DNA from: an uncultured Alphaproteobacteria bacterium
GTDB lineage: Bacteria > Pseudomonadota > Alphaproteobacteria > Rhizobiales > Beijerinckiaceae
Direction of reading: 5' to 3'
Assembly (NCBI GenBank): GCA_963713695.1
Contig: CAVQMU010000002.1
Location: 564,041-628,040, forward strand
DNA: 64,000 bases
Part shown: positions 1 to 64,000 of the stretch, one piece after another
Numbering within the stretch: the stretch's first letter is position 1
Layout: every line of letters starts with the position of its first letter
The notes under the pieces: model-generated
The model's input: only the letters and a program-made list of their open reading frames with translations
Told to the model about the DNA's origin: nothing
Databases searched by the model: none
Made by a program: the position numbers and the translations under genes

Positions 1-556
1 TCGAGCATCATGGCGTCGGCGTAGCCTTTGCGCTCCGCCCTGTGCTTGGAAATGGTGCAGATCATGTAAAGGCCGGCGGCCTTGGAATGGCAGGGCGCGG
101 TCATGGGATCGGGGCGGCGGTAATCGGCGATGTCGAGCTTGATGCCCTTCATCTTTGTTTCCATGTCGAACATCGACGGCCAGTCCCATGCGGCGATGGC
201 GACGTTGATGGTGGCGTGCTGCGCCGCCACGGCCATCATTTCCGAACCGCGCCAGGCGACCGGCCGAACATAGCAGTTCTCGAAGCCGTTTTTCTCGACC
301 ACCAAAGCCTTGGCGGCGTCGAGTTCCTCCAGCGAATAGGGGATTTCGAAATCGAGCAATTGCGCCGAATTCTTGAAGCGCTCGGAATGTTCGCGCGTCT
401 TGAAGATCACGCCGCCATAGGCGCGCTCGCCTTCAAAGCAGCACGACGCGTAATGCAGCCCATGCGACAGGACATGCAGCTTCGCGTCCTTCCATGGGAC
501 CAGGGCGCCGTTCATCCAGATGAACCCATCGCGCTGGTCGAAAGGCAGGACAGACA
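1..556 (-). CDS. ilvE: branched-chain amino acid aminotransferase IlvE (N-terminal ~185 aa; 3' end lies beyond the window start)
   Basis: Minus-strand translation from the ATG at 554-556 reads MSVLPFDQRDGFIWMNGALVPWKDAKLHVLSHGLHYASCCFEGERAY..., a typical IlvE N-terminus. The plus-strand ORF 42..596 is its shadow. Confidence 0.85.
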
Positions 557-614
557 TCGCAGGCTCCTCAAAACGGCTCTTTTCCGGGAAGCTTGACGAC
601 TAGCAACCGACCTG

Positions 615-641
615 AAATATGTCAATAGAACTGACATATTT
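615..641. promoter_or_regulatory. perfect 10-bp inverted repeat AAATATGTCA-N7-TGACATATTT in the ilvE/marR divergent intergenic region; candidate MarR operator
   Basis: Palindrome read directly from the sequence, about 60 bp upstream of the MarR-family ORF. MarR regulators typically bind such dyads in their own promoters. Confidence 0.4.
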
Positions 642-700
642 TACCGGCGGCGCCGGGGAAAGGGTCTGGCTCCCGATGGAAGACGCTCTGCAGCGCAAGC

Positions 701-1183
701 TTGCGCAGCCGCGCCTTGTTCCGCGGGAGGTCGAACTCCGAGCCCATGTTCGACCTGATCGAACTGTTTTTCTTCGCCTATCGCGATTTCGTCGGCGACG
801 CCGACCGCTTGCTGGTGCGCTACAATTTCGGCCGCGCCCACCATCGCGTGCTGCATTTCGTCGATCGTCGCCCGGGCCTGGCCGTCGCCGAATTGCTGGA
901 CCTCCTGAAAATCACCAAGCAAAGCCTCAGCCGCGTGCTCAAGGACCTTCTCGACCAGACTTACATCGAGCAGCGGCCCGGCCTGTCCGATCGCCGCCAG
1001 CGCCTGCTGTACCCGACCGACAAGGGCCGCGCTCTGGCGCTGGAGCTGGCGCAATTGCAGTCGCGGCGCTTCGCCCGGGCCATGGACGGCTTGCCGGAAG
1101 GCGCGCGGGAGCAGGCGGCGGCCTTCCTCGCCGCCATGACCGATCGGACGACCTGGGATCCCGCCCCCGGAGAGACGGCATGA
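701..1183 (+). CDS. MarR-family transcriptional regulator
   Basis: Winged-helix MarR-like sequence (…LLDLLKITKQSLSRVLKDLLDQTYIEQRPGLSDRRQRLLYPTDKGRAL…). The real start may be the internal Met near 746. The stop overlaps the start of the next gene (ATGA). Confidence 0.8.
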   Translation: MRSRALFRGRSNSEPMFDLIELFFFAYRDFVGDADRLLVRYNFGRAHHRVLHFVDRRPGLAVAELLDLLKITKQSLSRVLKDLLDQTYIEQRPGLSDRRQRLLYPTDKGRALALELAQLQSRRFARAMDGLPEGAREQAAAFLAAMTDRTTWDPAPGETA

Positions 1184-1914
1184 TCGAAACAAACGCATTG
1201 CCGCCCGCCGACGACGCCATGCACTTGCTGATCGTCGATGACGACAGACGCATCCGCCAGCTGCTCACACGCTTCCTGCAAGGCGAGGGGTTTCGCGTCA
1301 CCTCGGCCGAAAGCGCCGAGGACGCCTACGCGCGATTGCGCGGCCTCCATTTCGACCTCATCATACTCGACGTGATGATGCCGGGCCAGAACGGCTATGA
1401 GTTCGCGGCCCGCATTCGCGCCGAAAATTCGCCGCTCGCCCAGGCGCCGATACTCATGCTCACCGCCCGCGCCGAAACCGAGGACCGGGTCAAGGGGCTC
1501 GAAGCCGGCGCCGACGATTATCTTCCGAAACCTTTCGATCCGCGCGAACTGTCCCTGCGCGTGACCTCCATCCTGCGTCGTTCCGCGCCGCGCGTGATCG
1601 CGCAGAGCGCGCCCGGCCAGAATGCGGTGCGCTTCGGCGACTTCGCCTTCGATCCGGACCGGGGCGAATTGCGCCAGGGCGACGAAGTGATCCGCATAAC
1701 CGAGCGCGAGCGCGACATGCTGCGCATCCTCGTCGAAAATCCCGGCGGGACGGTTTCGCGCGAAGCGCTCGGCGGCGGCGGCGGCGCGGCCAACGAGCGC
1801 ACGGTCGACGTGCAGGTCAACCGTCTCCGGCGGAAGATTGAGGCGGACCCGGCCAATCCGCTTCATCTGCAGACGGTGCGCGGCCTCGGCTACAAGCTGG
1901 CGGTCGATCGATGA
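1180..1914 (+). CDS. OmpR/PhoB-family response regulator (receiver plus winged-helix DNA-binding domain)
   Basis: LLIVDDDRRIRQLL…DLIILDVMMPGQNGYEF…LTARAETEDRVKGLEAGADDYLPKPFDPRELSLRV…TVDVQVNRLRRKIE…GLGYKL. ATGA overlap with the MarR stop. Confidence 0.9.
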   Translation: MIETNALPPADDAMHLLIVDDDRRIRQLLTRFLQGEGFRVTSAESAEDAYARLRGLHFDLIILDVMMPGQNGYEFAARIRAENSPLAQAPILMLTARAETEDRVKGLEAGADDYLPKPFDPRELSLRVTSILRRSAPRVIAQSAPGQNAVRFGDFAFDPDRGELRQGDEVIRITERERDMLRILVENPGGTVSREALGGGGGAANERTVDVQVNRLRRKIEADPANPLHLQTVRGLGYKLAVDR

Positions 1915-3278
1915 ATCCGGCGGCGCGGGCGCTTCTTCTCGGACGTCATGCCTGGCGCGCCTTCGCCCGTGGCGTCGCCAGCTTCATGCCCAAGGGGCTT
2001 TACGCCCGCTCGCTGCTCATCGTCATCGTGCCCATGGTCATCCTGCAATCGGCGATCGCGCTCGTCTTCATGGAGCGCCACTGGCAATTGGTGACATTTC
2101 GCTTGTCGAACGCCGTGACGCAGGACATTGCGGCGCTGATCGACATCCACCGCGACTTCGGCAAGCTCGATCCCGACAATTCGAAGCTCGAGGAGATCGC
2201 CCGCAAGCGGCTCAACCTGGAGGCGGAGATACTGCCTGCCGGGCCCTTGCCGCCAGCACTGCCAAAGCCCTTCTTCTCGCTGGTCGACCGCGCCATGTCC
2301 TCGGAAATCGGCCGCCTGATCCGGATGCCCTACTGGATCGACACGGTCGGGCAATCCGATTTCATCGAAGTGCGCATCGACATGGGCGACGCCATCCTGC
2401 GAGTCGTGGCGCATCGCAGCCAGGCCTATGCATCCAACACCCATATTTTCATCGTCTGGATGGTTGGCACCTCGCTGGTGCTGATCATTCTCGCCATTCT
2501 CTTCCTGCGCAACCAGATCAGGCCCATTCTGGCGCTGGCCGACGCCGCGGAAGAATTCGGCAAGGGGCGCGAGGTGGAGTTCCGGCCGCGCGGCGCCCGC
2601 GAAGTGCGCCGCGCCGCCTACGCCTTCATGGAAATGAAGCGCCGCATCGAGCGGGCGATGGAGCAGCGCACGACGATGCTCAACGGCGTCAGCCATGACC
2701 TTCGCACCATCCTGACCCGTTTCAAGCTGTCGCTGGCCCTGCTCGGCGACGAGGCGGAAGTGGAGGAATTGTCCGGCGACGTGGACGAGATGCAGCGCAT
2801 GCTCGAAGCCTATCTGGCTTTTGCCAGGGGCGACATCGGCGAGGCCGCCGCGCCGACCGACATTCCGGCCTTGCTTGGCGCCTTGCGCCAGGAATCGGAA
2901 AGGCTCGGCCACGAAACCCATGTGGTCTTCGCAGGCGAGCCGATCGCCACAGTGCGGCCCGACGCCTTCAAGCGCTGCCTCGCCAACCTTCTCAACAACG
3001 CCTTGCGGCACGGCGAAAAGATCAGCATCGAGGGCTCCTGCGACCAGAAATTCCTGCTGATCCATGTGGATGACGATGGACCGGGGATACCGCCGGATTC
3101 GCGCGAAAATGTCTTTCGGCCCTTCGTGCGGCTGGACGAGGCGCGCAACCAGGACGAAGGCGGCACGGGCCTTGGCCTGTCCATCGCCCGCGACGTGGCG
3201 CGCGCGCACGGCGGCGACGTCTTTCTCGCAAAAAGCCCGATGGGGGGCTTGCGCGCCAGCGTGCGCGTGCCTGTATAA
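1911..3278 (+). CDS. sensor histidine kinase (two TM segments, HAMP, HisKA, HATPase_c)
   Basis: H-box [14 protein letters not shown]-boxes (LNNALRHG…DDDGPGIP…[13 protein letters not shown]). ATGA start overlap with the response-regulator stop, so the three genes form one MarR-RR-HK operon. Confidence 0.9.
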
Positions 3279-3319
3279 GCAGGAAAGCGCCGGCCAGCGC
3301 AGCCGTCGGCCCGAAGGAC

Positions 3320-4177
3320 TTGCAAATGAACCTCGTTGAAATGGCTATGGCCGATCTCGCCGGCGCCGAGACTTTTCCGCTCGACGCCATCATGACCCTG
3401 CGCCAGAAATGGAGCGAGGCTCGCCCGGCTCTGATGGCGCGACTGGCTGCCTGCGTTTCCGGCGCCGATCGCTCGCCGGAGAACGCCGAGACGGTTTTTT
3501 TCGCCCTGCACCTGCTGGCGGAAAAGCGCGAAACCGAGGCTTTCGCGCCGCTGGTCTCGCTTTCGCTGGAAGGCGATGCGCTTTACGAGCTGATCGGCGA
3601 CGCCACCACCGAAACCCTGCCGCAGATTTTCATCAGCCTCTACGACGGCGATTTGCAAAAGCTGAAAGCGCTGGTCGAGTCGCCGCAGGCCGATCCATGG
3701 GCGCGCGTCGCGGCGCTCGAATGCCTTTCGTGGCTGGCGGCAGGCGGCGACATCCCGATGGAGGAGGCGCGCACATATCTCGGCCAGAGTTTCGAAACCC
3801 TGCAGCCGCGCGAGGCTGATCCAATCTGGTTTGGCTGGCAGAATTGCGTGGCGCTGCTCGGTTTTTCGGACCTCGAGCCGCAGGTGGTCCGCGCCTTCCG
3901 CCAGGGGCTGGTGGACAAGGAGGTTCTCGCCTTCGAGGACTTCAAGGCCGACCTGATCGCCAATCGCGGCGCGACGGACCGCCGCGCCCTGATGGAGGAG
4001 CGCGGGCTGAAACCCATTGACGATGCGCTGGAGGCGCTGGCGGCTTTCGATGGCGAGGAGGAAGAGGCCGAACCTGAAACGCCCGCGGCAAACCCCAACC
4101 GCGCCATCGGCCGCAACGATCCCTGTCCGTGTGGGAGCGGCAAGAAGTACAAGAAATGCTGTCTGGCGGCGGAGTGA
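3320..4177 (+). CDS. DUF1186/SEC-C-motif protein (YecA-like)
   Basis: C-terminal metal-binding SEC-C motif [15 protein letters not shown] with an acidic linker and a helical N-terminal domain. Confidence 0.75.
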
Positions 4178-4500
4178 GGGCTGCAGGTGAGCGTCCGAGT
4201 CGCGATCTGTATTATTTGCATGGATTTCCCGAAACAGTCCAGATAGTGTCGCCGAAATGAACGTTTCGAATGGTGCAACCATGCGTTTTGATCAATTTCT
4301 ATCCAAGAAATCAAAGAATAGAATCAATCGTCTTGTCGCAATTCCTCTTAAATCTGCCATTATAATATTCAAAGCCGTCCATGACGTTTTGATTAATCGA
4401 AACAACACGAAGGTGTCGTTCCAAAGGTTCAGCAACGGACGACAAAACGTCTTTATCTTGATCGCGTTGGTCATGAGCGGAAGGGTCGGATGCGCTGTCG

Positions 4501-5355
4501 GTGACGCTTATCGCGTTTACCAATGGCTGCCGTTCCGGATCTTTCTTGATCGGGTGCGAGTCGAGTCGGCGGCCGCAACCGGAAGAAATCCTGATTGTCA
4601 ATTACGATCAAAAGGCGGACGCAACATCTGGAAAACAGCGTGTTCTGCGGATATCAAATCTTTATTATACTGCGGAAAACAGCGAAAAGAGGCTGTTTTC
4701 TCCTTATTTTGCGCATCCTCAATTCTATCGTCGGCGGCTGCATGAGACCGTTGGGCGGATGAGGGATAAAAACAGGAACATAAGGATATTTTTCGCGGGA
4801 ACGAGAAGCAATGTATATTCGCGTTATTTCAAGTTCAATATGCTCAGCAGGGATAAGATAATCGACCGATTGCAAGCAAGATATGCGTCAACACTCAGCG
4901 CGGAGTCTTCGACCTTGGACAAGGCGCCATTCGTGATGGCCATGACCGAAGACACTCGCGACACCGTATCGAAGCACAAGCTCTCGATGGATTCGTATCT
5001 CGACGCCATGTCGCGTTCTGATTTTTTTATATGTCCGCCGGGGTTGCTGGTGCCCCACTCGCATAATATCGCGGAAGCGATGTCTGTCGGCACGATCCCG
5101 ATTACCAACTATCACGATTATATGCGCCCGAAGCTGACAGGCGGCCAGGACTGTCTCTCGTTCAATTCTCTGGAGGAGCTTGATGAGGCGGTCGACCGCG
5201 CGCTAGCGATGACTTCGGAAGAAGTCGAGCGTCTCCGCAAGAACGTGATTTCCTATTATAAAAAATACATGGATCCTGTAGCGTTCGGAGAAAAAATCAG
5301 GTCGTCCTCCAAGCTTGTCGAGGAAATAGTCGTCAACGACGAGTCTGGACTCTGA
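4501..5355 (+). CDS. exostosin/GT47-like glycosyltransferase (AT-rich, probably horizontally acquired)
   Basis: C-terminal motif SDFFICPPGLLVPHSHNIAEAMSVGTIPI resembles the exostosin GT47 signature (S.FCL.P.G…R..EA…GCIPV). The region 4200-5400 is conspicuously AT-rich against the GC-rich background. The start is uncertain. Confidence 0.6.
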   Translation: MTLIAFTNGCRSGSFLIGCESSRRPQPEEILIVNYDQKADATSGKQRVLRISNLYYTAENSEKRLFSPYFAHPQFYRRRLHETVGRMRDKNRNIRIFFAGTRSNVYSRYFKFNMLSRDKIIDRLQARYASTLSAESSTLDKAPFVMAMTEDTRDTVSKHKLSMDSYLDAMSRSDFFICPPGLLVPHSHNIAEAMSVGTIPITNYHDYMRPKLTGGQDCLSFNSLEELDEAVDRALAMTSEEVERLRKNVISYYKKYMDPVAFGEKIRSSSKLVEEIVVNDESGL

Positions 5356-5409
5356 CAGCGAATCCCGGCCGCAGCCGTTTTCCGGGCCCAAGTTCAACGC
5401 CGGTTGAAA

Positions 5410-6399
5410 TTACGCGGAGCGGATCGCGCCAATCGCATGGGGGCCATCGGAGTCCCTCAAGAGATTGTCGAAATAGGCGATGGTCTTGACCAAACCGTCG
5501 CGCAGCGGAACCGTCGGGCGCCAGTCGAGCACCTTTTCCGCTTTTTCAATGGTCGGTTGGCGTTGCTTCGGGTCATCCGAGGGCAGTGGCTGGAAAGCCA
5601 GGCGCGACCTGGAACCGGTGATTTCAATCACGAGTTCCGCCAATTCCTTGATCGTGAATTCCGTGGGATTGCCGATGTTGATCGGACCGGTCACTTCTGG
5701 GCCTGTCGCCATCATGCGGATTTTCGCTTCGATGAGGTCATCGACATAGCAGAACGAGCGCGTCTGGCCGCCGTCGCCAAAAAGGGTGATGTCTTCGCCC
5801 TTCAGCGCCTGGACGATGAAATTGGAGACGACGCGCCCGTCGCTTGGGTGCATGCGCGGTCCATAGGTGTTGAAGATGCGGACGACCTTGGCGGCGAGCT
5901 TGTGCTGCCGAATATAGTCGAAGACCAGGGTTTCCGCGCATCGTTTGCCCTCGTCGTAGCAGGCCCGGAAACCGATCGGATTGACGTTGCCCCAATATTC
6001 CTCCGGCTGCGGATGAACGCCCGGATCGCCGTAGACTTCCGACGTCGAGGCCTGCAGAAATTTAATGCGCAATCGTTTTGCCAGGCCCAGCATGTTGATC
6101 GCCCCGATGACGCTGGTCTTGGTCGTCTGCACGGGGTCATGCTGGTAGTGGATGGGCGAGGCCGGGCAGGCGAGGTTGTAGATTTCGTCCACTTCGACAT
6201 AGAGCGGAAACGTGACGTCGTGGCGCAAGAGCTCGAACGACTTGTGATCGAGCAGATGCGCGACGTTTCGCCGCGTGCCCGTGAAGAAATTGTCGACGCA
6301 GAGGACGTCGTGACCGGCGTCGAGCAGGCGCTCGCACAGGTGCGATCCGAGAAAGCCTGCGCCGCCAGTGACGAGAATTCGTTTATGCACGTCGGTCAC
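5410..6399 (-). CDS. uxs: UDP-glucuronate decarboxylase (UDP-xylose synthase, UXS)
   Basis: Collinear near-identity to eukaryotic and bacterial UXS1: [14 protein letters not shown]…VDNFFTG…YHLASPASP…[13 protein letters not shown]…IFNTYGPRM…DGRVVSNFI. Confidence 0.93.
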
Positions 6400-6527
6400 C
6401 CCGAGGAATGGCTGGATTGCAACCTGTCAAAGACATGGCCGCTTTTAACCTCGCCTTGTCCCCGAAGCAACGCGCCAGACAATGGCTGCGCTCTCGGCGC
6501 CGGGCCGAAATGCGGGGGCGGCAGTTT

Positions 6528-7778
6528 TCATTCCTGCAAATCCCACCAAATGTCCGGCTTCGAAGCCGGGCCGGAGCGCGCGCAAAGCGCATCCAACGCG
6601 GAACGAAATCGCTCCTCCGCCAGGTCGCCCTGCGAAATATTCAGAAAACTGTATGATTGTCCGCGCGCCCGCGCCAGAAGATAGAACCACGGCCGCAGAT
6701 GCTGTTCCTCAGGCAAGAAGCGATTGATTTCGAGAATTCTGAGCGAGGGCTTGCCGAAAACGAGATTGCTCAGGGCGGCGCCATGCGGCGCGATCACCGC
6801 CTGCGCATTATGGAAAAGTTCCGCCTGGCCAAGGAAATCGAGATCTTCAAGATGCACGGGTATAAACCCGCGGTTCCTTGCGTGGGTTTCGACAATGCTG
6901 ATCTCGCTTCCCTGGAGCCGTTGCGTGTCGCGCCTCTGGATCAGGATACGCGGCGGCGATGCCGGGTTGACGCGCAGCTTTTGCCGAATGGGATCATAAA
7001 GGCGATCATATTTCGCGACGCAGGGAAGGAGCGCCTTTTCCTGGCTGTCAATAAAAATCGAATGGACGCGGGGCGCTGTGTAGATTCCGGGCGGCAGTCG
7101 CACAATCTCGTCCGACAGGCCCGAAAGAACCAGCGACTGCTCCCATGTCCGTTCGCTGATGCCGGCTGACCAGACTTTGCTCTTGGGGCGGCGAAGGTCG
7201 GGCGTGGCAATGCGGAACGGCGGGCAACCGACGTGGCGCGCCATCAACATTTTCGGAAGCGCCAGACAAAGCCAATGATAATAATTGCCCCAGGCGTGGT
7301 CCACCCCGACAAAGACATCAAAGTCCAGGCGAACAGCTTGCGCGCGCAATGCGCCGAGGTCGGGGATCGGCAGCCGGTGATTTCGGAGCCGGGCGCTCTG
7401 TTCGACGGGATGCCCCAGCGAGTCCAGGAGCACTCCGTCCTGGCCGGGGCCTATCCAGAAATAGCCGTCGTTCAGGGTGTGGAAATTCAGCGTCAGTTCG
7501 CCTTGACCGGCATGGCGGTCAAGGAGGCGCTCGAGATCGGCAAAAGTCTGTCCCGCGTAGGCAGGCGCGACATGCGACTGCGGCGCAAAGGCGTCGCGCC
7601 AATTGGCGGTGGTTTCCAGCGGGTTAGTGGCGGAAAAAGTCGCGGCCGGATATGTTTGCGCTTTCCTGCGCCGAAACCAACGCGCCACGAACACCACTCC
7701 GGATTTCATTGGGAAAATTTCAAGCGTTTCGCCAATCCTATTGCATTGTTTAGGCGAAATGATCAACTTCCAGGTCAA
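6528..7778 (-). CDS. glycosyltransferase family 61 / DUF563 protein (xylosyl/GlcNAc-transferase-like)
   Basis: DUF563/GT61 signature HAWGNYYHWL and a C-terminal APHGAALSNLVF motif. The real start may be the internal Met near 7709. Confidence 0.75.
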   Translation of the reverse strand: MTWKLIISPKQCNRIGETLEIFPMKSGVVFVARWFRRRKAQTYPAATFSATNPLETTANWRDAFAPQSHVAPAYAGQTFADLERLLDRHAGQGELTLNFHTLNDGYFWIGPGQDGVLLDSLGHPVEQSARLRNHRLPIPDLGALRAQAVRLDFDVFVGVDHAWGNYYHWLCLALPKMLMARHVGCPPFRIATPDLRRPKSKVWSAGISERTWEQSLVLSGLSDEIVRLPPGIYTAPRVHSIFIDSQEKALLPCVAKYDRLYDPIRQKLRVNPASPPRILIQRRDTQRLQGSEISIVETHARNRGFIPVHLEDLDFLGQAELFHNAQAVIAPHGAALSNLVFGKPSLRILEINRFLPEEQHLRPWFYLLARARGQSYSFLNISQGDLAEERFRSALDALCARSGPASKPDIWWDLQE

Positions 7779-7835
7779 ATGTCGCGAACCCGGCTGCGCC
7801 GCCCCCGAACACGTTCGCCAGGCGCTTTGGCGAGG

Positions 7836-8816
7836 CTAGCGCCTGTTCACATAGTCAAAATTACATTTCTGGATCGTCCGCAGCGAGCCTGCCTGAGGCG
7901 GCCCGAGGGCGATCATTTTTTTGAACAGCGCCCTGTGCCTAGCCGAGAAGAGCGCTTTCACGCCGTAGGAAAAAACCTTCGTCAAATAAAATACGAAATA
8001 GTGGACGAATCCCCGATTTTTCCTGACGATATAAAGCAGTGAAATGTCCGATTCCAGCTTGATGATTTCCGGCTTCGCGAAGCTGGCCTGCCCGATGTGC
8101 CTGAAGCTCGCGCCGGAATAATAAACGGCCTTGTATCCGAGCGCTTTCAAGCGATAGCAGATGTCCATCTCCTCGTAGAACAGGAATATGTTCGGGTCGA
8201 ATCCGCCGGCGGCGGCCAGCGCTTCGAGACGAAACATCATGAAGCTGCCATAGACGAAATCGACGGTTACGGGCCGATCGTAAGTCGCCTTCGGGTCCGG
8301 CGGTCGCTGAGCGCTGAAACGGGAGCCGAGCCATCGTCCGAAAACCCGGCTCGCGAGCGTGTCGAATTCGCCAAACGACCGGCAAACCCGTCCGTTCATG
8401 TCCTTGTGCGTCGGCCCGGTCACGCCGACGTCGTCGTTGGCGTCCATATAGGCGACAAGCGGGGTGAAGGCGTCTTCATCGAACGAGGTGTCGCTGTTGA
8501 CGAAAGCGACATATTTGCCGGCGGAATAATTGAGGCCGAGCATGCATCCGAGCCCGAAACCCGCATTCAGGCAGTTGCGCGCCAGAATGAGCCTGTTGTT
8601 GGCCATGGCCCCGAGGCTGGCGCTCAGCGCTTCGAAATGCGCTGTCTCCGATCGGTTGTCGATGACGACGATTTCATAGGCCGTCGCCAGCGTCGACGCG
8701 GCGAATATCGCGACCAGGGATTTCACGCAATCGGCGGTAAGCTCCGGCGTGTTGAAATGAACGATGACGACGGTCAGAACCGGGCGGTCGCGATCGTCGA
8801 ATTTCTGGAAAAACAT
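7836..8816 (-). CDS. family-2 glycosyltransferase (GT-A fold)
   Basis: LTVVIVHFNTPELT…EIVVIDNRSE…NAGFG…YVAFVNSDT…; DxD-containing GT2 architecture. Confidence 0.85.
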   Translation of the reverse strand: MFFQKFDDRDRPVLTVVIVHFNTPELTADCVKSLVAIFAASTLATAYEIVVIDNRSETAHFEALSASLGAMANNRLILARNCLNAGFGLGCMLGLNYSAGKYVAFVNSDTSFDEDAFTPLVAYMDANDDVGVTGPTHKDMNGRVCRSFGEFDTLASRVFGRWLGSRFSAQRPPDPKATYDRPVTVDFVYGSFMMFRLEALAAAGGFDPNIFLFYEEMDICYRLKALGYKAVYYSGASFRHIGQASFAKPEIIKLESDISLLYIVRKNRGFVHYFVFYLTKVFSYGVKALFSARHRALFKKMIALGPPQAGSLRTIQKCNFDYVNRR

Positions 8817-8890
8817 TCAATTGCTCCGGCGTGGCGCTGGGGTCGCCCGGGGTCGTTTGCAGGCGGGGCGATGAAACCCCGCAGGCGCCG

Positions 8891-9580
8891 TCATTCCCGG
8901 CCGCCGAAAAGCCGTTCCGCCAGCCCCTTGAGCGGCGCCGCGAGCGGTTCGAGGAAACGCCGCGCATCTTCGGCCCGCGCCACGAAAATCTCTCCGCGTG
9001 CAAGTTCGCGGTCGAGCGCCGCCATGGTTTTCGCCTGGTCGGTCGCATCGTCCGAAAGCCAGGTGTGAAAGACATGCGTCCAGGCCAGTGTCAGCCCCTG
9101 CAGTTTAAGGGCGCCGAGGGGGCCTTCGCTCGAAAGTCCCGCCGCCTCGAGCATGAAGCGCAGTGAATTGAGGGCGAGCTGGTTGAGGGCGGGCAGGGCG
9201 GTCGGCTCATGCATCGCCCAGTGATTGATGTTTTTCAGCGCCGGCTTGTAGGGCACCATGGCGTCAAAACGCCGCATCAGCACGTCGAACAGCCGGTCTT
9301 TCGGGCTTTCGCCTGCAAGGTCGCCCGTCCCTTCGTGCAGATTGCCGCCGTCGAGCACCTGCTTGTCGATGCGCTTGGAGAAGGCGCCGAGAATGGCGCC
9401 TTTCGAGGGGAAGGCGTCGCGGAACTGGGTGAGGCTGACGCCGGCGCGGTCGGCGACGTCGGAGAGCGATATCTCTTCCCAGGGTTTTTTCGCGGCGAGG
9501 CCCATCAGGGCGTCGACGATTTTTTCGCGGATGTCGCCGGGGGCTTGCGCCTGCTTCTGGTCCTGATGAGGGTCGGTCAT
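8891..9580 (-). CDS. TetR/AcrR-family transcriptional regulator
   Basis: N-terminal HTH EISLSDVADRAGVSLTQFRDAFPSKGAIL followed by a helical ligand-binding domain. Lies directly upstream of, and co-oriented with, the GT2-GT61-uxs genes. Confidence 0.85.
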   Translation of the reverse strand: MTDPHQDQKQAQAPGDIREKIVDALMGLAAKKPWEEISLSDVADRAGVSLTQFRDAFPSKGAILGAFSKRIDKQVLDGGNLHEGTGDLAGESPKDRLFDVLMRRFDAMVPYKPALKNINHWAMHEPTALPALNQLALNSLRFMLEAAGLSSEGPLGALKLQGLTLAWTHVFHTWLSDDATDQAKTMAALDRELARGEIFVARAEDARRFLEPLAAPLKGLAERLFGGRE

Positions 9581-9649
9581 GGCTGTCTCTCCCGGCTATC
9601 TCGCGGAAACATGCGTCAAGAGGCGCAACGCCGCAAGGGCGGAAAGGAT

Positions 9650-10471
9650 TCAGCCGGAAAGTTCGCCCGCGCGCCGCGCCGCCGCTTCCGTCGCCCGCGC
9701 CATCAGGGCGGCGAGGCCGTCCGGGGCCATCAGCGCTTCGAGCGCCGCCTGCGTCGTGCCGCCGGGCGAGGTGACGTTTTTCCGCAAGGTTTCGGCTGAG
9801 GTTTCGGGCTGGAGGCGCAGTAATTCGCCCGAGCCCTCGACGGTCTTTCGCGCCAATCGCAGCGCCAGGTCCTGCGGCAGGCCGAGCGCCGCGCCGGCCT
9901 GCGCGAGCGCTTCGACGAGATAAAAGACATAGGCGGGGCCGGAGCCGGAAATCGCCGTCACCGCGTCGATCAGCCCTTCGAACTCAACCCATTCGACCGC
10001 GCCGACGCCGCCAAGCAGCAGATCGGCCTGATTCCGCTGCGCTTGCGATGTGGCGGCGCTGGCGAAGGCGCCGGTGATGCCGCGTCCGATCGCCGCGGGC
10101 GTGTTCGGCATGGCGCGGACGATGGAGGCAACGGGGAGGCGCGCCGAGAGATTGGCGATGGTCTTGCCGGCGAGGATGGATATGAGCAGGCTCCCCGTCG
10201 CAAACAACGGGGCCAGCGCGCTGGCGGAGGCGTCGAGCATCTGCGGCTTGATCGCCAGGACCACCACGTCGCTCGGCCTCGGCTCCGGGTTGAGCGCAAA
10301 TCCATTCGTCGCGGCGAGAGACGCGATCGCCTCGGAGGGATGCGGTTCGAAGACGGCGATGCCCCTGGCGTCTATGCCCGAGGCGAGCCAGCCGCCAAGC
10401 AGGGCCGCGCCCATCTTTCCTGCGCCGACAAGAGCGAGCGACGATTGCGCAATCGGGTCACGCGCGGACAT
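9650..10471 (-). CDS. proC: pyrroline-5-carboxylate reductase
   Basis: LALVGAGKMGAALL…VVLAIKPQ…ISGSGPAYVFYLVEAL…GGTTQAALEAL. Start ATG at 10469-10471 overlaps the ybjN stop (TAATG). Confidence 0.9.
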   Translation of the reverse strand: MSARDPIAQSSLALVGAGKMGAALLGGWLASGIDARGIAVFEPHPSEAIASLAATNGFALNPEPRPSDVVVLAIKPQMLDASASALAPLFATGSLLISILAGKTIANLSARLPVASIVRAMPNTPAAIGRGITGAFASAATSQAQRNQADLLLGGVGAVEWVEFEGLIDAVTAISGSGPAYVFYLVEALAQAGAALGLPQDLALRLARKTVEGSGELLRLQPETSAETLRKNVTSPGGTTQAALEALMAPDGLAALMARATEAAARRAGELSG

Positions 10472-10974
10472 TACGCCTCGCCGTGGGTGTCGAACATGGC
10501 GCCTTCCAGCGCCTCGGCCGTCGATTTGCCGGCCCAGACGACGAACTGGAACGATTGATAATAGCGCTCGCAGGCTTCCAGCGCATTGGCCAGCGCCGCC
10601 TCGCATTGCGCGTCATTGGCCTGCGCGCCGCCGGCAAGCAGCAGGGCGTGGCGGAACATCACCACGCCGTCCTTCGTCCAGACGTCGAAATGGCCGACCC
10701 AGAGTTGTTCGTTGATTTTCGAGACGAGGCTCGAAGCCTCCATGCGGCGGCGCTCGGGAACCTTGAGGTCGAAGGCGCAGGCGAGATGCAGCGCCTCGTG
10801 CTGCGGCAGCCAGGTAAAGGCGACATTGTAATCGGCCCAGCTTCCCGCGACGCTGATCGAGATTTCGTCGGGATCGTCGCGGTCGAAACTCCAGTCCTTC
10901 AGGCTGGCGATTCTTTCCACCACGTCCACCGGGTGCTCGACCCGTTCGTCCAATTCAATTCCAGAGTGCAACAT
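10471..10974 (-). CDS. YbjN-domain protein (putative sensory-transduction or chaperone-like)
   Basis: YbjN-like sequence. The conserved ybjN-proC arrangement of alphaproteobacteria is recalled from memory, not searched. Confidence 0.75.
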   Translation of the reverse strand: MLHSGIELDERVEHPVDVVERIASLKDWSFDRDDPDEISISVAGSWADYNVAFTWLPQHEALHLACAFDLKVPERRRMEASSLVSKINEQLWVGHFDVWTKDGVVMFRHALLLAGGAQANDAQCEAALANALEACERYYQSFQFVVWAGKSTAEALEGAMFDTHGEA

Positions 10975-11212
10975 CGATCGGTCCTGGGCGCGACGGGCGC
11001 GACAGTAGAGGAAACGCAGCGATACTCATGAAAACCCGACCGCGAGCGAAGCTGGCCATTCCCTCAGCGAATCACCCGGCAAAGCCAATATAGTCAGATT
11101 TGCACGGTAACGGAAAGTTGAGCCGAACTGCGGCGGTACTGAGGCAAGGTGCTGGATTCGCACGAAAACGTCCACCGGATGCATGGGGGCGTCCACAGCT
11201 AATCGCTTGCGA

Positions 11213-11243
11213 CGTGAAAAAACCGGCCCGCGATGCAGGCCGG
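11213..11243 (-). terminator. rho-independent terminator downstream of the ubiK-like gene
   Basis: Minus-strand reading CCGGCC-TGCATCGCG-GGCCGG followed by TTTTTT. Confidence 0.5.
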
Positions 11244-11301
11244 CACAAGAAAAGCCGAATCAATATTTGCAAGCGTTTTTTATTACGCCCCTTGAAATGA
11301 C

Positions 11302-11571
11302 TCAGGATTTGGTCTCCGGCGCCGCGGCGGTTCTCGCTTCAAGCTCCGCGATGCGCTTTTCAAGCGCGTCGTTGGCGTTGCGCGCGGCGACCGCCATGTC
11401 GCGCACCGCTTCGAATTCCTCGCGGTTGACCATGTCCATGTTGGAAAGCAGGCGCTCGACCTGGGACTTGATGGCGGCTTCGGCCTCGCGGCCCAGGCTG
11501 CGCGCCGCGCCGGCGGCGTCGTTGAACAGGCGCGACATGTCGTCGAAAAAGCGGGGACGCGGCGAGGCCAT
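11302..11571 (-). CDS. ubiK: UbiK/YqiC (BMFP) family accessory protein
   Basis: Coiled-coil about 90 aa (…LSNMDMVNREEFEAVRDMAVAARNANDALEKRIAELEAR…). ATG at 11569-11571 is preceded by a GGAGA Shine-Dalgarno. The longer ORF to 11637 is probably an upstream extension. Confidence 0.7.
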   Translation of the reverse strand: MASPRPRFFDDMSRLFNDAAGAARSLGREAEAAIKSQVERLLSNMDMVNREEFEAVRDMAVAARNANDALEKRIAELEARTAAAPETKS

Positions 11572-11742
11572 GAGTATCTCCGGTGGAAAAAACTGCGTTT
11601 CGCCGCAACAAATGGGCGCGAACGGCGGGAAACGCAAGAAGACCGCCGAAACTCTTTCGCCGGCGGCCGTCCGGCCCTTGCCGGACGCCGCGCCGCGCTT
11701 TACGGATTCGGCGTCGCTTCAAACAAGCGGTCAGGATTTGCC

Positions 11743-12585
11743 ATGCCGCTTTTTCTCCTGCCTTTCCCGGTCATCGATCCGGTCGCTGTCCATCTCGGGC
11801 CCTTGCCGATCCGCTGGTACGCCCTGGGCTACATCGTCTCGCTGGTGGCGGGCTGGCTGATCGCCGCGCGACTCGTTCGCAGCGACAGGCTTTTCGGCGA
11901 CTTGCCGCGGCCATCGGTCGAAAGCCTCGACGATCTCCTCGTCTACGTCGCCTTCGGCGCCGTGCTCGGCGGCCGCACCGGCTACGTGCTTTTCTACAAT
12001 CTCGATTATTTCCTGCGAAATCCTGGGGAAATCCCGATACTCTGGAACGGCGGCATGTCCTTCCACGGCGGCCTGGCGGGAGCGGCCCTGGGCGCGTGGC
12101 TTTTTGCGCGCCGCGTCAAAACGCCGTTGCTCACCGTAGGCGACCTCGTCTGCGCTGTCGCTCCGATCGGGCTCTTCCTGGTGCGCATCGCCAATTTCAT
12201 CAAGCCGGAATTATGGGGGCGCCCGACCGACGTCCCGTGGGCGATGGTCTTCCCCGGCGCGGGGCCGGAGCCGCGTCATCCCAGCCAGCTTTACGAGGCG
12301 GGGCTCGAAGGTCTCGTCCTTGGCCTGATCCTGGCTTTCGCCGTGCGGCGCGGCGCCTTTCGCCATCCCGGCTTGACCCTCGGGCTATTCGCGAGCCTTT
12401 ATGGTCTGGCTCGCATTTTCTGCGAGTTTTTTCGCGAACCGGATCCGCAGCTCGGCTTCCTGTTCGGCGGCGCGACCATGGGCATGTTGCTCTCGGCGCC
12501 ACTCGTGGGTCTCGGAGGCGTTTTGATCGCATTTTCTCTTCGCCGGCATCCCCTGCGACAAGAGGAAACTGCGGAAAATAATTGA
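11743..12585 (+). CDS. lgt: prolipoprotein diacylglyceryl transferase
   Basis: Lgt signature region (…HGGLAGAALGAW…RIANFIKPELWGRPTDVPWAMVFP…) in a multi-TM protein. Confidence 0.9.
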   Translation: MPLFLLPFPVIDPVAVHLGPLPIRWYALGYIVSLVAGWLIAARLVRSDRLFGDLPRPSVESLDDLLVYVAFGAVLGGRTGYVLFYNLDYFLRNPGEIPILWNGGMSFHGGLAGAALGAWLFARRVKTPLLTVGDLVCAVAPIGLFLVRIANFIKPELWGRPTDVPWAMVFPGAGPEPRHPSQLYEAGLEGLVLGLILAFAVRRGAFRHPGLTLGLFASLYGLARIFCEFFREPDPQLGFLFGGATMGMLLSAPLVGLGGVLIAFSLRRHPLRQEETAENN

Positions 12586-12600
12586 GCGGGAGGGCGGCAA

Positions 12601-13707
12601 ATGACCGACGTGCAAAAAAACGACCTCGGGGCGGAAATCCGGGAAATCATCGCCCAGGACGGACCCATTTCAATCGAGCGATTCATGGGCCTCGCCCTGA
12701 CGCATCCGACCAAGGGCTATTACACGACGCGCAATCCTTTCGGCGCCGCCGGCGATTTTGTCACCGCGCCCGACATTTCCCAGATGTTCGGCGAATTGTT
12801 CGGCCTCTGGGCGGCGCAGGTCTGGGCGCAGATCGGCTCGCCCCCATCGGTGCTGCTGGCGGAACTGGGGCCGGGGCGGGGCGTGCTGATGTCCGACGCC
12901 CTGCGCGCAGCCAGGGCTGCGCCGGAATTTTTCAACGCCATCAGCGTGCATCTCGTCGAGGCCAGCGACGTCCTCGCGCGGGAGCAGGCGGACAGGCTCG
13001 CCGCCTGCGGCCGTCCCGTCACCTGGCACAAGAGCTTCGACGACCTGCCGTCGGGACCCGCGATCGTCTTCGCCAATGAATTCTTCGACGCGCTGCCGGT
13101 GCGCCACTACGTCAAGACGCCGCAAGGCTGGCGGGAGAGGCTCGTCGGCCTCGACGGCGAGGGCGGCCTGTCCTTCGGCCTCAGTCCGGAGATCGAGCCC
13201 TATCTCAAGGCCAAGGCGGACGATGGCGTGGTTCTTGAGGTCGGCGCCGCTGCGCAAAGACTGATGACCCAGATTGCGGCGCGAGTCGCGACCGAAAACG
13301 GCGCGCTGCTGGCTGTCGATTACGGCTATGACCATACGGGCCTCGGCGAGACCCTGCAGGCGGTCAAGGCGCATCAATTCGTCGATCCGCTCGCGGAGCC
13401 GGGCGAGGCCGATCTCACCACCCACGTCGATTTCGCGGCTCTGGCGCGCGCGGCGTTGTCCGCCAATGCGCAGGTGTCCGGTCCCGTGGGGCAGGGCGAT
13501 TTCTTGCGCGAGATCGGCATTCTCCAGCGCGCCGACGCTTTAAAAAGTCGCGCGACGCCGGAACAGGCCCAGGATATCGACCAGGCCGTCGCGCGGCTGA
13601 CGGGGGCGGCCGACAATGAGATGGGGACTTTGTTCAAGGTTCTGGCGGTGACGCGGCGCGGCGTGAAGGACGTGCCGGGCTTTTCCGGGGACGACACGGC
13701 GGCATGA
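12601..13707 (+). CDS. class I SAM-dependent methyltransferase, MidA/NDUFAF7 family
   Basis: GPISIERFMGLAL…YYTTRNPFGAAGDFVTAPDISQMFGEL…LAELGPGRG. Conserved lgt-midA-pgeF order. Confidence 0.85.
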   Translation: MTDVQKNDLGAEIREIIAQDGPISIERFMGLALTHPTKGYYTTRNPFGAAGDFVTAPDISQMFGELFGLWAAQVWAQIGSPPSVLLAELGPGRGVLMSDALRAARAAPEFFNAISVHLVEASDVLAREQADRLAACGRPVTWHKSFDDLPSGPAIVFANEFFDALPVRHYVKTPQGWRERLVGLDGEGGLSFGLSPEIEPYLKAKADDGVVLEVGAAAQRLMTQIAARVATENGALLAVDYGYDHTGLGETLQAVKAHQFVDPLAEPGEADLTTHVDFAALARAALSANAQVSGPVGQGDFLREIGILQRADALKSRATPEQAQDIDQAVARLTGAADNEMGTLFKVLAVTRRGVKDVPGFSGDDTAA

Positions 13708-14519
13708 GCCAAGAAAACGATAAGCAAGGAAACGATAAGCAAGAAATCGATCACGTCGAGCGGGCCGCGATTCGCGCGCCGGCGCTTCAGGGCGTCAGGC
13801 ATGCTTTTTTCACGCGGCAGGGCGGCGTGTCCGAGGGCGTCTATGCCTCGCTCAACGGCGGCGTCGGCTCCAATGACGATCCCGCCGCCGTGGCGGAAAA
13901 CCGGGCCCGCATGGCGTCTGTTCTCGGCGTGAAGGCGGATAATTTCCTCGTGCCTTACCAGGTCCATTCGGCGGACGCCCTTGCGATCTCGGCCCCGTGG
14001 GCAGAGGGCGCGCGGCCGCGTTGCGACGGCTTGGTCACGGCGACGCCGGGACTTGGGCTGGGCGTCACAGGCGCCGATTGCGGCATTCTGCTCTTCGCCG
14101 ACAAGAGCGCGGGCGTAATCGGCGCGGCGCATTCTGGCTGGAAAGGCGCGCTGGGCGGCATGGTCGAGGCTTTGGTCGCCGCCATGGTGGATCTTGGAGC
14201 GCGGCGCGAAAACATTTGCGCCGCTCTGGGGCCGACCATCGGCCAGCAAAGCTACGAGGTCGGGGCGGAATTTTACGCGAAATTTTGCGTCGAGCACGCC
14301 GAATTTGCGAGATTTTTCAGAGCCTCGACACGGCCAGGCCATCACATGTTCGACCTGCCGGGCTTCATCGAAATGCGCGTGGAGCGGGCGCGGATCGGCG
14401 CTTTTGAAAACCTGCGCCTGGACACTTATTCCGACGAGGCGCGCTTCTATTCCTACCGCCGCATGACTCATCGGGGCGAACCGGACTACGGCCGGCTCGT
14501 GGCGGGAATAGCTTTGTGA
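13704..14519 (+). CDS. pgeF: peptidoglycan editing factor PgeF (YfiH/laccase-domain protein)
   Basis: …TRQGGVSEGVYASLN…VHSADA…CDGLVT…LGVTGADCGILLFAD…GAAHSGWKG… DUF152 motifs. Confidence 0.85.
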   Translation: MSQENDKQGNDKQEIDHVERAAIRAPALQGVRHAFFTRQGGVSEGVYASLNGGVGSNDDPAAVAENRARMASVLGVKADNFLVPYQVHSADALAISAPWAEGARPRCDGLVTATPGLGLGVTGADCGILLFADKSAGVIGAAHSGWKGALGGMVEALVAAMVDLGARRENICAALGPTIGQQSYEVGAEFYAKFCVEHAEFARFFRASTRPGHHMFDLPGFIEMRVERARIGAFENLRLDTYSDEARFYSYRRMTHRGEPDYGRLVAGIAL

Positions 14520-14722
14520 AAGCAACCGCGCAGGGGTCGCGAACGCAAGCGAAGCAATGCCAGGAGATGCCCGCATTGCGTCCGTGTAGTCTGCGGAACC
14601 ATGCAATATCTTACGCGTTCAGTCAGTCCACGAGGGCGGCGTTCGCACATTATATTTTTATGCTGTAGTAAATCTGTGACTTGAGCGATGTGATCGCCCT
14701 CCAGAGTTCATGGAGGTCTTGC

Positions 14723-15550
14723 ATGACATTCAAATCCGCCACTGCTTTGGCTGGCGTTCTGCTGGCCGCCTCGGGCTTGAGCGCCTTGGCTCGCCCGGGC
14801 GTGACCTCGACCGACTCAAATCTGCGCAGCGGACCGGGCGTTGAAAGCCCTGTCGTCAGCGTTCTCCCCGCGGGAACGCCGATTGACGTCGGCCGATGCG
14901 CTGGAAGTTGGTGCCGCGTCCGCGCCGAGGGCGGGGCGGGCTATCTGTCCCGCTCGCTGATCGCCTTCGGTGGGGCGCCGGGACGGGCCATCGGGCGCGT
15001 CGACGGCGGGGCGACCGCCTATCCCGGCGACGACTACGCCAACAATGGCTACGGCTACGACAATTCGAGCTACGGCTACGACAATTACGGCTACGGCTAC
15101 GGCGATGGCTATGACTACGGCCCGGATGTCGGGATAGGCCTCGGTTTCTATGACGGCGGCGGTCGTGGCTATCGGCGTGGAGAGAACGGCGGCCAGTATG
15201 CTGGGGAACGTGGCGTCCGTGTTCGGCATGGAGGGAACGGCGGCCAACTTGCCGAGAGACGTGGCGTTCGTGGCGGCGCTCCTGCCGGCGGCGGCGCGGG
15301 TCGAGGTCCTGTGGCGGCCGATTCCGGCTCCTTCGATCGTGGCGGTCCGGCCAGGACAAGCAAGCCTGCGGCAGTTGGCGGCGGCGCTCCTGCCGGCGGC
15401 GGCGCGGACCGTGGTCCTGTGGCGGCCGATCCCGGCTCCTTCGATCGTGGCGGCGCGGGCAGGACAAGCAAGCCTGCGGCGGCTGGCGGCGGGTTCCACG
15501 GCGGCGGCGGTCACGGCGGCAGGCGTCCGGGTGGCGGCGAAGTCCGCTAG
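14723..15550 (+). CDS. secreted bacterial SH3-domain protein with Tyr/Gly-rich and Gly-rich repetitive C-terminal region
   Basis: Signal peptide MTFKSATALAGVLLAASGLSALA with a GGAGG Shine-Dalgarno 7 nt upstream. SH3_3-like GVTSTDSNLRSGPGVESPVVSVLPAGTPIDVGRCAGSWCRV. Then YGYDNSSYGYDNYGYGYGDGYDYG and Gly-rich repeats. Confidence 0.8.
   Translation: MTFKSATALAGVLLAASGLSALARPGVTSTDSNLRSGPGVESPVVSVLPAGTPIDVGRCAGSWCRVRAEGGAGYLSRSLIAFGGAPGRAIGRVDGGATAYPGDDYANNGYGYDNSSYGYDNYGYGYGDGYDYGPDVGIGLGFYDGGGRGYRRGENGGQYAGERGVRVRHGGNGGQLAERRGVRGGAPAGGGAGRGPVAADSGSFDRGGPARTSKPAAVGGGAPAGGGADRGPVAADPGSFDRGGAGRTSKPAAAGGGFHGGGGHGGRRPGGGEVR
15268..15480 (+). repeat. two tandem ~105-bp (35-aa) repeats inside the SH3-protein gene
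   Basis: …GGAPAGGGAGRGPVAADSGSFDRGGPARTSKPAAV / GGAPAGGGADRGPVAADPGSFDRGGAGRTSKPAAA… nearly identical at the DNA level. Confidence 0.6.
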
Positions 15551-15565
15551 TCTCTGAAGAAGGAC

Positions 15566-15592
15566 AAAAGCGGCGCTCGACGCGCCGCTTTT
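15566..15592. terminator. bidirectional hairpin terminator between the convergent SH3-protein gene and yqeY
   Basis: AGCGGCGCTCGACGCGCCGCT followed by TTTT, flanked by an A-run on the opposite side. Confidence 0.5.
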
Positions 15593-15596
15593 CGAC

Positions 15597-16049
15597 TCAG
15601 CCCGCGAGGGCGGCCTTGACCAGGCCGCTGGCCTTGCCAAAATCCATCTTGCCCGAGTGCTGGGCCTTCAGCACAGCGATGACTTTGCCCATGTCCTTGA
15701 TCGAGGCGGCGCCCGTCTCGGCGATGGCGGCATGAATCGCGGCGGACACCTCCTCGTCGCTCATCGGCTGCGGCAGGAAGCTCGTGATGATGGCGATTTC
15801 CTCGCGCTCCTGCGCGGCGAGTTCCGGGCGGGCGTTCTTCTCGTAGATGTCCATCAATTCCTGGCGGCTTTTCACCAGTTTCTGCAGCAGGGCGAGAATT
15901 TCGTCCTCGCCCATTTCCTTGCCCGAGGTGCGGGCTTCGATATCCTTGTCCTTCAGGGCGGCGGTGATCATCCGGATGGTTTCGACGCGGCGTTTTTCGC
16001 CCGCCTTCATCGCCAGCTTGAGTTCAGAGGTGAATTTTTCGCGCAACAT
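15597..16049 (-). CDS. yqeY: GatB/YqeY-domain protein
   Basis: MLREKFTSELKLAMKAGEKRRVETIRMITAALKDKDIEAR…; the longer ORF to 16160 is an upstream extension. Confidence 0.85.
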   Translation of the reverse strand: MLREKFTSELKLAMKAGEKRRVETIRMITAALKDKDIEARTSGKEMGEDEILALLQKLVKSRQELMDIYEKNARPELAAQEREEIAIITSFLPQPMSDEEVSAAIHAAIAETGAASIKDMGKVIAVLKAQHSGKMDFGKASGLVKAALAG

Positions 16050-16063
16050 GATGATTGTCCGTT

Positions 16064-16266
16064 GGGTTGAGCCGGATTGAAGGGGCTTTGCAAGGCAAAG
16101 CCGGGGTTGGCGGGCTTTGGAAGTCCGAAGCCTGGGGTTAGCGAGGCTTTGGAAGTCCAAAGCCTGGGGTTAGCGAGGCTTTGGAAGTCCAAAGCCTGGG
16201 GTTAGCGAGGCTTTGGAAGTCCAAAGCCTGGGGTTGACGGGGCTTTGGAAGTCCAAAGCCTGGGGT
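16064..16266. repeat. about 6.3 tandem copies of a 32-bp unit (GGCTTTGGAAGTCCAAAGCCTGGGGTTAGCGA), each with an 8-bp-stem hairpin, in the yqeY/carA divergent intergenic region
   Basis: Period measured as 32 nt (16145 to 16177). The stem GGCTTTGG/CCAAAGCC recurs in every copy. The first copy carries compensatory changes (GGCTTTGC…GCAAAGCC) that preserve pairing. Confidence 0.8.
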
Positions 16267-16384
16267 TGACGGGGTAAAACCGCTCGCCTAGCTTGCGCGC
16301 AGTTTCAGACCCCCTTAAATGCAGACAGCCGCAAACGCCTCGGTCGAGGCGTGAAGTCGTGCGCAAATCTGTAGAGCGAGCAAG

Positions 16385-17578
16385 ATGCAGGATCAAGCCA
16401 AAGCCTCCGGATGGGAAAAACCGGTTCCGACCGCGCTGCTCGTATTGGCCGACGGAACGGTGATCGAGGGTTTTGGTTTCGGCGCGCCCGGCAAGGCGGT
16501 TGGCGAGGTCTGCTTCAACACCGCCATGACCGGCTATCAGGAAATCCTCACGGACCCCTCCTATGCCGGGCAGATCGTCACTTTCACCTTCCCGCATATC
16601 GGCAATGTCGGCGCCAATGACGAGGACGTCGAAACCGTCGATTTCTCTCGTGTCTTCGGCGCGCGCGGCGTGATCGTGCAGGCGCCCGTCACCGAGCCCT
16701 CGAATTTCCGGTCGCAGAAAACTTTCGACGCCTGGCTCAAGATGCGCGGCATCATCGGCCTCTGCGGCATCGACACGCGCGCCCTGACGGCCATGATCCG
16801 CGAAAAGGGCATGCCGAACGCCGTCATCGCCTATGCGCCGGACGGCCAGTTCGACGTCGACGCGCTCAAGCGCGAAGCGGCGGGCTGGCCGGGCATCGAC
16901 GGGATGGACCTCGTCCCGGGCGTCACCGCGCACGAGAATTACGCCTGGAGCGAGACGACCTGGCGGCTCGGCGACGGTTTCGGCCGTCAGCAGGCGGCCC
17001 GCTTCAAGGTGGTGGCCCTCGATTTCGGCGTGAAGCGCAACATCCTGCGCCTGCTGGCCGAAGCCGGCTGCGACGTGAGGGTCGTTCCGGCGACGGCCAG
17101 CGCCGAGCAAATCCTGGCGGAAAAGCCGGATGGCGTCTTCCTGTCGAACGGCCCCGGCGATCCTGCCGAAACCGGCAAATATGCCGTTCCGACCATCCAG
17201 AAAATCCTGGAAGCGAAAATCCCGACTTTCGGGATTTGCCTCGGCCACCAGATGATGGCCCTGGCGGTCGGAGCGAAGACGACCAAGATGCATCAGGGCC
17301 ACCATGGCGCCAATCACCCGGTCAAGGATTTCACGACCCACAAGGTCGAGATCGTCTCGATGAACCATGGTTTCGCGGTCGATCCCGCGAGCTTGCCGGC
17401 CAATGCCGTCGAGACGCACCAATCCCTGTTCGACGGATCGAATTGCGGCATTGCGCTCACCGACCGTCCGGCCTTCTCCGTGCAACATCATCCCGAGGCG
17501 TCGCCCGGCCCGCAGGACAGCCACTACCTCTTCGCGCGCTTCGTCGAAATGATGGAAAAGCACAAGGCGGCGGTCTGA
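16385..17578 (+). CDS. carA: carbamoyl-phosphate synthase small (glutamine amidotransferase) subunit
   Basis: …GEVCFNTAMTGYQEILTDPSYAGQIVTFT…GICLGHQMMALAVGAKT…HGANHPV…. Confidence 0.95.
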   Translation: MQDQAKASGWEKPVPTALLVLADGTVIEGFGFGAPGKAVGEVCFNTAMTGYQEILTDPSYAGQIVTFTFPHIGNVGANDEDVETVDFSRVFGARGVIVQAPVTEPSNFRSQKTFDAWLKMRGIIGLCGIDTRALTAMIREKGMPNAVIAYAPDGQFDVDALKREAAGWPGIDGMDLVPGVTAHENYAWSETTWRLGDGFGRQQAARFKVVALDFGVKRNILRLLAEAGCDVRVVPATASAEQILAEKPDGVFLSNGPGDPAETGKYAVPTIQKILEAKIPTFGICLGHQMMALAVGAKTTKMHQGHHGANHPVKDFTTHKVEIVSMNHGFAVDPASLPANAVETHQSLFDGSNCGIALTDRPAFSVQHHPEASPGPQDSHYLFARFVEMMEKHKAAV

Positions 17579-17614
17579 TTTCTAATCCCGCAATGGGCGA
17601 AGGAATCGGGCACC

Positions 17615-18436
17615 TCAGCCTTTCTGGCCCGCCAGTTCCTTCTGGAATGTCGCCAGAACGTCAGCCGGCATGGCGGCGCAATTGTCGCGGGTCGGGAAGC
17701 TTTTTGCCCTGACGTCGGCGAGATAGGAGGCGCTCGCCGTCTTCATTGTCGCGCCGACCTCGGCATAGCGGCGGTTATGGCGGAAATTCCGCTCGATATA
17801 TCCAAGCACGTCAGGGAAGACGAGCACTTGTCCGTCGGTCTCGGGTCCTGCGCCAATGCCGATCGTCGCGGCCTTGACCGCCTTGGTCACGGCGGCGGCC
17901 AATTCCAGCGGCACAAGCTCGAGCACCAGCATGAAGACGCCGGCCTCGTCGAGAATCCGCGCGTCATCGAGGATGCGTCGCGCCTCTTCGCCGGTCTTGC
18001 CGTGCACCCGCCTTTCGCCGGTCTGCGGCTCGTAGCCGAGATGGCCGCAGACCGGGATGCCGGCCTGGTTGAGGACGCGGACCAGTTCGGGATGCGCGCC
18101 TTCGAATTTGACGGCGTCCGCGCCCGCTTCCCGGAGGATTTTTGCGCTGGCGAGCGCCTGTTCCGCCGTGTCATAGGTTGCGAAGGGCAGATCGCTGACG
18201 AGGAACGTGTCGGGCGCGCCGCGCCGTGCGGCGCGGGTATGGTGCGCCATGTCGGCGAGAGTCACTTCGCGCTCGCTTGCATAGCCGAGAATGTTCACGC
18301 CGACGCTGTCGCCGACCAGTATGATGTCGATCTCCGCCGCCTCCTGCGCCCGCGCCTGTGGCGCGTCATAGGCGGTGAGCATGGCGATCTTCTCGCCCCG
18401 GCGTTTCATTTCGGCAAATCTGGAAAGGACGCGCAT
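17615..18436 (-). CDS. panB: 3-methyl-2-oxobutanoate hydroxymethyltransferase
   Basis: …KRRGEKIAMLTAYDAPQA…DIILVGDSVGVNILGY…GADAVKFEG…GHLGYEPQ… The true ATG is at 18434-18436; the longer listed ORF is an extension. Confidence 0.9.
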   Translation of the reverse strand: MRVLSRFAEMKRRGEKIAMLTAYDAPQARAQEAAEIDIILVGDSVGVNILGYASEREVTLADMAHHTRAARRGAPDTFLVSDLPFATYDTAEQALASAKILREAGADAVKFEGAHPELVRVLNQAGIPVCGHLGYEPQTGERRVHGKTGEEARRILDDARILDEAGVFMLVLELVPLELAAAVTKAVKAATIGIGAGPETDGQVLVFPDVLGYIERNFRHNRRYAEVGATMKTASASYLADVRAKSFPTRDNCAAMPADVLATFQKELAGQKG

Positions 18437-18634
18437 TCGCAATCTCTGAGCTGAAACTCCGCCCCGGTTATGGGCGCCTCTCTCTATATCGGGACGGCAG
18501 GCGCGTCCATCGACCCGCAGCCCGCCGCTTTTTTGACAAGAAAACTGTGGATAGCGGCGACAATTTTTACGCGCTGATTGCCATGCGGGTCGCGCCTCCC
18601 CACTTCTCGACAAAACCCTGTTCCAAAGGAAACC

Positions 18635-20557
18635 ATGAAATTCCCCCCGTCTTTCCTTGATGAAATCAGGGCGCGGCTTCCTGTTTCGGAGGTCGTCGGA
18701 CAGAGCGTCAAATTGAAGAAGCAGGGACGCGAGTGGATTGGCCTGTCGCCATTCAATGCGGAGAAGTCGCCCTCGTTCACCGTCAACGACCAAAAAGGCT
18801 TTTATCACGATTTCTCCTCTTCACGGCACGGCGACATCTTCAGTTTCGTGATGGAGACGCAGGGTCTCGGTTTTCCCGACGCGGTGGAAAAGCTTGCGGG
18901 CATGGCGGGGCTGGCGATGCCCACGGAAAGCCCGGAAGCCGCCGCGGTCGAGCGGCGCCGCGCCACGACGCTCGAAGCCGTGGAAATAGCTGCTTCGTTC
19001 TTCGAGCAGCAATTGCGCGGCCCGGCTGGCGCCGCGGCGCGCGCCTATCTGACCGAGCGCGGCCTCGGGCAGGAGGCGCGCGAGAAATTTCGCCTCGGCT
19101 ATTCGCCCAGGGAGCGCTACGCCCTGCGCGATCACCTCGCTTCGAAAGGCTGCTCGGCCGAAACCATGATCGAGGCCGGGCTTTTGACGCACGGGCCGGA
19201 CATCAACGTCCCCTATGATTTTTTCCGCGACCGGCTGATGTTTCCGATCTGCGACAGAAGGGGGCGGCCCATTGCCTTCGGCGGGCGCGCGCTCGCCAAG
19301 GACGTGCAGCCGAAATACAAGAATTCTGCGGAGACCCCGCTGTTTCACAAGGGCTCGAACCTCTACAACCTGCATTATGCAAGAGAAGCCGCCCAGTCTC
19401 GCGGCACGGTGATCGCGGTCGAGGGCTATGTGGACGTCATCGCCATGGACATGGCTGGCCACAAGAATGTCGTCGCCGGCCTCGGCACGGCCCTGACGGC
19501 AGACCAGTGCGAGTTGCTCTGGAAAATGGCCGAAGAGCCGACGCTCTGCTTTGACGGCGACAAAGCCGGGCGAAAGGCGGCTTTCCGCGCGGTCGACACG
19601 GCCCTGCCGCTGATCGGGGCAGGCAAAAGCCTGCGCTTTGCGCTCCTGCCGGAAGGGCAGGACCCGGACGATCTCGCCCGCAGCGGCGGCGGCGCGGCGA
19701 TCCAGGCCGTGCTCGATGCAAGCAAGCCATTGGCGGAAATGCTGTTTTTGCGCGAGGCGGAAGCGCAGCCGCTCGATACGCCGGAACGTCGCGCGGCGCT
19801 GGAGCGACGCCTGCGCGACAGCGCCGCCCTCATTCGCGACGAAGTGCTGCGAAGGCATTATTTCGACGACTTCCGCGACAGGCTTTCACAGCTTTTCGGC
19901 CGGACGCGGCAGAGCGGCCAGAATCGCAACTTTTCGCGGCAGGATGGGCGCTTCCGTCAAGGTGGACGCCTGCAGCAAGACGGCGGAAATTTTTCGCGAA
20001 GCCCGCTCGCGCCGAGTTCCGCCCTGTTGCAATCCAACCTCTTCGCGGCTCGGAAAGAGGCGCCGGCGGCCCGGGAGACCCTGATTCTGGCCTTGCTGCT
20101 CAATCATCCCCCGCTGATCGGGCGACACGCCGAGGACATATCCCGGCTGGAATTTTCCAGCGAAGGCGCGGGCCGCTTGCGCGACGCCCTGCTCGGGCTC
20201 GATGAGCCCGAGCTTGAGCCGCGCGATTTGCACGAAAAACTTCTTTTGCGGGGATTCGAGGGTTTTTTGACGAGCCTCGGCCAAAATGCCACAATTTCGA
20301 CATTATGGTGCGTGAGGCCCGATGCGCACGAAAACGACGCGGATGAGGTGTTGCGGCAGGCCTTGGCCTTGCATCATAAACAGCGGGCGTTAAATAGGGA
20401 GTTGCGTCTGGCCGAGACGGTTCTTGCGGAAGAGCCGTCAGAGGCCAATTTCGCCGTTCTCGCAGACATCAGGGCGCAATTGTCGGCGCTTGAGGGCGCA
20501 GAGGCGACGATCGAAGGCTTTGGCGCGCATTCCGGCAGGGAAGACAAATCCGTCTGA
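18635..20557 (+). CDS. dnaG: DNA primase
   Basis: Zinc-binding and TOPRIM regions (…GLSPFNAEKSPSFTVNDQKGFYHDFSSSRHGDIFSF…; …IAVEGYVDVIAMDMAGH…CFDGDKAGRKAA…). Confidence 0.9.
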   Translation: MKFPPSFLDEIRARLPVSEVVGQSVKLKKQGREWIGLSPFNAEKSPSFTVNDQKGFYHDFSSSRHGDIFSFVMETQGLGFPDAVEKLAGMAGLAMPTESPEAAAVERRRATTLEAVEIAASFFEQQLRGPAGAAARAYLTERGLGQEAREKFRLGYSPRERYALRDHLASKGCSAETMIEAGLLTHGPDINVPYDFFRDRLMFPICDRRGRPIAFGGRALAKDVQPKYKNSAETPLFHKGSNLYNLHYAREAAQSRGTVIAVEGYVDVIAMDMAGHKNVVAGLGTALTADQCELLWKMAEEPTLCFDGDKAGRKAAFRAVDTALPLIGAGKSLRFALLPEGQDPDDLARSGGGAAIQAVLDASKPLAEMLFLREAEAQPLDTPERRAALERRLRDSAALIRDEVLRRHYFDDFRDRLSQLFGRTRQSGQNRNFSRQDGRFRQGGRLQQDGGNFSRSPLAPSSALLQSNLFAARKEAPAARETLILALLLNHPPLIGRHAEDISRLEFSSEGAGRLRDALLGLDEPELEPRDLHEKLLLRGFEGFLTSLGQNATISTLWCVRPDAHENDADEVLRQALALHHKQRALNRELRLAETVLAEEPSEANFAVLADIRAQLSALEGAEATIEGFGAHSGREDKSV

Positions 20558-20732
20558 GGACGGGTTCGCTTGAGCCTTAAGCGGCGGCGCGGAAAATGGT
20601 TTCGTCAACGGCGGGTTCGGCCCGCCTTCGGATGGTTAAGCGGGAATTAAAATTTTCCGCTCAGTGTGCGGCGTTCGCAGGATAACGGCGATTCGCGAGT
20701 GCCGCGCGAAAAAATTGCGGTTTGGAGTCAAC

Positions 20733-22742
<2,010 letters not shown>

Positions 22743-22748
22743 TCAATC

Positions 22749-22778
22749 AGGCCCGCGAATTTCGCGGGCCTTTTCGTT
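22749..22778 (+). terminator. rho-independent terminator after rpoD
   Basis: GGCCCGCGAA-TTT-CGCGGGCC followed by TTTTCGTTT. Confidence 0.6.
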
Positions 22779-22839
22779 TATCTGCTGGCGCCCGAAGGCA
22801 AAGGCCCCTAAATTGCGGTTGCGGCGCTGCGGGGTGCGT

Positions 22840-23110
22840 GAGGACATTTCCCCGGGGCCTTACGATCCCCTAGGGAGCTGTCCCTGTCTTGGTCCGTGGA
22901 CCTTGGCACATGGCGCCCACCTACTCTGTAGGTACCCGGGATCACGTCCCACGGCTTTTGTGGCCCGCACCCCCTCTCAGTTTCCCTTCTCCCCTTGCGG
23001 GAGAAGGTGGTCCGAAGGACCGGATGAGGGGACCTCGCGGCGCGTCCCCCTCATCCGTCTCGCCGCTGCGCGTCGATCCACCTTCTCCCGCGAGGGGAGA
23101 AGGGTTGCGC
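22840..23110. repeat. REP/MITE-like palindromic intergenic element (nested inverted repeats)
   Basis: CCTTCTCCCCTTGCGGGAGAAGGTGG … CCACCTTCTCCCGCGAGGGGAGAAGG and GGATGAGGGGAC … GTCCCCCTCATCC form nested palindromes. Such elements give spurious ORFs of the type …SPLAGEGGPKDRMRGP…, as in the listed ORFs 22889..23266 and the 5' part of 22813..23742. Confidence 0.5.
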
Positions 23111-23136
23111 GGCGGTGTTTGCGGCCAATTTCAAAA

Positions 23137-23742
23137 ATGCTGCCGCCTATGCTCTTCGACAAATCCTTCCTGCGAGTCCGGTTACGCGAGGCGCGCGCCG
23201 CAATTTCCGATGCGGCGGCCACGGCAGCCGCATGCAAAATTGCCGCGCGCGCGCTCCCTTTCATAAAAACCCTTTCCGCCGCCGCCCCTCCGAAAACCCC
23301 CGTCGCGCTTTACAACGCCTTGCCGGGCGAACTCGATTGCCAGCCCTTGCTGCGCGCTCTCTTTGACGCCGGCTATCCGACATTGCTGCCTGTCGCCGGC
23401 GAAAAGGCGACGCCTCTGACCTTTCGGCTTTGGCGGCCCGGCGACGCGCTGGGCTCCGGGCGCTATGGCTTGCGCGAACCACAGGACACCGCGCCCGAAA
23501 TGGCGCCCAAAATCCTGTTCGCGCCGCTGCTCGGCTTTGACGAAAAAGGCGGCCGGCTCGGCTTTGGCGGCGGCTATTACGACGTCACCCTCGCGCGATT
23601 GCGCAAAAAGGGCCTGGTCGCCGCAGGCGGGCTGGCCTTCGCGCTGCAGAAAATCGACGCCGTCCCCACGGAAGCGCACGACGAACCGCTCGATTTCGTG
23701 GTAACGGAAGACAACCTGCTTGATTTTCGCTTGGATCGATAA
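23137..23742 (+). CDS. 5-formyltetrahydrofolate cyclo-ligase
   Basis: …LPGELDCQPLL…LLPV…TFRLW…GLREP…ILFAPLLGFDEKGGRLGFGGGYYD. The N-terminal part of the long ORF from 22813 overlaps the repeat element and is not coding. Confidence 0.8.
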   Translation: MLPPMLFDKSFLRVRLREARAAISDAAATAAACKIAARALPFIKTLSAAAPPKTPVALYNALPGELDCQPLLRALFDAGYPTLLPVAGEKATPLTFRLWRPGDALGSGRYGLREPQDTAPEMAPKILFAPLLGFDEKGGRLGFGGGYYDVTLARLRKKGLVAAGGLAFALQKIDAVPTEAHDEPLDFVVTEDNLLDFRLDR

Positions 23743-24554
23743 TGCGTCTTTTGTTCATTGGCGATGTCGTCGGCCGCTCCGGCCGCGCCGCCATCGCCGA
23801 GCATGTGCCGGCGCTCCGCAAAAAACTGGAGCTCGATTTCGTTGTCGCCAATGGCGAGAACGCCGCCGGCGGCTTCGGCATCACCGAGGCGATCGCCCAG
23901 GAGTTCCTCAACGCGGGTGTCGATTGCATCACCCTCGGCAATCATTCCTTCGACCAGCGCGAAGCCCTCGTTTTCATCGAGCGCGCGCCACATGTGCTGC
24001 GTCCCATGAATTATCCCCAGGGAACGCCTGGCCGGGGCGCCTGGATGTACGAAACCCAAAAAGGCGAGCGCGTGCTGGTGATGAGCGTCATCGGCCGCGT
24101 TTTCATGGATGCGATGGACGACCCCTTCGCCGCCGTCGAGAAGGAGCTTGCCGCCTGTCCGCTCGGCCTTGCCTGCGACGCGGCCATTCTCGACATTCAC
24201 GCGGAGGCGTCGAGCGAAAAGCAGGCGCTTGCGCATTTCGCCGACGGCCGCGTCTCGCTCGCCGTGGGCACGCACACCCACGTGCCCACCGCCGATGCGC
24301 GCATTCTGACCCATGGCGCTGCCTTCCAGACCGACGCCGGCATGACCGGCGACTATGACTCGGTCATCGGCATGGACAAGGAGGAGCCGATCCGCCGCTT
24401 CACCCGGAAGACGCCGGGCTCGCGTTTCGAGCCGGCGGAGGGGCCGGCGACCCTGTGCGGCGTTTTCGTCGAGACGGGCGGCGACGGACTGGCGAAACGG
24501 GTGGAACCCCTGCGCATCGGCGGCAGGCTGGCGCAGGCTGTGCCCGGCCTTTGA
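23742..24554 (+). CDS. YmdB-like metallophosphoesterase (TIGR00282-type)
   Basis: MRLLFIGDVVGRSGR…DFVVANGENAAGGFGIT…GNHSFDQ…MDAMDDPF…DIHAEASSEKQAL…. Confidence 0.85.
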   Translation: MRLLFIGDVVGRSGRAAIAEHVPALRKKLELDFVVANGENAAGGFGITEAIAQEFLNAGVDCITLGNHSFDQREALVFIERAPHVLRPMNYPQGTPGRGAWMYETQKGERVLVMSVIGRVFMDAMDDPFAAVEKELAACPLGLACDAAILDIHAEASSEKQALAHFADGRVSLAVGTHTHVPTADARILTHGAAFQTDAGMTGDYDSVIGMDKEEPIRRFTRKTPGSRFEPAEGPATLCGVFVETGGDGLAKRVEPLRIGGRLAQAVPGL

Positions 24555-24563
24555 CCGCAGTCG

Positions 24564-25031
24564 CTATAGTCCCAGGTCGCTCAGGCCGGGATGATCGTCC
24601 GGACGCCGGCCGAGCGGCCAGTGGAACAGCCTGTCCTGAGGCTTTATCGGCAGGTCGTTGATGCTGGCGAAGCGCCGGCGCATCAGGCCGCTGTCCTCGA
24701 ATTCCCAATTCTCGTTGCCATAGGACCGGTACCAATGGCTACTGTCGTCATGCCATTCATAGGCGAAGCGCACGGCCAGGCGATTGTCCCTGAAGGCCCA
24801 TAGTTCCTTGATGAGGCGATAATCCAGTTCGCGCGCCCATTTGCGTTCGAGAAACTTTTGCGCCTGATCTCGCCCGATCGGGAATTCGGCGCGGTTCCGC
24901 CAGATCGTATCGAGCGTGTAGACTTGGGCGACCCGCGCAGGATCGCGTGAATTCCAGGCGTCTTCGGCCAGACGCACCTTTTGCGTCGCGGTTTCGAGAG
25001 TGAAGGGCGGCAGCGGCGGCTTCGTTTCCAT
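24564..25031 (-). CDS. DUF1348-family protein (NTF2-like fold)
   Basis: [50 protein letters not shown]… Start choice is uncertain (alternatives at 25046 or 25103). Confidence 0.7.
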
Positions 25032-25209
25032 TGCGTCGATCCCCATGCAGGCAGGTCTTTCAAAATCTAGCATAGCCAATTCGACTTCGTCGTCCCGCCC
25101 CACTTTTCAGCCGCCTTGCGCCCGTCTATAAGGCGCGATCCAGATTTTAAGCCCTGCTGCTGGCTTGCCAGGCCGGTGGGGGCGTTACGAAAAACGATCA
25201 GGGGCAGAA

Positions 25210-25956
25210 ATGGCCGGGCATAGTCAGTTCAAGAACATCATGCACAGGAAGGGCAAGGCTGACGCCGCCCGCTCCAAGCTTTTTTCCAAGCTCGCGCGTG
25301 AAATCACCGTCGCCGCCAAGATGGGGCTGCCCGACCCCAACATGAACGCGCGCTTGCGCGCCGCCTGCATCGCCGCGCGCGTCGAAAACATGCCCAAGGA
25401 CAATATCGAGCGCGCCATCAAGAAAGCCTCGGGCGCCGACGGCGAGAACTACGACGAGGTGCGCTACGAGGGCTACGCCCCGGGAGGCGTCGCCGTGATC
25501 GTCGAAGCCCTGACCGACAACCGCAACCGCACCGCAGGCGAAGTGCGCTCCTACTTCACCAAGGCGGGCGGCGCCCTGGCCGAAACGGGCGCGGTCTCCT
25601 TCATGTTCGATCATGTCGGCGAAATCGAATTCGACGCCAAGGCGGCGAGCGAGGACGCAATGATGGAGGCGGCGATCGAGGCCGGCGCGGAAGATGTCGT
25701 CTCAACGCCCGAGAGCCACGAGATCACCACCACGCTCGAGGACCTCGTTGAAGTGACCAAGACTTTGGAGGCGAAATTCGGCGAGCCCAAGAAATCGAAG
25801 CTCGTCTGGAAGCCGCAGAACACGATAGCGGTCGACGACGAGGCGGGCGAAAAGATCCTGCGCCTGATCGGCTCGCTCGAAGACAATGACGACGTGCAGA
25901 ACGTCTACGCCAATTTCGAGATTTCCGACGCGCTGATGGCGAAAATGGGCGGCTGA
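25210..25956 (+). CDS. yebC: YebC/PmpR-family DNA-binding transcriptional regulator
   Basis: [39 protein letters not shown]…RLRAAC… canonical YebC N-terminus. Confidence 0.9.
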
Positions 25957-25983
25957 TTTCGCCCGCTATCACCGGCGTCTTGA

Positions 25984-26016
25984 AACACCCGCTGGCCAAC
26001 CCAGCGGGTGTTTTCG
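25984..26016 (+). terminator. rho-independent terminator after yebC
   Basis: ACACCCGCTGG-CCAA-CCAGCGGGTGT followed by TTTCGC. Confidence 0.55.
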
Positions 26017-26101
26017 CTGGCGTCGTGGCGCTGTCGTGGCGCATGCGGCCAGTTCGTCCTAACCTTCGGCAGATTTGGATCCTCGATCGGAGGCTGGGGA
26101 A

Positions 26102-26704
26102 ATGGCGATGCCCTTTAATGGCCGGCGTCTGCAAAAACTCCGCGCGGAACGCGCCTGGACGCAGGAGCAGTTGGCGGAAGTCTGCGGATTGAGCGCCCGG
26201 ACGATCCAGCGGCTTGAGCGCGGGGGCAGGGCGTCGCCCGAAACGGTCGGAACGATTGCCGCTGTGTCCGGGGTGGCCGTCGGCGAATTTCTGGTTGTGG
26301 CCAGGCCCCGAATGAAGTTCGGAATCCGCCGGATTACGCCCATGACCGTTCTGGACGAGATAAATTCGGCGGTCGCCGATTATCTTTCGCTGGGATTTGC
26401 CTTGATCGAAACCGGAGATCGCGGTTGCCTGGGGTTGCGGGCGGGGGAGGGCGGCATCATTTTCGCCAGCGCCGATTTTCTGCGCGGCGATTTCGAGGAA
26501 ACCGCCGTCTCCCGCTTCGTTGGACGGACCATCCCCTATCTCCATGTCGGCTGTGTCGACGGCGCGGAAATGCGGCTGCCGCCGTCCGCACGCGTCGTCC
26601 AGAAGGTTGTAACGCGCGGCGCGACCAAGGAAATGCTGGTCGAACAGGACGGCCGTTACTCGATTTTCGCGGAGAAAATCGCCGCAGAGGGCGCGCCCGC
26701 TTGA
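26102..26704 (+). CDS. XRE-family HTH regulator with a C-terminal VOC/glyoxalase-like domain
   Basis: HTH LRAERAWTQEQLAEVCGLSARTIQRLERG. The C-terminal half resembles the VOC fold (…YLSLGFALIETGDRGCLGLRAGEGGIIFA…). Confidence 0.65.
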   Translation: MAMPFNGRRLQKLRAERAWTQEQLAEVCGLSARTIQRLERGGRASPETVGTIAAVSGVAVGEFLVVARPRMKFGIRRITPMTVLDEINSAVADYLSLGFALIETGDRGCLGLRAGEGGIIFASADFLRGDFEETAVSRFVGRTIPYLHVGCVDGAEMRLPPSARVVQKVVTRGATKEMLVEQDGRYSIFAEKIAAEGAPA

Positions 26705-26719
26705 ACGCCCAGGCGCTGC

Positions 26720-26962
26720 TCAGCCCCGCTTTCGTCGAAACTCCCGGCGGCGGGGAAGCAGGCTGAACTCTCCGCAGTAGCGGCACAGCAGCGCGGGGTC
26801 GCCGGTCATCGAGCCCGGATCGAAGGCGATCAGAATTGTGTAGTCGCAATGGCCGCAGGCATAGTCGTCGCTCCCCGGCAAATTCAATCTGTCGGCGCCG
26901 ATCAGCTTCACCTTGGCGTCAGCGTCTACCTGGCTGATCGGCAACATTTTTATCCGCGCCAT
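26720..26962 (-). CDS. small (80 aa) CxxC…CxxC zinc-ribbon-like hypothetical protein
   Basis: …DYACGHCDYTILIAFDPGSMTGDPALLCRYCGEF… Lies divergent from the MCP-PilZ gene. Coding status is uncertain. Confidence 0.4.
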   Translation of the reverse strand: MARIKMLPISQVDADAKVKLIGADRLNLPGSDDYACGHCDYTILIAFDPGSMTGDPALLCRYCGEFSLLPRRREFRRKRG

Positions 26963-27250
26963 ACCTAAACGCCTCCGCTTTCCTTAACTCAGGTTCCTTA
27001 CGATCGGCGGAAGGGGAAGTTTCGAACATGCACTGTTGAGACGCGAATGGGGGAGCCATGCCTGCGATGTTGTTGGCGCATCGTAATATAAGCTTACCTA
27101 ACGTAAGCATGTATCAATAGAAATAAGGTATGTTGCGCGATAAGACAACAAAATAATGTAAAAATACCCGTAAATTCATAATTCGTTAACCAATACTTGT
27201 TAAAAACATGGTGTAATTTTGCTTTTGACCACTTTGTCGGACATTCAGGC

Positions 27251-29242
27251 ATGAATTTAACATTGCGCAGCGCGGGGCTCGCGGCCATTTCCGTCCTGCT
27301 TGCGGCGAGCGCGGGAACCATGGCCATTTCATTCTGGGCGAAGGGCGCGGCGCTGGAGCGGGCCGTCGCCGTCTCGAAGATCAATGCGCAGACACGCGAA
27401 GTGGTGATGCCTCTTGTCACGCTGATCAAGGACTTGCAGATCGATGTCGTGCAGGTCCAGCAGTTCCTGACCGACACTTCGGCGACGCGTGGTCTTGACG
27501 GTCTTGACGACGGTGTTGGCGAAGCCGCGAAGTTCGCCGAAAAGTTCGGCAAGGACGCAGAAGAGGCGCGCAAATTGGCCACCCGGCTTGGCGACGGAGA
27601 ATTGAAGGCCGGACTGGACCGGACGATCGAGGCTTTCCCGGCATATTACGCCATGGGGCGCAAGATGACGGAAGCCTATGTCGCGGAGGGGCCGGCCGGC
27701 GGCAACAAGCTGATGAGCGGCTTCGACAAGGTCGCCGACGCGCTTTCGGGCGAACTGGAAAAAGTGGTGAAACGGCGCGACGCCATTGTCGACGAAAGCG
27801 CCCAGCGAAGTCGCGATGACCTGAGCGAACTGGAGGGCACGATGTCGCGCGCCTCCAATCTCACCATTCTCGCCAATATGCTTTCGCTGGTTGTCCTGGG
27901 AATCGCGGCCGTCGGGCTGTTGAGGCGGGTCATCGGGCCGGTGCTGGAAATGGCCGGCTTTCTCGAAAATCTTGCTGAGGGCCATCTCGAAATGACGACG
28001 CGTCTGGGCGAGGGACAAGATGAAATTGGCCGCATGGCGCGCGCCGCCGACGTATTTCGCGAGAACGCCGTCGAGCGCGAGAGGCTTGAGGAGACCGCGC
28101 GAACCGAGCGCCAGACCGAGTTGCAGCGTCAGGCGCGGCTGGAGGAATTGATCGCGCAGTTCCGCACCGTGATCGGCGAGATCGTCATGTCCGTGGGCGC
28201 GGAGGCGGAGACCATGAGCGGCACGGCGAGCAAGCTCAACGACGTCGCTTTCCGCGCCGAACGAACGGCGGATTCCGCTCGCGTTGCGGCTGAGGAATCC
28301 TCGCACAACATCCGCGCCGTCTCCGTCGCGGCCGAGCAATTGAGCGCTTCGATCACCGAGATTTCGCAACAGATTCGCGGCGCCGGCGAAAAGGCCAGCG
28401 AGGCCACCGGCATCGCCCGCCGCACCGACGTGAATATTTCGAGCCTGGTCGAACTGGCCGGCAAGGTGGAGGCTATCGTCGCCTTGATCCGGGGCATCGC
28501 CCAGCAAACCAATCTCCTGGCGCTCAACGCCACCATCGAGGCGGCGCGCGCCGGCGATGCGGGCAAGGGATTCGCTGTAGTGGCGTCTGAAGTGAAGATG
28601 CTCGCCGGCCAGACCGCCAAGGCGACGGATGAGATCGCCGCGCAGGTCGCTGCGATCCAGCACGCCACCCAGGGCGCCGTCGAGGATCTGCGGGCAATCG
28701 CCAGCGCCGTGGCCGAAATCGACGAAATGACGAATGCGGTTGTTGCGTCGGTCGCGCAGCAGAGCGAGGCCACCGGCGAAATCGCCAGCTCGATCTCGCG
28801 CGCGTCGGACAGTTCCAGCACGGCTTCGCAAAATGTCGCCAGCGTCGCCCTGGTGATCGGCGAAACCAATTCCGAGGCTGGTCGCGTCACGACCGCCACG
28901 GGGCTCCTGTCGGGATCGGCGAAGCAATTGGCGGAGGCGGTCGAAAAATTCCTGCGCGACGTGACCCAGGATGTGAAAAACCGCCGCGCCGCCACGCGCC
29001 GGCTTTCGACCGAGGGCGTGGTGATTTTCACCAATGGGCTGCGCGCAAAAACCAAATTGATTGATATTTCGGATACGGGCGCCAAGCTGATCGCCCCCGA
29101 GGCATTGCGGAACGGCGACAGCTTCGTGATGGAATTCGAGGACGAGAGCAGGGCGCAGGCGCGCGTGGTCTGGTTGCGTGAAGGATTCGCCGGCGCGCAG
29201 TTCGATGTACCGCTGGGCGCGCGAGGCGACCAGGCTGCGTGA
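27251..29242 (+). CDS. methyl-accepting chemotaxis protein with a C-terminal PilZ (c-di-GMP-binding) domain
   Basis: N-terminal TM and sensor region, HAMP, MCP signalling domain (…[37 protein letters not shown]…). C-terminus has PilZ motifs RRAATRR (RxxxR) and DISDTG (DxSxxG). AT-rich promoter region 27090-27250 upstream. Confidence 0.9.
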
Positions 29243-29412
29243 TGTTGCGCAGCTCGCCCCGGGGCGAAGGGCGGAGCGACGGGACCGCGCGGGCGGGGCG
29301 GTTTCATCTGACTGTCATATATAGCTTTTAGACCTTCCCTAAGGTCATGACGCGGTCCGGCCATCTGACCTCGCCAATCGTGATCGCAATCGCGCAGACT
29401 TCAGGGATTCTC

Positions 29413-30878
29413 ATGCCGTATCGCTCTTCCGCGCTGAAAGGCGCGCTTTTGATGTCTGTGGCCCTGGCAACTCCGTCGCTCGCCGACACGACGCCCTTCG
29501 CTTTCACCACCGGCGATCTCGTCATCAGCACGGTGGCCGGAACGACGCTCGACACGGCATCGCCGATCACGCTCGATGAATTCAGCCTCAACAGCGCGGG
29601 AACCTCGGCATCCCCCGACGGAACCCTGGCTTTGCCGCAGACGGCGAGCGGCGCCAATTCGGCGATTTCAGGCGAATATGGTTCGGCCTCCGAGGGCTTT
29701 TTGCAGCTTTCCGGCAATGGACAGCTCCTCTCCATCGTTGGCTATGGCGTCAACGCCAGCGCGTTCAACTCCGCGGCGTTGGCGACCTACGGCACGACTG
29801 CGCTTGGCCAGACCACGAGCCTGCTCGCCAATCAGCAGACGGGCGCGATCTATACGACCGTGCCGCGCGTCGTCGCCCTGATCAACGGCACGGGCAATGT
29901 CGATACGACGACCGCTCTGACCGGCGTGTTCAACACCAACAATCCGCGCAGCGCCTATACCGTCGATGGCTCGACCATCTATGTGTCGGGCCAGGGCGCG
30001 TCCAAGACCGACACGACGCAGGGCGTATTCGTGACGACGCGCGGCTCGACCACGGCTACGGCGATTGACACGTCCTCGGACACCCGTTTTGTCACCGGAT
30101 ACAACGGAACGCTTTATGTTTCGCGCGACCAAGCCCCTCCGGGACAGGCGCTGTCAACAATGTCACGAATGTCAGCAGCCTGACCAATGGTTCAGGCAGC
30201 ATGCCGACGTCTTCGGCGGGATTGATCACGACGCATATCACGCCGCCCGCATCGCCCTATTCCAGCGGCGCCAACAACGGCTCGATCAATCTGACGGCGG
30301 CGCTGGCGAACGGTGTCAACAATGCCCGTATCGGCAGCTTCGTTTATTTGAGCCCGGAAGAATACTTCTTCGCCAATCCGACGACGCTTTACGTCGCCGA
30401 CAGCGGCCAGCCCAAGAACGGCAATGTCAACAAGGCGGGGCTCGGCGAAGGCGGATTGCAGAAATGGTCGCTGATCGGCGGCGTCTGGACGCTCGACTAC
30501 GACCTCGTTTCGGGCCTCAATCTCGTCAACAACGCCAATGCTAACGCCGCTACGCCGACGGCGCCGGGCGTCACTGGCCTGTTCGGCCTGACCGGCAAGG
30601 TCGTCAACGGCCAAGTCGAACTCTTCGCCACGAGCTACGGCCTGAACGAATTGTCGCCGAGCTATCTCTACGAGATCACCGACAATCTCTCGGCTGTCAC
30701 CATTGCCAACGGCGAAAGCTTCACGACGCTCTATTCCGCGCCCTCCGATGTTTCGATCCGCGGCGTTTCCTTCGCGCCGTCCGTCCCGGAACCCTCGACC
30801 TGGTTGATGATGCTGATGGGCTTTGCGGGCCTCGGCTTTGCCTCCTATCGCAAGGCGCAGTCCCAGTCCGCAGTCTGA
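29413..30878 (+). CDS. PEP-CTERM-anchored secreted protein (Thr/Gly/Asn-rich); reading frame interrupted by a 1-nt indel near 30131-30137
   Basis: Signal peptide MPYRSSALKGALLMSVALATPSLA. C-terminus …VPEPSTWLMMLMGFAGLGFASYRKAQ is the PEP-CTERM sorting motif. ORF 29347..30183 (frame 1) and ORF 30201..30878 (frame 0) join if one base is restored in the CCCC run at 30134-30137, giving …YVSRDQAPSGTGAVNNVTNVSS…. Confidence 0.7.
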
Positions 30879-30898
30879 TACTGAAGACCTCGCCAACA

Positions 30899-30926
30899 AA
30901 AGGCCGCCGTGGGGCGGCTTTTTCTT
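30899..30926 (+). terminator. rho-independent terminator after the PEP-CTERM gene
   Basis: AGGCCGCC-GTGG-GGCGGCTT followed by TTTTCTTTATTT. Confidence 0.55.
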
Positions 30927-31084
30927 TATTTGGCTTGCAAGCAACGTTTCCGCGTAAATCGCTTCAACGTTTGTCAAGGATAGCCAATAAAAATCCGGCT
31001 TCTAGCTTGGACGCCGCCTTGCCGTCCCGGCGCCCCTGCGGCAGACTGTCGAGGCAATTGCGCATTATCCGGGATTGACTGCAA

Positions 31085-32917
31085 ATGGATTATATTCTTG
31101 TCGCGGCCCTGCTGATTGCCGCCGCCCTGCTGGCGCCGCGTTTTCTTCGCCCCGATCTGCCTAAACGCGACCTTGTCGTCTCGGGATTGCGGGTCATTCT
31201 CGGCCTTGGCGCGCTCGTCGCCATACTCGCGACCAGCGTCGTCACCGTTCCCGCCGACCGCGTCGGCATCGTCAAAAAGCTTTACGGCTTTTCGAACCTG
31301 CCGGAGGGCCGCCTGATCGCCGTCAACGGCGAGACGGGCTACCAGGCGCCGATCATTCCGCCGGGCACATGGCGCATTTCGCTCCTGTTCAACCTGTTCA
31401 ACAGCATCGAAACCGTGCCGCTTGTGGTGGTGCCCAACGGTTTTTACGGGCGCATCGTGTCGCGCGACGGAGCGCCGCTGGGCGATAGCCAGATCATGGC
31501 CGACGCATGGCCCGAAGCGGAGTTCTCCAATTTTCTCAATGCCGAGTATTTCCTGACCCATGGGGGCCAGAAAGGCTTGCAGCTCAGCGTGCTGAAGCCC
31601 GGCGCCTATGCCGTCAATCTCGCCTTGTTTGAAGTGCGCGTCGGCTATCGTCCCAATGACCGCGACATTACCAAGTCGACCGACGATGTCTTCGACATTC
31701 ACGGCATGCATCAGGAGTCGACCCCGCTTACGACCGAGATCACTCATGTTCCCGCGGGATCGGTTGGCGTGGTGCGGTCCTCGGTGGAGGAGAAAGGCAA
31801 GAATTGCCAGCCGATCAAGGCCAAGGCAGATTCTGACGGCCTCGTCGCCGAACTCGTGCCGCCGGGCTGCAAGGGGGTCTGGAACGCCTCGCTGCCGCCA
31901 AACGATTATTATCTCAATCGTGACGCCAACGAGGTGGTGATCGTCTCGACGCGCGTCACGACGATCGAGTTCAAAGGCGGCTATGACCGACGCTACATCG
32001 ACCTGAAGGTGGATGGAAAGGGCGACTTCGCCCAGACCGAACACACGGCGCATTTTCTTGATATCGGCGACGACCGGGCGATCAACACCAAGGTCGAGGG
32101 ATGGGAAATCCCCCAGGAACTGCGAGCCGTCGTGCAGATATCGCCGGAGCACGCGCCCATCGTTGTCGCCGCCGTCGGCGGCCAGACGGAAGTCGACCAG
32201 CGCATCGTCATCCCCTCGATTCGCAGTCACGTGCGCAATGTCTTCGGCGGCTTGGTGACGGTGGCCGGCGATCCCGCCAAGGGCGAGCCGGCGACAGTCA
32301 CCCGCCCGACGCGCGTGCTCGACACGGTGGAGCAGCGTCCGGCGCTGGAAGAATCGATCCTCAAGCTGGCGCGCGAGGACGGGCGACGCGCGGGCGTCGA
32401 CATCAAGGAAATACGCCTGGGCGAAAGCGCCATTCCGCCCGAACTGCTGCTGGCGCGCCAGCGAGAACAGCTGGCGATCCAGCTGAAGGCCGCCTTCATC
32501 CAGGAACAGGCGGCGCAGACGCAGAGGCAACAGACGGAACAGGCGCGCGCCACGGCCGAACAGCAGTCTGAACTGGTCAAGGCGCAGATCGCCGTGCAGA
32601 CGGCCAGGCTTTTGCAGGAGCGGCGGCAGGCCGAAGGCCATGGCGAAAGGCTGTTCCTCGAAGAGCAGGCGGCGGGCCAGACCGCGCAGGCCAATGTGCT
32701 TGGAAAGGACAATGTGCTGAAGTTGCAGATGTTCAACCGGTCGCTCGAGTTGCTTGGCGCGCACCCGGAGCTGGTGTCCAATCTTGTCCTGCCGAAGTTT
32801 TATGTCAGCGGCGGCGGCGGGTTGGAAGGCGCTGCGGCCATCTTCGGCGGGTTGATGTCGGGAACGGCGCAGAACGGCGCGAGCGCGACGCAGGACAAGC
32901 CGGCGCAAGCAAGGTAA
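31085..32917 (+). CDS. SPFH/band-7 (flotillin-like) membrane protein with a long C-terminal coiled coil
   Basis: N-terminal TM, SPFH core, then a Q/A/E-rich coiled coil (…LAIQLKAAFIQEQAAQTQRQQTEQARATAEQQSELVKAQIAVQTARLLQE…). Confidence 0.8.
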   Translation: MDYILVAALLIAAALLAPRFLRPDLPKRDLVVSGLRVILGLGALVAILATSVVTVPADRVGIVKKLYGFSNLPEGRLIAVNGETGYQAPIIPPGTWRISLLFNLFNSIETVPLVVVPNGFYGRIVSRDGAPLGDSQIMADAWPEAEFSNFLNAEYFLTHGGQKGLQLSVLKPGAYAVNLALFEVRVGYRPNDRDITKSTDDVFDIHGMHQESTPLTTEITHVPAGSVGVVRSSVEEKGKNCQPIKAKADSDGLVAELVPPGCKGVWNASLPPNDYYLNRDANEVVIVSTRVTTIEFKGGYDRRYIDLKVDGKGDFAQTEHTAHFLDIGDDRAINTKVEGWEIPQELRAVVQISPEHAPIVVAAVGGQTEVDQRIVIPSIRSHVRNVFGGLVTVAGDPAKGEPATVTRPTRVLDTVEQRPALEESILKLAREDGRRAGVDIKEIRLGESAIPPELLLARQREQLAIQLKAAFIQEQAAQTQRQQTEQARATAEQQSELVKAQIAVQTARLLQERRQAEGHGERLFLEEQAAGQTAQANVLGKDNVLKLQMFNRSLELLGAHPELVSNLVLPKFYVSGGGGLEGAAAIFGGLMSGTAQNGASATQDKPAQAR

Positions 32918-32928
32918 GCGCGTTCGCC

Positions 32929-33343
32929 TTATCGCGCTTCCATGGCCGCCAGCATGGCCGCCATTTTCTCATGGACGACCTGGATAGCCTTGAGCGGACG
33001 CAGCATGACCTTGAAACGGTCGATGCGTCCGTCCGGGTTCCAGCCGATGATATCCACGCCATTGACCTCGATCGAACCGATCCGCGTCGAAAACTCCAGC
33101 ACGGCGGAGGTTTCCCCGATCCATTCGCCGATATAGCGAAATTCGTCGCCCGACAGGACATGCAGCGCCGCATCGAGATAGAGTTCTCGTTTTGGCGCGG
33201 CCGACCTGCGGCGTATGCACGACGGGCGAATGGAAGGTCACGTCCTCGGCCAGCAGATCGTCGAGCGCCGCGGCATCGCGCGTTGCGACGATCTCATGCC
33301 AACGTTGCAAGGCGGGAGGTCGGTGTCGGTTTGCATCGCTCAT
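32929..33343 (-). pseudogene. NTF2/SnoaL-like small protein with an apparent 1-nt frameshift in an AAAA run (about 33188-33191 on the minus-strand sense)
   Basis: N-part MSDANRHRPPALQRWHEIVATRDAAALDDLLAEDVTFHSPVVHTPQ (frame A) continues as …KRELYLDAALHVLSGDEFRYIGEWIGETSAVLEFSTRIGSIEVNGVDIIGWNPDGRIDRFKVMLRPLKAIQVVHEKMAAMLAAMEAR in frame B. Removing one A from GCCAAAACGAG restores a single 138-aa ORF. Confidence 0.6.
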
Positions 33344-33547
33344 GGGCGGCCCTCGACTGGGGGATTGGCAGGCCGGATCGGACGGCCGGGCGTCCCTTGA
33401 ATACAGAGGTTGACTCATTGGCGCTAGAAGCGAGGCCCTCAAAGAAAAGGCGATTATATTTTTTACAAGCAAGGGACATCTTTGCCAAAGAAAAAGCCTC
33501 GGCGCGAACGCCGAGGCTTTGCTTGTCTTGACCGGGAAGTCCCGTCG

Positions 33548-35452
33548 TTACACGCCCTTGTTTTCGAGCGCCGCCATGATCTCGTCCATGATCGAGGGAT
33601 CGTCGATGGTTGCGGGCATGGTCCAGGGATCGTGATCGGCGATCTTCTTCATTGTTCCACGCAAAATCTTGCCCGAACGCGTCTTTGGCAGACGCGAGAC
33701 GCAAATGGCGATCTTGAAGGCCGCGACAGGGCCGATCTTGTCGCGCACCAGCTTGACGATGTCCTTCTCGATTTCGAGCGGCGAGCGGGTCACGCCCGAT
33801 TTCAGCACGACGAAGCCGCAAGGCTGCTCGCCCTTCAACTCGTCCTTGACGCCGATGACCGCGCATTCCGCGACATCCGGATGCGAGGCCAGCACTTCCT
33901 CCATGCCGCCCGTCGAAAGCCGGTGGCCCGCGACGTTGATGATATCGTCGGTGCGGCCCATGATATAGAGATAGCCGTCCTCATCGACGAAACCGGCATC
34001 GGCGGTTTTGTAATAGCCGGGGAAATCCTGCAGGTAGGACTCGCGCATACGGCCGTCCTGCTTCCACAGGGTCGGCAGATTGCCGGGAGGCAGCGGCAGC
34101 TTCACGACGATCGAGCCCATCTTGCCGGTGCCCACGGGATGGCAGCCCTCATCGACAATCTGGATATCGTAGCCGGGCATGGCCACCGTGGGAGAGCCGT
34201 GCTTGACCGGCAGGGCGCCGAGGCCAATGGGATTGCCGGCGATGGCCCAGCCGGTTTCGGTCTGCCACCAATGGTCGATGACGGGAACGCCCAGTATCTG
34301 CTCGGCCCAGGCGACGGTGTCCGGATCGGCGCGCTCGCCGGCCAGGAACAAGGTGCGCAGGCATTTGCCGACATTGTATTTCTTCAGATATTCGGCGTTC
34401 GGGTCTTCCTTGCGCACGGCGCGGAAGGCGGTCGGCGCGGTGAACAGCGCGGCGATGTTGTATTCCTCGATCATTCGCCAGAAAGCGCCCGGGTCGGGCG
34501 TGCCGATCGGCTTGCCCTCATAGACAACCGTTGTCGCGCCGTGCAGCAGCTGGGCGTAGATGATGTAGGAATGGCCGACCACCCACCCGACGTCGGAAGC
34601 GGCCCAGAAAACCTCGCCGGGCTCGATGCCATAAAGGTTTTTCATCGTCCATTTCAGCGCCACGGCATGGCCGCCGTTGTCGCGCACCACGCCCTTCGGG
34701 ACGCCCGTGGTGCCTGACGTATAAAGGATATAGAGCGGATCGGTCGCCTTCATTTCCTCCGGCTCGACCGTGCGGCGCTCCGCCAGCGCCGCAACGACCA
34801 GATCGCCCCAGTCGAAATCGCGTCCGGGGACCATCTTGGCCGGCTCCTGCGGGCGCTGGAGCAGCAGAACCTTCTCCGGCTTGACGGCGGCGAGGTCAAT
34901 GGCCTCGTCGAGCAAAGGCTTGTACTTGACGACGCGGTTCGGCTCGATGCCGCACGATGCGGCCAGGATCATCTTGGGTTCGGAGTCGTTTATGCGTGTT
35001 GCGAGCTCCTTCGACGCGAAACCGCCGAACACCACGGAATGAATGGCGCCGATGCGGGCGCAGGCGAGGACGCCGATCACGGCCTCCGGGATCATCGGCA
35101 TGTACACCAGCACCCGGTCGCCCTTGCCGACGCCGAAATCCTTGAGAACGGAAGCGACCGCGTTCACTTCGGCCAGCAATTGCTCATAGGTGTAGGTGCG
35201 CTTGATGCCGGCGACGGGGCTGTCGTAGATCAGCGCGGCCTGTTTGGCGCGGCCGCCTTTCACATGCCGGTCGAGCGCGTTGTAGCAGGTGTTGAGCGTG
35301 CCGTCGGGGAACCAGTGACCAAAGACGCCGGCGTTCGGGTCGAACACGGTCTTGGGCGGCTTGATCCAGTCGATCTCCTTGGCGGCTTCCGCCCAGAATG
35401 CGAGCGGTTCCTTCAGCCAGGATTGATAGATTTCAGGGTAGCGGCTCGCCAT
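33548..35452 (-). CDS. propionate/acetate-CoA ligase family acyl-CoA synthetase (PrpE-like)
   Basis: AMP-binding signature YTSGTTGVPKGV…; …WWQTETG…; C-terminal …SRLPKTRSGKILR… Start MASRYPEIYQSW at 35452. Confidence 0.85.
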   Translation of the reverse strand: MASRYPEIYQSWLKEPLAFWAEAAKEIDWIKPPKTVFDPNAGVFGHWFPDGTLNTCYNALDRHVKGGRAKQAALIYDSPVAGIKRTYTYEQLLAEVNAVASVLKDFGVGKGDRVLVYMPMIPEAVIGVLACARIGAIHSVVFGGFASKELATRINDSEPKMILAASCGIEPNRVVKYKPLLDEAIDLAAVKPEKVLLLQRPQEPAKMVPGRDFDWGDLVVAALAERRTVEPEEMKATDPLYILYTSGTTGVPKGVVRDNGGHAVALKWTMKNLYGIEPGEVFWAASDVGWVVGHSYIIYAQLLHGATTVVYEGKPIGTPDPGAFWRMIEEYNIAALFTAPTAFRAVRKEDPNAEYLKKYNVGKCLRTLFLAGERADPDTVAWAEQILGVPVIDHWWQTETGWAIAGNPIGLGALPVKHGSPTVAMPGYDIQIVDEGCHPVGTGKMGSIVVKLPLPPGNLPTLWKQDGRMRESYLQDFPGYYKTADAGFVDEDGYLYIMGRTDDIINVAGHRLSTGGMEEVLASHPDVAECAVIGVKDELKGEQPCGFVVLKSGVTRSPLEIEKDIVKLVRDKIGPVAAFKIAICVSRLPKTRSGKILRGTMKKIADHDPWTMPATIDDPSIMDEIMAALENKGV

Positions 35453-35681
35453 CTTGTTTCCTCTCGCGTTTCGGTCGCGAAATAGGCTTCGCGGGTCCGG
35501 TTTTTGCATCGGAAATTGCGCCGGCCCGCACGATAAGTCCAGAATGGCGCGATCAACCCTTCGGCTAATATCCATTCCGACAGGTGAAGGCGAAACAGGG
35601 CTTCGCCGCGAACTGCGGCCGCCGTTGCGCGAATTTTAACGGCCGCAATGCCAAATAGACGGCTCAAGCCGCGAGCCGCCC

Positions 35682-36941
35682 ATGTCCCAGATCAATTTTT
35701 CCCGGATCAATTTGTTGGAAATCTTGCGCGAGGCGCGATGGCTCGACGCCGACCGGGCGCGCGTCTATGTGCGCATCCTCGCGGGCGTGCAGATCCTGGG
35801 CCTGATCGGCCTGTTCCTGACCTCAGGCCACGGCCTTGACAGGCGCGGCGAACCGCTGGGAACCGACTTTGTCAGCTTCTGGACGGCGGCGCGGCTGGCC
35901 ATTTCCGGCGCTCCCGCCTCGGTCTATGATCCCGCCGCCCACCACGCCGCCGAACAGGCCTTTTTTGGCGCTCGTCTCGACTGGTACGCCTTTTTCTATC
36001 CTCCGGTCTTCCTCCTGCTCTGTCTGCCGCTGGGGCTCGCGCCCTACCTCGTCGCCCTTGCGGCGTGGCTGGGCGCGACGGGCTTGCTTTACCTGAAAGC
36101 TCTGCGGCAAATCGTCGCGAATGGAATCGGCGTCTTGCCGGTCCTGGCTTTTCCCGCTGTTTTCACCACGCTCGGCCACGGCCAGAACGCCTTGCTGACG
36201 ACGGGCCTGTTCGCTGCTGGCGCGGTCCTGCTCGGCGCGCGCCCGCTGCTGGCCGGCGCCTGTTTCGGTCTGCTCTGCTTCAAGCCCCAGCTCGCCCTGC
36301 TTCTGCCGCTCGGCCTGGCGCTGGGCGGGCGCTGGCGCGCGCTCGTCGCCATGGGCGCGACGGCTCTGGCCCTATGCGTCGCAAGTTACGTCGTTTTCGG
36401 CGAGCCGACCTGGCGCGCTTTCCTGGCCGAGGCGCCGGTCGCCCGCGCCACGCTCGAACAGGGGATGGTCGAGCCGGAGAAGATGCAAAGCCTTTTCGCC
36501 GCAATCAGCATGCTCGGCGGCACGGTGGGCCTCGCCTATGCCGGACAGGCGTTGCTTGCCGGGGCAACCTGCCTTGCGCTCGCCGGACTCTTGCGCCGGA
36601 CGAAGGACGCCCTGACGCAAGGCGTGCTGATCGCAGCCGCGGCGCCGCTCGTCACGCCTTTCATTCTCGACTACGACTTGACTCTGCTGGCCCTGCCGCT
36701 CGGTTTCCTGCTGACCCGGGCTCTGGCGACGCAGTTCCTGCCCTATGAGAAAACCGTGCTGCTTGTCGCCTATATGCTGCCCGCCTTCGCCCGGCCTCTG
36801 GCGCTCTACGCTCATGTTTCGCTCGGGGCGGCGGTCGTCGCGCTGCTTTTCGCCGTCCTCGCGCGCCGGGTCTGGAATGATCGGCCCGCGGAGTTGGCGC
36901 TGTCAGTGAACGGGCGGTCCCTCGTCGCCGGAACGGCATAA
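35682..36941 (+). CDS. DUF2029/GT87-family integral membrane glycosyltransferase-like protein
   Basis: Polytopic membrane protein with …DFVSFWTAARLA…YDP…FFYPP… typical of DUF2029 (alpha-1,2-mannosyltransferase-like). Confidence 0.7.
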   Translation: MSQINFSRINLLEILREARWLDADRARVYVRILAGVQILGLIGLFLTSGHGLDRRGEPLGTDFVSFWTAARLAISGAPASVYDPAAHHAAEQAFFGARLDWYAFFYPPVFLLLCLPLGLAPYLVALAAWLGATGLLYLKALRQIVANGIGVLPVLAFPAVFTTLGHGQNALLTTGLFAAGAVLLGARPLLAGACFGLLCFKPQLALLLPLGLALGGRWRALVAMGATALALCVASYVVFGEPTWRAFLAEAPVARATLEQGMVEPEKMQSLFAAISMLGGTVGLAYAGQALLAGATCLALAGLLRRTKDALTQGVLIAAAAPLVTPFILDYDLTLLALPLGFLLTRALATQFLPYEKTVLLVAYMLPAFARPLALYAHVSLGAAVVALLFAVLARRVWNDRPAELALSVNGRSLVAGTA

Positions 36942-36997
36942 AAAAGCGCCGGGATTTGCGATCCCGGCGGCGTTTTTCGAAATTTCCTATTGCTGCG

Positions 36998-37192
36998 TCA
37001 GTGCACCGTTTCCATCGCCGTTTCATGGCGCAATTTGGCGATTTCGTCCTTGAGCAGCAATTTCCGTCGCTTCAGTTCATGCAGTTTCAGCTCATCTACG
37101 GAGGGGTGAATTTCCTCTTTCTCGATCTCTCGTTGCAGCGACATATGGCGGCGTTCGAGTTCGGCGAGATGGCTTTGCATAGACATGCGCAA
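36998..37192 (-). CDS. DUF465 (YdcH-like) small protein
   Basis: …LAELERRHMSLQREIEKEE…DELKLHELKRRKLLLKDEIAKL…. Confidence 0.7.
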   Translation of the reverse strand: MRMSMQSHLAELERRHMSLQREIEKEEIHPSVDELKLHELKRRKLLLKDEIAKLRHETAMETVH

Positions 37193-37407
37193 CTCCTATC
37201 GATGCTACGACGACAGGATTGTGACACGATCGCATTCGGCTGCAAGGGAAAAATTCTGCTCAAAAGGTCCTGCCTTAATGGTTTATGAATGACCTAACGA
37301 CAGGCGGCGAATGTCCCCATCTTGGCCTTGCTCTTGCCGCGCGGGGCGCACATAATCGACGCAAAGGGGCGCACGTTGCGCCTGCGGGAAATGGCCAGCG
37401 GCTTTCG

Positions 37408-37626
37408 ATGAGCAAAGAACTGAGCGAAGAAGAGCGCGCTGAATTCATCAATGAAGTCGAGCGTCTGAGGCAGGAGCATCGGGATCTCGACGCCGCCATC
37501 GACGCGCTGATGGCTGTGGGCGCCAGCGACAGGCTGCAACTGCAGAGGCTGAAAAAGCGCAAGCTCGCGTTGCGCGACCGCATCAGCTTCCTCGAGGACG
37601 CCTTGACGCCCGACATAATCGCTTGA
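37408..37626 (+). CDS. DUF465 (YdcH-like) small protein, second copy, divergent
   Basis: MSKELSEEERAEFINEVERLRQEHRDLDAAIDAL…LQLQRLKKRKLALRDRISFLED…. Confidence 0.7.
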   Translation: MSKELSEEERAEFINEVERLRQEHRDLDAAIDALMAVGASDRLQLQRLKKRKLALRDRISFLEDALTPDIIA

Positions 37627-37748
37627 TTTTCAAGCTCTCGGCGGTCGACGCGGAGCGGAGTGCTTCGCCGGCAGAGATTTAGGTTTCGCTGGGCCGGCTT
37701 TTGCATTAGACACGTCGCCTTCCGGCAATCCCCCGCGGACCCAAGCAA

Positions 37749-38243
37749 GTGCCCAAGACAAAATCTCCCGTCGCCATCATCATGGGCAGCCAGTCCGATT
37801 GGGCGACCATGCGTCATGCCAGCGAAACCTTGGCGGCGCTGGGCGTCGACGCCGACGTGCGGATCGTTTCCGCCCACCGCACTCCCGACCGGCTGACGGC
37901 CTTTGCAAAGGGCGCGCGCGCGGCCGGCTTCAAGGTGATCATCGCCGGCGCCGGCGGCGCCGCCCATCTGCCGGGCATGACCGCGGCCATGACGCCGCTG
38001 CCGGTGCTCGGCGTTCCCGTCGAATCCAAGGCGCTGTCGGGCAAGGATTCGCTCTATTCCATTGTGCAGATGCCCGGCGGCGTGCCGGTCGGCACGCTGG
38101 CGATCGGCAAGCCCGGCGCGATCAACGCCGCCTTGCTCGCCGCGTCGATTCTCGCGCTGAACGACAAGGAGCTCGCGGCGCGGCTCGATGCGTGGCGCGA
38201 ACGCCAGACGGCGGAGGTCGCGGAGCGGCCCGAAAATGTCTGA
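37749..38243 (+). CDS. purE: N5-carboxyaminoimidazole ribonucleotide mutase
   Basis: [17 protein letters not shown]…[10 protein letters not shown]…[14 protein letters not shown]…. Confidence 0.95.
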
Positions 38244-39363
38244 CCCGATTTCATCGCTGTCCGATCCAGGTCGATCGACCAATGGACTTTCGCCCGGCGC
38301 GCGCCTCGGAATTGTCGGCGGCGGCCAGCTCGGCCGGATGCTCGCGCTGGCCGCGGCCCGCCTCGGGCTCTCCTGCCACGTCTATACTGACCGCGACAAT
38401 GATCCAGCGATAGACGTCGCCGCCAGCGCCACGGTCGCGCCTTACGAGGACGAGGGGGCGCTCGCCCGCTTCGTCGCCGCGGTCGATGTCGTCACCTATG
38501 AATTCGAAAACATTCCCGCGCGCACGGCCGAAGTGCTGGCTGCGCAAAAGCCCGTGCGACCCTCTCCTGAAGTCCTCGAGTTGACGCAGGACCGTCTCGT
38601 CGAGAAGGACTTCATCGCCGGGCTTGGCATCGAGGTTGCGCCCTATGCGCAGGTGGACGATGCCGGCGCGCTGGCCCGCGCGGTCGGCCATATCGGCCGT
38701 CCATCGATCCTCAAGACGCGGCGCTTCGGCTACGATGGCAAGGGACAGTTGCTGATCCGCGAAGGCTCCGATCTTGCGGCCGCGTTCCACTCGCTCGGTG
38801 GCCAGCCGGCGATACTCGAGGGATTCGTGCCCTTCGAGTGCGAGATCTCCGTCGTGGCGGCGCGCGGCCTGGATGGCTCCTTCCTCGCCTGGGAGGTCGG
38901 GCGCAATGCACACGAGCATCACATCCTCGCCACGACCACGATTCCCGCCGGCATCGGAGATGAGCTTTCCGCCCGCGCGGTGGAAAAGGCGAAGCGAATC
39001 GCCGAGGCGCTCGACTATGTCGGCGTGCTCGCGGTGGAAATGTTTCTGGTCTCGGGAGCACAGGGCAAGAAGCTGCTCGTCAACGAAATCGCTCCGCGTG
39101 TCCATAATTCCGGCCACTGGACAATCGATGGCGCGGCGACCTCGCAGTTCGAGCAGCATGTGCGCGCCATCTGCGGCTTTCCGCTCGGCAGCGTCCGCGC
39201 GCATGGTCCCGCCGAAATGCGCAACCTGATCGGCGACGATATTTCGCGCTGGCGCGACTATCTGGCGCAGCCGGGCGCCTGCCTGCATCTCTACGGCAAG
39301 CGCGAGGCGCGTCCCGGCCGCAAGATGGGGCATGTCACGTTTTTGCGTGACGTGCAGGGCTAG
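38236..39363 (+). CDS. purK: N5-carboxyaminoimidazole ribonucleotide synthase
   Basis: ATP-grasp; …[13 protein letters not shown]…YEFENIP…[15 protein letters not shown]… Start overlaps the purE stop. Confidence 0.95.
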
Positions 39364-39755
39364 GTTCGGTCTTTTCCTTGGATTTCCGATGGTGTCCGGC
39401 TTCGCGACGACATCTAGAAACCGTCGCGCCGACGATGCGGGCAAGCTGGCGTAACGCTTGAAAATTATTTCAAATCAGCCGCTTGGTGGTCGTATTCCCT
39501 AAAGTTTCAGACCCGTCAGAACTATTGGTACAGCAACGCCATTGAAACTATTCGTGTTTGCGATTGACAGACGCAGGCTGACCCGCTCACCTTAGTATAA
39601 AATCGAATCACTTTTGCGGCGTCCCCCAGTGCAAAAGCGTCCGGCCCTCGCGCAATGTCGAAGGTTCGCGACGCGAACAAGCGTAAAAACAAAACATTGG
39701 AAATCCTCGTCCAAGATGGCCGGGGCGACGGACGTTCGACTTTTTATGGGAGGCA

Positions 39756-40907
39756 ATGATGGCTCTGATTGGCAATTACTTTGGGCGCGGGCCAACGATG
39801 GTGCGGCAAAAGGTTTCGACCAAATCTTCGACCTCGATCGAGGCGTTTACCGCAGCCAATCCGGAGCTGGAGGAAGAAGAGCCGGCAGTTGAAATCATGA
39901 CGCCGCCGAGGTTGGCGAATGACAGTCAGGACGACGAGCTTTCCTCGTTGATGAACGCCGTCAAGGAACAGGCGATCTTTCTCAAATGCGAGCAGTCGAA
40001 GCTCATTTCCGACTGGCAGATCGGACTGGAGCTGCTGACCAGCAGAATGGCGACATTGCAGCCGCTTTTGACGCACGCGCTGAAGTCCAACGTCGAACGC
40101 GAGCAGGTCAACAGCCGTCTGGCGGCATCCGAATCCGATCTCAAGCGCCGTCTGGCGGAGTCCGAACGCGAACTCATGCATTACCGCCCCGCGGCCCTGC
40201 AAGCGGAAGACGAACTGCGTAATGTCCGGGCCCAACTTTCCGATAACCAGCGGCACGCGATAGCTCTCGAGGCGGAGTTCGCCAAGTCGCAGGGCGCGAT
40301 CAACGATCTTTTTCAGAAAGTCACCACCGCGGAGGCCTCGCGCCAGCGGATCATCGAAGAAAATGCGGCCTATTCCCAGAAGATGCGTGAGCACGACGCC
40401 GCCCTGCAGACATTTGTGCGAGAGGCGGCGCAACTCAAATGCGACTTTGTCTCCGCCAACAGCGATGTGGAAAGGCTTGAAGCCGAGTTGGGAACGCTCA
40501 CCAGGAAATATGCCGGCGAATGCGAGGAGCACAGCCGCGTCAAGACCGCGCTGGAAACGATGCAGGCTCAGTTCGCGCAATTGCAGAAAGACAGCCTGGC
40601 GCGGGTCAAGGAGGCCGAAGAGCGGGAACGGCGCGCCGCTGAAGGGCTCTCCGTTCGAGAAAAACAATATTACGATCTCGACGTTCGACAGTCAGCCCTG
40701 GTGTCGAAGGTGGATTTCCTCACACGGACGAACCAGCGTCAGCGCGAGGACTTGCGGCGCCATATCGATCACATCGGCAACCTGGAAGCCTCCAACCGGC
40801 AACTCCTCGATGCGCTTGCGCGGAACGCCAGCGGAACGGAGGCGGTCGCACAGGATGGGATGGTTCAAGCGCCGCCAAAATTATGGGCGGTGAATGAGGC
40901 CTCCTGA
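39756..40907 (+). CDS. long coiled-coil hypothetical protein (~380 aa)
   Basis: Almost entirely heptad-like, Q/E/R/A/L-rich sequence; no recognisable enzymatic motif. Preceded by an AT-richer region with a TTGACA…TATAAA-like promoter (about 39564-39600) and small hairpins. Confidence 0.55.
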   Translation: MMALIGNYFGRGPTMVRQKVSTKSSTSIEAFTAANPELEEEEPAVEIMTPPRLANDSQDDELSSLMNAVKEQAIFLKCEQSKLISDWQIGLELLTSRMATLQPLLTHALKSNVEREQVNSRLAASESDLKRRLAESERELMHYRPAALQAEDELRNVRAQLSDNQRHAIALEAEFAKSQGAINDLFQKVTTAEASRQRIIEENAAYSQKMREHDAALQTFVREAAQLKCDFVSANSDVERLEAELGTLTRKYAGECEEHSRVKTALETMQAQFAQLQKDSLARVKEAEERERRAAEGLSVREKQYYDLDVRQSALVSKVDFLTRTNQRQREDLRRHIDHIGNLEASNRQLLDALARNASGTEAVAQDGMVQAPPKLWAVNEAS

Positions 40908-41096
40908 GCAGGAGATCGTCTGCAGGCGGCTCCGACAAGGGACGAATTCGCCGACCGTGCGACACGCCGAACCTCAGGGGACGGTCGTTGAATTCGTCCG
41001 CGCCTCCAATTTCTGGCGGCGCATGTCGGAACAATAGCGCCGACGCCGCGCCGCTCGGCCGGCATTAAGCGGTAGGCGACGGATCAAAGGGTGTAA

Positions 41097-41303
41097 TCAC
41101 CGTATGATCGAGGGCGCGCCCGCGGGCATGGGCGTCGGCGGAATGAGCAATTCGTTGACCGTCCACACGAGCAGCAGGACGATCAGCACAGTCACCAGCA
41201 AGCCCGAGAACCCGCGCGTTCCCCAGCCGCGCGCGCGTCCGTAGTATCCTCCGCCTCCGCCGAGCAGCAGCAGCACCAAAAGCAAGAGAACGAACAGAAA
41301 CAT
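41097..41303 (-). CDS. small two-TM membrane protein, DUF3309-like (Gly/Tyr/Trp-rich loop)
   Basis: MFLFVLLLLVLLLLGGGGGYYGRARGWGTRGFSGLLVTVLIVLLLVW…. Confidence 0.5.
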   Translation of the reverse strand: MFLFVLLLLVLLLLGGGGGYYGRARGWGTRGFSGLLVTVLIVLLLVWTVNELLIPPTPMPAGAPSIIR

Positions 41304-41480
41304 GGCGGCATGGCTCCGGATCTTTCCGTTTCCAACGCGCGGTCGCCGAAATCGATCCGTGACCGGCGGACGACCCGTAAAGAGCGCTGATCCGCAGGCT
41401 CAGTCCCAACCAAATCAGGTCGAGCCGCCGAAAGTTTTCGTTTCGAAGCCTTTGCAGGCGAAGCGGATACCGGCATGCTT

Positions 41481-41693
41481 TTACCACCAGCGCAGCAAGC
41501 CGCCCGTCGCCCAGACCAGCATGACGGCGACGAGGCTCAGGACGAGCACGATCAGCACCCGTTTCCCTCCCGGTCCCTGTCTCGCCGTGTCGGCGGTCAA
41601 CACTTGAGGATGCCGTTCCCTGTAATGCGGCGGCGGTTTGATCGCGTCGCGCTCGATATTGCGAAAACCGTCCCTGTCGTCGCTACTGGCCAT
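41481..41693 (-). CDS. small hypothetical protein with a C-terminal TM anchor (70 aa)
   Basis: MASSDDRDGFRNIERDAIKPPPHYRERHPQV…GKRVLIVLVLSLVAVMLVWATGGLLRWW. Overlaps the upstream small ORF by 11 nt (operon-like). Confidence 0.4.
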   Translation of the reverse strand: MASSDDRDGFRNIERDAIKPPPHYRERHPQVLTADTARQGPGGKRVLIVLVLSLVAVMLVWATGGLLRWW

Positions 41694-41862
41694 GCGTTTT
41701 CCTCCCGGCCGAATCCGCAGGCGATTCCTGTCCGCGCGGACGCTTCTCCAGGGCCTCCGCCTCGCGATCCTCCATCTCTCCCGCATAAGGCTGCTTCGCT
41801 TCGCGCTGGGCGCGTTTTCGCGCGAGCTCCTTGAGTTCGCCAGGGGTGTTCGTGCGGCGCAT
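41683..41862 (-). CDS. small basic hypothetical protein (59 aa)
   Basis: MRRTNTPGELKELARKRAQREAKQPYAGEMEDREAEALEKRPRGQ… Lies immediately downstream of a perfect EcfG-type promoter motif. Confidence 0.4.
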   Translation of the reverse strand: MRRTNTPGELKELARKRAQREAKQPYAGEMEDREAEALEKRPRGQESPADSAGRKTHGQ

Positions 41863-41891
41863 TGCTCGTCTCCGATCTGCGAGACGCCAGC

Positions 41892-41916
41892 AACGCGCCG
41901 TCGCTGGAGATGTTCC
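41892..41916 (-). promoter_or_regulatory. sigma-EcfG (general stress response)-type promoter GGAAC-N16-CGTT
   Basis: Minus-strand reading AGGAACATCTCCAGCGACGGCGCGTTGC, 32 nt upstream of the ATG at 41862. Confidence 0.45.
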
Positions 41917-41924
41917 TGAAACCG

Positions 41925-41950
41925 GGAACAAATAGGAACAGTCGCGGTTT
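41925..41950 (+). promoter_or_regulatory. sigma-EcfG-type promoter-like motif GGAAC-N17-GTTT (divergent from the preceding one)
   Basis: GGAACAAATAGGAACAGTCGCGGTTT, 26 nt upstream of the ATG at 41976. Confidence 0.35.
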
Positions 41951-41975
41951 GTCGCGGCAATCGGAGGAGGCAATC

Positions 41976-42278
41976 ATGCCGCGCGGCGACAAGTCCAAAT
42001 ATACCGACAAGCAGGTCAGGAAGGCGCAGGACATCGAGGCGAGTTACGAAAGCCGCGGCGTGCCTGAGACGGAAGCCGAGCGCCGCGCCTGGGCGACTGT
42101 CAACAAGGACGACGGCGGCGGCAAGAAGCCTGGCGGCTCCGGGCGCGGCGCGGAGACTGGCCATCCGGCTGCCCATCGCGGCGGCGCATTGGGCGGCGAG
42201 GCCTCAGCGGGACGGCCAGCGCCAGAGCGTGCCGCTTCCGCGCGAAAAGCCGCCGCGACGCGTCGCAAAAAAGCATGA
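41976..42278 (+). CDS. small hydrophilic stress-protein-like protein (100 aa, Lys/Gly-rich C-terminus)
   Basis: MPRGDKSKYTDKQVRKAQDIEASYESRGVPETEAERRAWATVNKDDGGGKKPGGSGRG… Pattern recalled as typical of small stress-induced conserved hypothetical proteins of Rhizobiales. Confidence 0.55.
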   Translation: MPRGDKSKYTDKQVRKAQDIEASYESRGVPETEAERRAWATVNKDDGGGKKPGGSGRGAETGHPAAHRGGALGGEASAGRPAPERAASARKAAATRRKKA

Positions 42279-42325
42279 AGCGTGAGCAGAACGCATTGTA
42301 AACAATAAAAATTCCGCACTGTGAG

Positions 42326-42351
42326 GCAACCTTCGAAGCGCGTGCGACGTT
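42326..42351 (+). promoter_or_regulatory. EcfG-like promoter motif GCAAC-N17-CGTT upstream of the DUF4142 gene
   Basis: GCAACCTTCGAAGCGCGTGCGACGTT; one mismatch in the -35 element. Confidence 0.3.
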
Positions 42352-42405
42352 GGCTCCACTCTTCTTTCCTGGCGGCCGCGCGCCGCAGAAGCTTTGGAGC
42401 TACGC

Positions 42406-42945
42406 ATGAAAAGAATTATTCTCGCGACAACTTGCGCGCTTTTGACCTTTCCCGCCTTCGCCGAAACGGCGAGCGAGAAGCTCGGCGTCAACTCCGCCCT
42501 GGGCATAGCGCCGACCACGGCGGACTTCGTCAACGAGGCCGTCACGGGCAATCTGTTCGAGATCCGATCCAGCCAATTGGCCCAGAAAGACGGGGACGCT
42601 GCGACCAAGGCCTTCGCAGACCAGATGGTCGCGGACCATGAGAAAATGGGTAACGAACTCAAGGAGCTGATCCAGTCGAAAAAGATCGACGTGACGCTTC
42701 CCAGCGAACCGACCTCGAAACAGCAGTCGGAATTGAGCAAGCTCGAAAAACTCAAGAGCGCCGATTTCGACAAGCAATATCGGGCCGATCAGTATTCCGG
42801 TCACAAGGACGTCGTGTCGTTGTTCCAGCGCTACGCCAACAGCGGCGACAATGCAGATCTCAAGCAATGGGCGCAGAAGGAAGAGCCGATGCTCGAGCAT
42901 CATCTGCAGATGGCGCGGGACCTCGACAAACAGGCTTCCCGATAG
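42406..42945 (+). CDS. DUF4142-domain periplasmic protein
   Basis: Signal peptide MKRIILATTCALLTFPAFA; …DFVNEAVTGNLFEIRSSQLA…ADQMVADHEKMGNEL…. Confidence 0.8.
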   Translation: MKRIILATTCALLTFPAFAETASEKLGVNSALGIAPTTADFVNEAVTGNLFEIRSSQLAQKDGDAATKAFADQMVADHEKMGNELKELIQSKKIDVTLPSEPTSKQQSELSKLEKLKSADFDKQYRADQYSGHKDVVSLFQRYANSGDNADLKQWAQKEEPMLEHHLQMARDLDKQASR

Positions 42946-42974
42946 GTCTAATTCGCTCACACGAAAAACCAAAT

Positions 42975-42999
42975 GGCGACCTGTCGAGGTCGCCTTTTT
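42975..42999 (+). terminator. rho-independent terminator after the DUF4142 gene
   Basis: GGCGACC-TGTCGA-GGTCGCC followed by TTTTT. Confidence 0.55.
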
Positions 43000-43034
43000 G
43001 TCGCCCGGCGCTACATGCGTCCAGTCGCCGGCGC

Positions 43035-43186
43035 TACATGCGTCCTGTTGCAATGAGCACGATGACAATGATCAAGACCAGGCCCAGCCCGCCGCTCGGG
43101 TAATAGCCCCAACTCGAACTGTGTGGCCACGTCGGCAAGGCGCCGAGCAGCAACAAGACAAGAATGATAAGAATTATGGTGGACAT
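43035..43186 (-). CDS. DUF3309-family small membrane protein (50 aa; below the ORF-track length cut-off)
   Basis: Minus-strand translation MSTIILIILVLLLLGALPTWPHSSSWGYYPSGGLGLVLIIVIVLIATGRM*. Canonical DUF3309 pattern (TM, PTWP…W-GY-PSGG, TM). Confidence 0.7.
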
Positions 43187-43212
43187 GTTTCGCTCCCCTC
43201 GAATGCAACGCC

Positions 43213-43240
43213 AAAAGCCGCGCGTTCAAGAACGCGCGGC
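43213..43240 (-). terminator. rho-independent terminator (minus strand) after the 72-aa hypothetical gene
   Basis: Minus-strand reading GCCGCGCGTTC-TT-GAACGCGCGGC followed by TTTT. Confidence 0.55.
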
Positions 43241-43444
43241 TTTGTCTTCGTTTTCCTCGACGCAGACCTTGAGACAGGGAAACCGGTCGAGGATGCGCGA
43301 CGCCTCGGCTTCCGCTTCCTCGCGATTGTCGAACCCCCGCTTGGGCTGGTGGTCGACGACAAGGATGTAGCGCGCCGCCTCTTTTGGCGTTTGACGTCGC
43401 GCCGGCGCTTGGAGGCGCGTCGTCGCCTGATCCTGGAAACGCAT
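43226..43444 (-). CDS. hypothetical small protein (72 aa)
   Basis: …ARYILVVDHQPKRGFDNREEAEAEASRILDRFPCLKVCVEENE…; protein-like composition with a terminator hairpin at its 3' end. Confidence 0.45.
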   Translation of the reverse strand: MRFQDQATTRLQAPARRQTPKEAARYILVVDHQPKRGFDNREEAEAEASRILDRFPCLKVCVEENEDKAARS

Positions 43445-43451
43445 GTCCGCC

Positions 43452-43532
43452 TCAGTGATGGAAGAACAGCGCGAGCAATATGATGATGGGTATTGGCACG
43501 CCCAGCAGCCAGAGCAGGATTCCTCTTCCCAT
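43452..43532 (-). CDS. 26-aa hydrophobic micro-protein with a strong Shine-Dalgarno
   Basis: AAAGGAGGCTATC-ATG then MGRGILLWLLGVPIPIIILLALFFHH*. Lies immediately upstream of the 72-aa gene. Confidence 0.45.
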   Translation of the reverse strand: MGRGILLWLLGVPIPIIILLALFFHH

Positions 43533-43663
43533 GATAGCCTCCTTTGTTGTGATGCAGCCGGTCATCGAGGAATAGGCCATCGCGCCGGGCCGAGCCGGAC
43601 GCCGTCGAAACTAGCTCGTTCGATGAAGGCGGTCGCGATGCAAAAGCAAATCGGGACCGGGAC

Positions 43664-44548
43664 CTAACGCTGCATCGCGCGATCGGGTTCCGCCTGGTTT
43701 GCCTGGCCGGCGAGCCCCATTCCGGATCTGGTCGCGCCTTGGCGTTTCAGCTCGTTCGTCACGACCTCGAAAAGCACGAGATTGGCGATGCCGAACGCAG
43801 TGGAGATCGGCACGTCCGCGGCGTCGCGCCCGTGCCCCATCACGACGCGGCCGATGCGGGGCTCATTGTGGCGCGCGTCGAACGTGAACCAGCGACCATC
43901 AAGGAAAACCTCGAACCATGCGCTGAAATCCATCGGCGCGGGATCGGGGGGAACGCCGATATCGCCGAGATATCCTGTGCAATAACGTGCGGGCATGTTC
44001 ATGCAGCGGCAGAGCGCGATTGCGAGGTGAGCGAAGTCGCGACAGACGCCGATGCCCTCATGCATCGAGTCGCTGGCGCAACGCGTGGGGCGCGCGTCGG
44101 GATAGCTGAAGCGGATCTTTTCGTGCACGAAATCGCAGATCGCCTGCACGCGGCGGTAGCCGCCGGCGATATTGCCGAAATTCGCCCAGGCGAAATCCTG
44201 GAGCTTGTCGCTGTCGCAATAGCGGCTCGATGTCAGGTAGATCAGCACGTCGTCGGGAAGCCGGGCGACGGGCGTGAGGTCTTCGTCAGGCGGCGTTTCC
44301 TCCCGCTCGCCGGAATCGGCGATGACGAAATGATTTTTGAACGCGACACGGCCGGGCGGCGCAACAAGCCGCGTGACGCGATTTCCAAACACATCGAGAT
44401 AGGCGGACATTGGCAGGATCGGGTCCGACAGGATTATGTCAGGCGATCGTAAGTCGGCCTCGCGCGACGGATGGATATTGAGCTGCAACAGCATCGGCGT
44501 TTCCGCCGGACAGTCGAATGCGATATGAAAACCGGCTTCAATCAGCAT
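43664..44548 (-). CDS. transglutaminase-like superfamily protein (Bact_transglu_N plus TGase core)
   Basis: …GIGVCRDFAHLAIALCRCMNMPARYCTGY… with conserved Cys/His/Asp core residues. Confidence 0.8.
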   Translation of the reverse strand: MLIEAGFHIAFDCPAETPMLLQLNIHPSREADLRSPDIILSDPILPMSAYLDVFGNRVTRLVAPPGRVAFKNHFVIADSGEREETPPDEDLTPVARLPDDVLIYLTSSRYCDSDKLQDFAWANFGNIAGGYRRVQAICDFVHEKIRFSYPDARPTRCASDSMHEGIGVCRDFAHLAIALCRCMNMPARYCTGYLGDIGVPPDPAPMDFSAWFEVFLDGRWFTFDARHNEPRIGRVVMGHGRDAADVPISTAFGIANLVLFEVVTNELKRQGATRSGMGLAGQANQAEPDRAMQR

Positions 44549-44645
44549 GAAATCAATCTCGGACGAGGGCGACCGGCGTTCTGGCCGGACGCGATTTTCT
44601 GGAACCCGATCCGAGCAAGTTCAGACAGGCCGATGATAACGACTT

Positions 44646-45554
44646 TCAGCGCGTCCCGGTTCCCGCGGCGTCGCTTTCCGAGAGTTGGCGGACGAGGACG
44701 GTGACATCCATCCTGTCCTCCTCCGAAGACTTGCCGTAGTAATAACCGTGCAGCGGAATGGCCTGCTGCGCTTCGCGGGCGACCGCGACGCGGATGAGAT
44801 CGCGATTGCCGACGATGCCATTGGTCGGATCGAATTCGACCCAGCCCGAGCCTGGCAGATAGATCTGCACCCAGGCGTGGGTCGAGCCGCCGCCAAGATA
44901 GGCGTGAGCGGCATCGCGGTCGGGCACGTAGAGATAGCCGGAGACAAAACGCGCCGCAAAGCCCAGCGCCCGCGCCGCCTCCATCATCAGGGTCGCGAAG
45001 TCGCGACAGGAACCGCGCCGCCGCGCCAGGGTCAGGAGCGGAGACTGCGTGCCCTGCTCGATGCGCCGTTCGTAATAGAGCCCTTCCTTGATCGCATAAT
45101 TGAGGGTCATGAGCAGCTCGGCCGTCTCGGTGTCGCGTCCCTGATGCAGGAAGCGACGGACCCATTTGTCGAGTTCGCCATGGGGATCGGCATAATGCCG
45201 TTCGATCGAACGGGCGAGGTCGGGCATTTCCTCTCCGTCATAGGCGAAGGGATAGAGTTTGGCCCGTTCGTCGAGCAGAAACTCGCTGCCTTCAAACGGC
45301 GTGTGCTCGACAAGGATGCGGCTTTCGACGCGCAATTGTCGCGTCGCGTCGGAAAAATCCGCAACGGCGACGCAATTGTCGAAGACGTCGTGGATCCAGC
45401 GCAGGCGGCGCGGCGTCGGATCGATGTCGAGCCGCGCGTCGAGCAGGCGCTGGTCGTTGCTGTCGCGTGGGCGCAACATCATCCGATGCTCGCCGAGGCG
45501 GACGGGCGCAGCATAGCTGTAGCTGGTGATGTGATTGACCGAAAAGACGGGCAT
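44646..45554 (-). CDS. transglutaminase-like superfamily protein (second, paralogous)
   Basis: MPVFSVNHITSYSY… (Bact_transglu_N) and …RRGSCRDFATLMMEAARALGFAARFVSGY…HAWVQIYLPGSGWVEFDPTN… True start at 45554; the listed ORF to 46238 is an extension. Confidence 0.8.
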   Translation of the reverse strand: MPVFSVNHITSYSYAAPVRLGEHRMMLRPRDSNDQRLLDARLDIDPTPRRLRWIHDVFDNCVAVADFSDATRQLRVESRILVEHTPFEGSEFLLDERAKLYPFAYDGEEMPDLARSIERHYADPHGELDKWVRRFLHQGRDTETAELLMTLNYAIKEGLYYERRIEQGTQSPLLTLARRRGSCRDFATLMMEAARALGFAARFVSGYLYVPDRDAAHAYLGGGSTHAWVQIYLPGSGWVEFDPTNGIVGNRDLIRVAVAREAQQAIPLHGYYYGKSSEEDRMDVTVLVRQLSESDAAGTGTR

Positions 45555-45672
45555 GTGTTTCCGACCGCGACGGAGGCCGCCCTTCGACAATTCAACCGCA
45601 GCGATTTGGTTCGAAGCGCATACTGAACTTTGCCGCAAGGCGGACGTTGGATGACCGGTCGACACGGTTGCT

Positions 45673-46731
45673 GTGGCGGCGGGAGCGATGTTCATGCCAG
45701 GGTTTACCGAACGCCGGGGCGAAATCGCCGACTGGTCGATGATCGGCCTTTTCTTCCTGGCGGCTTTCGCAGTCATGCGGTCCATGTCGGAACTGCTGGC
45801 GCCGATGATCGCCGCGCTGATCTTTGGCGCCTTGCTCTCGCGCATGGTCGATCGCCTGTCGCGGGCGGGCGTGCCGCCCCTGATTTCGGCTATCGGCCTT
45901 CTCTCCATCGCGGGATCGCTGATCGTGATTTTTGTCAATTCCCTGCTCGAACCCCTTGCCGGCTTCATCTCGCATGCGCCGGAAATGCTCAAATCGCTCG
46001 TCAATGCGCTGGCGCCGATCACGCAGCCGTTTCTTTCGGCGCAGCGGGGGCTGTCCTCGTCCGTTGGCGGCCAGACCGGCGGCTCAATTCTGATGGACAA
46101 GGGGTTTGCCGGACTGACCGCATTTTTTGGCGGCGTCACGCCGGCGATCGGCGAGTTCGGAATTTTTTTCGTGACCATGGCCTTCTTCGTCGCCGGACGG
46201 CAATCCCTGCGGAGATGGGTGATCATGAGCTGGACCAATCGCGATCAGCGTTTTTCAGCCCTGCGCATCGTCAACGCCGTCGAGGACTCGCTGGCGCTTT
46301 ATTTCGGCGCCGCCGCGACCATCTATGCGAGCGTCAGCCTGGCGACGACTCTGATCGCCTGGGTGTCGGGATTGCCGAAGCCGCTGCTGTGGGGCGCGCT
46401 GACCTTCTTCGCCTGCTTCATTCCCTATTTCGGCGCGGCGCTTGTTACGCTGGCGCTCGCCGCCGGAGGCATCGCGGCTCATCCCCAGATTGGTCTCGGA
46501 CTTGCGCCCGCCGCCGGCTTCCTGGCCGTGCATCTCGTCGCGGAAAACGCGATCGTTCCAGCCCTGCTCGGGCATCGCCTCGAGATCAATCCCTTCGTCG
46601 TCTTCATTTCGATCGTGTTCTGGAGCTGGATGTGGGGGGCGGTCGGGGCGCTGCTGGCGGTGCCGATATTGCTGATTTTCGACACAATCCGGCAGGAGTT
46701 CATCGCGCCCGAAATGGCGCTGCCGCGTTGA
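45673..46731 (+). CDS. AI-2E family transporter (PerM/UPF0118)
   Basis: Eight-TM-type protein with the C-terminal …WSWMWGAVGALLAVPILL… motif typical of AI-2E/PerM. Confidence 0.85.
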   Translation: MAAGAMFMPGFTERRGEIADWSMIGLFFLAAFAVMRSMSELLAPMIAALIFGALLSRMVDRLSRAGVPPLISAIGLLSIAGSLIVIFVNSLLEPLAGFISHAPEMLKSLVNALAPITQPFLSAQRGLSSSVGGQTGGSILMDKGFAGLTAFFGGVTPAIGEFGIFFVTMAFFVAGRQSLRRWVIMSWTNRDQRFSALRIVNAVEDSLALYFGAAATIYASVSLATTLIAWVSGLPKPLLWGALTFFACFIPYFGAALVTLALAAGGIAAHPQIGLGLAPAAGFLAVHLVAENAIVPALLGHRLEINPFVVFISIVFWSWMWGAVGALLAVPILLIFDTIRQEFIAPEMALPR

Positions 46732-47192
46732 CATGACGCGCGACAGCACCAATGGCGGAGTCGTTAAGGAAAAATTTACCATTGCGAGTAGAATCAGATG
46801 TGACAATTTGCAGAGGTAATAATAACCAAATCAGCAGGTTGAATATGGCGGTGGGCGACAATCTCGAGAAGATCCGGATTCAATGGATCCACCTGCAATT
46901 CGCCCGCGCCGACCTGAGATACGATCAGACGAATTTGCAAAAAGCCTGCCCGCTGAGCCTGAATTGCGAGGCCTTGAACGCGGCGCCCATTACGGGAAAT
47001 CCGAGAAGCATATTCCCTTGCGTGGATTGCCCCATGCGGCCGCAGGCCACGGCCTTGCAATAGGGCGGCCGCCTTGCCGGAACATGGCTCGACGTCGTGC
47101 GTTGTCAGGACAAGCGAAGGACAAGTCGGACGCCCGTTACGAGGAGGCCATCCGCAGTCATCGCATCCTCGCAGAATCAAGGGCGCACCCAC

Positions 47193-47417
47193 ATGAAGAC
47201 CACTTCGGGAATGTTGGCGCTTGTCATTCTGCTTCCGCTGTCGGCCGCGCCGGTCATGGCGAAAGGCTGCATCAAGGGCGCGATTGTCGGAGGCGTTGCG
47301 GGACATATGGCCGGGCACGGCAAGATGGGTGCGGCGGCTGGCTGCGCGATCGGTCATCACGAAGCCAACAAACCGCAGCCGGCGCCCCAGAACGGATCTG
47401 AGAATCAAGAGAAATGA
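47193..47417 (+). CDS. glycine-zipper (YMGG-like) small secreted or outer-membrane protein
   Basis: Signal peptide MKTTSGMLALVILLPLSAAPVMA; GAIVGGVAGHMAGHGKMGAAAGCAIG glycine zipper. Confidence 0.7.
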   Translation: MKTTSGMLALVILLPLSAAPVMAKGCIKGAIVGGVAGHMAGHGKMGAAAGCAIGHHEANKPQPAPQNGSENQEK

Positions 47418-47444
47418 CGGCTTTCCGATGCCCGTCCTGGGCAA

Positions 47445-47473
47445 GGGGCGCGAATAATTCGGCGCCCTTTTTT
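47445..47473. terminator. bidirectional hairpin terminator between the glycine-zipper gene and the convergent giant repeat-protein gene
   Basis: GGGCGCGAA-TAA-TTCGGCGCCC followed by TTTTTT. Confidence 0.55.
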
Positions 47474-47478
47474 GTCGA

Positions 47479-50400
47479 TTAAACGAACTTGAATTGCGAG
47501 GCGACCAGGCTCGACATCTGAACATTCGTCAGGGTGACGCTATCGGACGCGTCGAGCGAGATCATAGTATTCGCGCCGGACTGATGCATGTGGCTCGAAC
47601 TCGAAAGCACGGACCAACTGGAAAAATCCGATTTGCTGAACTGGATGGTGTCAGACGCCACAAAGTCATTGACGGCGTTCACGCCGATGGCCGGCTGAAA
47701 CACGAGCGCGTCCGACGTTCCAAACAGCGACAGCGAGTTTGAGCCGTACAGGTCCAAAGTGTCGCCGGCGCCGGTCACCGAGGCCTGGGCGCTGTTCACG
47801 TAGATCGTTCCGTTCGATGCGCCGACCGAATCCCAGGCGCCGCCCGTATTGTAGAGGGCCAGCGCGTCGCTGGAATTGCCGTCCAGCGTGATCGTATCGC
47901 CGCCGCCGGAGACCGAGGTCTGCGCGCCATTGATGTAGACGGCGCTGTTCGAACCGATGACCGAGTCCCAGTTTCCGCCTGTTCCGTAAAGGCTCACGGC
48001 AATGCCCGAACCGCTGGCGAAATAGACGGCGTCGCCGCCGCCCTGGATCGCCGTCTGCGCGCTGTTCAGATAGATTGCGCCCTTCGATCCATAGACCCAG
48101 TCCCAGCTTCCACCGGTGTTGTAGAGGCTTGCGGCATTGCCAGTGCCGCCGGCGAAATAAGCCTTTTCGCCGCCGCCATAGATCGCGGCCTGCGCGCCGG
48201 TCAGATAGATGGTTCCGCCGCTTGCATAGACAGTGTCCCAAATCCCCTGGCTGTAGTAGAGGCTCAAATCGTTATTTGAACCGCTGCTGAAGGCGATGGC
48301 GTCGCCGCCGCCCTGGACCGCAGCCTGTGCGCTGTTCAGATAGACCGATCCGTCGGACCCATAGACCCAGTCCCAGTTTCCGCCGGTATTGTAGAGCCCC
48401 GCAGCATTGCCGGAGCCGCTTGAGAAATTGATTGTTTCGCCCCCGCCTTGGACCGCGGCCTGCGCGCTGTTCAGATAGACGGTTCCATTTGTTGCGTAGA
48501 CCCAGTCCCAATTGCCGCCGGTGGTGTAGAGGCTCGCCGCATTGCTCGCGCCGGAGACGAAAACGATGACGTCGCCGCCGCCCTGGATCGCCGCCTGCGC
48601 GCCGTTCAGATAGACATCGCCATTCGAGCCATAGACCCAGTCCCAGTTTCCGCCGGTGTTGTAGAGGCTGGCTGCATCGCCCGAACCGCCGGCCAGATAG
48701 ACGGTGTCGCCGCCGCCATACACTGTGGCTTGGGCGCCATCGAGTTTGACGACGCCGCCGGAGCCGTTCACCTGATCCCAGTCGCCAGAGGTATTGTTGA
48801 GGTTCGCAAGGTCTCCCGAGGCGTTGGGGAAGTTCACGGTCACTCCGCCGCCGTTATCGGTGACGGCCGCGCCTGCCGCGTAGAGATTGATATCGGTTCC
48901 GCCCTGGCCGTCGGAGGAAAGGATGAAGTTCAGGCCTGCGTAATTGACGGTCGGATCGAGATTCACCTCGTAGGTCGCGCCATTGGCGACAATTTCGAGG
49001 ACATTTCCGGCGAGCAAGGTCGCGGAGCCGATTCCGTTGTACGCCACGCCGCGGAGATCGATCGTTTGCTGCACGGCCAGGGTGAAGCCAGCGACGACGT
49101 TCGTCGGCATGGCCGTCCCGTCGATCTGCAGCGTGGTCAGGCCGCCCCTGAAGGTGACGTCGCCGCTACCCTCGGACTGCGGCGTGGCAAGCTCCAGCGT
49201 GCCCAGCTCGATCGTCACGCCGCCGGTGAAAGTGTTTTGCGCGTCGAGCGTCAGCACGCCGGCGCCGTCGAGGGTCAGGCTTCCAGAGCCGGTCTGGCCG
49301 CTGGCGTCCTTTGACCCGGTCATGTCGGTTATGACATCGGAAATGGTTTCCGTCTGGCCGGCCGCGGGGGCGAAGACGATATTCTGATTGCCCTGGAGGA
49401 AAATGCCGGAGCCATAGGCCTGGCCATTGCCGCTGCCAGTGTTGCCCAGTCCGGCTGTGACCGAGCCTCCGGATAAGGAGCCGCCGTCAACAGTCAGCGC
49501 CGCGCCGCCCTGGACAAAAATACCGCCGCCCGCGCCGAGGCCGCCGCCGCCGCCTTTGCCCTCGCCGGAAGAGCCGCCGCCGAAGCCGCCAGAGACGGTT
49601 CCGGACGATGTGGCGCTGGCGCCGGCGCCGCCTCCGAAGCCGCCCACGCCGCCGCTGTTCCAAAAACTTCCGCCGCCGCCGCCGCCGAAACCTCCAGCGC
49701 CGCCGCCGACGGAGGAGCCGTTGACATAGCCGCCTAGCGTGCCCCCGCCGCCGCCGCCGAAGCCGCCAGCGCCTCCACCCGTGGCTCCATTGGCGCCGTC
49801 AACGCCACCGCCGCCCCCGCTGCCGCCCCCGCCGGCGCCCCCAGCGCCTCCCGAGGCGCCTCCCGCGGTATAACCGGATCCGCCTCCTGACGCTCCCGCC
49901 ACGATACCGGCCGCGGAGGGCGATCCACCGGATGACGCGTTCGCGTCAATGCCTCCGCCTCCGCTATCTGCGCCCCCATTGCCGCCCAAACCGCCGCCGC
50001 CGCCAAAATTGGCGATTCCGCTTCCAACGCCGCCTCCGGCTCCGCCGACGGCAGAATCGGCGCTGAAGACGACGCTGTCGAGCGTCACATTGGCCGGCGC
50101 AGCGCCGTCGGCGGAATCATTCGCCACGAACAATCCGCCGCCAAGGCCAGCGCCGCCGCCTCCGCTTGCTCCATTTGTCGAATTATCGCCGGAACCGCCC
50201 GCGCCGCCGACCGCCGCCGCGTTCGAAGATCGTCAAATTTTCAATGGTGACATTGCCTGAATAGACAAAAAATCCGCGAAAGGCGCCGGCGCCATTCAGG
50301 GTCGCGCCTGCGCCATTGATGGTCAGCGTGTCCCCGCCCTTGAGATTGATGGCTTCGAGATCGGCGGCTTCCGTCAGCGTCGCCCCGGCGCTGAGGGTAA

Positions 50401-51865
50401 GCGAGTAATGCACGCCCGAACTGTTTCCTGCTTGCGAGGCGAGATCGACCGCCTTGATGTCGGCGCTGAGCGCCGCGGCGGACGAAACGTTGGCGATGGA
50501 ATCCGATGTCGAAGCGCTCAGCGTCACCGCGATATTGTTCGTTGCCGGCGTGTCGCCGCCGGCGTCGGTCGTCGTCACGCTGATCGTGTCGGTTCCGGAA
50601 TAAAACAGGTTGGCCTGATAGGTCGCCGTCGCCAGCGCCGCGTCGATCGCCGCGACGGTCCCGGCGATCTTCATGTCTCCCGTGCCCGCGCCCGTGATCG
50701 TGGCCGCCCCGGCGGCCCCTACGTTGAAGGAACCGTCTGCGGCCTTGAGTTCGGTCGTCAGCTGCGTCTCCTGAAACAGCGCGCCGAGCGTCGAACTGAC
50801 GGAAACCGTTGGGGCGCCCAGCGACATCGCGCTGTTCCAGCCGCCGCTCAGCGAGGTCGTGGAAAGCATTTGCGAAATCGTGTTGACGAAGGAATAGCCG
50901 AGGACGTTCATCTCCTCGAGATCGGCCTGCGAAATGGCGCCTACCTTGCCGTCATAGGCTGTGCCATAGGAATCGCCTTTGAGGGAATCGGTCCAGTCCG
51001 CAACATCCTCGCCCTGCGCCACCTGCGCGGGCGTATCATAGGGGAGGGTGACGGTCGTGCCGTTATAAGAGAAATAGGAATAGGCGTTGGAGTTGTAATT
51101 GGCGACGAAGGGCTCGTCGAGGGCGCCGGCCGCCGAACCGGGCGCGGCATTGGTCGACCCGCCGGCCGCCGTATAATGGTAAAAATCGAGCAGCGTGTAC
51201 TGGTTGTCCACGCCGAGTTCATCGGTACGGCCGAGAACCTCCGAGATTTCGTGTTCCAACAGGCCAACCGCGTCGTAAGTTCCCCCGGCGATGCTCGATT
51301 GCGACCAGCTGTAACTGAGGGCGCTGCTCAAGCCGACATAGCCGTCAACCGAGACGCCATATGTGGAAAGCCCCAAAACCTTTGCTTCGGCGGTATTGAC
51401 GACAAACGTGCCGGCTCCATTGGTCGGATCGGTCGCGGGCAGGAGAGCCGCAGCGGTCGTCTGAACTGAGGATGTCGTGTCGGTCGCCTGTGCCGCCGCG
51501 AGAAGCTGTTGATATGAATATGTTCCAGTATTGAAGTCGCTCTCGCCGGCGTCCGACGCGTCGACGGGCTGTCCTTCGATTTCGCCATAACTGAAGGTTA
51601 TATTGACGGTGATCGGGTTGGCGATGAGTTGGTCGTAATATTTTACCGCGGCAGCGACGGCAGCCTCGTATTGCGCCTGCAACGTCGGGCTGAGGGAAGT
51701 GACGCTCGAATCGTAGGTGGCGTTGATGATCATGCGGGCGTTTCCGTTGGACGGCGGGAAGGCTTGGCCGGGCGGGACAGGGCTTTTCCGAAAAATAGAG
51801 TGAAGCGACGGCGACGAAGGCGAATAATCAGCAGGATGACCAGCGACAGGCTTGGCTGGAATCAC
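47479..51865 (-). CDS. giant (~1,450 aa) secreted glycine-rich repeat protein with PATR-type (autotransporter-associated beta-strand) repeats and ~9 tandem 33-aa C-terminal repeats; interrupted by a 1-nt frameshift near 50200-50225
   Basis: ORF 50183..51865 (N-terminal domain; probable ATG at 51733, MIINATYD…) and ORF 47479..50133 are the same gene in different frames. Shifting by one base after …ENLTIFE gives …AAAVGGAGGSGDNSTNGASGGGGAGLGGGLFVANDS… PATR motif …GSGSLTLDGAGVLTLDAQNTFTGGVTIELGTLELAT… Repeats SLYNTGGNWDWVYGSNGDVYLNGAQAAIQGGGD occur 9 times. No signal peptide. C-terminus …LVASQFKFV. Confidence 0.7.
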
Positions 51866-52473
51866 CCTTCAATAGGTTCTACATTAAAGAAAGCGGAGGC
51901 GGCTTGGCAATCTCATGCTTTGCCGCTGGGATTTCCCGCCCACAAAACGGCTGGTCTCCAGGTGGAGGCGGGGCCGCATCAGGCGACGGTTTTGAGCGGA
52001 CCTCTGCAAATGTTCCGACTAGCGATTGACCGCTAGAATTTTCGCGAGCGCGAAGTCGGCGAGGTGATGGGTCGCCTGACCGTTGCCGGGCAGCCACCAG
52101 TACAACGCTTCGGCTCCGGTTAGCCCATATGTGGAACTCAGAACGCCCTTGGCTCGGTCAGTGATGACAGGAATGACGAAATCGACTCGCGGCGGCGACG
52201 CGCCGATCATTTTTAATGTCGCGCAAACGCGCAAAGCAAAAGCAAACGCGTTCACGAATTTTTGGACGCCAAAACAAGAGCGAGAATTTTGTAGCTATAA
52301 CAATGTTCTGCCTTGTGTGTCGTTCGAGGCGCCCGATTCGCAAGATTAATTTTTAATACGGTCTTGGGCGCGTTTCTGATAGATTTCCCAGCTGTTTTGT
52401 TGGGCTACCCGACGACAGGGCGCTCAGCCTGGCAGCCTGGCGATCATCGGTCAGACGAACTGGGGCCGCAGCG

Positions 52474-55400
52474 ATGGATATCGAGGCGTGGCTAAGGGGT
52501 TTGGGCCTTGGCCAGTATGTCGCGACGTTTCGCGATTTTGCGGTTGACGCCGACATATTGCCGGACTTGAGCGACGCCGATCTCGAAAAGCTTGGTCTTC
52601 CGCTCGGCCACCGCAAACGCCTGCTCAAAGCGATCGCCGGCCTCGACGTGGCAAGCGCGGCGCCCGCCTCGACCGTCTCGATGTCGACGACTGGGGCCGC
52701 CGCCGACGCCGAGCGCCGGAATATCGCCGTGCTGTTTTGCGATCTCGTCGGTTCGACCGGCGTCGCCGCGCGTCTCGATGCCGAGGAATGGCGCGACATA
52801 GAGAACGCCTATCTGGATGCGGCGAGCAAGGCGGTGACCGATTTCGGCGGGCGGGTCGCCAAGAAACTCGGCGACGGTTTGATGGCGCTGTTCGGCTATC
52901 CGACGGCGCAGGAGAATGACGCCGAGCGCGCGGCGCGCGCCGCGTTGGCGATTCAGCGCGATCTCGCCAAACTGAATGCGGCCAATGCGGATGCGGGCAG
53001 GCCCCGGCTAGCAGTGCGCATCGGCATTGCCTCGGGCCTTGTGGTGGTCGACGCCGCGGGTGAGATATTTGGCGATGCGCCAAATATTGCAGCGCGCGTG
53101 CAAGCGGTGGCCGAGCCAGGATCTGTTCTGACGACAGCCGCCATGCAGTGCCAATTGGCAGGCCTGTTTGTCGTGGAGGACCTTGGCGCGCACGAACTCA
53201 AAGGCGTCGCCGGCCCGATGGCGCTCTATCGGCTGGTGCGCCAAAGCGGTGCGGGACGGCGGCTTGCGGCGCGGGCGTTGACGCCTATGGTCGGGCGCGA
53301 GGACGAGATGGCCGCGCTCGCCCGACGCTGGGCGCTCGCGCGACGCGGCGAAGGGCAATTGCTGCTCATTGTCGGGGAGCCCGGTCTCGGCAAATCGCGC
53401 CTGTTGGAGGAGTTTCGCCGCACGCTGAGCGGAACGCCCCACACGTGGGTTGAATGGAACTGCTCGCAACTTTTGCAAAACACAGCGCTGCATCCAGTCG
53501 TCGAATGGGGACGCCAGCGTTTTAGCGCCGACGATTCTCCCGAGCGAAGGCTTGCCGATCTTGAGGCGACGCTGACGCTGCTCAATCTCGATCCCTCCGA
53601 GCATCTGCCGCTGCTCGCGCCCCTCGTCGACATTCCCTTGCCGTCGGAACGGGCGCTGGAGGGGTTGTCGCCTGCCGAATTCCGGCGCAAACAGCTCGGC
53701 GCGCTGATGGCTTGGGTGATGGCGGGAGCGCGGGCGCAGCCGGTCGTTCTCGCCTGCGAGGACCTGCACTGGTCGGATCCGACCACGCTTGAGCTCTTGC
53801 GCGGTCTTGCCGAACGCGGCGGCGATGCCCCGCTGCTCATCCTCGCCACGGCACGGCCGGAGTTCCGGTCGTCGTGGAGCATCCGCGCGCATCATGGCGC
53901 GCTGGGGTTGGCCCCGCTTGACGCGGAAGAAGTCAAACGAATGGTCGGGCAAATCGCCGCCCGCCATGCATTGTCGCGTCAAACCATCGACGGCGTGGCC
54001 GCGCGCGCCGGAGGCGTGCCGCTGTTTGTCGAGGAGGTGACGCGGCTGCTGCTGGAGCGCCATGACACGGGCGACATACAGGCGATACCGCCGACCTTGC
54101 AGCAATCCCTGGCGGCGCGGCTCGACCGGTTGGGGCCGGCGCGCGAGATTGCGCAAGTCGCCGCGGTGATCGGGCGCGCGTTTTCTTACGCGCTGCTGCG
54201 GGCGGTGGCGTGCGCTGGAGATGCTGAGCTCTGCGAGGGTTTGGAGCGCCTGACGGAGGCGGGCCTCATCCACGTCCATGGCCAGCCGCCGGACGCGGAT
54301 TATCGCTTCAAACATGCGCTGATCCGCGATGCGGCCTATGAAGGTCTTCTGAAAAGCCGTCGTCAGGCGCTGCACGCTCGCATCGCCGAGAACTTGCGCG
54401 ACCGTTTTCCCGAGCGCGCCGAAGCCGAACCGGAGTTCCTCGCCGGCCACTTCACGCAGGGGGGGCTTTTGGAGCCTGCGATCGACGCCTGGACCAAGGC
54501 AGGCGAACAAGCCGCTCGGCGCTCGGCAATCACCGAGGCGGTCGCACATTTCGAAAAGGCGATCAATATCGCCGACGCCCTGCCTGATCGCCGTGAGCGA
54601 AGGCTTGACCGGCTGCGCTTGCAGGTCGCTTACGGCAACGTGCTCATTCCAGCGCGTGGACATGGCGCGGTGGAGACGACCGCGGCGTTTGTCCGAGCGA
54701 GGGAGCTCATCACTGAGAATACGGAATTGTCGGAGACGTTCTCGATCTATTATGGGTTGTGGACTGGCCATTTTGTTCGCGGCGAACTTGAGCCGATGAA
54801 GACGACTGCGGCAGAACTCCTGCTCGCAACCGAGGCAGGGAGCGAATCCGCTGCCGCCGGCATCGCACATCGAATGTCTGGCGTCACATACTGGTCCGCC
54901 GGGGAATTTTCACTCGCCAGAACCTTCCTCGATCGCGCTCTCACCATGATCGGGCCAGAGATTGACAAGGTGTCGATGCTTGCCTTCGGACAAGAGCCGG
55001 GCGTCAGCGTCCTGGCTTATCTTTCACTGACCAATTGGCCGCTTGGAAACGTCGCGCGTGCTATCGCTCGCGCTGACGAAGCTGTCGAACGCGCAACAGT
55101 TAGCGGACATGTTGCGACGATCGCTTACTCAGTTTGGCATCGGCTCCTTTTGGACCTGATGCAGCGGCGCGACGATCTCGCAATTGACGGTGCGAAGGCT
55201 TTAATCGAGATCAGCGAAAAGTACGAACTGCGACAGTGGCGAATAGCAGGCATCTTCTTTGATGGGTGGACACGATGGCGCCGGGACTCCCAAGTGGACG
55301 GCATCGAAGCGATGAAACGCGGTGTGGCCCTTGTCCGCGAGCAATCCGCTCACAATACCTCGCCTATCTATGCAATCCTTCACGCGGAGGCGCTTTGCGA

Positions 55401-55764
55401 GCATGGTCAAATTGCGCTTGCGCTTGCTGCAATTGATGAGACTGCCGCCGAAATCGAGCACACGGGCTGTCGTTGGATTGAGGCTGTGCTGTATCGCGTG
55501 CGCGGCGAAATTTTGCTGAAAATGGGCGCTCCCCACGTCTCCGCTGCTGAAGCCGCATTGGCGCGCGCCCTGCACATCGCACACGCGCAACAAGCGAGAA
55601 GCTTTGAGCTGTGCGCGGCGATGAGTCTGGCGAGGCTTTATCGAGATCGGGGCCAAAGCGTTCAGGCGCGCGACATCTTGGCGCCTGTCTACGGTTGGTT
55701 CACGGAGGGGTTCGACACGCCCGATTTGACGCAGGCCAAGGCTCTGCTCGACCAGTTGGCTTGA
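52474..55764 (+). CDS. multidomain signalling protein: SAM domain, class III adenylate/guanylate cyclase, AAA/NB-ARC-like ATPase, TPR repeats
   Basis: SAM: …ILPDLSDADLEKLGLPLGHRKRLLKAI… Cyclase: …RRNIAVLFCDLVGST…GDGLMALFG…IGIASGLVVV…PNIAARVQ… P-loop GEPGLGKSRLLEE. C-terminal TPR-like helical repeats. Confidence 0.9.
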   Translation: MDIEAWLRGLGLGQYVATFRDFAVDADILPDLSDADLEKLGLPLGHRKRLLKAIAGLDVASAAPASTVSMSTTGAAADAERRNIAVLFCDLVGSTGVAARLDAEEWRDIENAYLDAASKAVTDFGGRVAKKLGDGLMALFGYPTAQENDAERAARAALAIQRDLAKLNAANADAGRPRLAVRIGIASGLVVVDAAGEIFGDAPNIAARVQAVAEPGSVLTTAAMQCQLAGLFVVEDLGAHELKGVAGPMALYRLVRQSGAGRRLAARALTPMVGREDEMAALARRWALARRGEGQLLLIVGEPGLGKSRLLEEFRRTLSGTPHTWVEWNCSQLLQNTALHPVVEWGRQRFSADDSPERRLADLEATLTLLNLDPSEHLPLLAPLVDIPLPSERALEGLSPAEFRRKQLGALMAWVMAGARAQPVVLACEDLHWSDPTTLELLRGLAERGGDAPLLILATARPEFRSSWSIRAHHGALGLAPLDAEEVKRMVGQIAARHALSRQTIDGVAARAGGVPLFVEEVTRLLLERHDTGDIQAIPPTLQQSLAARLDRLGPAREIAQVAAVIGRAFSYALLRAVACAGDAELCEGLERLTEAGLIHVHGQPPDADYRFKHALIRDAAYEGLLKSRRQALHARIAENLRDRFPERAEAEPEFLAGHFTQGGLLEPAIDAWTKAGEQAARRSAITEAVAHFEKAINIADALPDRRERRLDRLRLQVAYGNVLIPARGHGAVETTAAFVRARELITENTELSETFSIYYGLWTGHFVRGELEPMKTTAAELLLATEAGSESAAAGIAHRMSGVTYWSAGEFSLARTFLDRALTMIGPEIDKVSMLAFGQEPGVSVLAYLSLTNWPLGNVARAIARADEAVERATVSGHVATIAYSVWHRLLLDLMQRRDDLAIDGAKALIEISEKYELRQWRIAGIFFDGWTRWRRDSQVDGIEAMKRGVALVREQSAHNTSPIYAILHAEALCEHGQIALALAAIDETAAEIEHTGCRWIEAVLYRVRGEILLKMGAPHVSAAEAALARALHIAHAQQARSFELCAAMSLARLYRDRGQSVQARDILAPVYGWFTEGFDTPDLTQAKALLDQLA

Positions 55765-55882
55765 TCCCGAGCCTGTTGCGGACGCGCATGTCGCGCGTAG
55801 TCAGAAAGCCGACTTATGGACTGAACGACCGCACCGTTCGGGACCGGCCGAAATTTGTTGGCGAACACTGTTTATGCTCAGG

Positions 55883-56434
55883 TCACTTCGCCGCAACGCC
55901 GCCGATCTGGTAATTGCCGACCTTTGTGCCCATCCACTGAGATATCGCTTCTGTGGAGACCGCGGGACTGCTGCGGATGTCGAATTCTCCGGTTATGCTG
56001 GCATATTTTCCCGTACCGCCCTTCCAGGAGCCTTTATAAAGAACTCCGCCGCCCATCGGCTGGGGCGAAGCCGAAGCAAAACTTTCGTAGACGGTATCAC
56101 CGTCCTTGTCGGTGTACGTGCAATTGCCGTGTCCTTCGATCATTTTAGCAGCTTTGTCGATCGTTAATATGATCGCACAGCGGCCCGGGGCGCGATGAAG
56201 CAAGCCGGTTTCAGAAACGTTGAACGCCATCATAAATGGGGTGATGGCGACGACATCCTTGGTGTCGTTGAGAGCGACCGGCTTGGCGGCAGGAACGCTT
56301 GTGGCGGAATAAATAATCTTGAATTGACCTGTTTGGGGTAGATCTTCGGCGATAGCCGAGGTGTTGGCGGCTGCAGCTTCGAAAAGGAGCGCGACAACTG
56401 TAGCGAGTTGGTTGAAAGTGCAGAATTTGTGCAT
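55883..56434 (-). CDS. secreted hypothetical protein (~180 aa), lower GC
   Basis: Signal peptide MHKFCTFNQLATVVALLFEAAAA; no recognised domain. Confidence 0.55.
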   Translation of the reverse strand: MHKFCTFNQLATVVALLFEAAAANTSAIAEDLPQTGQFKIIYSATSVPAAKPVALNDTKDVVAITPFMMAFNVSETGLLHRAPGRCAIILTIDKAAKMIEGHGNCTYTDKDGDTVYESFASASPQPMGGGVLYKGSWKGGTGKYASITGEFDIRSSPAVSTEAISQWMGTKVGNYQIGGVAAK

Positions 56435-57024
56435 CGTGAACATTTTACCCTCCTATTGAACACTTGTCGCTCTCTCTGAGAACGGCTCCGACAAATTTCT
56501 AAGGTCGATGCATGCGCGTCCACTGTGCCGAACGTCGGCGGCGACATTACTACAACAAAGATGTTCTTCGCCCTGTGATAGGCGTCACTGGACTCTCTAT
56601 GTTTGACAGAATGTGTGCGTCGCCAACAAATAGAGCGCTGAAACAGCATCGCGTATATTATTCGCGATTTAACCGCCAAGGACGGCATGCGCCGCTTCTT
56701 GCCAAAACAGGCTTCGTCGGTTATTTCTCAAGCATTCAACGAGGGGGTTGGCGGGCGGAAGGCGCAGAAGCCATGTCTGGCGCGTGCACAACCGAACGAT
56801 CAGTCGGCAGATCACAACCGATTATTGAGAACACGATTATTCTCGTCCATATTCTACGGCGCGTCTTCCTTGAATTTCGGCAGCGGGTGACGCGACGATG
56901 CGAGTGTGGTTTCCTCACAGTCGATTTCGGCGCCGCGGCGCCATCTAAACTCATGCTTGGTTACAGCCGGCGTTACCGATTTGACGTTTTGAATGTTCGC
57001 ATTCATCGCTATCGGAGATAGTCA

Positions 57025-57735
57025 ATGCGCGCGCCCATACCTCAGGCGTCAAGCCCAGATCACCGCATTCTAGACCAATGCTTGTTCCTTCGCGCCCTCG
57101 ACGAAGTCTCTCGCAAAGAGTTATTGGCGCACGCCATTCGCAGAAAATTTCAGCCCGGCGATGTCATCTTTCGGTTTGGCTCGCCCGGCCATTGCATGAT
57201 GATCGTCGCGCAGGGAACTGTCCGAATTAGTCTCACTGAGTCTGGCGGGCGGTCGATTATTCTCACAGACATTCAATGCGGCGGCATACTGGGAGAAGTC
57301 GCAATATTTGACGGCAAAGAACGCTCCGCTGATGCAACCGCCCAGACGTGTTGCGAGCTTCTGGTTTTCGAACGCCGCGACGTGCTTGCATTTCTTGAAC
57401 GCCATCCTGCGGCATGCCTGAGAATTCTGGAGCTTTTGTGCACACGATTACGTGGCGCCAATCAACGCGTGTTGGACGTCGGCTTTCTGGATATTTCGGA
57501 GCGTCTGGCGAAAATACTTTTGTTGCGATCGAGTGAACGTCGCGCGACGAAAAGCGCTTCGCCGGCGAAGATCGCGGATAGCCAAAATGATTTGGCCGCA
57601 ATGGTCGGCTGCAGCCGCGAAGCAGTGAATCGTTGCCTTCGTCAAATGCAAAGGCGCGGAATTTTGGCGCTTCAAGATGGGTGGATTATAATTTTACAAC
57701 CTGAGGCGCTCCAGTCCATCATCGATATCGCCTGA
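57025..57735 (+). CDS. Crp/Fnr-family cyclic-nucleotide-binding transcriptional regulator
   Basis: cNMP-binding beta-roll (…GDVIFRFGSPGHCMMIVAQGTVRIS…GEVAIFDGKERSADA…) and C-terminal HTH (…QNDLAAMVGCSREAVNRCLRQMQRRG…). Confidence 0.85.
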   Translation: MRAPIPQASSPDHRILDQCLFLRALDEVSRKELLAHAIRRKFQPGDVIFRFGSPGHCMMIVAQGTVRISLTESGGRSIILTDIQCGGILGEVAIFDGKERSADATAQTCCELLVFERRDVLAFLERHPAACLRILELLCTRLRGANQRVLDVGFLDISERLAKILLLRSSERRATKSASPAKIADSQNDLAAMVGCSREAVNRCLRQMQRRGILALQDGWIIILQPEALQSIIDIA

Positions 57736-58080
57736 TCGCGCCATCGGCCGTTGAGCCGATGTAAGTGCTTTCTTGAAAACAATTATCAAAATCTGGACTG
57801 ATGAGGTGGAGACCCCGGGTTTGCCGGAGGCCGTTTTTGTTCAATAACGCCGCCCTGTCAGATGCTTCAACACGTGTGAGAAGGCATCCACCAGAACGCT
57901 GATTTTGCATCGGTGCATCAATGCGTAACGCCAAAACGTGAGAGGGCGTTGTTGAACGCGTATTCGCAGCTGTGACGGGCATCACAAGTAATTTTCCAAA
58001 GCTAGGGCAGCATTGCATCTGTCGGCGTCGGGGCTCCATGAACAGGGGGCCGGATCGCCGGCCAGAGAAGGAGACCGGAC

Positions 58081-58302
58081 ATGAAGAAAATTGTCTCGAC
58101 CTTGATCGTCTCTTTGGCGGCGCTTGGCGCTCTGGCCGCCGCGCCCGCCAAATCGGACCCGCTATACAACGTCCACGCGTGGACCGCAGAGTCGCCTCTG
58201 CCCAGCGGCGAAAAAGTATACGGATTCGACGTTCAGAAGGGCTGCTATAACGGCGTCACGGCAATCCAGGGGCAGTTGAGCCGCGCCCATATCTGCTATT
58301 GA
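58081..58302 (+). CDS. small secreted hypothetical protein (73 aa)
   Basis: Signal peptide MKKIVSTLIVSLAALGALAAAPA, GGAGA-like SD upstream, two Cys. Confidence 0.5.
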   Translation: MKKIVSTLIVSLAALGALAAAPAKSDPLYNVHAWTAESPLPSGEKVYGFDVQKGCYNGVTAIQGQLSRAHICY

Positions 58303-58620
58303 CGCGTTCGCGAAGAATTGAGCGCTTTTCGACAGCGATAAACGATGCTCCAGCTTCGCCATAGGAAAAACTGAACGCCGGCTCGGCTGGAAACCGGATC
58401 GGCTGTCCCTCATCGTCGTCCAGCAGGAGACGCGGCCGGTCGACGCCGCCGGCCGCGTCGTGATTGCGGAAGTCAGCAAGACGACGAACGTCAGCGCCGG
58501 CCGGCTCGCCTGGATGGATGGCGCGGATGTCGTGTTGAGCCAGGTCGTTGAACTCGACAAGGGCAACGGGACAGCACATGGCGCGGGCGCACGAGTCGAG
58601 GACGGCGCGTCGATGCCGTT

Positions 58621-58660
58621 TCTTGGCATCCAGCAAGTCGACTTCTTGGCATCCAGCAAG
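58621..58660. repeat. perfect 20-bp tandem duplication CTTGGCATCCAGCAAGTCGA x2
   Basis: Seen directly in a low-coding-quality region upstream of the integrase. Confidence 0.6.
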
Positions 58661-58993
58661 TCGACGAGGGCTCGTCAGCTTTATGAGCTACGATCTCGGC
58701 TTCGTCGATCTGGAGCAGAAAACTTTGCAGACCCTCGACAACCCGTTCGGCGCGAGGTTGTCACCTATGTCTTAGGTACGTTCTGTCAGCGATGTGTCCG
58801 GTATGGACACACAAGATAGATGGCGGAGAGGGAGTCCGCGAAACCATAGTCCACGGCGTGTTTCTGGCGTTCTCTAAGTCGAGCCAAAATCAGGCATTGT
58901 AGAGCTTTTGTGTCTTCCGTTGTCCACGAATATCCACTACAATCCACGTCAGAAAGTGGGGCCGTAAGTGGGGCCACTAGATCAGGTGAACGG

Positions 58994-59296
58994 ATGACAA
59001 GGGCGCGCAACAAACTCTCGGCTCGCAAGGTCGCAACCCTCAGCGACACAGGACGCCATGGTGACGGCGGAGGGTTGTATCTGGTGATTGACACGACAGG
59101 GGAGACGTATCGGAGGCGTTGGCTCTACCTGTTCACCTTGAACGGCAAGCGGCGTGAGATGGGCCTTGGCGGCTTCCCTGAGGTTTCTCTGGCGGACGCT
59201 CGCAAGGCGAGGGACGTGGCTGAACAGAGCGTCAGGGGCGGGGTTGATCCCATTGACGCGAGAGAGGCTTCCAAGCGAGCCTCAGAGGGTAAGCAG
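58994..59296 (+). pseudogene. phage/P4-type tyrosine integrase, N-terminal Arm-DNA-binding (DUF4102) fragment, truncated by an IS insertion
   Basis: MTRARNKLSARKVATLSDTGRHGDGGGLYLVIDTTGETYRRRWLYLFTLNGKRREMGLGGFPEVSLADARKARDVAEQSVRGGVDPIDAREASKRASEGKQ| then runs into the IS terminal repeat. Confidence 0.8.
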
Positions 59297-60698
59297 ATCA
59301 CGTCCGTCAAGCTGGTGGAAATTTTGGGGCGGTCACCTTGCCTCCTCAGGCTGCGATTTTCGGGATTGGCGTGGGTTGTTCGGCGAGTCCGGTCATGGTC
59401 TCCAGGCTCATGTAGCGATGCTGCAATTGCCACTCGTCGTTTTGTTCGAGCAGGATCGCGCCAACGAGGCGCCTGATTGACGGCTCGTTGGGAAAGATGC
59501 CGACGACATCGGCGCGGCGCTTGACCTCCTTGTTCAATCTCTCGATCGGGTTGGTCGAATGCAGTTTTGGCCAATGGGCGCGGGGGAAGGCCATGAAGGC
59601 GAGCACGTCGGCCTCGGCGTCGTCCATCAAAGCAGCGAGTTTGCCAAAACGCTTGCGCAACTGGTCGGCGACGTGGCGCCATGTCTGCGAGGCGGCGGCT
59701 TGATTGTCCTGAGCGAAAACCGAGCGGATCGCAGCCGAGACCATGGAATGCTCCGCCTTCGACACGTGGGCGAGCGCGTTGCGCATGAAGTGGACGCGAC
59801 AGCGCTGCCAGCTTGCCTTGAATACCTGCGAGATCGCCGCTTTCAGGCCTTCGTGGGCATCGGAAATCACCAGTTGCACGCCCTTGAGCCCGCGCTTTTC
59901 CAGCGAACGCAGGAAATCGAGCCAGAACACAGCAGCTTCCGAGGGGCCCAGGCCCAGGCCCAAAATCTCGCGCTTGCCTTCGGTGTTGACGGCCGTAGCG
60001 ATTATTGCCGCGACCGAAACGATGCGGCCGTTCTCGCGCACTTTCAGATAGGTGGCGTCGAGCCACAGATAGGGCCAGTCGCCTTCGATCCGCCGGTCGA
60101 GGAAGGAGTTCACCCGTTCGTCGATGTCCTGGCAGAGTTTGGACACCTGGCTTTTCGAAATGCCTGACATGCCCATCGCCTGAACGAGGTCATCGACCTT
60201 GCGCGTCGAAACGCCTTGAATCCAGGCCTCCTGCACGACGGCGACCAACGCCCGCTCGGCGGTCTTGCGCGGCTCCAGGAAGGCCGGAAAATAGCTGCCC
60301 TGGCGCAGCTTCGGGATTTTGAGATCGAGCGTGCCGAGCCGCGTCTCCAGATTGCGCTCGCGAAAACCGTTGCGCTGGGTCGTGCGCGCCTCGTTGCGCT
60401 CGTAGCGGCCCGCGCCAACGAGGTTTTCGACGTCATACTCCATCAGTCGCTGCAAAACCGCTTCGGCGAGTTCCTTCAAAAGGTCGCCGCCGCCGCGCTC
60501 GCGAATGGAATTGAAAAATGCCATTGTGTCATCGGTCATCGTGTTGTCTCCGGTAGGGGTCAAGTCTCGCAACTCGACTATAAACCGAAGAGGACGCGGT
60601 GACCGCCCCCAGCCGACGGGCCGGCCGGCTCCGCAATACGCGGAGCTCCGCCCGCCGGCCCTTCTCAGAAAATTTCCACCACCTCAGTGGACGCTACC
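59297..60698 (-). mobile_element. IS256-family insertion sequence (~1.4 kb) with imperfect ~26-bp terminal inverted repeats, flanked by a 9-bp target-site duplication GGTAAGCAG
   Basis: Left end ACGTCCGTCAAGCTGGTGGAAATTTT vs reverse complement of right end GCGTCCACTGAGGTGGTGGAAATTTT. Direct repeat GGTAAGCAG at 59288-59296 and 60699-60707. Removing the element fuses the integrase halves in frame (…ASEGKQ|TFGQVADAL…). Confidence 0.85.
59346..60572 (-). CDS. IS256-family (Mutator-like) transposase
   Basis: …WPYLWLDATYLKVRENGRIVSVAAIIATAVNTEGKREILGLGLGPSEAAVFWLDFLRSLEKRGL…VISDAHEGLKAAI…HFMRNALAHV… DDE motif context typical of IS256. Confidence 0.9.
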   Translation of the reverse strand: MRDLTPTGDNTMTDDTMAFFNSIRERGGGDLLKELAEAVLQRLMEYDVENLVGAGRYERNEARTTQRNGFRERNLETRLGTLDLKIPKLRQGSYFPAFLEPRKTAERALVAVVQEAWIQGVSTRKVDDLVQAMGMSGISKSQVSKLCQDIDERVNSFLDRRIEGDWPYLWLDATYLKVRENGRIVSVAAIIATAVNTEGKREILGLGLGPSEAAVFWLDFLRSLEKRGLKGVQLVISDAHEGLKAAISQVFKASWQRCRVHFMRNALAHVSKAEHSMVSAAIRSVFAQDNQAAASQTWRHVADQLRKRFGKLAALMDDAEADVLAFMAFPRAHWPKLHSTNPIERLNKEVKRRADVVGIFPNEPSIRRLVGAILLEQNDEWQLQHRYMSLETMTGLAEQPTPIPKIAA

Positions 60699-61625
60699 GG
60701 TAAGCAGACGTTCGGGCAGGTCGCTGACGCCCTGGTAGAAGCCAAGCAGGCCGAATGGCGCAACGCGAAGCACAAGGCGCAATGGAAGATGACGCTGGAG
60801 GTCTACGCGGCGTCCCTTCGTTCGCGACCTGTTGACGAAATCGACACGGAAGCAGTGCTGAACGTCTTGCAACCGATTTGGCACGAAAAGCCGGAGACTG
60901 CTTCGCGGCTCAGAGGGCGGATTGAGAACGTCATTGACGCTGCAAGGGCGCGCGGATTCATCCCGCAGAATGAAGCCAACCCGGCGCGCTGGCGTGGCCA
61001 CTTGGACAAGCTGTTGGCGAAGCGCATGAAGCTGACGCGCGGTCATCATGCGGCGATGGCCTACGACGACGTTCCAGCCTTCATGAGTCGTCTGAAGGAG
61101 CGCGAGGCGATGGCGGCGCTTTGCCTTGAGTTCGTGATTTTGACAGCCTGCCGAAGTGACGAGGCGCTCAGCGCCAAATGGGCGGAGGTCGATCTTGATA
61201 AGAAGCTCTGGACGGTCCCGGCTGAGCGCATGAAGGCAGCTAGGGAACACCGCGTCCCCCTTGCGCCTCGTGCTGTCGAGATGTTGGAGAAGCTCGCGAA
61301 GAGCAAGACAAGCGAGTTCGTGTTTGCCGGCCATAAGGAAAACAGGCCGCTCTCAGGCATGGCAATGAACATGATGTTGCGCCGCCTGAAGGTGGACAAG
61401 GTGACGGTTCACGGGTTCCGCTCTTCGTTCCGCGACTGGGCAGGCAACGAGACACACTTCCCCCGCGAACTTGCTGAGGCGGCGCTGGCTCACGTCATAG
61501 GCGACAAGGCGGAACAGGCTTACAGGCGCTCGGATGCGCTGGAGAAGCGGCGCGCCTTAATGGAGGCATGGGCGAACCATTGTGAGGGGACGCAGGGCGG
61601 AAACGTGGTCCAGTTGAGGGCGTGA
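60699..61625 (+). pseudogene. tyrosine integrase C-terminal fragment (SAM-like domain plus catalytic domain), downstream of the IS insertion
   Basis: …TFGQVADALVEAKQAEWRNAKHKAQWKMTLEVYA… with catalytic residues R…H-x-x-R…Y (…VHGFRSSFRDWAGNETHFPRELAEAALAHV…AYRRSD). Confidence 0.8.
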
Positions 61626-61631
61626 CGGGGG

Positions 61632-62015
61632 TCAGAACTTGTGCGTCTTGATCTTGCAAGGCACAAACACGTAATTCAAAGAAGATGCCCCAAAATGAGC
61701 TATTTCTTCGCCAGAAACCGAGTCCCTGTTGAATGTGTAGGTTATGTTGTCGCCATCGTGCCACTTGATGATTGATGGCGTTGCGGAGTTGAGGTTGTAT
61801 GCATCGCCCTCAAGGAACGTAACTCTGTTGTTATCCAGATCGAAGGTGAATGTTACAGGTGCCTTCTCTTCAGGTTGTGATTGTACGGCCCGGCTTGGGT
61901 TGAAGGCAAATAGGGTACTCTTGCACGTAAGAGTTATTTCCTTAGCGAGCGCGCCTGAAGCCGATAGATTTGCTCCGACGCTCAGCGCCACCAAAAGTCC
62001 GACTCTCCGAAACAC
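61632..62015 (-). CDS. secreted hypothetical protein (127 aa), low-GC island cargo
   Basis: Signal peptide MFRRVGLLVALSVGANLSASGALA; GC content clearly below the flanking chromosome. Confidence 0.5.
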   Translation of the reverse strand: MFRRVGLLVALSVGANLSASGALAKEITLTCKSTLFAFNPSRAVQSQPEEKAPVTFTFDLDNNRVTFLEGDAYNLNSATPSIIKWHDGDNITYTFNRDSVSGEEIAHFGASSLNYVFVPCKIKTHKF

Positions 62016-62139
62016 CGCTTCCCCCTGTCCTCGATTGGATGGCCAAACGTAGGGCGTGAAGATTGACGGAAGCTTGCCGGACCTGAAGGGGAATAAGAAG
62101 GCTCATTCAATGGCTTGAGCCGGAAAAGGCCTCAATCTG

Positions 62140-62420
62140 CCCCGTTATGAGGAAGCGCCCGTGATGGAGCTGATTGGAAACGGGCGGACCTGAGGGCTTT
62201 TCATTACGATATAACAATGACTTGGTAGCCGAGAAGCATGGAATTTACGGACTTATGAGGAAGCCAACCAATTCCAGGCCGTTTGGATGCCTGAGGGGCC
62301 TCCCCAAAATTGGGGACACCCTCGGACTTCGAGGCGAATAGCCCTGCCAGTTCAGAAGCTTGCATGAAAAAAACCCGAAGTCTACGCACTTATGAGGGAA
62401 CGCGCCTCTCGTTGCGCCCC
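62140..62420. repeat. three degenerate ~60-bp direct repeats (core ACTTATGAGGAAGC…CCTGAGGG) spaced ~110-130 bp; iteron-like
   Basis: Copies begin near 62146, 62253 and 62386. They lie upstream of a small putative regulator and a RepA-like ATPase. Confidence 0.35.
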
Positions 62421-62511
62421 TGAAATACCCCCCCCCAAATTCGCCCCTTCCACCCAGCCCCCTCAGTGGGGCTTTTCTTGTTGTCAGTCTGTCATGAAAG
62501 GAAACACGACG

Positions 62512-62718
62512 ATGATGGTTACCATGAAATACCCAGAGCCGAGAGGCATCGAAGCGAACACCGAGTTCTATGGCTTCTACGTGAGGGCTACGGGAGAGAC
62601 CCGCCGCCTGTTGAGGGAAGCCCGTAGGAAGTTCGCAGAGCAACACGGCGCACCCCCAAGCAATTCGGTTCTGCTGAAGGAAATGGTCTGGCTCTACACG
62701 TCGCCTGAGCGTCCCTGA
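62512..62718 (+). CDS. small hypothetical protein (68 aa), possible RHH/regulatory protein of the integrated element
   Basis: MMVTMKYPEPRGIEANTEFYGFYVRATGETRRLLREARRKFAEQHGAPPSNSVLLKEMVWLYTSPERP; AGGAAA 7 nt upstream of the ATG. Confidence 0.45.
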   Translation: MMVTMKYPEPRGIEANTEFYGFYVRATGETRRLLREARRKFAEQHGAPPSNSVLLKEMVWLYTSPERP

Positions 62719-62735
62719 TTAACGACGGAATACAC

Positions 62736-64000
62736 ATGCAAACTGAAACCAAACCAATCTCCCCCGCACGGAAGAAGCGTGAGGCCCTCGCTGGGCAATA
62801 CGGGAGCTACGAGAACTACCTGAGCAAGCTGAGCCTTGTGGCGCGCTATGCCGACGAAGAGAAGGCCTTCAAGGCGAAGGTGGAGGCGCACCCGAAGATA
62901 ACCAAAGACACGATGAGCGAACTTCTGGACGGCATGGTGCCGTATTGGATGAACCCGTTCCTGCTCAGGTCGCTGAACCTCGCGTTGATCGGTTCCCCTG
63001 AGCTTTCCAACGAATGGAAGCAGGACAGCGGCAACGTGTCGGCGCGGTCCTTGAGGCTCGCGGGGGTCACCTATCAGGACTATTCGGACCTTGGATGGCC
63101 CCGTACTGCCGGTGCTGCGGTGCGTAAGGTCACGCCTGAGGAGCATGGCGAAATCTTGAGGAGGCTGAAGAGCGCGGGGCTGACGAAGCCGGGGGCTGAG
63201 GTTGCCACGGTCGGCAAGACGCTGGCTCAGATGATCGAAGAGGACCGCCCGGTTCCCGGATGGATCATTGAGGGCGTCCTGAGGTGGGGTGGAGCCGCGA
63301 TGGTCTATGGGCCTTCGGGCATCGGCAAGACGTGGCTGACACATACGCTCATGCTCTTGGCGGCGGCAGGCGAAGGCGCTGGCGTCTACAACGAACAGGT
63401 GGACCGCTGGACGCTCAAGGCCGGTGACCACAGGGGCGCAAAGGTTTGCCTGTTGGATGGAGAAATGATTACGGCGGACATCACAGCCCGCGCCAAGGTG
63501 CTTTGCGAGGCGCTGGGCTTGCGGATGACCGGAAGCGTCCAGGGGGTTGAGCCGATGGATTACGCTCAGCTTCGATTGGCGATGCTGGCCAGCGGCGACG
63601 ACTTAGCAGAGGTGGACGCCATCGTTCAGGGGCTTGCAAGCACCGATGCTGAGAAGTGCCTGAGGCTTGAGGGTTTTGGAGGCGGCGAGGGGCCTTGCGT
63701 CGATCTATCGCGTATCGTCGTTTACCCGAAGGCCGATCAGGACCACAGGGCGGAGTTTGTAGACCTCGCGGACGCCGCATGGAAACACAGGATCGTTGAG
63801 TTCTGCAAGGCGCAGGGGATCAAGGTTCTAATCCTCGATAACCTCGCGACCCTCAGCGAGAGCCTTGAGGATGAGAACTCAGCGGCAAACTGGAATCCGC
63901 TCAACTCGCTCGTTGTCGCGCTGAAGAAAGAGGGTGTCGCCACCATCGTAGTTCACCACGCCAACAAGGGAAACCAAGGCTACCGGGGATCATCCAATCT
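62736..64000 (+). CDS. AAA_25/RepA-like P-loop ATPase (phage/plasmid replication or primase-associated helicase domain); 3' end beyond the window
   Basis: Open frame from ATG 62736 to the window end; absent from the ORF track because it has no stop. Walker A MVYGPSGIGKTW; …KVLILDNLATLSE… and …ATIVVHHANKGNQGYRGSS typical of the RecA-like AAA_25 family. Confidence 0.7.
   Translation, partial: MQTETKPISPARKKREALAGQYGSYENYLSKLSLVARYADEEKAFKAKVEAHPKITKDTMSELLDGMVPYWMNPFLLRSLNLALIGSPELSNEWKQDSGNVSARSLRLAGVTYQDYSDLGWPRTAGAAVRKVTPEEHGEILRRLKSAGLTKPGAEVATVGKTLAQMIEEDRPVPGWIIEGVLRWGGAAMVYGPSGIGKTWLTHTLMLLAAAGEGAGVYNEQVDRWTLKAGDHRGAKVCLLDGEMITADITARAKVLCEALGLRMTGSVQGVEPMDYAQLRLAMLASGDDLAEVDAIVQGLASTDAEKCLRLEGFGGGEGPCVDLSRIVVYPKADQDHRAEFVDLADAAWKHRIVEFCKAQGIKVLILDNLATLSESLEDENSAANWNPLNSLVVALKKEGVATIVVHHANKGNQGYRGSSN

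Follow-up and report, generated by a model that had tools for sequence, protein, structure and literature searches.

Does a UDP-xylose synthase gene lying among genes that resemble eukaryotic glycosyltransferases mark a eukaryote-like xylosylation pathway, or an ordinary bacterial locus for varying the cell surface? The question is raised by a 64-kb stretch of DNA (the window) from an alphaproteobacterium (Hyphomicrobiales) that homologues of its TetR and GT61 show to be Rhodoblastus-like. A preliminary description took the co-occurrence of a UDP-xylose synthase (UXS) with GT61 and GT47-like proteins to predict a xylosylated glycan made by mostly eukaryotic enzyme families, within an acquired operon that included a TetR regulator.

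Boundaries, neighbours and composition of the insert

On the minus strand the genes for TetR, GT2, GT61 and UXS follow one another in the order first described, with a convergent AT-rich gene on the plus strand. Except for TetR, these genes occupy a 4.72-kb strain-specific insert (window positions 4180-8899, GC 0.566) in the convergent 3'-3' gap between a gene for a DUF1186/SEC-C motif protein and the TetR gene. The bounds are taken from a blastn comparison with the contig of a relative (L009, TetR 81% identical), which aligns only to window positions 14512..8900 and 4179..1, breaking exactly at 4179 and 8900. The same slot in that contig is filled by an unrelated 2.4 kb, and the insert is also missing at the corresponding site in R. 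acidophilus. The left boundary is the backbone DUF1186/SEC-C gene (3320-4177, plus strand; named from Pfam), 84% identical to its L009 orthologue at the corresponding position. The locus does lie between proC (9650-10456) and a two-component operon (approximately 1180-3278), as had been stated, but each of these is one gene beyond the immediate neighbours, which are DUF1186/SEC-C and TetR.

The TetR/AcrR-like gene (8891-9580, minus strand) forms the right boundary, backbone homology reaching 8900, 9 bp from its stop codon (8891-8893). By homology and synteny it is a vertically inherited backbone gene outside the locus. It has 5,559 homologues at E < 1e-20, is 70-83% identical within Rhodoblastus, and directly follows proC in both L009 and R. 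acidophilus (L010), with no glycosyltransferase genes downstream in either. The proposal that it belongs to or regulates an acquired operon is contradicted by these orthologues, which adjoin proC in genomes without the glycosyltransferases; the comparison gave no sign of a regulator co-acquired with, and specific to, those genes. As a pre-existing neighbour, TetR would contribute at most read-through transcription into GT2-GT61-UXS.

Composition is layered across the region. The flanks have a GC content of 64-65%, and GC3 is 0.76-0.84 in the backbone, 0.69-0.77 in GT2, GT61 and UXS, and 0.53-0.59 in the AT-rich gene. Since close relatives lack the insert at this site and its composition departs from that of its flanks, as in a genomic island, the sequence comparison supports an accessory, horizontally acquired cassette, and the earlier suggestion of acquisition is borne out. 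The features of island mobility (an integrase or transposase, a tRNA target, direct repeats) were not found: the insert carries no mobility genes, the nearest transposase and integrase being approximately 50 kb away, the window contains no tRNA and no significant flanking repeats, and no Rfam element marks the insert. Promoter and terminator scans returned counts equal to the shuffled expectation. Antisense ORFs over the glycosyltransferase genes (e.g. 5404-6684, 7233-8042 and 8097-9068, all on the plus strand) were set aside as high-GC artefacts because genes with Pfam matches and homologue support lie on the opposite strand, and GC3-based gene picking passed them over. The cassette is best explained as a mosaic, and the slot between the two convergent backbone genes as variable.

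The UDP-xylose synthase and the GT61-GT2 pair

The gene at 5410-6399 (minus strand, 329 aa) encodes, on sequence grounds, a bona fide enzyme of the UDP-glucuronate decarboxylase (UDP-xylose synthase) type, as had been assigned. It matches the Pfam Epimerase and GDP_Man_Dehyd families, and in a phmmer search of the PDB it aligns with human UXS1 (4gll) at E = 4e-122 and 57% identity over 309 residues (5-313 on 5-311). The GxxGxxG NAD site, STSE (S/T-x-E) and YDEGK (YxxxK) motifs are intact, with residues identical or conservatively replaced relative to hUXS1. It reaches none of the NCBIfam equivalog cut-offs, e.g. 99.6 bits against 294 for the Ralstonia-type bifunctional enzyme model. In bacteria, UXS enzymes are firmly documented (Gu et al., 2011; Coyne et al., 2011; both as cited in PMC5607165). 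The present enzyme shares the full-length SDR architecture and the NAD-binding and catalytic motifs of SmUxs1 from Sinorhizobium meliloti, BfUxs1/2 from Bacteroides fragilis and human UXS1. Homologues are very common in bacteria, with at least 599 metagenomic relatives, the best 80 of which are 68-78% identical. No UDP-glucose dehydrogenase was detected among the window ORFs scanned.

Upstream of UXS lie two further minus-strand genes. The GT61 gene (6528-7709; 393 aa from the ATG at 7709, the ORF extending to a TTG at 7778) matches Pfam Glyco_transf_61 (PF04577/DUF563) at 52.5 bits against a cut-off of 27 (E = 7.9e-14, profile positions 1-136 of 137), and a public 393-aa protein (P0068) is 100% identical to it. 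The GT2 gene (7836-8816, 326 aa) matches Glycos_transf_2 (PF00535) at 60.8 bits against 23.3, so that both family assignments hold above threshold. A hydropathy scan gave no clear membrane segment in any protein of the island, GT2 included. A search of genome contigs with GT61 returned one locus, in R. sphagnicola, where the GT2-GT61 pair recurs (49% identity for GT61, 48% for the adjoining GT2) together with a GT4 gene and without UXS.

Characterised members of GT61 include the GlcNAc transferases EOGT and POMGNT2, and the best PDB match of the present protein is POMGNT2, at a marginal E = 0.3. It shares the PF04577 domain, above threshold, with the plant beta-1,2-xylosyltransferases, XAT, XAX1, EOGT, POMGNT2 and the bacterial DUF563 proteins, resembles GT61 enzymes of known structure or biochemistry only marginally, and, like bacterial DUF563 genes, is placed among other glycosyltransferase genes. 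No bacterial member of characterised activity was found. Plant beta-1,2-XylT is a xylosyltransferase within the family (PMC12579940). GT61/DUF563 genes have also been reported in bacterial CPS clusters, e.g. in Vibrio sp. KMM 8419 (PMC11641403), and all detected relatives of the present GT61 are bacterial or metagenomic. Among the closest (approximately 50% identity), fusion to methyltransferase domains is frequent; the present protein has no such domain.

By analogy with the eukaryotic enzymes EOGT and POMGNT2, GT61, or the GT61/GT2 pair, might glycosylate a protein rather than a polysaccharide. The predicted soluble, cytoplasmic location of both enzymes and the absence of polysaccharide assembly genes nearby would suit this, as would one homologue (L007, 49-53% identical) that adjoins type I secretion ABC/HlyD genes and a gene for a 580-aa protein of unknown function, and not UXS. 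The insert, however, encodes no candidate acceptor protein. Other homologues have neighbours of a polysaccharide-like kind (GLF, GT4, methyltransferases), and the few GT61 relatives named at source carry the label 'capsular polysaccharide biosynthesis protein' or 'glycosyltransferase family 61'. We consider protein glycosylation very improbable.

The AT-rich GT-B gene

The convergent gene (4257-5355, plus strand) is real, and no other 1.1 kb of the window has so low a GC (0.48, against a mean of 0.618 and sd of 0.036), with a GC content of 45-50% compared with 49-57% in intact homologues. It is not the single ORF that had been supposed: tblastn places homologue residues ~17-82 in the frame of the ATG at 4257/4281, running to ~4565, and residues ~83-338 in the next frame, ending at the stop at 5355. 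In a deletion scan against five homologues, removal of any one base within 4562-4582 restored a 365-aa ORF collinear with the 340-370-aa homologues. The best candidate for the extra base is C4567, whose deletion from GAGT[C]GGCGG gives ...RVRVEWRPQPEE... and regains the conserved 'RINWR' as 'RVEWR', fitting the family consensus RINWRxP. Programmed frameshifting was set aside, a slippery sequence being absent and all homologues being single ORFs. The 284-aa protein P0249 was considered as the truncated product of this gene, and is a different protein (only 44% identical).

An assignment to GT47 is weak, and the modelled fold of the family is a generic GT-B one. The window protein scores 23.7 bits against Exostosin_GT47 (PF03016), below the cut-off of 33.4, and an intact homologue (P0024) likewise falls short at 29 bits. 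The sole Pfam match above threshold is to RXYLT1_C (PF24785; 30.4 against 27 bits); it is local, covering 54 positions (59-112 of 187 in the profile), and P0024 scores 18.6 bits there. The AF2 model of P0024 has a GT-B fold (pLDDT 92), and its comparison with the GT114 enzyme A075L gave a Foldseek E of 9e-6 but a TM of only 0.26-0.33; a family profile searched against the PDB had no significant match, A075L included. Two distant relatives of the family, RXYLT1/TMEM5 (PMC4924997) and A075L/GT114 (PMC11571054), use UDP-xylose. The family itself comprises approximately 1,100-1,500 clusters, bacterial and uncharacterised, and all relatives detected are bacterial or metagenomic. With GT61 relatives likewise restricted and GT61/DUF563 genes present in bacterial CPS clusters, the 'eukaryote-like' framing of the locus is not supported. 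In the four contexts retrieved, GT-B homologues belong to large gene clusters of the O-antigen/EPS type, alongside Wzm/Wzt, Wzy and numerous GT2/GT4 genes.

The frameshift raises the possibility that the whole cassette has lost its function and is the decaying residue of what was once a larger polysaccharide island. The closest protein to the GT-B gene in a collection of 5.8 billion is at most 54% identical, while the neighbouring GT61 and TetR are found there at 100%, which suggests that the source annotation treats the gene as a pseudogene. A near-identical contig (L004, 99.87%) has a frameshift in GT2, and the cassette is without export and initiation genes. Against this, the reading frames of UXS, GT61 and GT2 are complete in the window and retain their motifs, and the GT-B gene has a single lesion, both halves being free of stop codons. 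Contigs of relatives in the same ENA study resemble long-read assemblies with many split genes (L009), so that either frameshift, or both, may stem from faulty assembly. Decay of the whole cassette seems to us unlikely. The GT-B gene would derive from a lower-GC donor lineage and, having gained one base, would be inactive or N-terminally truncated in the present assembly.

A possible xylose decoration and its meaning

The prediction of a xylosylated glycan rests on the adjacency of UXS and the glycosyltransferases here, an arrangement absent from the homologous loci examined. UXS is missing from all four GT-B contexts, from the three contexts of close GT61 relatives (in one of which, L008, GT61 adjoins a UDP-galactopyranose mutase gene) and from a further Pfam-annotated GT61 locus in R. 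acidophilus. Conversely, none of the 80 UXS loci examined holds a detectable GT61 or GT-B homologue, so the partners of the present UXS (GT61, GT2) are unlike those in every other UXS locus examined. An epimerase adjoining a GT-B homologue (L002) was rejected as a UXS, being GalE-like (25% identity). The genes may thus be neighbours by accident of mosaic assembly, with GT2-GT61 using other donors (UDP-Glc, UDP-GlcNAc or UDP-Gal) and UXS supplying transferases encoded at other loci with UDP-xylose or, through an epimerase, with UDP-L-arabinose. The R. sphagnicola pair, the GT61 neighbours in L007 and L008, the empty UXS loci and the GlcNAc transferases within GT61, for all that the POMGNT2 match is weak, agree with such an accident. 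Yet all three genes point the same way, are alike in their intermediate GC and belong to one insert missing from relatives, which is most simply explained by functional coupling, and we know of no bacterial role for UDP-xylose besides that of glycosyl donor. We regard accidental adjacency as a doubtful alternative.

At roughly even confidence, we prefer to read the insert as a small glycan-decoration cassette of mosaic make-up, gained by horizontal transfer, whose enzymes may attach xylose to a glycan synthesised elsewhere. Neither the insert nor the ~55 window ORFs scanned with Pfam yielded a Wzx, Wzy, Wzm/Wzt or initiating phosphoglycosyltransferase, whereas a self-contained Wzx/Wzy- or ABC-dependent polysaccharide locus would have an initiating transferase, a flippase or ABC exporter, and a polymerase. 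The cassette resembles the variable O-antigen/EPS modification islands of Gram-negative bacteria, which are likewise strain-specific, compositionally deviant, placed between conserved housekeeping genes, and mosaics of glycosyltransferase genes with one nucleotide-sugar gene. It differs in being very small (four genes) and in having none of these assembly genes, mobility genes, tRNA or flanking repeats. It is probably an ordinary accessory locus of this kind, decorating a surface polymer with xylose, and not a eukaryote-like pathway.

We infer the mechanism as a whole, donor and acceptor specificities lying beyond a reading of sequence. UDP-glucuronate from a dehydrogenase encoded elsewhere would be converted by UXS to UDP-xylose, and the soluble GT2 and GT61 would act as a pair, attaching one or two sugars, xylose probably among them, in side-chain or terminal positions. 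The acceptor would be a lipid-linked glycan of the cell surface, either LPS O-antigen/core or exopolysaccharide, whose initiation, polymerisation and export are encoded elsewhere. Gaps of 57-128 bp separate the genes, so that their co-transcription is at best presumptive, which counts against this reading. In a bolder version, which we offer only tentatively, GT61 and the intact GT-B enzyme would both be UDP-xylose-dependent xylosyltransferases and, with UXS and GT2, would build an undescribed xylose-containing side chain, borne by the LPS or EPS in an acidophilic purple bacterium. This would provide, to our knowledge, the first functionally assigned bacterial GT61, and would make the GT-B proteins a new family of xylosyltransferases in bacteria, with RXYLT1, GT47 and GT114 as distant relatives.

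The corrections are of value in themselves: TetR is outside the locus, a frameshift interrupts the 'GT47' gene, whose likeness to GT47 is weak, and a eukaryote-like framing is unwarranted. If the xylose link holds, the cassette would be a compact handle for the first function of bacterial GT61/DUF563 proteins, and of a GT-B family widespread in environmental O-antigen/EPS loci. Otherwise, it would be one more case of strain-level surface-glycan variation through mosaic gene cassettes.

Boundaries and composition of the insert

All of the genes that the preliminary description listed are present in the region. The minus strand carries, in the order in which they are transcribed, a TetR-like gene (8891-9580), a GT2 glycosyltransferase (7836-8816; PF00535, 60.8 bits), a GT61 glycosyltransferase (6528-7709, in an ORF extending to 7778; PF04577, 52.5 bits against a cut-off of 27) and an extended-SDR gene (5410-6399), with intergenic gaps of 74, 57-126 and 128 bp, respectively. 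An AT-rich GT-B gene on the plus strand (ending at 5355) converges on the SDR gene, 54 bp away. To the left lie a DUF1186/SEC-C gene (3320-4177), a histidine kinase (1911-3278) and then a response regulator; to the right of TetR are proC (9650-10456), a YbjN-like gene, a BMFP gene and lgt. Given this order, the locus does not directly contact proC or the two-component operon, between which it had been placed, as the DUF1186/SEC-C and TetR genes intervene.

Homology in blastn breaks at window positions 4179/4180 and 8899/8900, a few bases from the stop codons of two convergent backbone genes, and the insert therefore spans 4180-8899 (4.72 kb). Gene order places TetR in the backbone rather than the cargo. 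Homologues of TetR are numerous (5,559 at E < 1e-20), with identities of 70-83% across Rhodoblastus and 57% in Beijerinckia. Such identities assign the window to a Rhodoblastus-like bacterium within the Hyphomicrobiales. The contig of one relative (L009, TetR 81% identical) has the order carA...pgeF-methyltransferase-lgt-BMFP-ybjN-proC-TetR-three unrelated small genes-DUF1186/SEC-C-HK-RR-MarR, and in R. acidophilus proC is again followed by TetR, then by an ABC transporter operon. Control of an acquired operon by TetR, as earlier envisaged, is not supported by this position after proC in both relatives. The other genes at the site in L009, the ABC transporter operon in R. acidophilus and the deviant GC and GC3 do bear out an accessory, horizontally acquired glycan locus.

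The GC content of the insert is 0.566, compared to 0.644-0.651 in the flanks, and its composition is layered: GC3 is 0.75 in GT2, 0.69 in GT61, 0.77 in the SDR gene and 0.53-0.59 in the GT-B gene, against 0.76-0.84 in the backbone. The GT-B region has the lowest GC of any 1.1 kb in the window (~3.8 sd under the mean), and intact GT-B homologues likewise have a GC of 49-57%. The insert site showed neither tRNAs nor flanking repeats, and no mobility genes or Rfam elements.

The three small genes at this site in L009 (6652-9060) encode 139, 61 and 301 aa, the last with a faint VWA match. Since L009 carries different genes there, the 3'-3' gap between TetR and DUF1186 is a recurrent variable slot. 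In R. acidophilus (GCA_022760755.1; L010 1-4531) a second GT61, a methyltransferase, a GT4 and a 522-aa glycosyltransferase form a group adjoining pgeF, at the opposite end of the conserved lgt-proC-TetR backbone. In Rhodoblastus, this segment seems to have a glycan-gene hotspot at each of its edges.

Elsewhere in the window, a second low-GC stretch (55800-57100, ~0.53) holds small ORFs lacking a Pfam match, together with a Crp/FNR-type regulator (57025-57735). Beyond it come a Mutator-family transposase (59346-60572), a phage-type integrase (60687-61625) and an AAA_25 protein (62736-63998); 55800-57100 and 59346-61800 are probably a mobile element or island. A 1,096-aa protein (52474-55764) has a SAM (sterile alpha motif) domain at its N terminus, which is unusual and eukaryote-like in bacteria, as well as adenylate/guanylate cyclase and AAA_16 ATPase domains. 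Two long minus-strand ORFs of 884 and 560 aa (47479-51865), which match nothing in Pfam and have an unusually high GC at second codon positions, adjoin two transglutaminase-like genes (43664-46238) and may be mis-chosen frames or novel proteins. A methyl-accepting chemotaxis protein with a C-terminal PilZ domain (27197-29242) suggests, from its domains, c-di-GMP-responsive chemoreceptor signalling.

Family and integrity of the AT-rich GT-B gene

The AT-rich gene had been described as GT47-like, an assignment that proved overstated. In Pfam its product scores 23.7 bits against Exostosin_GT47, under the 33.4 cut-off, and 30.4 bits against RXYLT1_C (cut-off 27), covering only 54 of 187 profile positions. 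Across the family, 48 of 58 members match PF03016 and 46 of 58 match PF24785 at E < 0.01. The AlphaFold model of an intact homologue, P0024 (pLDDT 92.3), has a two-Rossmann GT-B fold; its Foldseek matches include glycogen synthase, A075L (GT114) and EXT1/2, all with TM-scores of 0.26-0.46. A075L is a chlorovirus beta-xylosyltransferase that was previously annotated as an exostosin (PMC11571054). A search of the PDB with the family profile gave no significant sequence match. The protein is best described as belonging to a bacterial GT-B family that is uncharacterised and has a nucleotide-sugar motif like that of GT47 and RXYLT1.

This family is neither rare nor eukaryotic, and the emphasis on eukaryote-like enzymes was misplaced. 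An exhaustive profile search recovered 1,549 cluster representatives at E <= 0.001, 1,143 at E <= 1e-10 and 890 at E <= 1e-30. The four homologue contexts inspected are large O-antigen/EPS-type clusters with Wzm/Wzt, Wzy, GT2, GT4, GT25 and methyltransferase genes, and none (0/4) has a UDP-xylose synthase (UXS). An epimerase in one of them (L002) was considered as a UXS and rejected as GalE-like.

Nor is the gene intact in this assembly, as had been assumed. Its nearest relatives, all metagenomic, are ~50% identical and 340-370 aa long. In tblastn, three homologues each align to the window as two HSPs in adjacent frames, residues ~17-82 at 4314-4565 and ~83-338 at 4570-5349. Removal of a single base anywhere in 4562-4582 gives a 365-aa ORF collinear with the homologues (49% identity to P0006); the best-scoring deletion, C4567, brings back the family's conserved tryptophan (RVEWR vs RINWR). 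This one-base insertion is the only lesion in the gene. It lies outside any homopolymer, which counts against assembly error; L009, which comes from the same run of ENA accessions, contains numerous split genes of the sort seen in long-read assemblies. The frameshift may be a true mutation or an assembly error. A collection of 5.8 billion proteins holds nothing >54% identical to the product while the adjacent GT61 and TetR are there at 100%, which suggests that the source record's annotation treats the gene as a pseudogene. In a near-identical short contig of a different dataset (L004, Logan ERR11563597; 99.87% identical, aligned to 6185-9285) a one-base gap splits GT2 at ~residue 270, either because the cassette is decaying at strain level or through a sequencing indel.

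The UDP-xylose synthase and its glycosyltransferase neighbours

The presence of a UXS at the locus is upheld. Over its whole length the 5410-6399 protein matches human UXS1 structures (E = 4e-122; 57% identity over 309 residues), and it keeps the NAD-binding GGAGFLGSH, the catalytic STSEVYGDP and ACYDEGKR, and a further conserved ten-residue segment. It falls below the cut-offs of the Ralstonia-type bifunctional enzyme and ArnA models. At least 599 relatives were found in a metagenome scan, the best 80 at 68-78% identity. UXS enzymes of bacteria are well established in the literature (Gu et al., 2011; Coyne et al., 2011; both as cited in PMC5607165). With this match, these motifs and so many bacterial relatives, the sequence-based assignment is confident and unremarkable.

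Among 185,579 representative genomes the GT61 protein has one relative, in R. sphagnicola (49% identity), flanked by a GT4 and by a GT2 with 48% identity to the window GT2. As no UXS occurs there, GT2-GT61 is, on gene order, a recurring pair independent of UXS. Other GT61 relatives, at ~50% identity, occur as methyltransferase fusions; the closest (P0069, P0070, P0073, P0074 and L008 10001-11935) measure 600-700 aa and include SAM-dependent methyltransferase domains (PF13578 and others), and the L008 relative adjoins a UDP-galactopyranose mutase gene. These fusions hint that the subfamily may build O-methylated sugars. In another locus (L007 5805-12109), a 702-aa GT61 homologue stands head-to-head with type I secretion ABC/HlyD-like genes and a 580-aa protein lacking a Pfam match; resolvase, ParB and RepB genes lie on the same contig, and the group may represent a module for protein glycosylation or secretion that is carried on a plasmid.

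A tblastn search of 80 UXS loci (684 kb), in which the queries were the island proteins plus ten diverse GT61 and GT-B homologues, found no GT61 or GT-B neighbour. Since neither these loci nor the homologue contexts link UXS to a GT61 or GT-B gene, the UXS-GT61-GT2-GT-B combination appears unique to this strain, and may be undescribed. The functional inference on xylose rests on adjacency at this single locus.

A candidate glycan decoration module

Clear membrane segments are missing from all four insert proteins. Neither the insert nor the ~55 scanned window ORFs include an initiating phosphoglycosyltransferase, flippase, polymerase, ABC exporter or UDP-glucose dehydrogenase. The gene of a glycosyltransferase of the GT87 family (membrane GT-C type; 35682-36941) lies amid housekeeping genes, unlinked to the cassette.

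The most economical model is a glycan decoration module. Family identities, insert boundaries, the frameshift and the absence of assembly genes are observed, and donor, acceptor, co-transcription and the role of xylose are inferred. In this model UXS would make UDP-xylose, and the GT2/GT61 pair would add a short side chain, probably xylose-containing, to a lipid-linked glycan whose assembly is encoded at other loci. The GT-B gene would be inactive in this assembly. Plant beta-1,2-XylTs belong to GT61 (PMC12579940), which makes xylosyltransferase activity of the GT61 protein plausible by analogy. The same activity is plausible for the GT-B family by analogy with its distant relatives RXYLT1/TMEM5 (PMC4924997) and A075L (PMC11571054).

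The locus first described is therefore largely real, with corrections to the role of TetR, the GT47 assignment, gene integrity and the eukaryote-like emphasis. It is a mosaic surface-glycan cassette of a familiar kind, whose importance would rise only with a demonstration of xylosyltransferase activity in the GT61 or in the GT-B family.

Follow-up and report, generated by a model that had tools for sequence, protein, structure and literature searches.

The tandem array at positions 16084-16267 of the window, by which we mean the whole stretch of 64,000 nucleotides that was analysed, is in our judgement probably a young, lineage-restricted and unstable hairpin minisatellite confined to a single locus, that is, a VNTR of the promoter or leader tandem-repeat type that occupies the yqeY leader and the region upstream of carA. 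It looks like an element of a few closely related soil or peat bacteria, and a new regulatory system is disfavoured. The copies stand head to tail at one locus, their number varies in close strains, and relatives carry the corresponding empty site. If this reading is right, the locus offers an ordinary but cleanly documented case of the birth and turnover of a bacterial minisatellite, with amplification, homogenisation and precise loss all taking place inside the control region of two housekeeping genes.

Anatomy and genomic setting of the array

Tandem Repeats Finder assigns the array a period of 32, 5.8 copies, 92% matches and a score of 298. Each 32-bp unit combines a 20-nt palindrome, GGCTTTGG-AAGT-CCAAAGCC, with a 12-nt spacer. 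A scan of the window located the exact 20-mer, GGCTTTGGAAGTCCAAAGCC, at 16145, 16177, 16209 and 16241 and a one-mismatch copy at 16113; shuffled windows contained no match to the 20-mer.

Read from the yqeY side, and with features given without strand, the array is preceded at 16064-16083 by degenerate spacer remnants, GGGTTGAGCC and GGATTGAAGG, the second of which is the reverse complement of CCTTCAATCC, the spacer type of the lineage that includes contig L004. Copy 1 (16084-16102), the yqeY-proximal and oldest-looking one, forms the hairpin GGCTTTGC-AAG-GCAAAGCC, in which the closing pair is flipped to C:G and the loop is reduced to 3 nt; it is followed by the 10-nt spacer GGGGTTGGCG (16103-16112). 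Copy 2 (16113-16132), GGCTTTGG-AAGT-CCGAAGCC, carries a single arm substitution, an A-to-G change that yields G.U on the + strand and a C.A mismatch on the - strand, and that is also present in L003, a 99%-identical relative. Copies 3-5 (16133-16240) comprise exact hairpins at 16145-16164, 16177-16196 and 16209-16228, with the spacer TGGGGTTAGCGA three times and TGGGGTTGACGG once. Copy 6, the carA-proximal one, is again the exact hairpin GGCTTTGGAAGTCCAAAGCC (16241-16260) and is followed at 16261-16272 by the original flank, TGGGGTTGACGG, which is the source of the spacer copies and abuts GGCG directly in array-free relatives.

The unit tables of the window and its relatives share one architecture, (flank copy + hairpin)n + flank copy: a flank copy, (C)CGTCAACCCC(A), precedes every hairpin, a further degenerate flank copy closes the array, and all units are oriented head to tail. 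Start-to-start spacing takes the values 29, 30, 31 and 32 bp, both within and between lineages, and the loops found among the units are AAGT, AAGG, AAG and CTAG. In the canonical copy an 8-bp stem closes a 4-nt loop (-11.9 kcal/mol as RNA, -7.2 as DNA), and the variant copy 1 folds to an 8-bp stem as well (-10.7 kcal/mol). The initial annotation, which had described a tandem array of hairpin-forming palindromes with a variant first copy, is borne out in these respects, and its start of the array at about 16064 agrees with the footprint once the degenerate spacer remnants are included.

The array was also correctly placed in a divergent control region, as Pfam identifies both genes concerned: yqeY (15597-16049, - strand), which encodes a GatB/YqeY family protein of 150 aa (Pfam YqeY, E-value 9e-46), and carA (16385-17578, + strand), which encodes the small chain of carbamoyl-phosphate synthase with its GATase domain (397 aa, Pfam match). 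Since the two genes diverge, the 335-bp gap between them (16050-16384) must hold both promoters. The neighbouring genes are yqeY, carA, an SH3-domain gene, panB and dnaG, and no regulator gene adjoins the locus in the window or in relatives. The array begins 35 bp upstream of the yqeY ATG at 16049, a distance too short for a promoter and a ribosome-binding site, so that it is most likely transcribed within the yqeY leader. The yqeY transcript would thus probably begin on the far side of the array and run through it on the - strand, and up to six stable hairpins would be added to the 5' leader.

Promoter-like sites were read from an alignment of eight orthologous loci with the arrays masked, and they carry no tool score. 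The block TTGCGC-N17-TAAATG in carA sense (16293-16321, + strand) is conserved in all eight aligned loci, including array-free ones such as L009 and L010, and the array lies upstream of it. A further carA-sense site, TTGACG-N17-TAGCTT (16266-16294, + strand), is conserved only in the closer relatives and may be a second promoter; its -35-like box, TTGACG, is the very sequence that the spacers duplicate. A consensus scan of 15900-16500 for promoters and terminators gave no match, and the yqeY promoter was likewise not found by consensus. On these predictions the array would be separate from the conserved core promoter of carA, at some 65-250 bp upstream from the start predicted for this gene.

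Several other features of the region deserve mention in their own right. A carA leader hairpin, CGCCTC-GGTC-GAGGCG (16336-16351, + strand), stands 3' of the TAAATG block in all eight loci; its loop varies among them, L009 has one two-sided stem change (CGCCTTC...GAAGGCG), and the element may be a pyrimidine- or arginine-responsive leader. At 16231-16275 (+ strand) the duplication of the flank yields four G4 runs, GGGG-TTGAC-GGGG, the hairpin and GGGG-TTGAC-GGGG, a G-quadruplex-like motif with the hairpin as a long loop; similar G runs occur in L016 and partly in L004. Codons 4-7 of carA (16396-16405, + strand) hold GCCAAAGCCT, which repeats the right arm of the unit extended by one base. The match is 9 nt long in the window, reaches 10 nt in the lineages of L004 and L016, and has an estimated chance of about 0.01; it makes - strand RNA of the array partly antisense to the carA start region, and it may mark a local template from which the palindrome originated.

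Repeats also occur elsewhere in the window. The SH3-domain gene (14681-15550, + strand) has internal coding repeats, namely 21-bp units of low complexity (GYGYDN type) and two copies of a 108-bp unit (15272-15492), and relatives encode a much shorter version of 139 aa. A long tandem repeat at 47897-48738, with periods of 135 and 270 bp, about six copies and 70-73% identity, is probably a repeated protein domain. Coding potential of the hairpin array was rejected, because its 32-bp period is not a multiple of 3; the ORFs that cross it are gene-caller artefacts.

Distribution and turnover among relatives

In order to compare orthologous loci, the yqeY-carA spacer was taken from 13 contigs and set in one orientation. 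YqeY homologues place the window near Rhodoblastus. The array is found at the identical insertion point in three lineages: the window and L003, with 6 units and the loop ACTT in yqeY sense; L004-L008 and L012, with 4, at least 4, 5, 5, 4 and 6 units, respectively, and the loop CCTT in the same sense; and L016, with 4 units and a period of about 31 bp. The comparison of copy number between strains, which had been proposed along with the initial annotation, shows differences among L004, L006, L007 and L012, whose yqeY genes are 100% identical and which yet carry 4, 5, 5 and 6 units in their metagenome assemblies. The contigs L003 (1-108) and L005 (1-156) end inside the array, so that some of these copy-number differences could reflect assembly collapse; that L006 and L007, which come from different sources, agree exactly in the array counts against it. 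There is a practical warning in this, as short-read assemblies of metagenomes break or collapse at such arrays.

A clean empty site, CGTCAACCCC^GGCG, is present in five relatives (L017, L018, L019, P0040 and P0049). The DNA of the first three reads ...CCCCGTCAACCCC-GGCG... or ...GGTTTTACCCCGTCAACCCC-GGCG..., and P0040 and P0049 are over-called YqeY products that translate the empty site (PVNPG). The array is also absent from L009 and L010 (Rhodoblastus sp. 17X3). A weakly supported neighbour-joining tree built on 453 nt of yqeY places the empty L018 beside L016, as its sister, inside the clade of array bearers. The history would be simplest with a single gain and a later, precise loss, separate gains being the alternative; as the flank copies are direct repeats, precise deletion back to the empty site is possible.

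Interior units are identical within a lineage and different between lineages, a pattern of concerted evolution, and the edge units are degenerate. The yqeY-proximal remnants in the window, namely CCTTCAATCC and a CTT loop with the flipped closing pair, resemble the type found in L004 and L012, which suggests a shared old end of the array and a recent amplification on its carA side. Upstream of yqeY in L010, at the position of the array (9900-9990), a short motif of the CGCCAAGAGA type is directly repeated, and repeats may arise readily in this stretch in general.

We propose the following course of events. A perfect palindrome of 20-21 bp, (A)GGCTTTGG-NNNN-CCAAAGCC, would have lodged at CGTCAACCCC^GGCG, some 36 bp ahead of the start codon of yqeY, where it came to be bracketed by two copies of the roughly 10-bp sequence CGTCAACCCC. 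The unit of flank copy and hairpin would then have been amplified by slipped-strand mispairing or by unequal recombination between the direct repeats, a process that hairpin formation probably favoured. Whole units would be gained and lost quickly, interior copies would be homogenised in each lineage while edge copies decay, and recombination between the outermost flank copies could remove the array precisely. The predicted effect is probably a modest, copy-number-dependent change in the expression of yqeY and perhaps of carA, for which a dedicated trans-acting factor would not be required.

Possible constraint on the palindrome and alternative explanations

Among 16 distinct units, departures from the column majority amount to 9 of 224 positions in the arms and 39 of 160 in the spacers, a contrast that is rough, given an ungapped alignment of the spacers and units that depend on one another. 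If drift were purely neutral and evolution concerted, arms and spacers should be homogenised to the same extent, and the contrast therefore points to some constraint or to a repair bias acting on the palindrome. Recognition by a protein, a need for the hairpin, or hairpin-templated correction could each account for the low variability of the arms, which is the main observation that the neutral reading leaves unexplained.

One rival explanation is an operator array, a candidate that the initial annotation had also named, as a protein-binding array. In it, each 20-bp palindrome would bind a dimeric DNA-binding protein and several dimers would be loaded between the yqeY and carA promoters in order to repress or activate them. 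The half-sites are conserved in sequence, the centre (loops) and the spacers are free to vary, and there is almost no covariation, which is the pattern of a protein site and not of an RNA helix; the 8-bp arms surround a 4-bp centre, the 32-bp period corresponds to about three helical turns, and the array stands immediately upstream of the -35-like TTGACG box. We nonetheless regard this explanation as unlikely: five close relatives, with control regions of yqeY and carA that are otherwise alike, lack the array, the inconstant period (29, 30, 31 and 32 bp) provides no fixed helical phasing, and no cognate protein was found, with neither a regulator gene beside the locus nor a further site in the 64 kb, where operator-like sites elsewhere amounted to a chance-level match only. 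Separately, sigma-54, IHF, RutR and NtrC-type motifs were compared by eye and rejected on spacing or sequence.

A selected RNA structure appears improbable to a similar degree; the initial annotation had listed structured leader repeats among its candidates and had taken compensatory changes to imply selection on secondary structure. According to this explanation the tandem hairpins are kept by selection in a functional yqeY 5' leader, or in an antisense or upstream RNA for carA, where they might for example stabilise the mRNA against 5'-end-dependent decay or tune translation. Each unit does form a very stable hairpin (-11.9 kcal/mol), the geometry suggests that the array lies inside the yqeY leader, and the intergenic RNA of either strand folds much more stably than its shuffled versions (z about -6.8). 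Since both strands of a perfect DNA palindrome can form an equally good hairpin, these z-scores are no evidence of function. The covariation set comprised 10 distinct hairpin variants from three lineages. Among these, the loop-closing pair alone is changed on both sides (from G:C to C:G); there are four unpaired cells and, in yqeY sense, two G.U cells. The flip of the closing pair is found in two arrays, in copy 1 of the window and in one copy of L012, which may share ancestry; it was counted by hand, since MAFFT gapped copy 1 of the window at this pair. Covariation does not exceed the controls: each measure was reached by 85-225 of the 500 shuffles, and the observed score by 225. The mismatches do not favour either strand (in yqeY sense one C.A and one U.U, in carA sense two A.C), and with one pair changed on both sides the argument from compensatory changes is not supported; the covariation analysis across relatives that had been suggested as a check does no better than the shuffles. 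The absence of the array from close relatives also speaks against a selected RNA, as does the lack of a matching Rfam family: the best E-value for the array is 0.35, to a microRNA model and far below the gathering score. Across the whole window, the gathering threshold was passed by 6S RNA only, at another place; this SsrS gene lies at 22821-22969 (+ strand) and scores 54.5 bits (RF00013).

Either kind of function could be combined with the instability of the array. It is conceivable, if doubtful, that the array is a copy-number-tunable regulatory module, whose arms are bound by a putative dimeric protein or act as tandem leader hairpins, and in which gain and loss of 32-bp units provide a heritable and reversible dial on the expression of yqeY, carA or both. 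This would make it a contingency locus acting on housekeeping genes in a free-living peat alphaproteobacterium. As an added speculation, the GGGG-TTGAC-GGGG pairs and the several 9-10-nt copies identical to carA codons 4-7 could contribute a non-B-DNA or antisense component.

Further copies of the hairpin were sought both around and beyond the locus. The 64-kb window contains no other copy, either with up to 3 mismatches or under the relaxed pattern GCTTTG-N4-7-CAAAGC, whose sole extra match (19548-19566) differs in its core and agrees with chance expectation; none flanks any other gene of the window, and none occurs in about 39 kb from array-bearing relatives. A dispersed family of 100 copies per 4 Mb would have placed about 2.5 copies in the sequence scanned, that is, the 64-kb window plus these 39 kb. 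In 185,579 species-representative genomes, a set that does not include the source genome, the exact 20-mer gave two Bacteroidales matches only, about the chance level; viral contigs gave 8 single matches, again near chance, and BLAST against plasmids and phages gave no match. The repeat is thus unique to this locus in the sequence scanned and is missing in five close relatives and in Rhodoblastus sp. 17X3, which is largely the outcome that the initial annotation had named as contrary to its own proposal.

A scan of metagenome contigs for two hairpins returned one contig of this locus (L012) and four unrelated ones (L011, L013, L014 and L015), which we attribute to the very large number of hairpin repeats in the metagenome collection. 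L013, an unrelated contig of about 43% G+C with ORFs that have no Pfam match, holds at 1450-1580 five 31-bp tandem units with the same 8-bp stem, GGCTTTGG/CCAAAGCC, the loop TCTA and the spacer ACACCAAAGAA; given the size of the collection, the likeness of the stem is taken to be a coincidence. On the high-G+C contigs L014 (927-980 and 3870-3915) and L015 (453-505), the palindrome GTGCTTTGGGCGCCCAAAGCAC occurs in pairs just past stop codons at three loci, which has the look of a true REP-like family, dispersed in a different organism.

These searches bear on a low-copy mobile palindrome, one of a transposase-spread family of the REP, REPIN or MITE type with the present locus as one cluster, comparable to a BIME. 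It is very unlikely: a 20-nt G+C-rich palindrome with an 8-bp stem and a 4-nt loop, as in the CGTC-1 REPs of Alphaproteobacteria (PMC3733652), a CGTC motif within the spacer, direct repeats flanking a clean empty site, and REP-like palindromes of similar core on the unrelated contigs L014 and L015 stand in its favour, but there is no second locus in the window or in the relatives' flanks, the exact 20-mer is missing from the species-representative genomes, the CGTC lies 6-7 nt off the stem and belongs to the pre-existing flank, and the stem starts G:C G:C instead of A:T and is followed by CCG, TCG or CCT instead of a CCA tail.

Comparison with known systems

Like CRISPR arrays, the present array consists of short palindromic repeats at regular spacing. 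CRISPR was rejected, in line with the initial annotation. CRISPR spacers are unique and measure about 30-40 nt, while those of the array are repeated, flank-derived and 10-12 nt long; the period is about 60-70 bp in the former and 32 bp in the latter; and there are no cas genes nearby. The sopC centromere of the F plasmid and iteron arrays are built from tandem direct repeats, each of which contains a short inverted repeat with conserved arms, and in this they resemble the present array. Unlike these elements, it is chromosomal and lies between housekeeping genes with no partition or initiator gene nearby, its unit period varies, and it is missing in close relatives.

A further system for comparison is BrickBuilt of Porphyromonas gingivalis, an intergenic minisatellite/MITE that is present 19 times per genome and has leader and tail subunits and inverted-repeat ends (PMC4596501). 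Both have units of about 23-32 bp, a limited host range and a location near promoters, whereas the present array is seen at one locus only and has no terminal inverted repeats.

REPs and BIMEs are similar in that they, too, are short G+C-rich extragenic palindromes with an 8-bp stem and a 4-nt loop, in clusters that can include copies of flanking DNA and that vary in size (PMC3733652; PMC2817692). REPs tagged with CGTC, with 8-9-bp stems and 4-5-nt loops, are typical of Alphaproteobacteria, and REPs in general are marked by a GTAG or CGTC tag that is unpaired and directly borders the stem, by A:T pairs at stem positions 1 and 2, and by a CCA tail (PMC3733652); the present stem has no adjoining tag, no basal A:T pairs and no such tail. 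REPs typically number more than 100 dispersed copies per genome, as against a single locus in the sequence scanned here, and a RAYT (Y1 transposase) gene flanked by REP repeats is a feature of such families. REP clusters alternate in orientation and lie downstream of genes, and CGTC REPs form mostly head-to-head dimers, whereas the present units are strictly head to tail and stand between divergent gene starts. The orientation, position and end motifs of the array are at odds with such elements, and in the sequence scanned the REP-like family put forward by the initial annotation finds no support.

Closest among the known kinds are intergenic or promoter tandem repeats that vary in copy number, such as the mycobacterial MIRU-VNTR loci and promoter tandem repeats. 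Variable promoter repeats of this sort have been described in M. tuberculosis (PMC12817950), and the likeness is close: head-to-tail units of tens of bp occupy a single intergenic locus, promoter-proximal sequence is part of what is duplicated (here the -35-like TTGACG), copy number varies among near-identical strains, and short-read assemblies break or collapse. The present unit differs in that it is built on a perfect palindrome with an 8-bp stem and is known here from its sequence alone, and its host is an uncultured Rhodoblastus-like alphaproteobacterium. If copy number does tune yqeY or carA, promoter-repeat phase variation, which is known mainly from pathogens, would extend to environmental Alphaproteobacteria.

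Follow-up and report, generated by a model that had tools for sequence, protein, structure and literature searches.

The locus described here raises two questions, namely whether a chemoreceptor ending in a PilZ domain takes a direct input from c-di-GMP and whether the small four-Cys gene diverging from it has anything to do with the receptor. The window, by which we mean the whole stretch of 64,000 nucleotides analysed, belongs to an uncultured alphaproteobacterium of soil or peat, and both open reading frames were found where the original prediction had put them, the receptor on the plus strand and the small one on the minus strand. The reading we favour, at a probability of roughly 0.78, is that the receptor integrates a periplasmic ligand with c-di-GMP and that its 80-aa neighbour is most likely functionally independent of it.

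Gene and domain layout of the receptor

The receptor frame ends at position 29242 of the plus strand and offers two candidate starts, a TTG codon at 27197 and an ATG codon at 27251. The 663-aa product starting at the ATG matches the public protein P0001 with 100% identity and coverage, and the N-termini of the receptor's orthologues likewise read MN[LVF]T. Therefore, we assign the gene to positions 27251-29242, where it codes for a transmembrane methyl-accepting chemotaxis protein (MCP) with a C-terminal PilZ domain. The parts of the protein follow each other in the order first transmembrane segment (TM1), periplasmic sensor, second transmembrane segment (TM2), HAMP linker, MCP signalling (MA) domain and PilZ domain. 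As judged by hydropathy, the transmembrane segments are located at residues 8-30 and 204-228, on either side of a periplasmic domain of ~170 residues. The HAMP linker (27917-28045, plus strand; residues ~223-265) remained below the threshold in the receptor itself, with 16.9 bits at a Pfam cutoff of 25, but the corresponding segment of homologues scored above it.

The core of the MA domain (28433-28858, plus strand) was identified by the Pfam model MCPsignal (PF00015) with 95.4 bits, and a block at the hairpin tip, around residue 437, is invariant across the homologues (alignment A2). Using a regular expression for the methylation consensus [EQ][EQ]xxA[ST], we obtained EQLSAS at residue 362 and QQSEAT at residue 503, one on each side of the tip. 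These two consensus sites suggest that the receptor may undergo ordinary CheR/CheB adaptation as well. Comparison with NCBIfam returned partial matches to assorted named MCPs and nothing more, and the closest named MCP homologues were those of Rhodoblastus.

The periplasmic sensor (27341-27859, plus strand; residues ~31-203) gave no match when the domain was compared with Pfam and the PDB. Of the 120 best MCP homologues, 55 show its motif QVQQ[WF]LTDxSATRG, most of them devoid of a PilZ domain, and 28 residues of the sensor are invariant in the sensor alignment (A6). On these alignments, the sensor represents a conserved family without a Pfam model which is widespread in alphaproteobacterial MCPs, a by-product of the analysis that is possibly more useful to specialists.

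The PilZ domain and the predicted c-di-GMP input

The PilZ domain occupies positions 28982-29203 of the plus strand, corresponding to residues 578-651 in the numbering from the ATG start. A scan with PF07238, which had been proposed as a check of the predicted MCP with a C-terminal PilZ domain, yielded 29.5 bits (E 1e-6) against a gathering cutoff of 22.5, with profile positions 2-85 of 102 aligned, and thus substantiated the assignment. The RxxxR and DxSxxG motifs claimed along with it are both intact. RRAATR covers residues 578-583 (nt 28982-28999), and DISDTG covers residues 605-610 (nt 29063-29080), 22 residues past R583; the motif pair and this spacing satisfy the published PilZ consensus Rx3Rx20-30[D/N]xSx2G (PMC3604760). 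In an alignment of 18 homologous sequences, no variation was observed at R578, R579, R583 and G610 and almost none at S607, and the same residues were conserved in a separate alignment of 20 sequences of the C-terminal domain alone. When a profile of the PilZ domain was compared with solved structures, the list was led by BcsA (E 0.002) and VCA0042/PlzD (E 0.0067), followed at weaker E-values by PA4608/MapZ, PP4397 and YpfA, and its top consisted of solved PilZ domains only. The PilZ tail used as a single-sequence query gave no meaningful match in the PDB.

The domain had also been called complete, which is correct for the binding motifs but probably not for the C-terminal end. Receptors of the window clade stop ~10 residues past the last predicted barrel strand, compared with a post-barrel tail of ~25 residues (about 17 longer) in Tlp1 of A. 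brasilense. The PilZ fold comprises a six-stranded beta-barrel and a C-terminal helix. This helix is long in canonical PilZ domains and also predicted for Tlp1 and Aer (10.1101/814665). Because only ~10 residues are left beyond the barrel, this helix is probably missing or much shortened in the window clade, and its reduction could alter signal coupling.

The short C-terminal tail is also one of the points that would fit a different reading, in which the PilZ domain has lost c-di-GMP binding and retains just a role in protein interaction or localisation, like degenerate PilZ proteins. The modest Pfam score of 29.5 bits and the coverage of the PF07238 profile no further than position 85 of 102 point in the same direction, but both motifs are present in canonical spacing, with key residues showing little or no variation within the clade, and we regard a loss of binding as unlikely. 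A direct input of c-di-GMP is predicted instead, and this prediction is supported by experiments on Tlp1, Cbp1 and Aer, which possess an equal MA-PilZ output module. From these analogues we infer that the receptor binds c-di-GMP, as well as the sign and the physiological output of this binding.

In the proposed mechanism, the first input would be a periplasmic ligand, whose signal would run from the sensor domain through TM2 and the HAMP linker to the kinase-control (MA) hairpin. As the second input, intracellular c-di-GMP would be read by the PilZ domain, which is joined to the C-terminal end of the second MA helix; the RRxxxR arm starts ~8 residues beyond the end of this C-terminal helix. 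By analogy to Tlp1, binding of c-di-GMP to RRxxxR and DxSxxG would clamp the PilZ barrel to the second MA helix and shift it onto the adaptation region, the membrane-proximal part of the four-helix bundle. The clamped barrel may then cause a methylation-like shift of the signalling or adaptation state and so bias the control of CheA and swimming. The genes surrounding the receptor are housekeeping genes (rpoD, 5-FTHF cyclo-ligase, YmdB, DUF1348, YebC), and a Pfam scan of 16 predicted proteins (positions 22813-36941 and further frames up to 55761) detected no che-gene, GGDEF or EAL family among them. If c-di-GMP binding is confirmed biochemically, the receptor will be one more member of the small set of chemoreceptors reading c-di-GMP directly.

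Relation to known MCP-PilZ receptors

The MCP-PilZ architecture is not new. It dates back to the first description of PilZ, in which a PilZ-MCPsignal fusion was already listed, as cited in a preprint (bioRxiv 10.1101/814665), and it has been characterised experimentally in three receptors. Among these, the energy-taxis receptor Tlp1 of A. brasilense has a Kd of 6.9 µM for c-di-GMP, and the exchanges R562A/R563A, R567D and N589A abolish binding; the effect of c-di-GMP on Tlp1 is an increased swimming velocity and a decreased reversal frequency, like that of methylation-based adaptation (PMC3604760). A search confined to the PilZ region led to Tlp1 (AAT76671) in A. brasilense Sp7, namely AMK58_RS23785, which was recognised by the exact positions of residues R562, R563, R567 and N589. 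Tlp1 resembles the receptor in its succession of a transmembrane segment, periplasmic sensor, transmembrane segment, HAMP, MA and C-terminal PilZ domain and in the combination of RRxxxR with [D/N]xSxxG at similar spacing. However, its sensor is an sCache_3 domain, whereas that of the receptor has no Pfam model, and the two proteins aligned only at residues 206-580, with 34% identity. To judge from this alignment, the receptor and Tlp1 are architectural analogues, not orthologues. A further candidate for a PilZ-MCP, H19 on an A. brasilense plasmid, was discarded, as its tblastn alignment had crossed a stop codon and the gene codes for a 570-aa MCP without PilZ.

The second characterised receptor is Cbp1 (AZC_3349) from Azorhizobium caulinodans, whose Kd for c-di-GMP is 14.9 µM; it loses binding by the R320A exchange and influences chemotaxis and biofilm formation (PMC6454048). 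As in the receptor, its MA domain is succeeded by a PilZ domain at the C-terminus, and it binds c-di-GMP via RxxxR (PMC6454048), but it is a soluble protein without transmembrane segments or a periplasmic sensor. The third, Aer of A. brasilense (AZOBR_p280026), is also an MCP that ends in a PilZ domain; when this domain is deleted, aerotaxis is altered and wheat roots are no longer colonised (PMC6406031). It differs from the receptor by receiving its input from a cytoplasmic FAD-binding PAS domain and by having no periplasmic sensor. A more distant parallel is provided by MapZ (PA4608) of Pseudomonas aeruginosa, which likewise feeds c-di-GMP into chemoreceptor adaptation (PMC6370697); it is a stand-alone PilZ adaptor modulating chemoreceptor methylation in trans, whereas the PilZ domain of the receptor is fused in cis.

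A full-length homologue of the receptor was found in A. lipoferum 4B, where AZOLI_RS26090 (WP_244442653), an uncharacterised MCP, aligned with 36% identity over 625 aa (E 6e-80). Both proteins have the sensor family, HAMP, MA and PilZ domains in common. The A. lipoferum protein differs from the receptor in showing the motif NLSSGG instead of DISDTG and a longer C-terminal tail of ~25 residues, and no small four-Cys gene adjoins its gene. At the level of sequence comparison, the architecture of the receptor, its conserved motifs and its full-length homology to a receptor of like build are established.

The wider set of homologues indicates how the PilZ domain is distributed. The C-terminal pair RRxxxR...[D/N]xSxxG is present in 47 of the receptor's 120 best homologues, and the sensors of these proteins differ, being of the 4HB_MCP, Cache, NIT or TarH type or not recognised at all. 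Two proteins (P0003 and P0004) are 53-54% identical to the receptor over residues ~1-575 and end without a PilZ domain, while a Rhodoblastus protein (P0005) shows 63% identity over residues 204-660 and carries another sensor. Because the same sensor thus occurs without PilZ and the same PilZ domain with another sensor, the receptor looks modular, and the PilZ domain behaves as a portable C-terminal add-on. This supports the view of PilZ as a portable adaptation module that is gained and lost by MCPs, and the receptor would, if confirmed, provide a case of the add-on on yet another sensor class. The receptor as such belongs to a kind already known and experimentally characterised, and it opens no new question.

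The divergent small gene

The small four-Cys gene is located at positions 26720-26962 of the minus strand and codes for a protein of 80 aa with a CxxC-x20-CxxC pattern and a basic C-terminal tail. Between it and the receptor gene lies a divergent intergenic region (26963-27250, not assigned to a strand) of 288 bp with 42% GC, which presumably contains the promoters of both genes. The AT-rich stretch of 160 bp originally described as separating them fits the core of this spacer (27080-27250, ~170 bp), which has a GC content of 32% compared with 62% for the window, but the full distance amounts to 288 bp. Short blocks of the spacer, AATAATGTAAAAA, TAATTCGTTAAC and GAAGTTTCGA, recur in conserved form at the orthologous loci L002 and L008. 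No match to the sigma-70 consensus was detected in the spacer, a consensus that alphaproteobacterial promoters may not fit. A riboswitch or another structured RNA, for example a c-di-GMP riboswitch, was rejected as a candidate: the spacer gave no Rfam hit at E ≤ 1, and its fold energy equals that of shuffled sequences (z = -0.01). An ordinary promoter region is the best interpretation of the spacer.

The arrangement of the two genes might indicate a two-gene module in which the 80-aa protein is dedicated to the receptor, acting either as an expression regulator via the shared divergent promoter region or as a binder. Three lineages separated by dS values of 0.66-1.07 retain the head-to-head pair together with a spacer of 272-296 bp in which conserved blocks occur, and an XRE gene was inserted next door in the window with the pair left intact. 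The very basic tail of the small protein would be compatible with nucleic-acid binding, and the conserved divergent spacer in the three lineages leaves room for co-regulation. This reading has to be weighed against the distribution of the pair, which was detected in the window and in the metagenomic loci L002 and L003 and, over the parts covered by their contigs, in L004, L005 and L008. It is confined to three very close lineages, whose receptors are 85-88% identical and whose small-gene neighbourhood is wholly syntenic, including the YebC, DUF1348 and YmdB flanks. In locus L001, whose receptor is 74% identical, the receptor is preceded by the tail of an insertion-sequence (IS) ORF and then by the end of the contig.

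P0124, the small protein's next-closest relative at 60% identity, is encoded in unrelated surroundings devoid of MCP or PilZ genes. More distant members of the family were collected by a profile scan of contigs, which recovered 16 genomic loci with an alignment of 18 family sequences and none with a three-sequence alignment. These loci originate from soil alphaproteobacterial MAGs, Stellaceae, Magnetospirillum, one Bryobacteraceae and one Solirubrobacterales. All 16 are devoid of MCP or PilZ similarity within 10 kb on either side, and no conserved neighbour is common to the alphaproteobacterial ones among them. The MCP-PilZ genes of Azospirillum, conversely, stand without a small four-Cys neighbour. 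The original prediction had raised the issue of whether conservation of the small protein extends to its position beside MCP-PilZ genes; beyond the very close relatives with 85-88% identical receptors, it does not. Because the lineages are close and their flanks syntenic, the adjacency adds nothing over shared ancestry, and because P0124 and the 16 distant loci lack MCP or PilZ genes, a functional link is unsupported. We therefore consider a dedicated partner of the receptor improbable and give a lineage-specific regulatory link between the two genes an equally small chance. Judged from gene order, the adjacency most likely represents inherited local synteny.

A variant that we consider very unlikely is that the DDxxCGHC...CxxC protein constitutes a new small zinc-binding family which was recruited here as a regulator or partner of the receptor, acting via the shared divergent promoter region or by contacting the short-tailed PilZ domain. 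If this were true, it would introduce a third component into the cross-talk of c-di-GMP and chemotaxis.

Independently of any link to the receptor, codon-level comparison identifies the small frame as a real gene under purifying selection. Its dN/dS ratio is 0.11-0.22 relative to orthologues of 81% and 75% protein identity, third-position differences dominate, its GC3 of 0.79 is close to that of the receptor (0.78), and a GGAGG sequence is situated 9 nt upstream of the ATG. Although spurious frames are abundant in high-GC genomes, several of them overlap the region and a database family is absent, the notion of a chance open frame in GC-rich DNA is already refuted by the codon-level evidence and has practically nothing left in its favour, given a GC3 typical of genes in the region, the Shine-Dalgarno sequence, a wider coding family and a confident AF2 model.

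This wider family emerged from a full HMM search of 1.84 billion representatives, which returned 42 clusters at E ≤ 1e-3, compared with just the 81% and 75% relatives obtained in a word-indexed search of 5.8 billion proteins. Its members are typically about 72-84 aa long; most fall between 72 and 113 aa, and some are longer calls that are over-extended at the N-terminus. The distant members also evolve as coding sequences, with 655/449/1692 differences at the three codon positions. The family core reads M.(T/R)I.M.P...GDD[FY].CGHC...FDP...GNP.YQC..C...N.LP, with D32, D33, C36, G37, H38, C39, C60 and C63 invariant (signature DDxxCGHC...CxxC). The protein encoded in the window contains exactly four Cys residues (C36, C39, C60 and C63), and its tail is strongly basic in the window clade, with 7 K/R in the last 12 residues. 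A phage origin was also considered and rejected, as the only matches to PHROG were weak and lacked an assigned function (best E 1.7e-4). This unnamed small four-Cys family is the second by-product that is possibly more useful to specialists.

Searches of the small protein against Pfam, NCBIfam, the PDB and known folds gave no match, and no zinc-ribbon HMM exceeded its threshold, which agrees with the initial statement that it has no assignable family. The accompanying description as a zinc ribbon held for the two CxxC knuckles, which are placed on beta-hairpins in the AF2 model, but did not extend to a significant match with a described family or structure. An AF2 model based on 18 sequences reached a pLDDT of 80.9, whereas one based on 3 sequences was unusable (pLDDT 46); in the former, strands 32-35/42-47 and 57-59/66-68 flank the CxxC knuckles. 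By this model, the protein resembles generic zinc ribbons in its two beta-strand-flanked CxxC knuckles, 20 residues apart, and differs from them by an additional conserved N-terminal beta-hairpin and the invariant DD..CGHC signature. The small protein probably binds zinc.

The two ends of the receptor

The periplasmic sensor of the receptor (window 27341-27859, + strand, MCP residues ~31-203) belongs to a strongly conserved family, as illustrated by the 28 invariant residues found in an alignment of 12 diverse members and by the motif QVQQ[WF]LTDxSATRGxDGLxDG ... F.AYY..G..M..Y...GP..GN..M..FD. This motif is present in 55 of the 120 best database homologues of the MCP, the majority of these being proteins of ~574 aa without a PilZ domain. 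Searches for a Pfam model or a PDB relative of the sensor family (residues ~31-203) yielded none.

The PilZ sequence encoded at window 28982-29242 was compared with those of two other loci (L027:977-2971 and L026:2324-4393). The PilZ C-terminus in the window and the Rhodoblastus clade is ~17 residues shorter than that of Tlp1 from A. brasilense or of the A. lipoferum homologue, and the canonical C-terminal helix of the domain is probably missing or reduced. The receptor itself ends with the residues GDQAA (window 29228-29239), and an Ala-Ala pair at the extreme C-terminus was found in 32 of the 47 PilZ-containing MCP homologues and in 26 of the 73 homologues lacking the PilZ motif pair (P0001-P0120). 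In Caulobacter, C-terminal tails of the AA type, such as those of CtrA and McpA, are recognized as degrons by ClpXP; by analogy, it is conceivable that the receptors ending in Ala-Ala are subject to regulated proteolysis.

Genes and probable insertion events around the receptor

In L001, a locus with a 74%-identical MCP-PilZ gene, the C-terminal part of an ORF resembling an IstB-type IS helper (L001:3-212) lies ~240 nt 5' of the receptor gene, and the contig breaks at this ORF. The assignment is based on reading the translation, not on an HMM, and it marks the region upstream of the receptor as an IS insertion site in at least one lineage. On the other side of the small gene, a gene on the + strand (window 26075-26704) codes for a protein of 209 aa that starts with an HTH of the XRE type and has a C-terminal half without an assigned family. 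This gene is convergent with the small gene and only 15 bp away from the stop of the latter; it is missing from the orthologous loci L002-L004, in which the small gene has YebC as its immediate neighbour on this side.

Just 3' of the receptor, there are two adjacent ORFs on the + strand (window 29347-30878), the first of which (278 aa) gave no family in Pfam or NCBIfam, while the second (225 aa) carries a PEP-CTERM/PEPxxWA sorting signal at its end. Four sizeable ORFs of 610, 383, 884 and 560 aa (window 31085-32917, 39756-40907, 47479-50133 and 50183-51865, respectively) show GC3 values of 0.72-0.80 and matched no Pfam family at E <=1e-5. Further downstream, a 1096-aa protein (window 52474-55764, + strand) combines three domains, namely SAM, the catalytic domain of adenylate/guanylate cyclases and an ATPase domain of the AAA_16 type, and is another nucleotide second-messenger component of the window.

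The small four-Cys family at other loci

One subgroup of the small four-Cys family, present in Magnetospirillum and in a single metagenome-assembled genome of the Solirubrobacterales, has its genes 23-110 nt 3' of a large ORF with the same orientation (L020:58-842, L022:8174-10126, L023:35-1589 and L024:8395-10210). The gene pairs at these loci may form operons, and the large ORF was a gamma-glutamyltranspeptidase gene in both cases tested (L022 and L024). The alphaproteobacterial members (L009-L019; match at ~10001-10250 in most) are found in neighbourhoods unrelated to each other and exhibit GC3 values of only 0.46-0.61, compared to a locus GC of 55-67%. This atypical composition hints at a horizontal spread. 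At times, two copies are present per metagenome-assembled genome (L013 and L021).

Follow-up and report, generated by a model that had tools for sequence, protein, structure and literature searches.

A PEP-CTERM gene with a single frame break and a predicted, widely conserved propeller body

Two consecutive open frames at 29413-30878 (+) of the window (the whole 64-kb stretch of DNA analysed here) make up one PEP-CTERM gene whose reading frame is broken once. We put at roughly 85% the probability that this locus belongs, as the local ortholog, to a widespread and strongly conserved family of ~490-aa secreted proteins with a Sec-type signal peptide, a propeller body of the six-bladed type and a sorting tail of PEPxxWA flavour, disrupted in this copy by one frame break. 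Its domain identity, fold class, orthology and synteny are established here, as are the single break and the lack of decay downstream of it. This kind of gene is itself already known; the sole and mildly new point is that its body, an unnamed propeller module, is conserved to an unusual degree.

Gene layout, homologs and synteny

The first frame runs from an ATG at 29413 to a stop codon at 30181-30183 (257 codons), and the second, offset by 1 base, is open from 30069 to a TGA at 30876-30878. By translation, the upstream coding part, 29413-30144 (+), comprises the signal peptide and ~3.5 propeller blades, and the downstream part, 30145-30878 (+), supplies the remaining blades, the PEP-CTERM tail and the TGA in the other frame; the frame-repaired protein is 487-488 aa in length. 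A Shine-Dalgarno-like AGGGA, read directly from the sequence, lies at 29403-29407 (+), 5 nt ahead of the ATG. The start codon and a signal-peptide-like N-terminus (MPYRSSALKGALLMSVALATPSLA, followed by DTTP) occupy 29413-29484 (+): judged by eye, this leader has a basic n-region, a hydrophobic core and an SLA motif directly followed by D (SLA/D). M1 of the window protein aligns with the start Met of 11 homologs. At the other end of the gene, 20 nt 3' of the stop codon, a terminator scan found an intrinsic-terminator-like hairpin with a T-run at 30898-30933 (+), consisting of 11 pairs (6 G-C) and a T-rich tail; the PEP-CTERM gene is probably a single-gene unit with its own terminator. Upstream of the gene, no sigma-70-like promoter site was found, nor any acceptable match to a sigma-54 -24/-12 motif of the Haft type.

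A large protein collection yielded 1549 homologs of the repaired protein. The best 120 of these are single proteins of ~470-580 aa that are 66-78% identical to it and span both halves, and their alignment is continuous through the frame junction. A YVSRD motif is present in 110 of the best 120, and 109 of those also have a downstream TNV motif; the spacing between the two is exactly 11 residues in all 109 informative homologs. The closest informative relative, an intact ortholog of 484 aa (P0011), occupies the same chromosomal position in Rhodoblastus sp. metagenome-assembled genomes (MAGs). The window and Rhodoblastus MAGs share the order dnaG, rpoD, 5-formyltetrahydrofolate (5-FTHF) cyclo-ligase, YmdB and YebC upstream of the gene and, downstream, acetyl-CoA synthetase (ACS) on the other strand, GT87, purE and purK. 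These neighbours are mostly 82-93% identical to their Rhodoblastus counterparts (61% for 5-FTHF cyclo-ligase and 69-70% for GT87). The shared gene order and the neighbour identities therefore place the window in a relative of Rhodoblastus and identify its PEP-CTERM locus as the ortholog of the intact Rhodoblastus gene, to which its downstream part is 79.7% identical. Since the homologs are single chains and the syntenic ortholog is intact, we conclude that there is one gene with one frame break, as the initial annotation had proposed.

Proteins labelled by NCBI as "PEP-CTERM sorting domain-containing protein" from Rhodoblastus, Bradyrhizobium, Telmatospirillum and Thiobacillaceae (P0011, P0042, P0056 and P0090) have the same length class and architecture, with 68-74% identity to the window protein over the whole length. 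All four are intact, whereas the window copy is broken. It also differs from its relatives in having Ala for the usual Asn before the Pro-Pro-Gly discussed below, and PEPSTWL for PEPSTWA in its tail. Cultivable organisms that carry an intact homolog include Roseiarcus fermentans DSM 24875, Lichenifustis flavocetrariae and Bradyrhizobium. When neighbouring genes were clustered across 36 homolog loci, no recurrent partner emerged. The Bradyrhizobium copy has a second PEP-CTERM gene nearby, together with AlgF, AlgI and AlgX-like (polysaccharide acetylation) genes, and is the only locus so placed.

Sorting tail, propeller body and proposed function

The peptide at the C-terminus of the second frame is VPEPSTWLMMLMGFAGLGFASYRK, and the tail written to the stop codon is VPEPSTWLMMLMGFAGLGFASYRKAQSQSAV. 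A PEP motif at 30786-30794 is followed by a hydrophobic helix and then by Arg-Lys, the order of elements in the definition of Haft et al. 2006 (PMC1569441): PEP, a hydrophobic membrane-spanning stretch and a basic cluster at the extreme C-terminus, in a protein with an N-terminal leader. The sorting domain model PF07589 matches residues 457-481 of the repaired protein (30780-30854, +) with 29.5 bits against a curated cut-off of 20.7, and TIGR02595 matches the same protein with 22 bits against a cut-off of 16. The reading of this tail as a PEP-CTERM sorting signal is thus confirmed by two models above their curated cut-offs. AF2 predicts a helix over it, at residues 463-487, and a six-frame scan of the 64-kb window found exactly one PEP-CTERM-like tail.

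The model for the PEPxxWA-CTERM variant, NF035944, scores 33.5 bits, just below its cut-off of 35, because Leu replaces Ala (PEPSTWL in place of the family's PEPSTWA); by this measure the tail lies outside the variant. Tails of the family have the consensus VPEPSTWAMM..GFAGLG, and NF035944 matches 30 of 51 members at E<=0.01. The propeller family therefore appears to sit near the PEPxxWA variant, with the window copy falling just short of it.

The window gene resembles members of the PEP-CTERM/exosortase system (PMC1569441) in its C-terminal signal a few residues before the stop, its signal-peptide-like leader, the absence of a Pfam domain from its body and its apparent single-gene organization. 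Unlike them, it has a broken frame, no exosortase or second PEP-CTERM gene within 64 kb and no sigma-54-type motif. PEP-CTERM proteins have been characterised as highly diverse; Haft et al. 2006 (PMC1569441) give a median of eight per genome. By comparison with PEP-CTERM proteins generally, the body of the window family is unusually conserved, with ~70% identity across classes (Alpha-, Beta- and Gammaproteobacteria) and 48% identity in an acidobacterium.

The body itself comprises residues 25-456 (~430 aa), with invariant residues in the stretches SGEYGS.SEG, NNPRS, GQGASKTD, ADSGQPKNGN and GEGGLQKW. Its composition (Thr 13.9%, Gly 11.8%, Ser 11.3%, Ala 10.6% and Asn 8.1%) agrees with the earlier description of a Thr/Gly/Asn-rich body. 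The same description had called the body repetitive and likened it to those of EPS-associated PEP-CTERM proteins, and neither point held: self-BLAST detected no internal sequence repeat, the coding body proved free of tandem repeats by TRF (which reported just a trivial 6-nt array at 30856-30875), and the body is instead predicted to be a conserved, globular beta-propeller. An AF2 model built from 51 sequences (pTM 0.79, mean pLDDT 75) is all-beta, with a low-confidence helix at residues 6-18, ahead of the conserved body, and low-confidence loops at residues 281-300 and around the break (248-250). In this model the break falls within a propeller blade, after ~3.5 blades, in the loop at residues 248-250. 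The predicted structure superposes on known six-bladed propellers and has the six-bladed fold. Sequence identity to such propellers (nidogen and LDLR/LRP YWTD, TolB, NHL and SMP-30/gluconolactonase-like) is only 8-14%, and the window body is larger than theirs (~430 aa), with long low-confidence inserts.

At the level of sequence, no Pfam or NCBIfam model matches the body at E<=1 (Ldl_recept_b, NHL, SGL and TolB included), and a PDB profile search with the body returned only a spurious match (E 0.44). Among 51 family members, only models of PEP-CTERM-tail families match, and in the window copy these matches lie within the last ~65 residues. In an exhaustive profile search, 2234 cluster representatives passed E<=1e-3, and 253 of them also passed E<=1e-30. 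The propeller module is also found inside proteins of 1000-3000 aa (P0243-P0264), and five of the six such large proteins that were scanned with Pfam have Hint_2, fn3 or Big-like domains.

With the flocculation protein PepA and other low-complexity, EPS-associated PEP-CTERM proteins (NF033554; PMC9850573), the window protein has in common the sorting tail and presumed delivery to the matrix. NF033554 matches 8 of the 51 family members, but the window-type body is globular and without sequence repeats. Judging from the pattern of the other PEP-CTERM models (match positions were not reported for this one), the NF033554 match probably reflects the shared tail. Neither body repeats nor PepA homology outside the tail was found, the features by which a protein of the repetitive EPS-matrix class would be recognised. 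The lack of sequence repeats, the all-beta model and the wide conservation together indicate a conserved extracellular propeller module rather than a low-complexity matrix protein. As it has no domain model, this conserved body could serve to define a new family.

Exosortase dependence and surface delivery of the intact protein would follow from published work on this system. Under the PEP-CTERM/EpsH sorting model of Haft et al. 2006 (PMC1569441), the leader would direct Sec export, and the C-terminal helix and Arg-Lys pair would anchor the exported chain in the inner membrane, its PEP motif facing the periplasm. An exosortase would then recognise the PEP motif, cleave at it and pass the propeller to the outer surface or the exopolysaccharide matrix; abstracts of later papers describe cleavage of PEP-CTERM by the exosortases XrtA and XrtB. 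As written in the window, the locus is non-functional, since leader and tail are on different polypeptides (the ORF from ATG 30201 encodes 225 aa with the tail and without a leader) and the propeller is cut after ~3.5 blades.

No Exosortase_EpsH Pfam match was obtained among the window ORFs submitted to Pfam. A search for the motif order Cys-x-Gly ... Asn-x-x-Arg ... His-x-x-x-Gly of exosortases (EpsH/Xrt, 8 TM) combined with hydrophobicity gave no candidate in the window or in 47 further loci, and the two window ORFs that pass a 5-segment hydrophobicity screen are GT87 and an AI-2E transporter. A tblastn search of plasmids for an exosortase produced only a weak Nostoc calcium-binding match, and a literature search found no link of exosortase to Rhodoblastus or its relatives. 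That an exosortase is encoded elsewhere in the genome is a reasonable expectation from published co-occurrence. The earlier assertion that it "must be encoded elsewhere" is too strong, as one species has PEP-CTERM domains without an EpsH homolog (Haft et al. 2006, PMC1569441). Without a Pfam or NCBIfam model and without a conserved neighbour, the molecular function of the propeller is a guess. One less likely proposal is that the body may represent a distinct, as yet unnamed extracellular family that acts as a specific enzyme or ligand binder within the exopolysaccharide matrix of bacteria from soil and peat, and that the clean breaks described below would then be traces of a genuine loss of surface proteins still under way in this lineage.

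Position and nature of the frame break

Because the two frames overlap over 30069-30183, the break was placed by homology. Profile scores, homolog DNA and homolog peptides confine it to a zone at 30134-30158 (+), in which a net 1 base is missing or 2 are extra, and which contains the runs CCCC (30134-30137) and GGG (30141-30143). The upstream frame reads SRDQAPPG (...LYVSRDQAPPG), close to the family consensus SRDxNPPGSG. Pro-Pro-Gly is present at this position in ~85% of homologs (Pro-Ser-Gly in ~9%) and is encoded by 30136-30144 in the window, and the window DNA CCTCCGGG is identical to homolog locus L008 in the upstream frame. The conservation of Pro-Pro-Gly and the identity to L008 argue that the upstream frame is valid through 30144 and that the lesion lies 3' of the CCCC run.

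Every possible repair was scored against a profile of 120 homologs. Removal of 2 nt at 30144-30146 (junction PPGGAV) scores 847.1 bits, addition of one base in or next to the GGG run at 30141-30143 (junction PPGTG) 844.5 bits, and addition of one C to the CCCC run at 30134-30137 (junction PSGTG) 842.1 bits. Taking out 2 nt brings back the canonical 11-residue spacing with a single event. Either +1 repair gives the window copy one more junction residue than its relatives, an arrangement found in 0 of 109 homologs. The gaps among the three scores are small (2-5 bits), and homopolymer slippage is mechanistically easier than a 2-nt insertion. The initial annotation had located the break in the CCCC run. 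That run does lie at 30134-30137, and adding one C to it does yield an uninterrupted 488-aa protein, but as a break site it gives the lowest-scoring of the three repairs compared. On these scores and alignments, the break appears to be bounded only to about 30134-30158, with the CCCC run not the favoured site. A search of species-representative genomes for the exact DNA pattern spanning the break gave no match.

The window contains a second gene with a comparable lesion. Two minus-strand ORFs, 50183-51868 and 47479-50232, correspond to a single gene in relatives (47479-51868). ORF 50183-51868 has an N-terminal domain that is labelled, at the source of one homolog (P0204, Rhodoblastus sp.), as an NF038122-family metalloprotease; ORF 47479-50232, which follows this metalloprotease-type ORF, encodes a Gly-rich repeat protein. 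The homologs P0238 and P0233 align continuously over the junction (...NVTIENLTIQNAVASGG...), and removal of one base near 50221-50230 restores the frame.

Compared with the Rhodoblastus ortholog, the PEP-CTERM gene has a dN/dS of 0.29 in the part before the break and 0.19 in the part after it, and carries no additional lesion; both halves of the gene thus appear to be still under purifying selection. This selection on both halves and the lack of a second lesion leave two possibilities, a break of very recent date or an artefact of assembly. The first of these, a genuine frameshift carried by the cells or by the population's dominant strain, would make this a young pseudogene and entail loss of the surface protein; in our judgement it has about an even chance of being correct. 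It is favoured by where the breaks fall: both are in long secreted proteins (the PEP-CTERM gene and the metalloprotease/repeat protein at 47479-51868), and dispensable surface proteins are typical targets of gene loss. The two broken genes make up ~10% of the coding sequence, such that two uniformly distributed errors would hit both with a probability of ~1% (an estimate from coordinates). In the same window, dnaG, rpoD, carA, panB, lgt, ACS, purE, purK, YmdB, GT87 and others give complete Pfam matches. Rhodoblastus orthologs offered a length check for four genes: YmdB (270 aa) and GT87 (419 aa) are equally long in both, and ACS and purK are longer in the window at an uncertain start codon. 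Extreme recency would nonetheless be needed, given that no second lesion is present and downstream dN/dS is not raised (0.19), and, for a free-living bacterium, two fresh single-event breaks within 64 kb amount to a high density. That same density speaks for an indel error in sequencing, polishing or assembly, possibly arising at strain differences in a mixed population, in which case the full-length protein is made. We regard such an error as a serious candidate with somewhat less than an even chance. Nothing but the single break mars the two halves, which are under equal constraint, the break zone contains the short homopolymers CCCC and GGG, and the second clean single-event break is only 20 kb away. 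The only exact database match to a window protein, P0121 (100% identical to a window ORF), comes from an NCBI/ENA assembly, and several related loci are on MAG contigs of long-read type, which may bear on how the window was assembled. Against an error, the runs are short (4 and 3 bases), the second break (at ATCTTCGAAC) is without a long homopolymer, roughly 50 other genes in the window have no break, and errors would need to favour genes for surface proteins. The location of both breaks in secreted proteins (~10% of coding sequence) points either to real loss or to consensus problems at strain-variable genes.

Two further explanations were considered and rejected. Programmed -1 ribosomal frameshifting or a phase-variable homopolymer switch would make the break a matter of deliberate decoding, and a -1 shift of the ribosome would indeed restore the frame in a zone that contains homopolymer runs. 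However, over about 30127-30150 the upstream frame lacks an X XXY YYZ slippery heptamer, the junction is in one frame in 109 of 109 informative homologs, and contingency loci use tracts of about 7 or more, far longer than runs of 3-4 nt, all of which makes deliberate decoding highly improbable. The idea that the locus holds two real genes, for a secreted N-terminal protein and a separate PEP-CTERM protein, draws on the ATG at 30201, from which a product carrying the tail could be made. This product has no signal peptide and no exact match on record, the split would fall inside a propeller blade of the AF2 model, and the homologs continue across the junction; contradicted by the homolog alignment, the idea has next to no probability. 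The locus is accordingly best annotated as one disrupted PEP-CTERM gene (intact if reads correct it) and not as two hypothetical proteins. With two clean breaks in secreted proteins per 64 kb, the assembly needs an indel check before conclusions about gene loss are drawn.

Other features of the window

ARAGORN found no tRNA genes in the 64-kb window. A 6S RNA at 22821-22969 (+) scores 54.5 bits with Rfam RF00013, above the cut-off of 46.4; the gene for 5-formyltetrahydrofolate cyclo-ligase comes immediately after it, in the classic ssrS-ygfA arrangement. Because of this RNA, a long ORF listed from 22813 must begin too early.

Set against the syntenic locus of a Rhodoblastus MAG (L046), the PEP-CTERM gene of the window is flanked on each side by additional genes, at 26075-29242 and 31085-33237. 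The first group consists of an HTH regulator and a chemoreceptor with PilZ as its C-terminal domain (27197-29242), and the second of a 103-aa ORF and a 610-aa protein (31085-32917) that has a hydrophobic N-terminal segment and matches nothing in Pfam. Hint_2, one of the domains found with the propeller module in large proteins, is also the commonest partner in relatives of the metalloprotease-type N-terminal domain of the second broken gene.

A sugar-modifying cluster at 4477-8816, ~20 kb upstream of the PEP-CTERM gene, encodes a GT47/RXYLT1-like protein, an NAD-dependent epimerase/dehydratase, GT61 and GT2, and may be a polysaccharide or LPS locus. At 58910-61625, a phage-type integrase is apparently split by an IS256/Mutator-family transposase: the Arm-DNA-binding part of the integrase is at 58910-59476 (+), the transposase at 59346-60572 (-), and the central and catalytic domains of the integrase at 60687-61625 (+). 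The split integrase is followed by an AAA_25 protein from 62709. The large protein encoded at 52474-55764 (+) combines SAM, adenylate/guanylate cyclase and AAA_16 domains; its gene adjoins that of a Crp-family cNMP-binding regulator at 57025-57735 (+), and the two look like a cyclic-nucleotide signalling pair.

Follow-up and report, generated by a model that had tools for sequence, protein, structure and literature searches.

A cluster of very small genes behind EcfG-type promoters in an uncultured alphaproteobacterium: a putative general-stress-response locus

A stretch of about 3.4–3.5 kb from an uncultured soil alphaproteobacterium carries eight very small genes (26–179 aa), nearly all of which lie behind an EcfG-type promoter signature. 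Judged from its sequence this island is probably a chromosomal cluster of EcfG (PhyR–NepR) general-stress-response (GSR) genes, encoding mostly envelope proteins. EcfG would be the sigma factor that reads the promoters, the genes would be induced by stress and their products may protect the envelope. In the GSR, HWE/HisKA2 kinases sense stress and phosphorylate PhyR; phospho-PhyR sequesters NepR, the anti-sigma factor, and sigma-EcfG, once freed, takes RNA polymerase to GGAAC-N16/17-CGTT (PMC4814048, PMC3892343, PMC4551977). EcfG has been described as class-specific and as a core component of this response (PMC3892343). No phyR, nepR or ecfG gene is present within the 64-kb window, that is, the whole stretch of DNA analysed. 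The host, which is uncultured, belongs to the Hyphomicrobiales; its purK is 83% and 79% identical to those of two MAGs and 62–65% identical to those of Rhodoblastus, Methylocella and Beijerinckiaceae. The features of the island and its right-hand flank are as follows.

41097..41303, minus strand: g68, 68-aa two-helix membrane protein and weak DUF3309 member, with two hydrophobic segments and GC3 of 0.81
41334..41358, minus strand: EcfG-like promoter variant GGATC-N16-CGTT, 30 nt before the g68 ATG, overlooked in the initial annotation
41481..41693, minus strand: g70, 70 aa with a C-terminal membrane helix and its own Shine–Dalgarno (SD) sequence GGGAGG
41683..41862, minus strand: g59, 59-aa highly charged protein leading the g59–g70 pair, SD GGAG, 11-nt overlap with g70
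41892..41916, minus strand: perfect EcfG-type promoter GGAAC-N16-CGTT, 29 nt before the g59 ATG
41925..41949, plus strand: divergent EcfG-type promoter GGAAC-N16-GGTT, 26 nt before the g100 ATG
41976..42278, plus strand: g100, 100-aa basic Gly-rich (KG-rich) protein of a very large conserved family
42326..42351, plus strand: EcfG-like promoter variant GCAAC-N17-CGTT, 54 nt before the DUF4142 gene
42406..42945, plus strand: DUF4142 protein of 179 aa, periplasmic by its N-terminal signal peptide, Pfam PF13628 E=1.3e-42
42975..42994, both strands: bidirectional intrinsic terminator separating DUF4142 from g50, which converge on it, with a GC-rich stem of 8 bp and T runs on both strands
43034..43186, minus strand: g50, canonical DUF3309 protein, 50 aa with two membrane helices, Pfam E=6.5e-24
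43214..43243, minus strand: 13-bp hairpin over the g72 stop codon, upstream of g50, a candidate partial terminator or processing site
43226..43444, minus strand: g72, 72-aa hydrophilic protein, 7-nt gap to g26, whose stop codon lies inside the g72 SD (translational coupling)
43452..43532, minus strand: g26, 26-aa hydrophobic peptide MGRGILLWLLGVPIPIIILLALFFHH leading the g26–g72(–g50) operon, perfect SD AGGAGG
43666..43691, minus strand: perfect EcfG-type promoter GGAAC-N17-CGTT, 133 nt before g26, also overlooked
43664..44548, minus strand: transglutaminase-like protein, 294 aa, Pfam Transglut_core E=1.3e-18, with an orthologue in the orthologous locus L082
44638..44663, minus strand: perfect EcfG-type promoter GGAAC-N17-CGTT, 89 nt before the transglutaminase-like gene, likewise overlooked

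The eight small genes claimed in the initial annotation are real. Each open reading frame has an SD sequence and a coding-type GC3 of 0.70–0.81, and each is either conserved in at least one other genome or matches a Pfam family. The two proposed DUF3309-like genes (g50 and g68) and the DUF4142 gene all match Pfam above the cut-off. The description of the products as mostly membrane or secreted holds for five of the eight, comprising four small integral membrane proteins (g68, g70, g50 and g26) and the periplasmic, helical DUF4142 protein; it fails for g59, g72 and g100, which are small hydrophilic cytoplasmic proteins. The statement that the genes have their own terminators was too strong, as there is a single clear intrinsic terminator (42975–42994) together with the one hairpin at 43214–43243.

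Six promoter motifs lie in or beside the island, all in the correct orientation and located 26, 29, 30, 54, 89 and 133 nt before SD-bearing starts. Three had been recognized from the outset, and all three stand: the perfect motif ahead of the g59–g70 pair, the GCAAC variant before DUF4142, and that of the divergent gene, which is better read as GGAAC-N16-GGTT than as GGAAC-N17-GTTT. The other three precede g68, the g26 operon and the transglutaminase-like gene. Half of the six have one mismatch to the strict consensus (41334–41358, 41925–41949 and 42326–42351), and each of the variants GGATC, GCAAC and GGTT has a counterpart among the promoters of Sphingomonas melonis Fr1 shown by experiment to depend on EcfG (PMC6599016, Table 1). 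The window contains five perfect matches compared with 1.36 expected, a number reached in 1 of 100 shuffles. Under a relaxed pattern there are 15 matches, five of them in the island, which makes up 4% of the window length; the enrichment in the island has binomial P = 0.015, 0.0065 and 0.0005 for the three component pattern classes. The clustering of motifs in the island is not due to chance. Relaxed matches inside genes elsewhere in the window (5611, 16454 and 34966) are chance-like.

The motifs are also conserved. L082, in which the DUF4142 protein is 79% identical, retains the −35 and −10 boxes before DUF4142, g26 and the transglutaminase-like gene, with spacers that differ in both sequence and length; for the g68 promoter there was no orthologue to compare. 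Because two of the perfect motifs lie inside the 3′-terminal parts of the coding sequences upstream, constraint on those sequences might account for some of the motifs' conservation; against that, the protein tails just upstream of the boxes are not conserved. A second metagenomic locus, L104, repeats the core of the arrangement, with a DUF4142 gene (63% identical) divergent from an overlapping pair encoding 62 and 71 aa. Motifs of the GGAAC type are found there before DUF4142, the 62-aa/71-aa pair, a gene for PfpI and one encoding 82 aa, and Ku is encoded in the same cluster; NHEJ is described as stress-inducible in Sinorhizobium meliloti (PMC6379672). At the level of gene families, GGAAC-N16/17-NGTT has a background rate of 0.0027 per 150 nt (from 2.75 Mb of alphaproteobacterial DNA). 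The motif is present 25–59 nt upstream of seven of eight DUF4142 genes carried on plasmids of seven genera, and ahead of six of eight g100-family genes (counting the copy in the window), giving binomial P of about 1e-17 and 1e-14 respectively. The same type of promoter precedes unrelated copies of these families in Rhizobium, Neorhizobium, Agrobacterium, Bradyrhizobium, Ensifer, Sinorhizobium, Sphingobium, Rhodoblastus and Pseudochrobactrum.

Five or six EcfG-type promoters in or beside the island would set its transcription units. These would be g59–g70, which possibly continues into g68; g68 itself, read from the variant promoter in front of it; g100, on the strand opposite to g59; DUF4142; g26–g72–g50; and the 294-aa transglutaminase-like gene. 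The initial suggestion of a compact general-stress module is supported in its EcfG-type reading by promoter position, statistics and other genomes; the word module is loose for what are separate transcription units.

On the left side of the island g68 matches DUF3309 (PF11752) over model positions 3–47 with 27.1 bits against a cut-off of 22.3. It lacks the conserved WP....WGYYPSGG loop found in g50, and is 45% identical to a 60-aa gene of locus L094 that itself lies inside a g26-led operon; on these grounds g68 may represent a sister family to DUF3309. The N-terminal section of g70 carries the conserved motif E.DNI.PPPHY...DTARQGP.G.RVL. There are 34 representative homologues of g70, mostly of 64–75 aa, and it shares 52% identity with the L104 gene of 71 aa. 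Its partner g59 shares 44% identity, across 50 aa, with the 62-aa gene of L104, which overlaps the g70 homologue by 4 nt and has GGAAC-N16-CATT ~27 nt upstream as the counterpart of the g59 promoter. In the Logan contig L095 a 1-nt deletion joins g59 and g70 into a 126-aa open reading frame.

The promoters of g59 and g100 are divergent, with −35 boxes 8 bp apart. The g100 family has 7993 matches; among the 120 matches listed nearly all are 75–88% identical, across genera. A Rhodoblastus member (L085) has the identical GGAAC-N16-GGTT upstream. The family is common on rhizobial plasmids, and its database name is ‘plasmid stabilization (system) protein (ParE)’. In its correct frame g100 matches no Pfam family at E<=1, and none in NCBIfam, so it matches neither KGG nor ParE. 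The earlier label of a KG-rich stress-like protein finds no match to the KGG repeat model, though the composition of the basic, Gly-rich middle resembles that of KGG/YciG-type hydrophilic general stress proteins. An AF2 model places a helical hairpin at residues 11–46 and has the Gly-rich middle disordered; no structural match was found in the PDB. A role for g100 as a ParE or plasmid-stabilization toxin is improbable, given the lack of a ParE domain in Pfam and neighbours (g59 and DUF4142) that include no antitoxin; family members elsewhere occur in varied contexts without an antitoxin. The database name appears to be backed by no domain evidence, and the conserved EcfG-type promoter before the family points to a role in stress instead. 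The copy of g100 in L082 is truncated by the end of an unrelated open reading frame.

The DUF4142 protein scores 145.8 bits (cut-off 27) over model positions 2–138 of 138, with weak matches to the ferritin-like families DUF305 and DUF2383. Its promoter is kept in L082 as GCAAC-N16-CGTT within an intergenic region that has otherwise diverged. The −35 box of the copy in the window is GCAAC in place of GGAAC. A search of the available literature found no paper linking DUF4142, by that name, to EcfG. Going by its COG name, S. melonis gene 1281, a strongly EcfG-dependent ‘Predicted outer membrane protein’, may belong to the DUF4142 family.

The least ordinary part of the island is g26, a near-invariant 25–26-aa membrane peptide missing from the public gene calls of the source contig. 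In L082 23 of its 26 residues are identical, with six synonymous and three non-synonymous codon changes. The gene is also found in L092–L094, 20 JGI contigs list a product of 26 aa with the same sequence, and the peptide forms the end of 13 over-extended open reading frame calls with unrelated upstream parts. An alternative start giving 42 aa is not conserved. Both g50 and g26 had been thought likely to be unannotated; this is so for g26 on the source contig, but g50 is called on that 838-kb contig and on one Logan contig. The g26 promoter sits in the last nine codons and the stop codon of the transglutaminase-like gene and is kept in L082, and such a motif is present in four of five g26 loci (GCAAC-N16-CGTT in L093 and GGAAC-N17-TGTT in L094). 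In every locus compared g26 is translationally coupled to downstream genes, and in other genomes it precedes a membrane protein of roughly 300 aa. Its place at the head of an operon and before this membrane protein suggests that g26 could act as a small subunit or partner. The next gene, g72, has an orthologue in L082 (73% identical), and has no match in Pfam, NCBIfam or plasmid sequences. The last, g50, matches DUF3309 (PF11752) over its full length (84.2 bits, model positions 1–50); its L082 counterpart is 92% identical and differs by 17 synonymous and four non-synonymous codon changes. No convincing separate promoter was found for g50; GGAAA-N17-CGTT over the hairpin (43231–43256) is not kept in L082, so that g50 is probably transcribed by read-through from the g26 promoter.

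To the right the cluster goes on to include the transglutaminase-like gene and, at 47193–47417, a gene for a secreted protein of 74 aa. The former has GGAAC-N16-CGTT at the same place in L082, and probably belongs to the same regulon.

Three other explanations of the island were weighed. The motifs could be coincidental in GC-rich DNA, with the small genes transcribed from ordinary sigma-70 promoters. One-base mismatches in three motifs, the shuffle that yielded five perfect matches and the chance-like matches elsewhere in the window are in keeping with this; yet no sigma-70-like promoter was found in 40800–43800, every motif in the island has the right orientation and position, L082 retains the boxes and the family-level P is about 1e-14 to 1e-17, leaving coincidence the least probable of the three. 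In other phyla, other ECF groups likewise use motifs of the GGAAC...GTT type. It is unlikely, if less so than coincidence, that these are true ECF-type promoters read by another ECF sigma factor (a non-canonical EcfG paralogue or a member of an overlapping-motif group), which would imply a narrower signal. In many Alphaproteobacteria several EcfG paralogues coexist whose promoter preferences are partly distinct (PMC3892343, PMC4814048), 67% of S. meliloti RpoE6 targets overlap the RpoE2 regulon (PMC6180224), and the −10 box varies here and in homologous loci (CGTT, GGTT, TGTT and CATT). Against this, the strict GGAAC-N16/17-CGTT is the published EcfG1/RpoE2 consensus, and the same families carry the motif across Rhizobiales and Sphingomonadales, so the universally conserved EcfG fits better than an accessory sigma factor.

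A mobile or addiction-type cassette, with g100 as a ParE-like plasmid-stabilization protein and g26 as a type I toxin-like peptide, is a very improbable reading of the island. The naming of the g100 family and its frequency on rhizobial plasmids would agree with such a cassette, as would the strong hydrophobicity, 26-aa length and long conserved leader of g26, the truncation of g100 in L082, and the synteny with the closest relative (L002), which ends exactly at the left edge of the island. But g100 is basic and Gly-rich with a predicted helical hairpin and matches neither a Pfam or NCBIfam model nor a PDB fold, no antitoxin partner is present, the island has no integrase or repeat boundaries, and its GC content is that of its surroundings. 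Unlike stand-alone type I toxins, g26 is coupled to downstream genes at each locus; no Rfam antisense or leader family matches there, and the leader is not unusually structured.

As a probable EcfG-dependent GSR cluster the island has the same GGAAC-N16/17-CGTT architecture and tolerated variants as the regulons of S. melonis Fr1 EcfG, S. meliloti RpoE2, R. etli EcfG1 (RpoE4) and M. extorquens EcfG. As in S. melonis Fr1, most of the motifs fall less than about 100 nt from the start codon (PMC6599016). The island also resembles EcfG regulons in that small proteins of unknown function predominate; of the 202 RpoE2-induced genes of S. meliloti, 150 have no predicted function, and five newly identified open reading frames correlate with RpoE2-dependent intergenic regions (PMC3616915). 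The neighbours in homologous loci are classic GSR genes, encoding a general stress protein, ferritin-like, Hsp20 and PRC-barrel proteins, Ku/LigD and PfpI. The island differs from known EcfG regulons in its high density, with six candidate promoters in 3.4 kb, in its host, an uncultured member of the Hyphomicrobiales, and in including a transglutaminase-like gene, which in S. melonis is not EcfG-regulated. It would be an unremarkable member of a regulon type that is already known, since regulons rich in small proteins of unknown function have been described in Sphingomonas, Sinorhizobium and Rhizobium. Hemm, Storz and colleagues have reportedly catalogued enterobacterial proteins of under 50 aa, including stress-induced small membrane proteins. 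Like these, g26 has a single helix, falls below the length limits of gene callers, and has a strong SD and a stress-type promoter; it differs from them in having no sequence relationship and in leading an operon.

Eight small genes make up the island (41097-43532 of the window), and all except the DUF4142 gene are named by the length of their products in amino acids:

41097-41303 (-): g68, weak Pfam match to DUF3309 (27.1 bits, cut-off 22.3)
41481-41693 (-): g70, membrane-helix protein
41683-41862 (-): g59, overlapping g70 by 11 nt
41976-42278 (+): g100, member of a large conserved family
42406-42945 (+): DUF4142 protein of 179 aa (Pfam E=1e-42)
43034-43186 (-): g50, Pfam DUF3309 (E=6.5e-24)
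43226-43444 (-): g72, with an orthologue in L082, a JGI contig carrying the orthologous locus
43452-43532 (-): g26, conserved micropeptide

Each of the eight ORFs has a Shine-Dalgarno sequence 6-12 nt ahead of the start codon and a coding-type GC pattern (GC3 0.70-0.81). The products are mainly small envelope proteins. Hydrophobic helices are found in g68, g50, g70 and g26, the DUF4142 protein has a signal peptide, and g59, g72 and g100 are hydrophilic. Public gene calls on the 838-kb source contig include seven of the genes, with the 50-aa DUF3309 gene (g50) among them. The initial annotation regarded both g50 and g26 as likely unannotated; since the other seven genes are called on the source contig, this is true of g26 only.

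Sequences related to GGAAC-N16/17-CGTT, the motif of EcfG, the general-stress-response (GSR) sigma factor, precede genes of the island and an adjacent transglutaminase-like gene:

41334-41358 (-): GGATC-N16-CGTT, 30 nt before g68
41892-41916 (-): GGAAC-N16-CGTT (perfect), 29 nt before g59
41925-41949 (+): GGAAC-N16-GGTT, 26 nt before g100
42326-42351 (+): GCAAC-N17-CGTT, 54 nt before DUF4142
43666-43691 (-): GGAAC-N17-CGTT (perfect), 133 nt before g26, at a site that includes the stop codon of the adjacent transglutaminase-like gene
44638-44663 (-): GGAAC-N17-CGTT (perfect), 89 nt before this same transglutaminase-like gene (294 aa)

The motifs before g59, g100 and DUF4142 had been recognized in the initial annotation and are confirmed in position; those before g68, g26 and the transglutaminase-like gene had been missed. 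No sigma-70-like promoter was detected between 40800 and 43800. The only clean intrinsic terminator of the island is a bidirectional hairpin at 42975-42994. Transcription from the g26 promoter probably continues into g50, passing a hairpin at 43214-43243. A separate g50 promoter (GGAAA-N17-CGTT, 43231-43256) was considered and dropped, as it is not conserved in L082.

The window contains five perfect motifs where 1.36 are expected, a number reached in one of 100 shuffles, and all five are correctly oriented at 29-133 nt upstream of a start codon. With a relaxed pattern set the window has 15 matches; the island, although only 4% of its length, contains five of them, and seven fall in the interval 41.3-47.1 kb. 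For the three component pattern classes the binomial P values are 0.015, 0.0065 and 0.0005. Three relaxed matches (5611, 16454 and 34966) are within genes and appear fortuitous.

The sequence comes from an uncultured bacterium of the Hyphomicrobiales, whose purK is 83% and 79% identical to those of two MAGs and 62-65% identical to those of Rhodoblastus, Methylocella and Beijerinckiaceae. Synteny with the closest MAG extends from position ∼20 kb to 40873 and ends at the left edge of the island. A block at ∼26000-33500 (HTH regulator, MCP-PilZ protein and unnamed ORFs) is missing from this otherwise syntenic MAG, and is either an insertion in the present genome or a deletion in the MAG. The island was found in none of 80 purK-matched loci of a genome-contig scan, and such a scan with DUF4142 gave no match. 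The right half of the island is carried by L082, where the DUF4142 protein is 79% and g72 73% identical. This contig carries a truncated 3′ end of g100, DUF4142, DUF3309, g72, g26, the two transglutaminase-like genes and the beginning of an AI-2E transporter gene. The upstream region of DUF4142 has diverged in L082 with indels, yet GAGGCAACC...GACGTTGGCTC is kept, with the spacer changed from 17 to 16 nt. The promoter of the transglutaminase-like gene is likewise kept with a spacer change from 17 to 16 nt. The g26 promoter is retained as GGAAC-N17-CGTT, and the tail of the transglutaminase protein just upstream is not conserved.

The association of promoter and gene extends to other genera. 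GGAAC-N16/17-NGTT is present 25-59 nt upstream of seven out of eight plasmid-borne DUF4142 genes (Neorhizobium, Agrobacterium vitis, Bradyrhizobium, Rhizobium, Ensifer, Sinorhizobium and Sphingobium), the eighth, from Tistrella, being without it. It also precedes 6/8 g100-family genes, counting the copy in the window, and the Rhodoblastus gene has the identical GGAAC-N16-GGTT. The background rate of this pattern in 2.75 Mb of alphaproteobacterial DNA is 1.8e-5 per nt, or 0.0027 per 150-nt upstream region, against which the binomial P is ∼1e-17 for the DUF4142 genes and ∼1e-14 for the g100-family genes. None of eight near-identical Sinorhizobium plasmid DUF4142 matches, through which the family might have been linked to the experimental RpoE2 regulon, could be assigned to a S. 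meliloti 1021 locus tag, and a literature search for COG3652 gave no paper. A plasmid tblastn search with g59, g70, g72, g50 and g26 gave no match, low-complexity masking being the likely cause for the hydrophobic ones.

A second micro-gene cluster is present in the metagenomic locus L104 (2040-5100), where Ku and DUF4142 genes are divergent from a pair encoding 62 and 71 aa, followed by a PfpI gene and by genes encoding 82, 63, 85 and 86 aa. Its motifs are GGAAC-N16-GGTT before DUF4142, the corresponding -CATT before the 62/71-aa pair and -GATT before PfpI, and a perfect GGAAC-N17-CGTT before the 82-aa gene. By these arrangements GSR genes seem to cluster repeatedly. The 71-aa protein is 52% identical to g70, and the 62-aa gene, which overlaps that of the 71-aa protein by 4 nt, encodes a protein with 44% identity to g59; the g59-g70 pair is thus conserved as two genes. 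A representative search gave 34 homologues of g70, most of 64-75 aa, sharing E.DNI.PPPHY...DTARQGP.G.RVL followed by a membrane helix. A Logan contig (run ERR11563597) differs from the window at 41690-41700 by one missing C and one C>T change, fusing g59 and g70 into a 126-aa ORF. Variation between strains may account for this, or else an indel in the assembly of one or the other sequence. The fused ORF was rejected as the ancestral state, given that the homologues are stand-alone proteins of ∼70 aa and that L104 keeps two overlapping genes.

The g100 family has 7993 matches, and nearly all of the 120 listed share 75-88% identity with it along their entire length, their sources being Rhodoblastus, Methylobacterium, Methylocystis, Labrys and Caulobacteraceae. 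For the exact g100 product of the source contig, a look-up gave no record. In the AF2 model of g100 the only structure is a helical hairpin at residues 11-46 (pLDDT 80-86), after which comes a disordered Gly-rich stretch. JGI and NCBI records pass on the product name 'plasmid stabilization protein (ParE)' for this family. No Pfam or NCBIfam model matched g100 and the AF2 model has no match in the PDB. The family lacks a ParE domain, and the name looks like an annotation error. Assignment of g100 as ChaB-, KGG- or ParE-like was rejected, there being no Pfam match and no sequence or fold match in the PDB.

The g26 peptide of 25-26 aa, MGRGILLWLLGVPIPIIILLAL(F/I)WH, forms the C-terminal end of 13 over-extended ORF predictions that are mutually unrelated in their upstream parts, and this is the main form in which other assemblies show it; 20 JGI contigs list the identical 26-aa product. 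A concatenated g59+g70+g72+g26 query returned g26-type matches only. The peptide occurs in L082 and in three further loci (L092-L094), and an EcfG-type motif precedes it in four of five loci. Compared with L082, its codons have six synonymous and three non-synonymous changes. A 42-aa alternative start was rejected, being out of frame or stopped in L082. The 133-nt leader that separates g26 from its promoter (43533-43665, -) is ∼85-88% identical to that of L082, a conservation equal to that of the coding parts. It has no Rfam family match and is not unusually stable (fold z-score -0.1), so no RNA element is claimed. L094 (985-2255) has a 303-aa membrane protein after g26 and next a 60-aa protein 45% identical to g68, so that two families of the island are linked in a further genome. 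In L092 (3021-3990) a ∼300-aa multi-pass membrane protein, split as 65 + 220 aa, comes directly after g26. Because a ∼300-aa protein lies immediately 3′ of g26 in other genomes, gene order suggests a recurrent peptide/membrane-protein partnership.

Chance occurrence of the island motifs is rejected on the basis of the motif statistics together with their conservation. A different ECF sigma factor whose motif overlaps could read these promoters instead, as EcfG paralogues and RpoE6-type overlap exist. No PhyR, NepR or EcfG gene (the regulator, its anti-sigma partner and the sigma factor) lies within the 64-kb window, which otherwise has dnaG-rpoD, carA, lgt, acs and purK. The 'ParE' label of the g100 family and the hydrophobic g26 peptide might suggest a cassette of the addiction type or a mobile one, but no domain, partner or boundary evidence for it was found. 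Motif placement, enrichment and conservation support the initial proposal of a set of EcfG-type general-stress genes, and the assignment of eight uncharacterized small genes and two neighbours to the GSR of this uncultured soil bacterium is well supported at the sequence level. By the established PhyR-NepR-EcfG partner switch (PMC4814048, PMC4551977), stress would lead to phospho-PhyR, NepR would be sequestered and EcfG set free. The free EcfG would then start transcription at the island promoters, so that five or six units would be expressed together.

A more far-reaching reading is somewhat less likely than not. Here g26 would be a translated, undescribed and widely conserved membrane micropeptide under GSR control, a partner or regulator of co-transcribed envelope proteins, and with g59/g70 and the 100-aa family a new core member of the alphaproteobacterial GSR. 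The envelope proteins concerned would be g72 and DUF3309 in the window and, elsewhere, the ∼300-aa membrane protein.

Further motifs and genes are found elsewhere in the window. One of the two remaining perfect motifs, GGAAC-N16-CGTT (47079-47103, +), lies 89 nt ahead of a gene (47193-47417, +) whose 74-aa Gly/His-rich product has a signal peptide and no Pfam or NCBIfam match; a hairpin + T6 terminator follows at ∼47445-47475. Located 3.6 kb to the right of the island, it is probably another GSR micro-gene. The other, GGAAC-N16-CGTT (14595-14619, +), is 104 nt ahead of ATG 14724, the start codon of a gene whose secreted product has bacterial SH3_3/SH3_4 domains (region 14595-15550, +). GTAAC-N17-CGTT (region 57925-58302, +), 130 nt ahead of a 73-aa signal-peptide ORF (58081-58302), marks a weak candidate for a further EcfG-type unit. 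Two large, Gly-rich and highly repetitive ORFs of 884 and 560 aa (47479-51865, -), with units like LYNTGGNWDWVYGS and no Pfam match, may encode a secreted repeat protein or adhesin. A 1096-aa protein with SAM, adenylate/guanylate cyclase and AAA_16 ATPase domains (52474-55764, +) is encoded near a Crp/cNMP-binding regulator (57025-57735, +). A Mutator-family (IS256-like) transposase gene (59346-60572, -) adjoins a phage-type integrase gene (60687-61625, +) in a stretch of lower GC.

The 26-aa peptide and the g59/g70 pair have no curated model, nor has the 100-aa family, which bears a misleading name. All have EcfG-type promoters across genera, and are therefore sensible candidates for functional work in culturable relatives, aimed at survival of stresses such as desiccation, osmotic or oxidative stress. 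The near-invariant peptide, the g59/g70 pair and the misnamed family are most worth pursuing. The working picture of the GSR is unchanged, regulons rich in small unknown proteins being already documented.

By promoter architecture, placement and conservation the island probably belongs with EcfG regulons. The published motif of Rhizobium etli EcfG1 is GGAAC-N16-CGTT (PMC3892343). Experimentally EcfG-dependent promoters of Sphingomonas melonis Fr1 include GGATC...CGTT, GCAAC...CGTT, GGAAC...GGTT and ...ATT, and cluster at ≤ ∼100 nt from the start codon, many of the targets being hypothetical or small secreted proteins (PMC6599016); the promoter variants of the island are thus also found there. 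Overexpression of RpoE2 in Sinorhizobium meliloti induced 202 genes, 150 of them without predicted function, and for five ORFs newly identified there a correlation with intergenic regions dependent on RpoE2 is described (PMC3616915). With these published promoter variants and small targets of unknown function, the island is a very good fit to, and an example of, an already known type of regulon.
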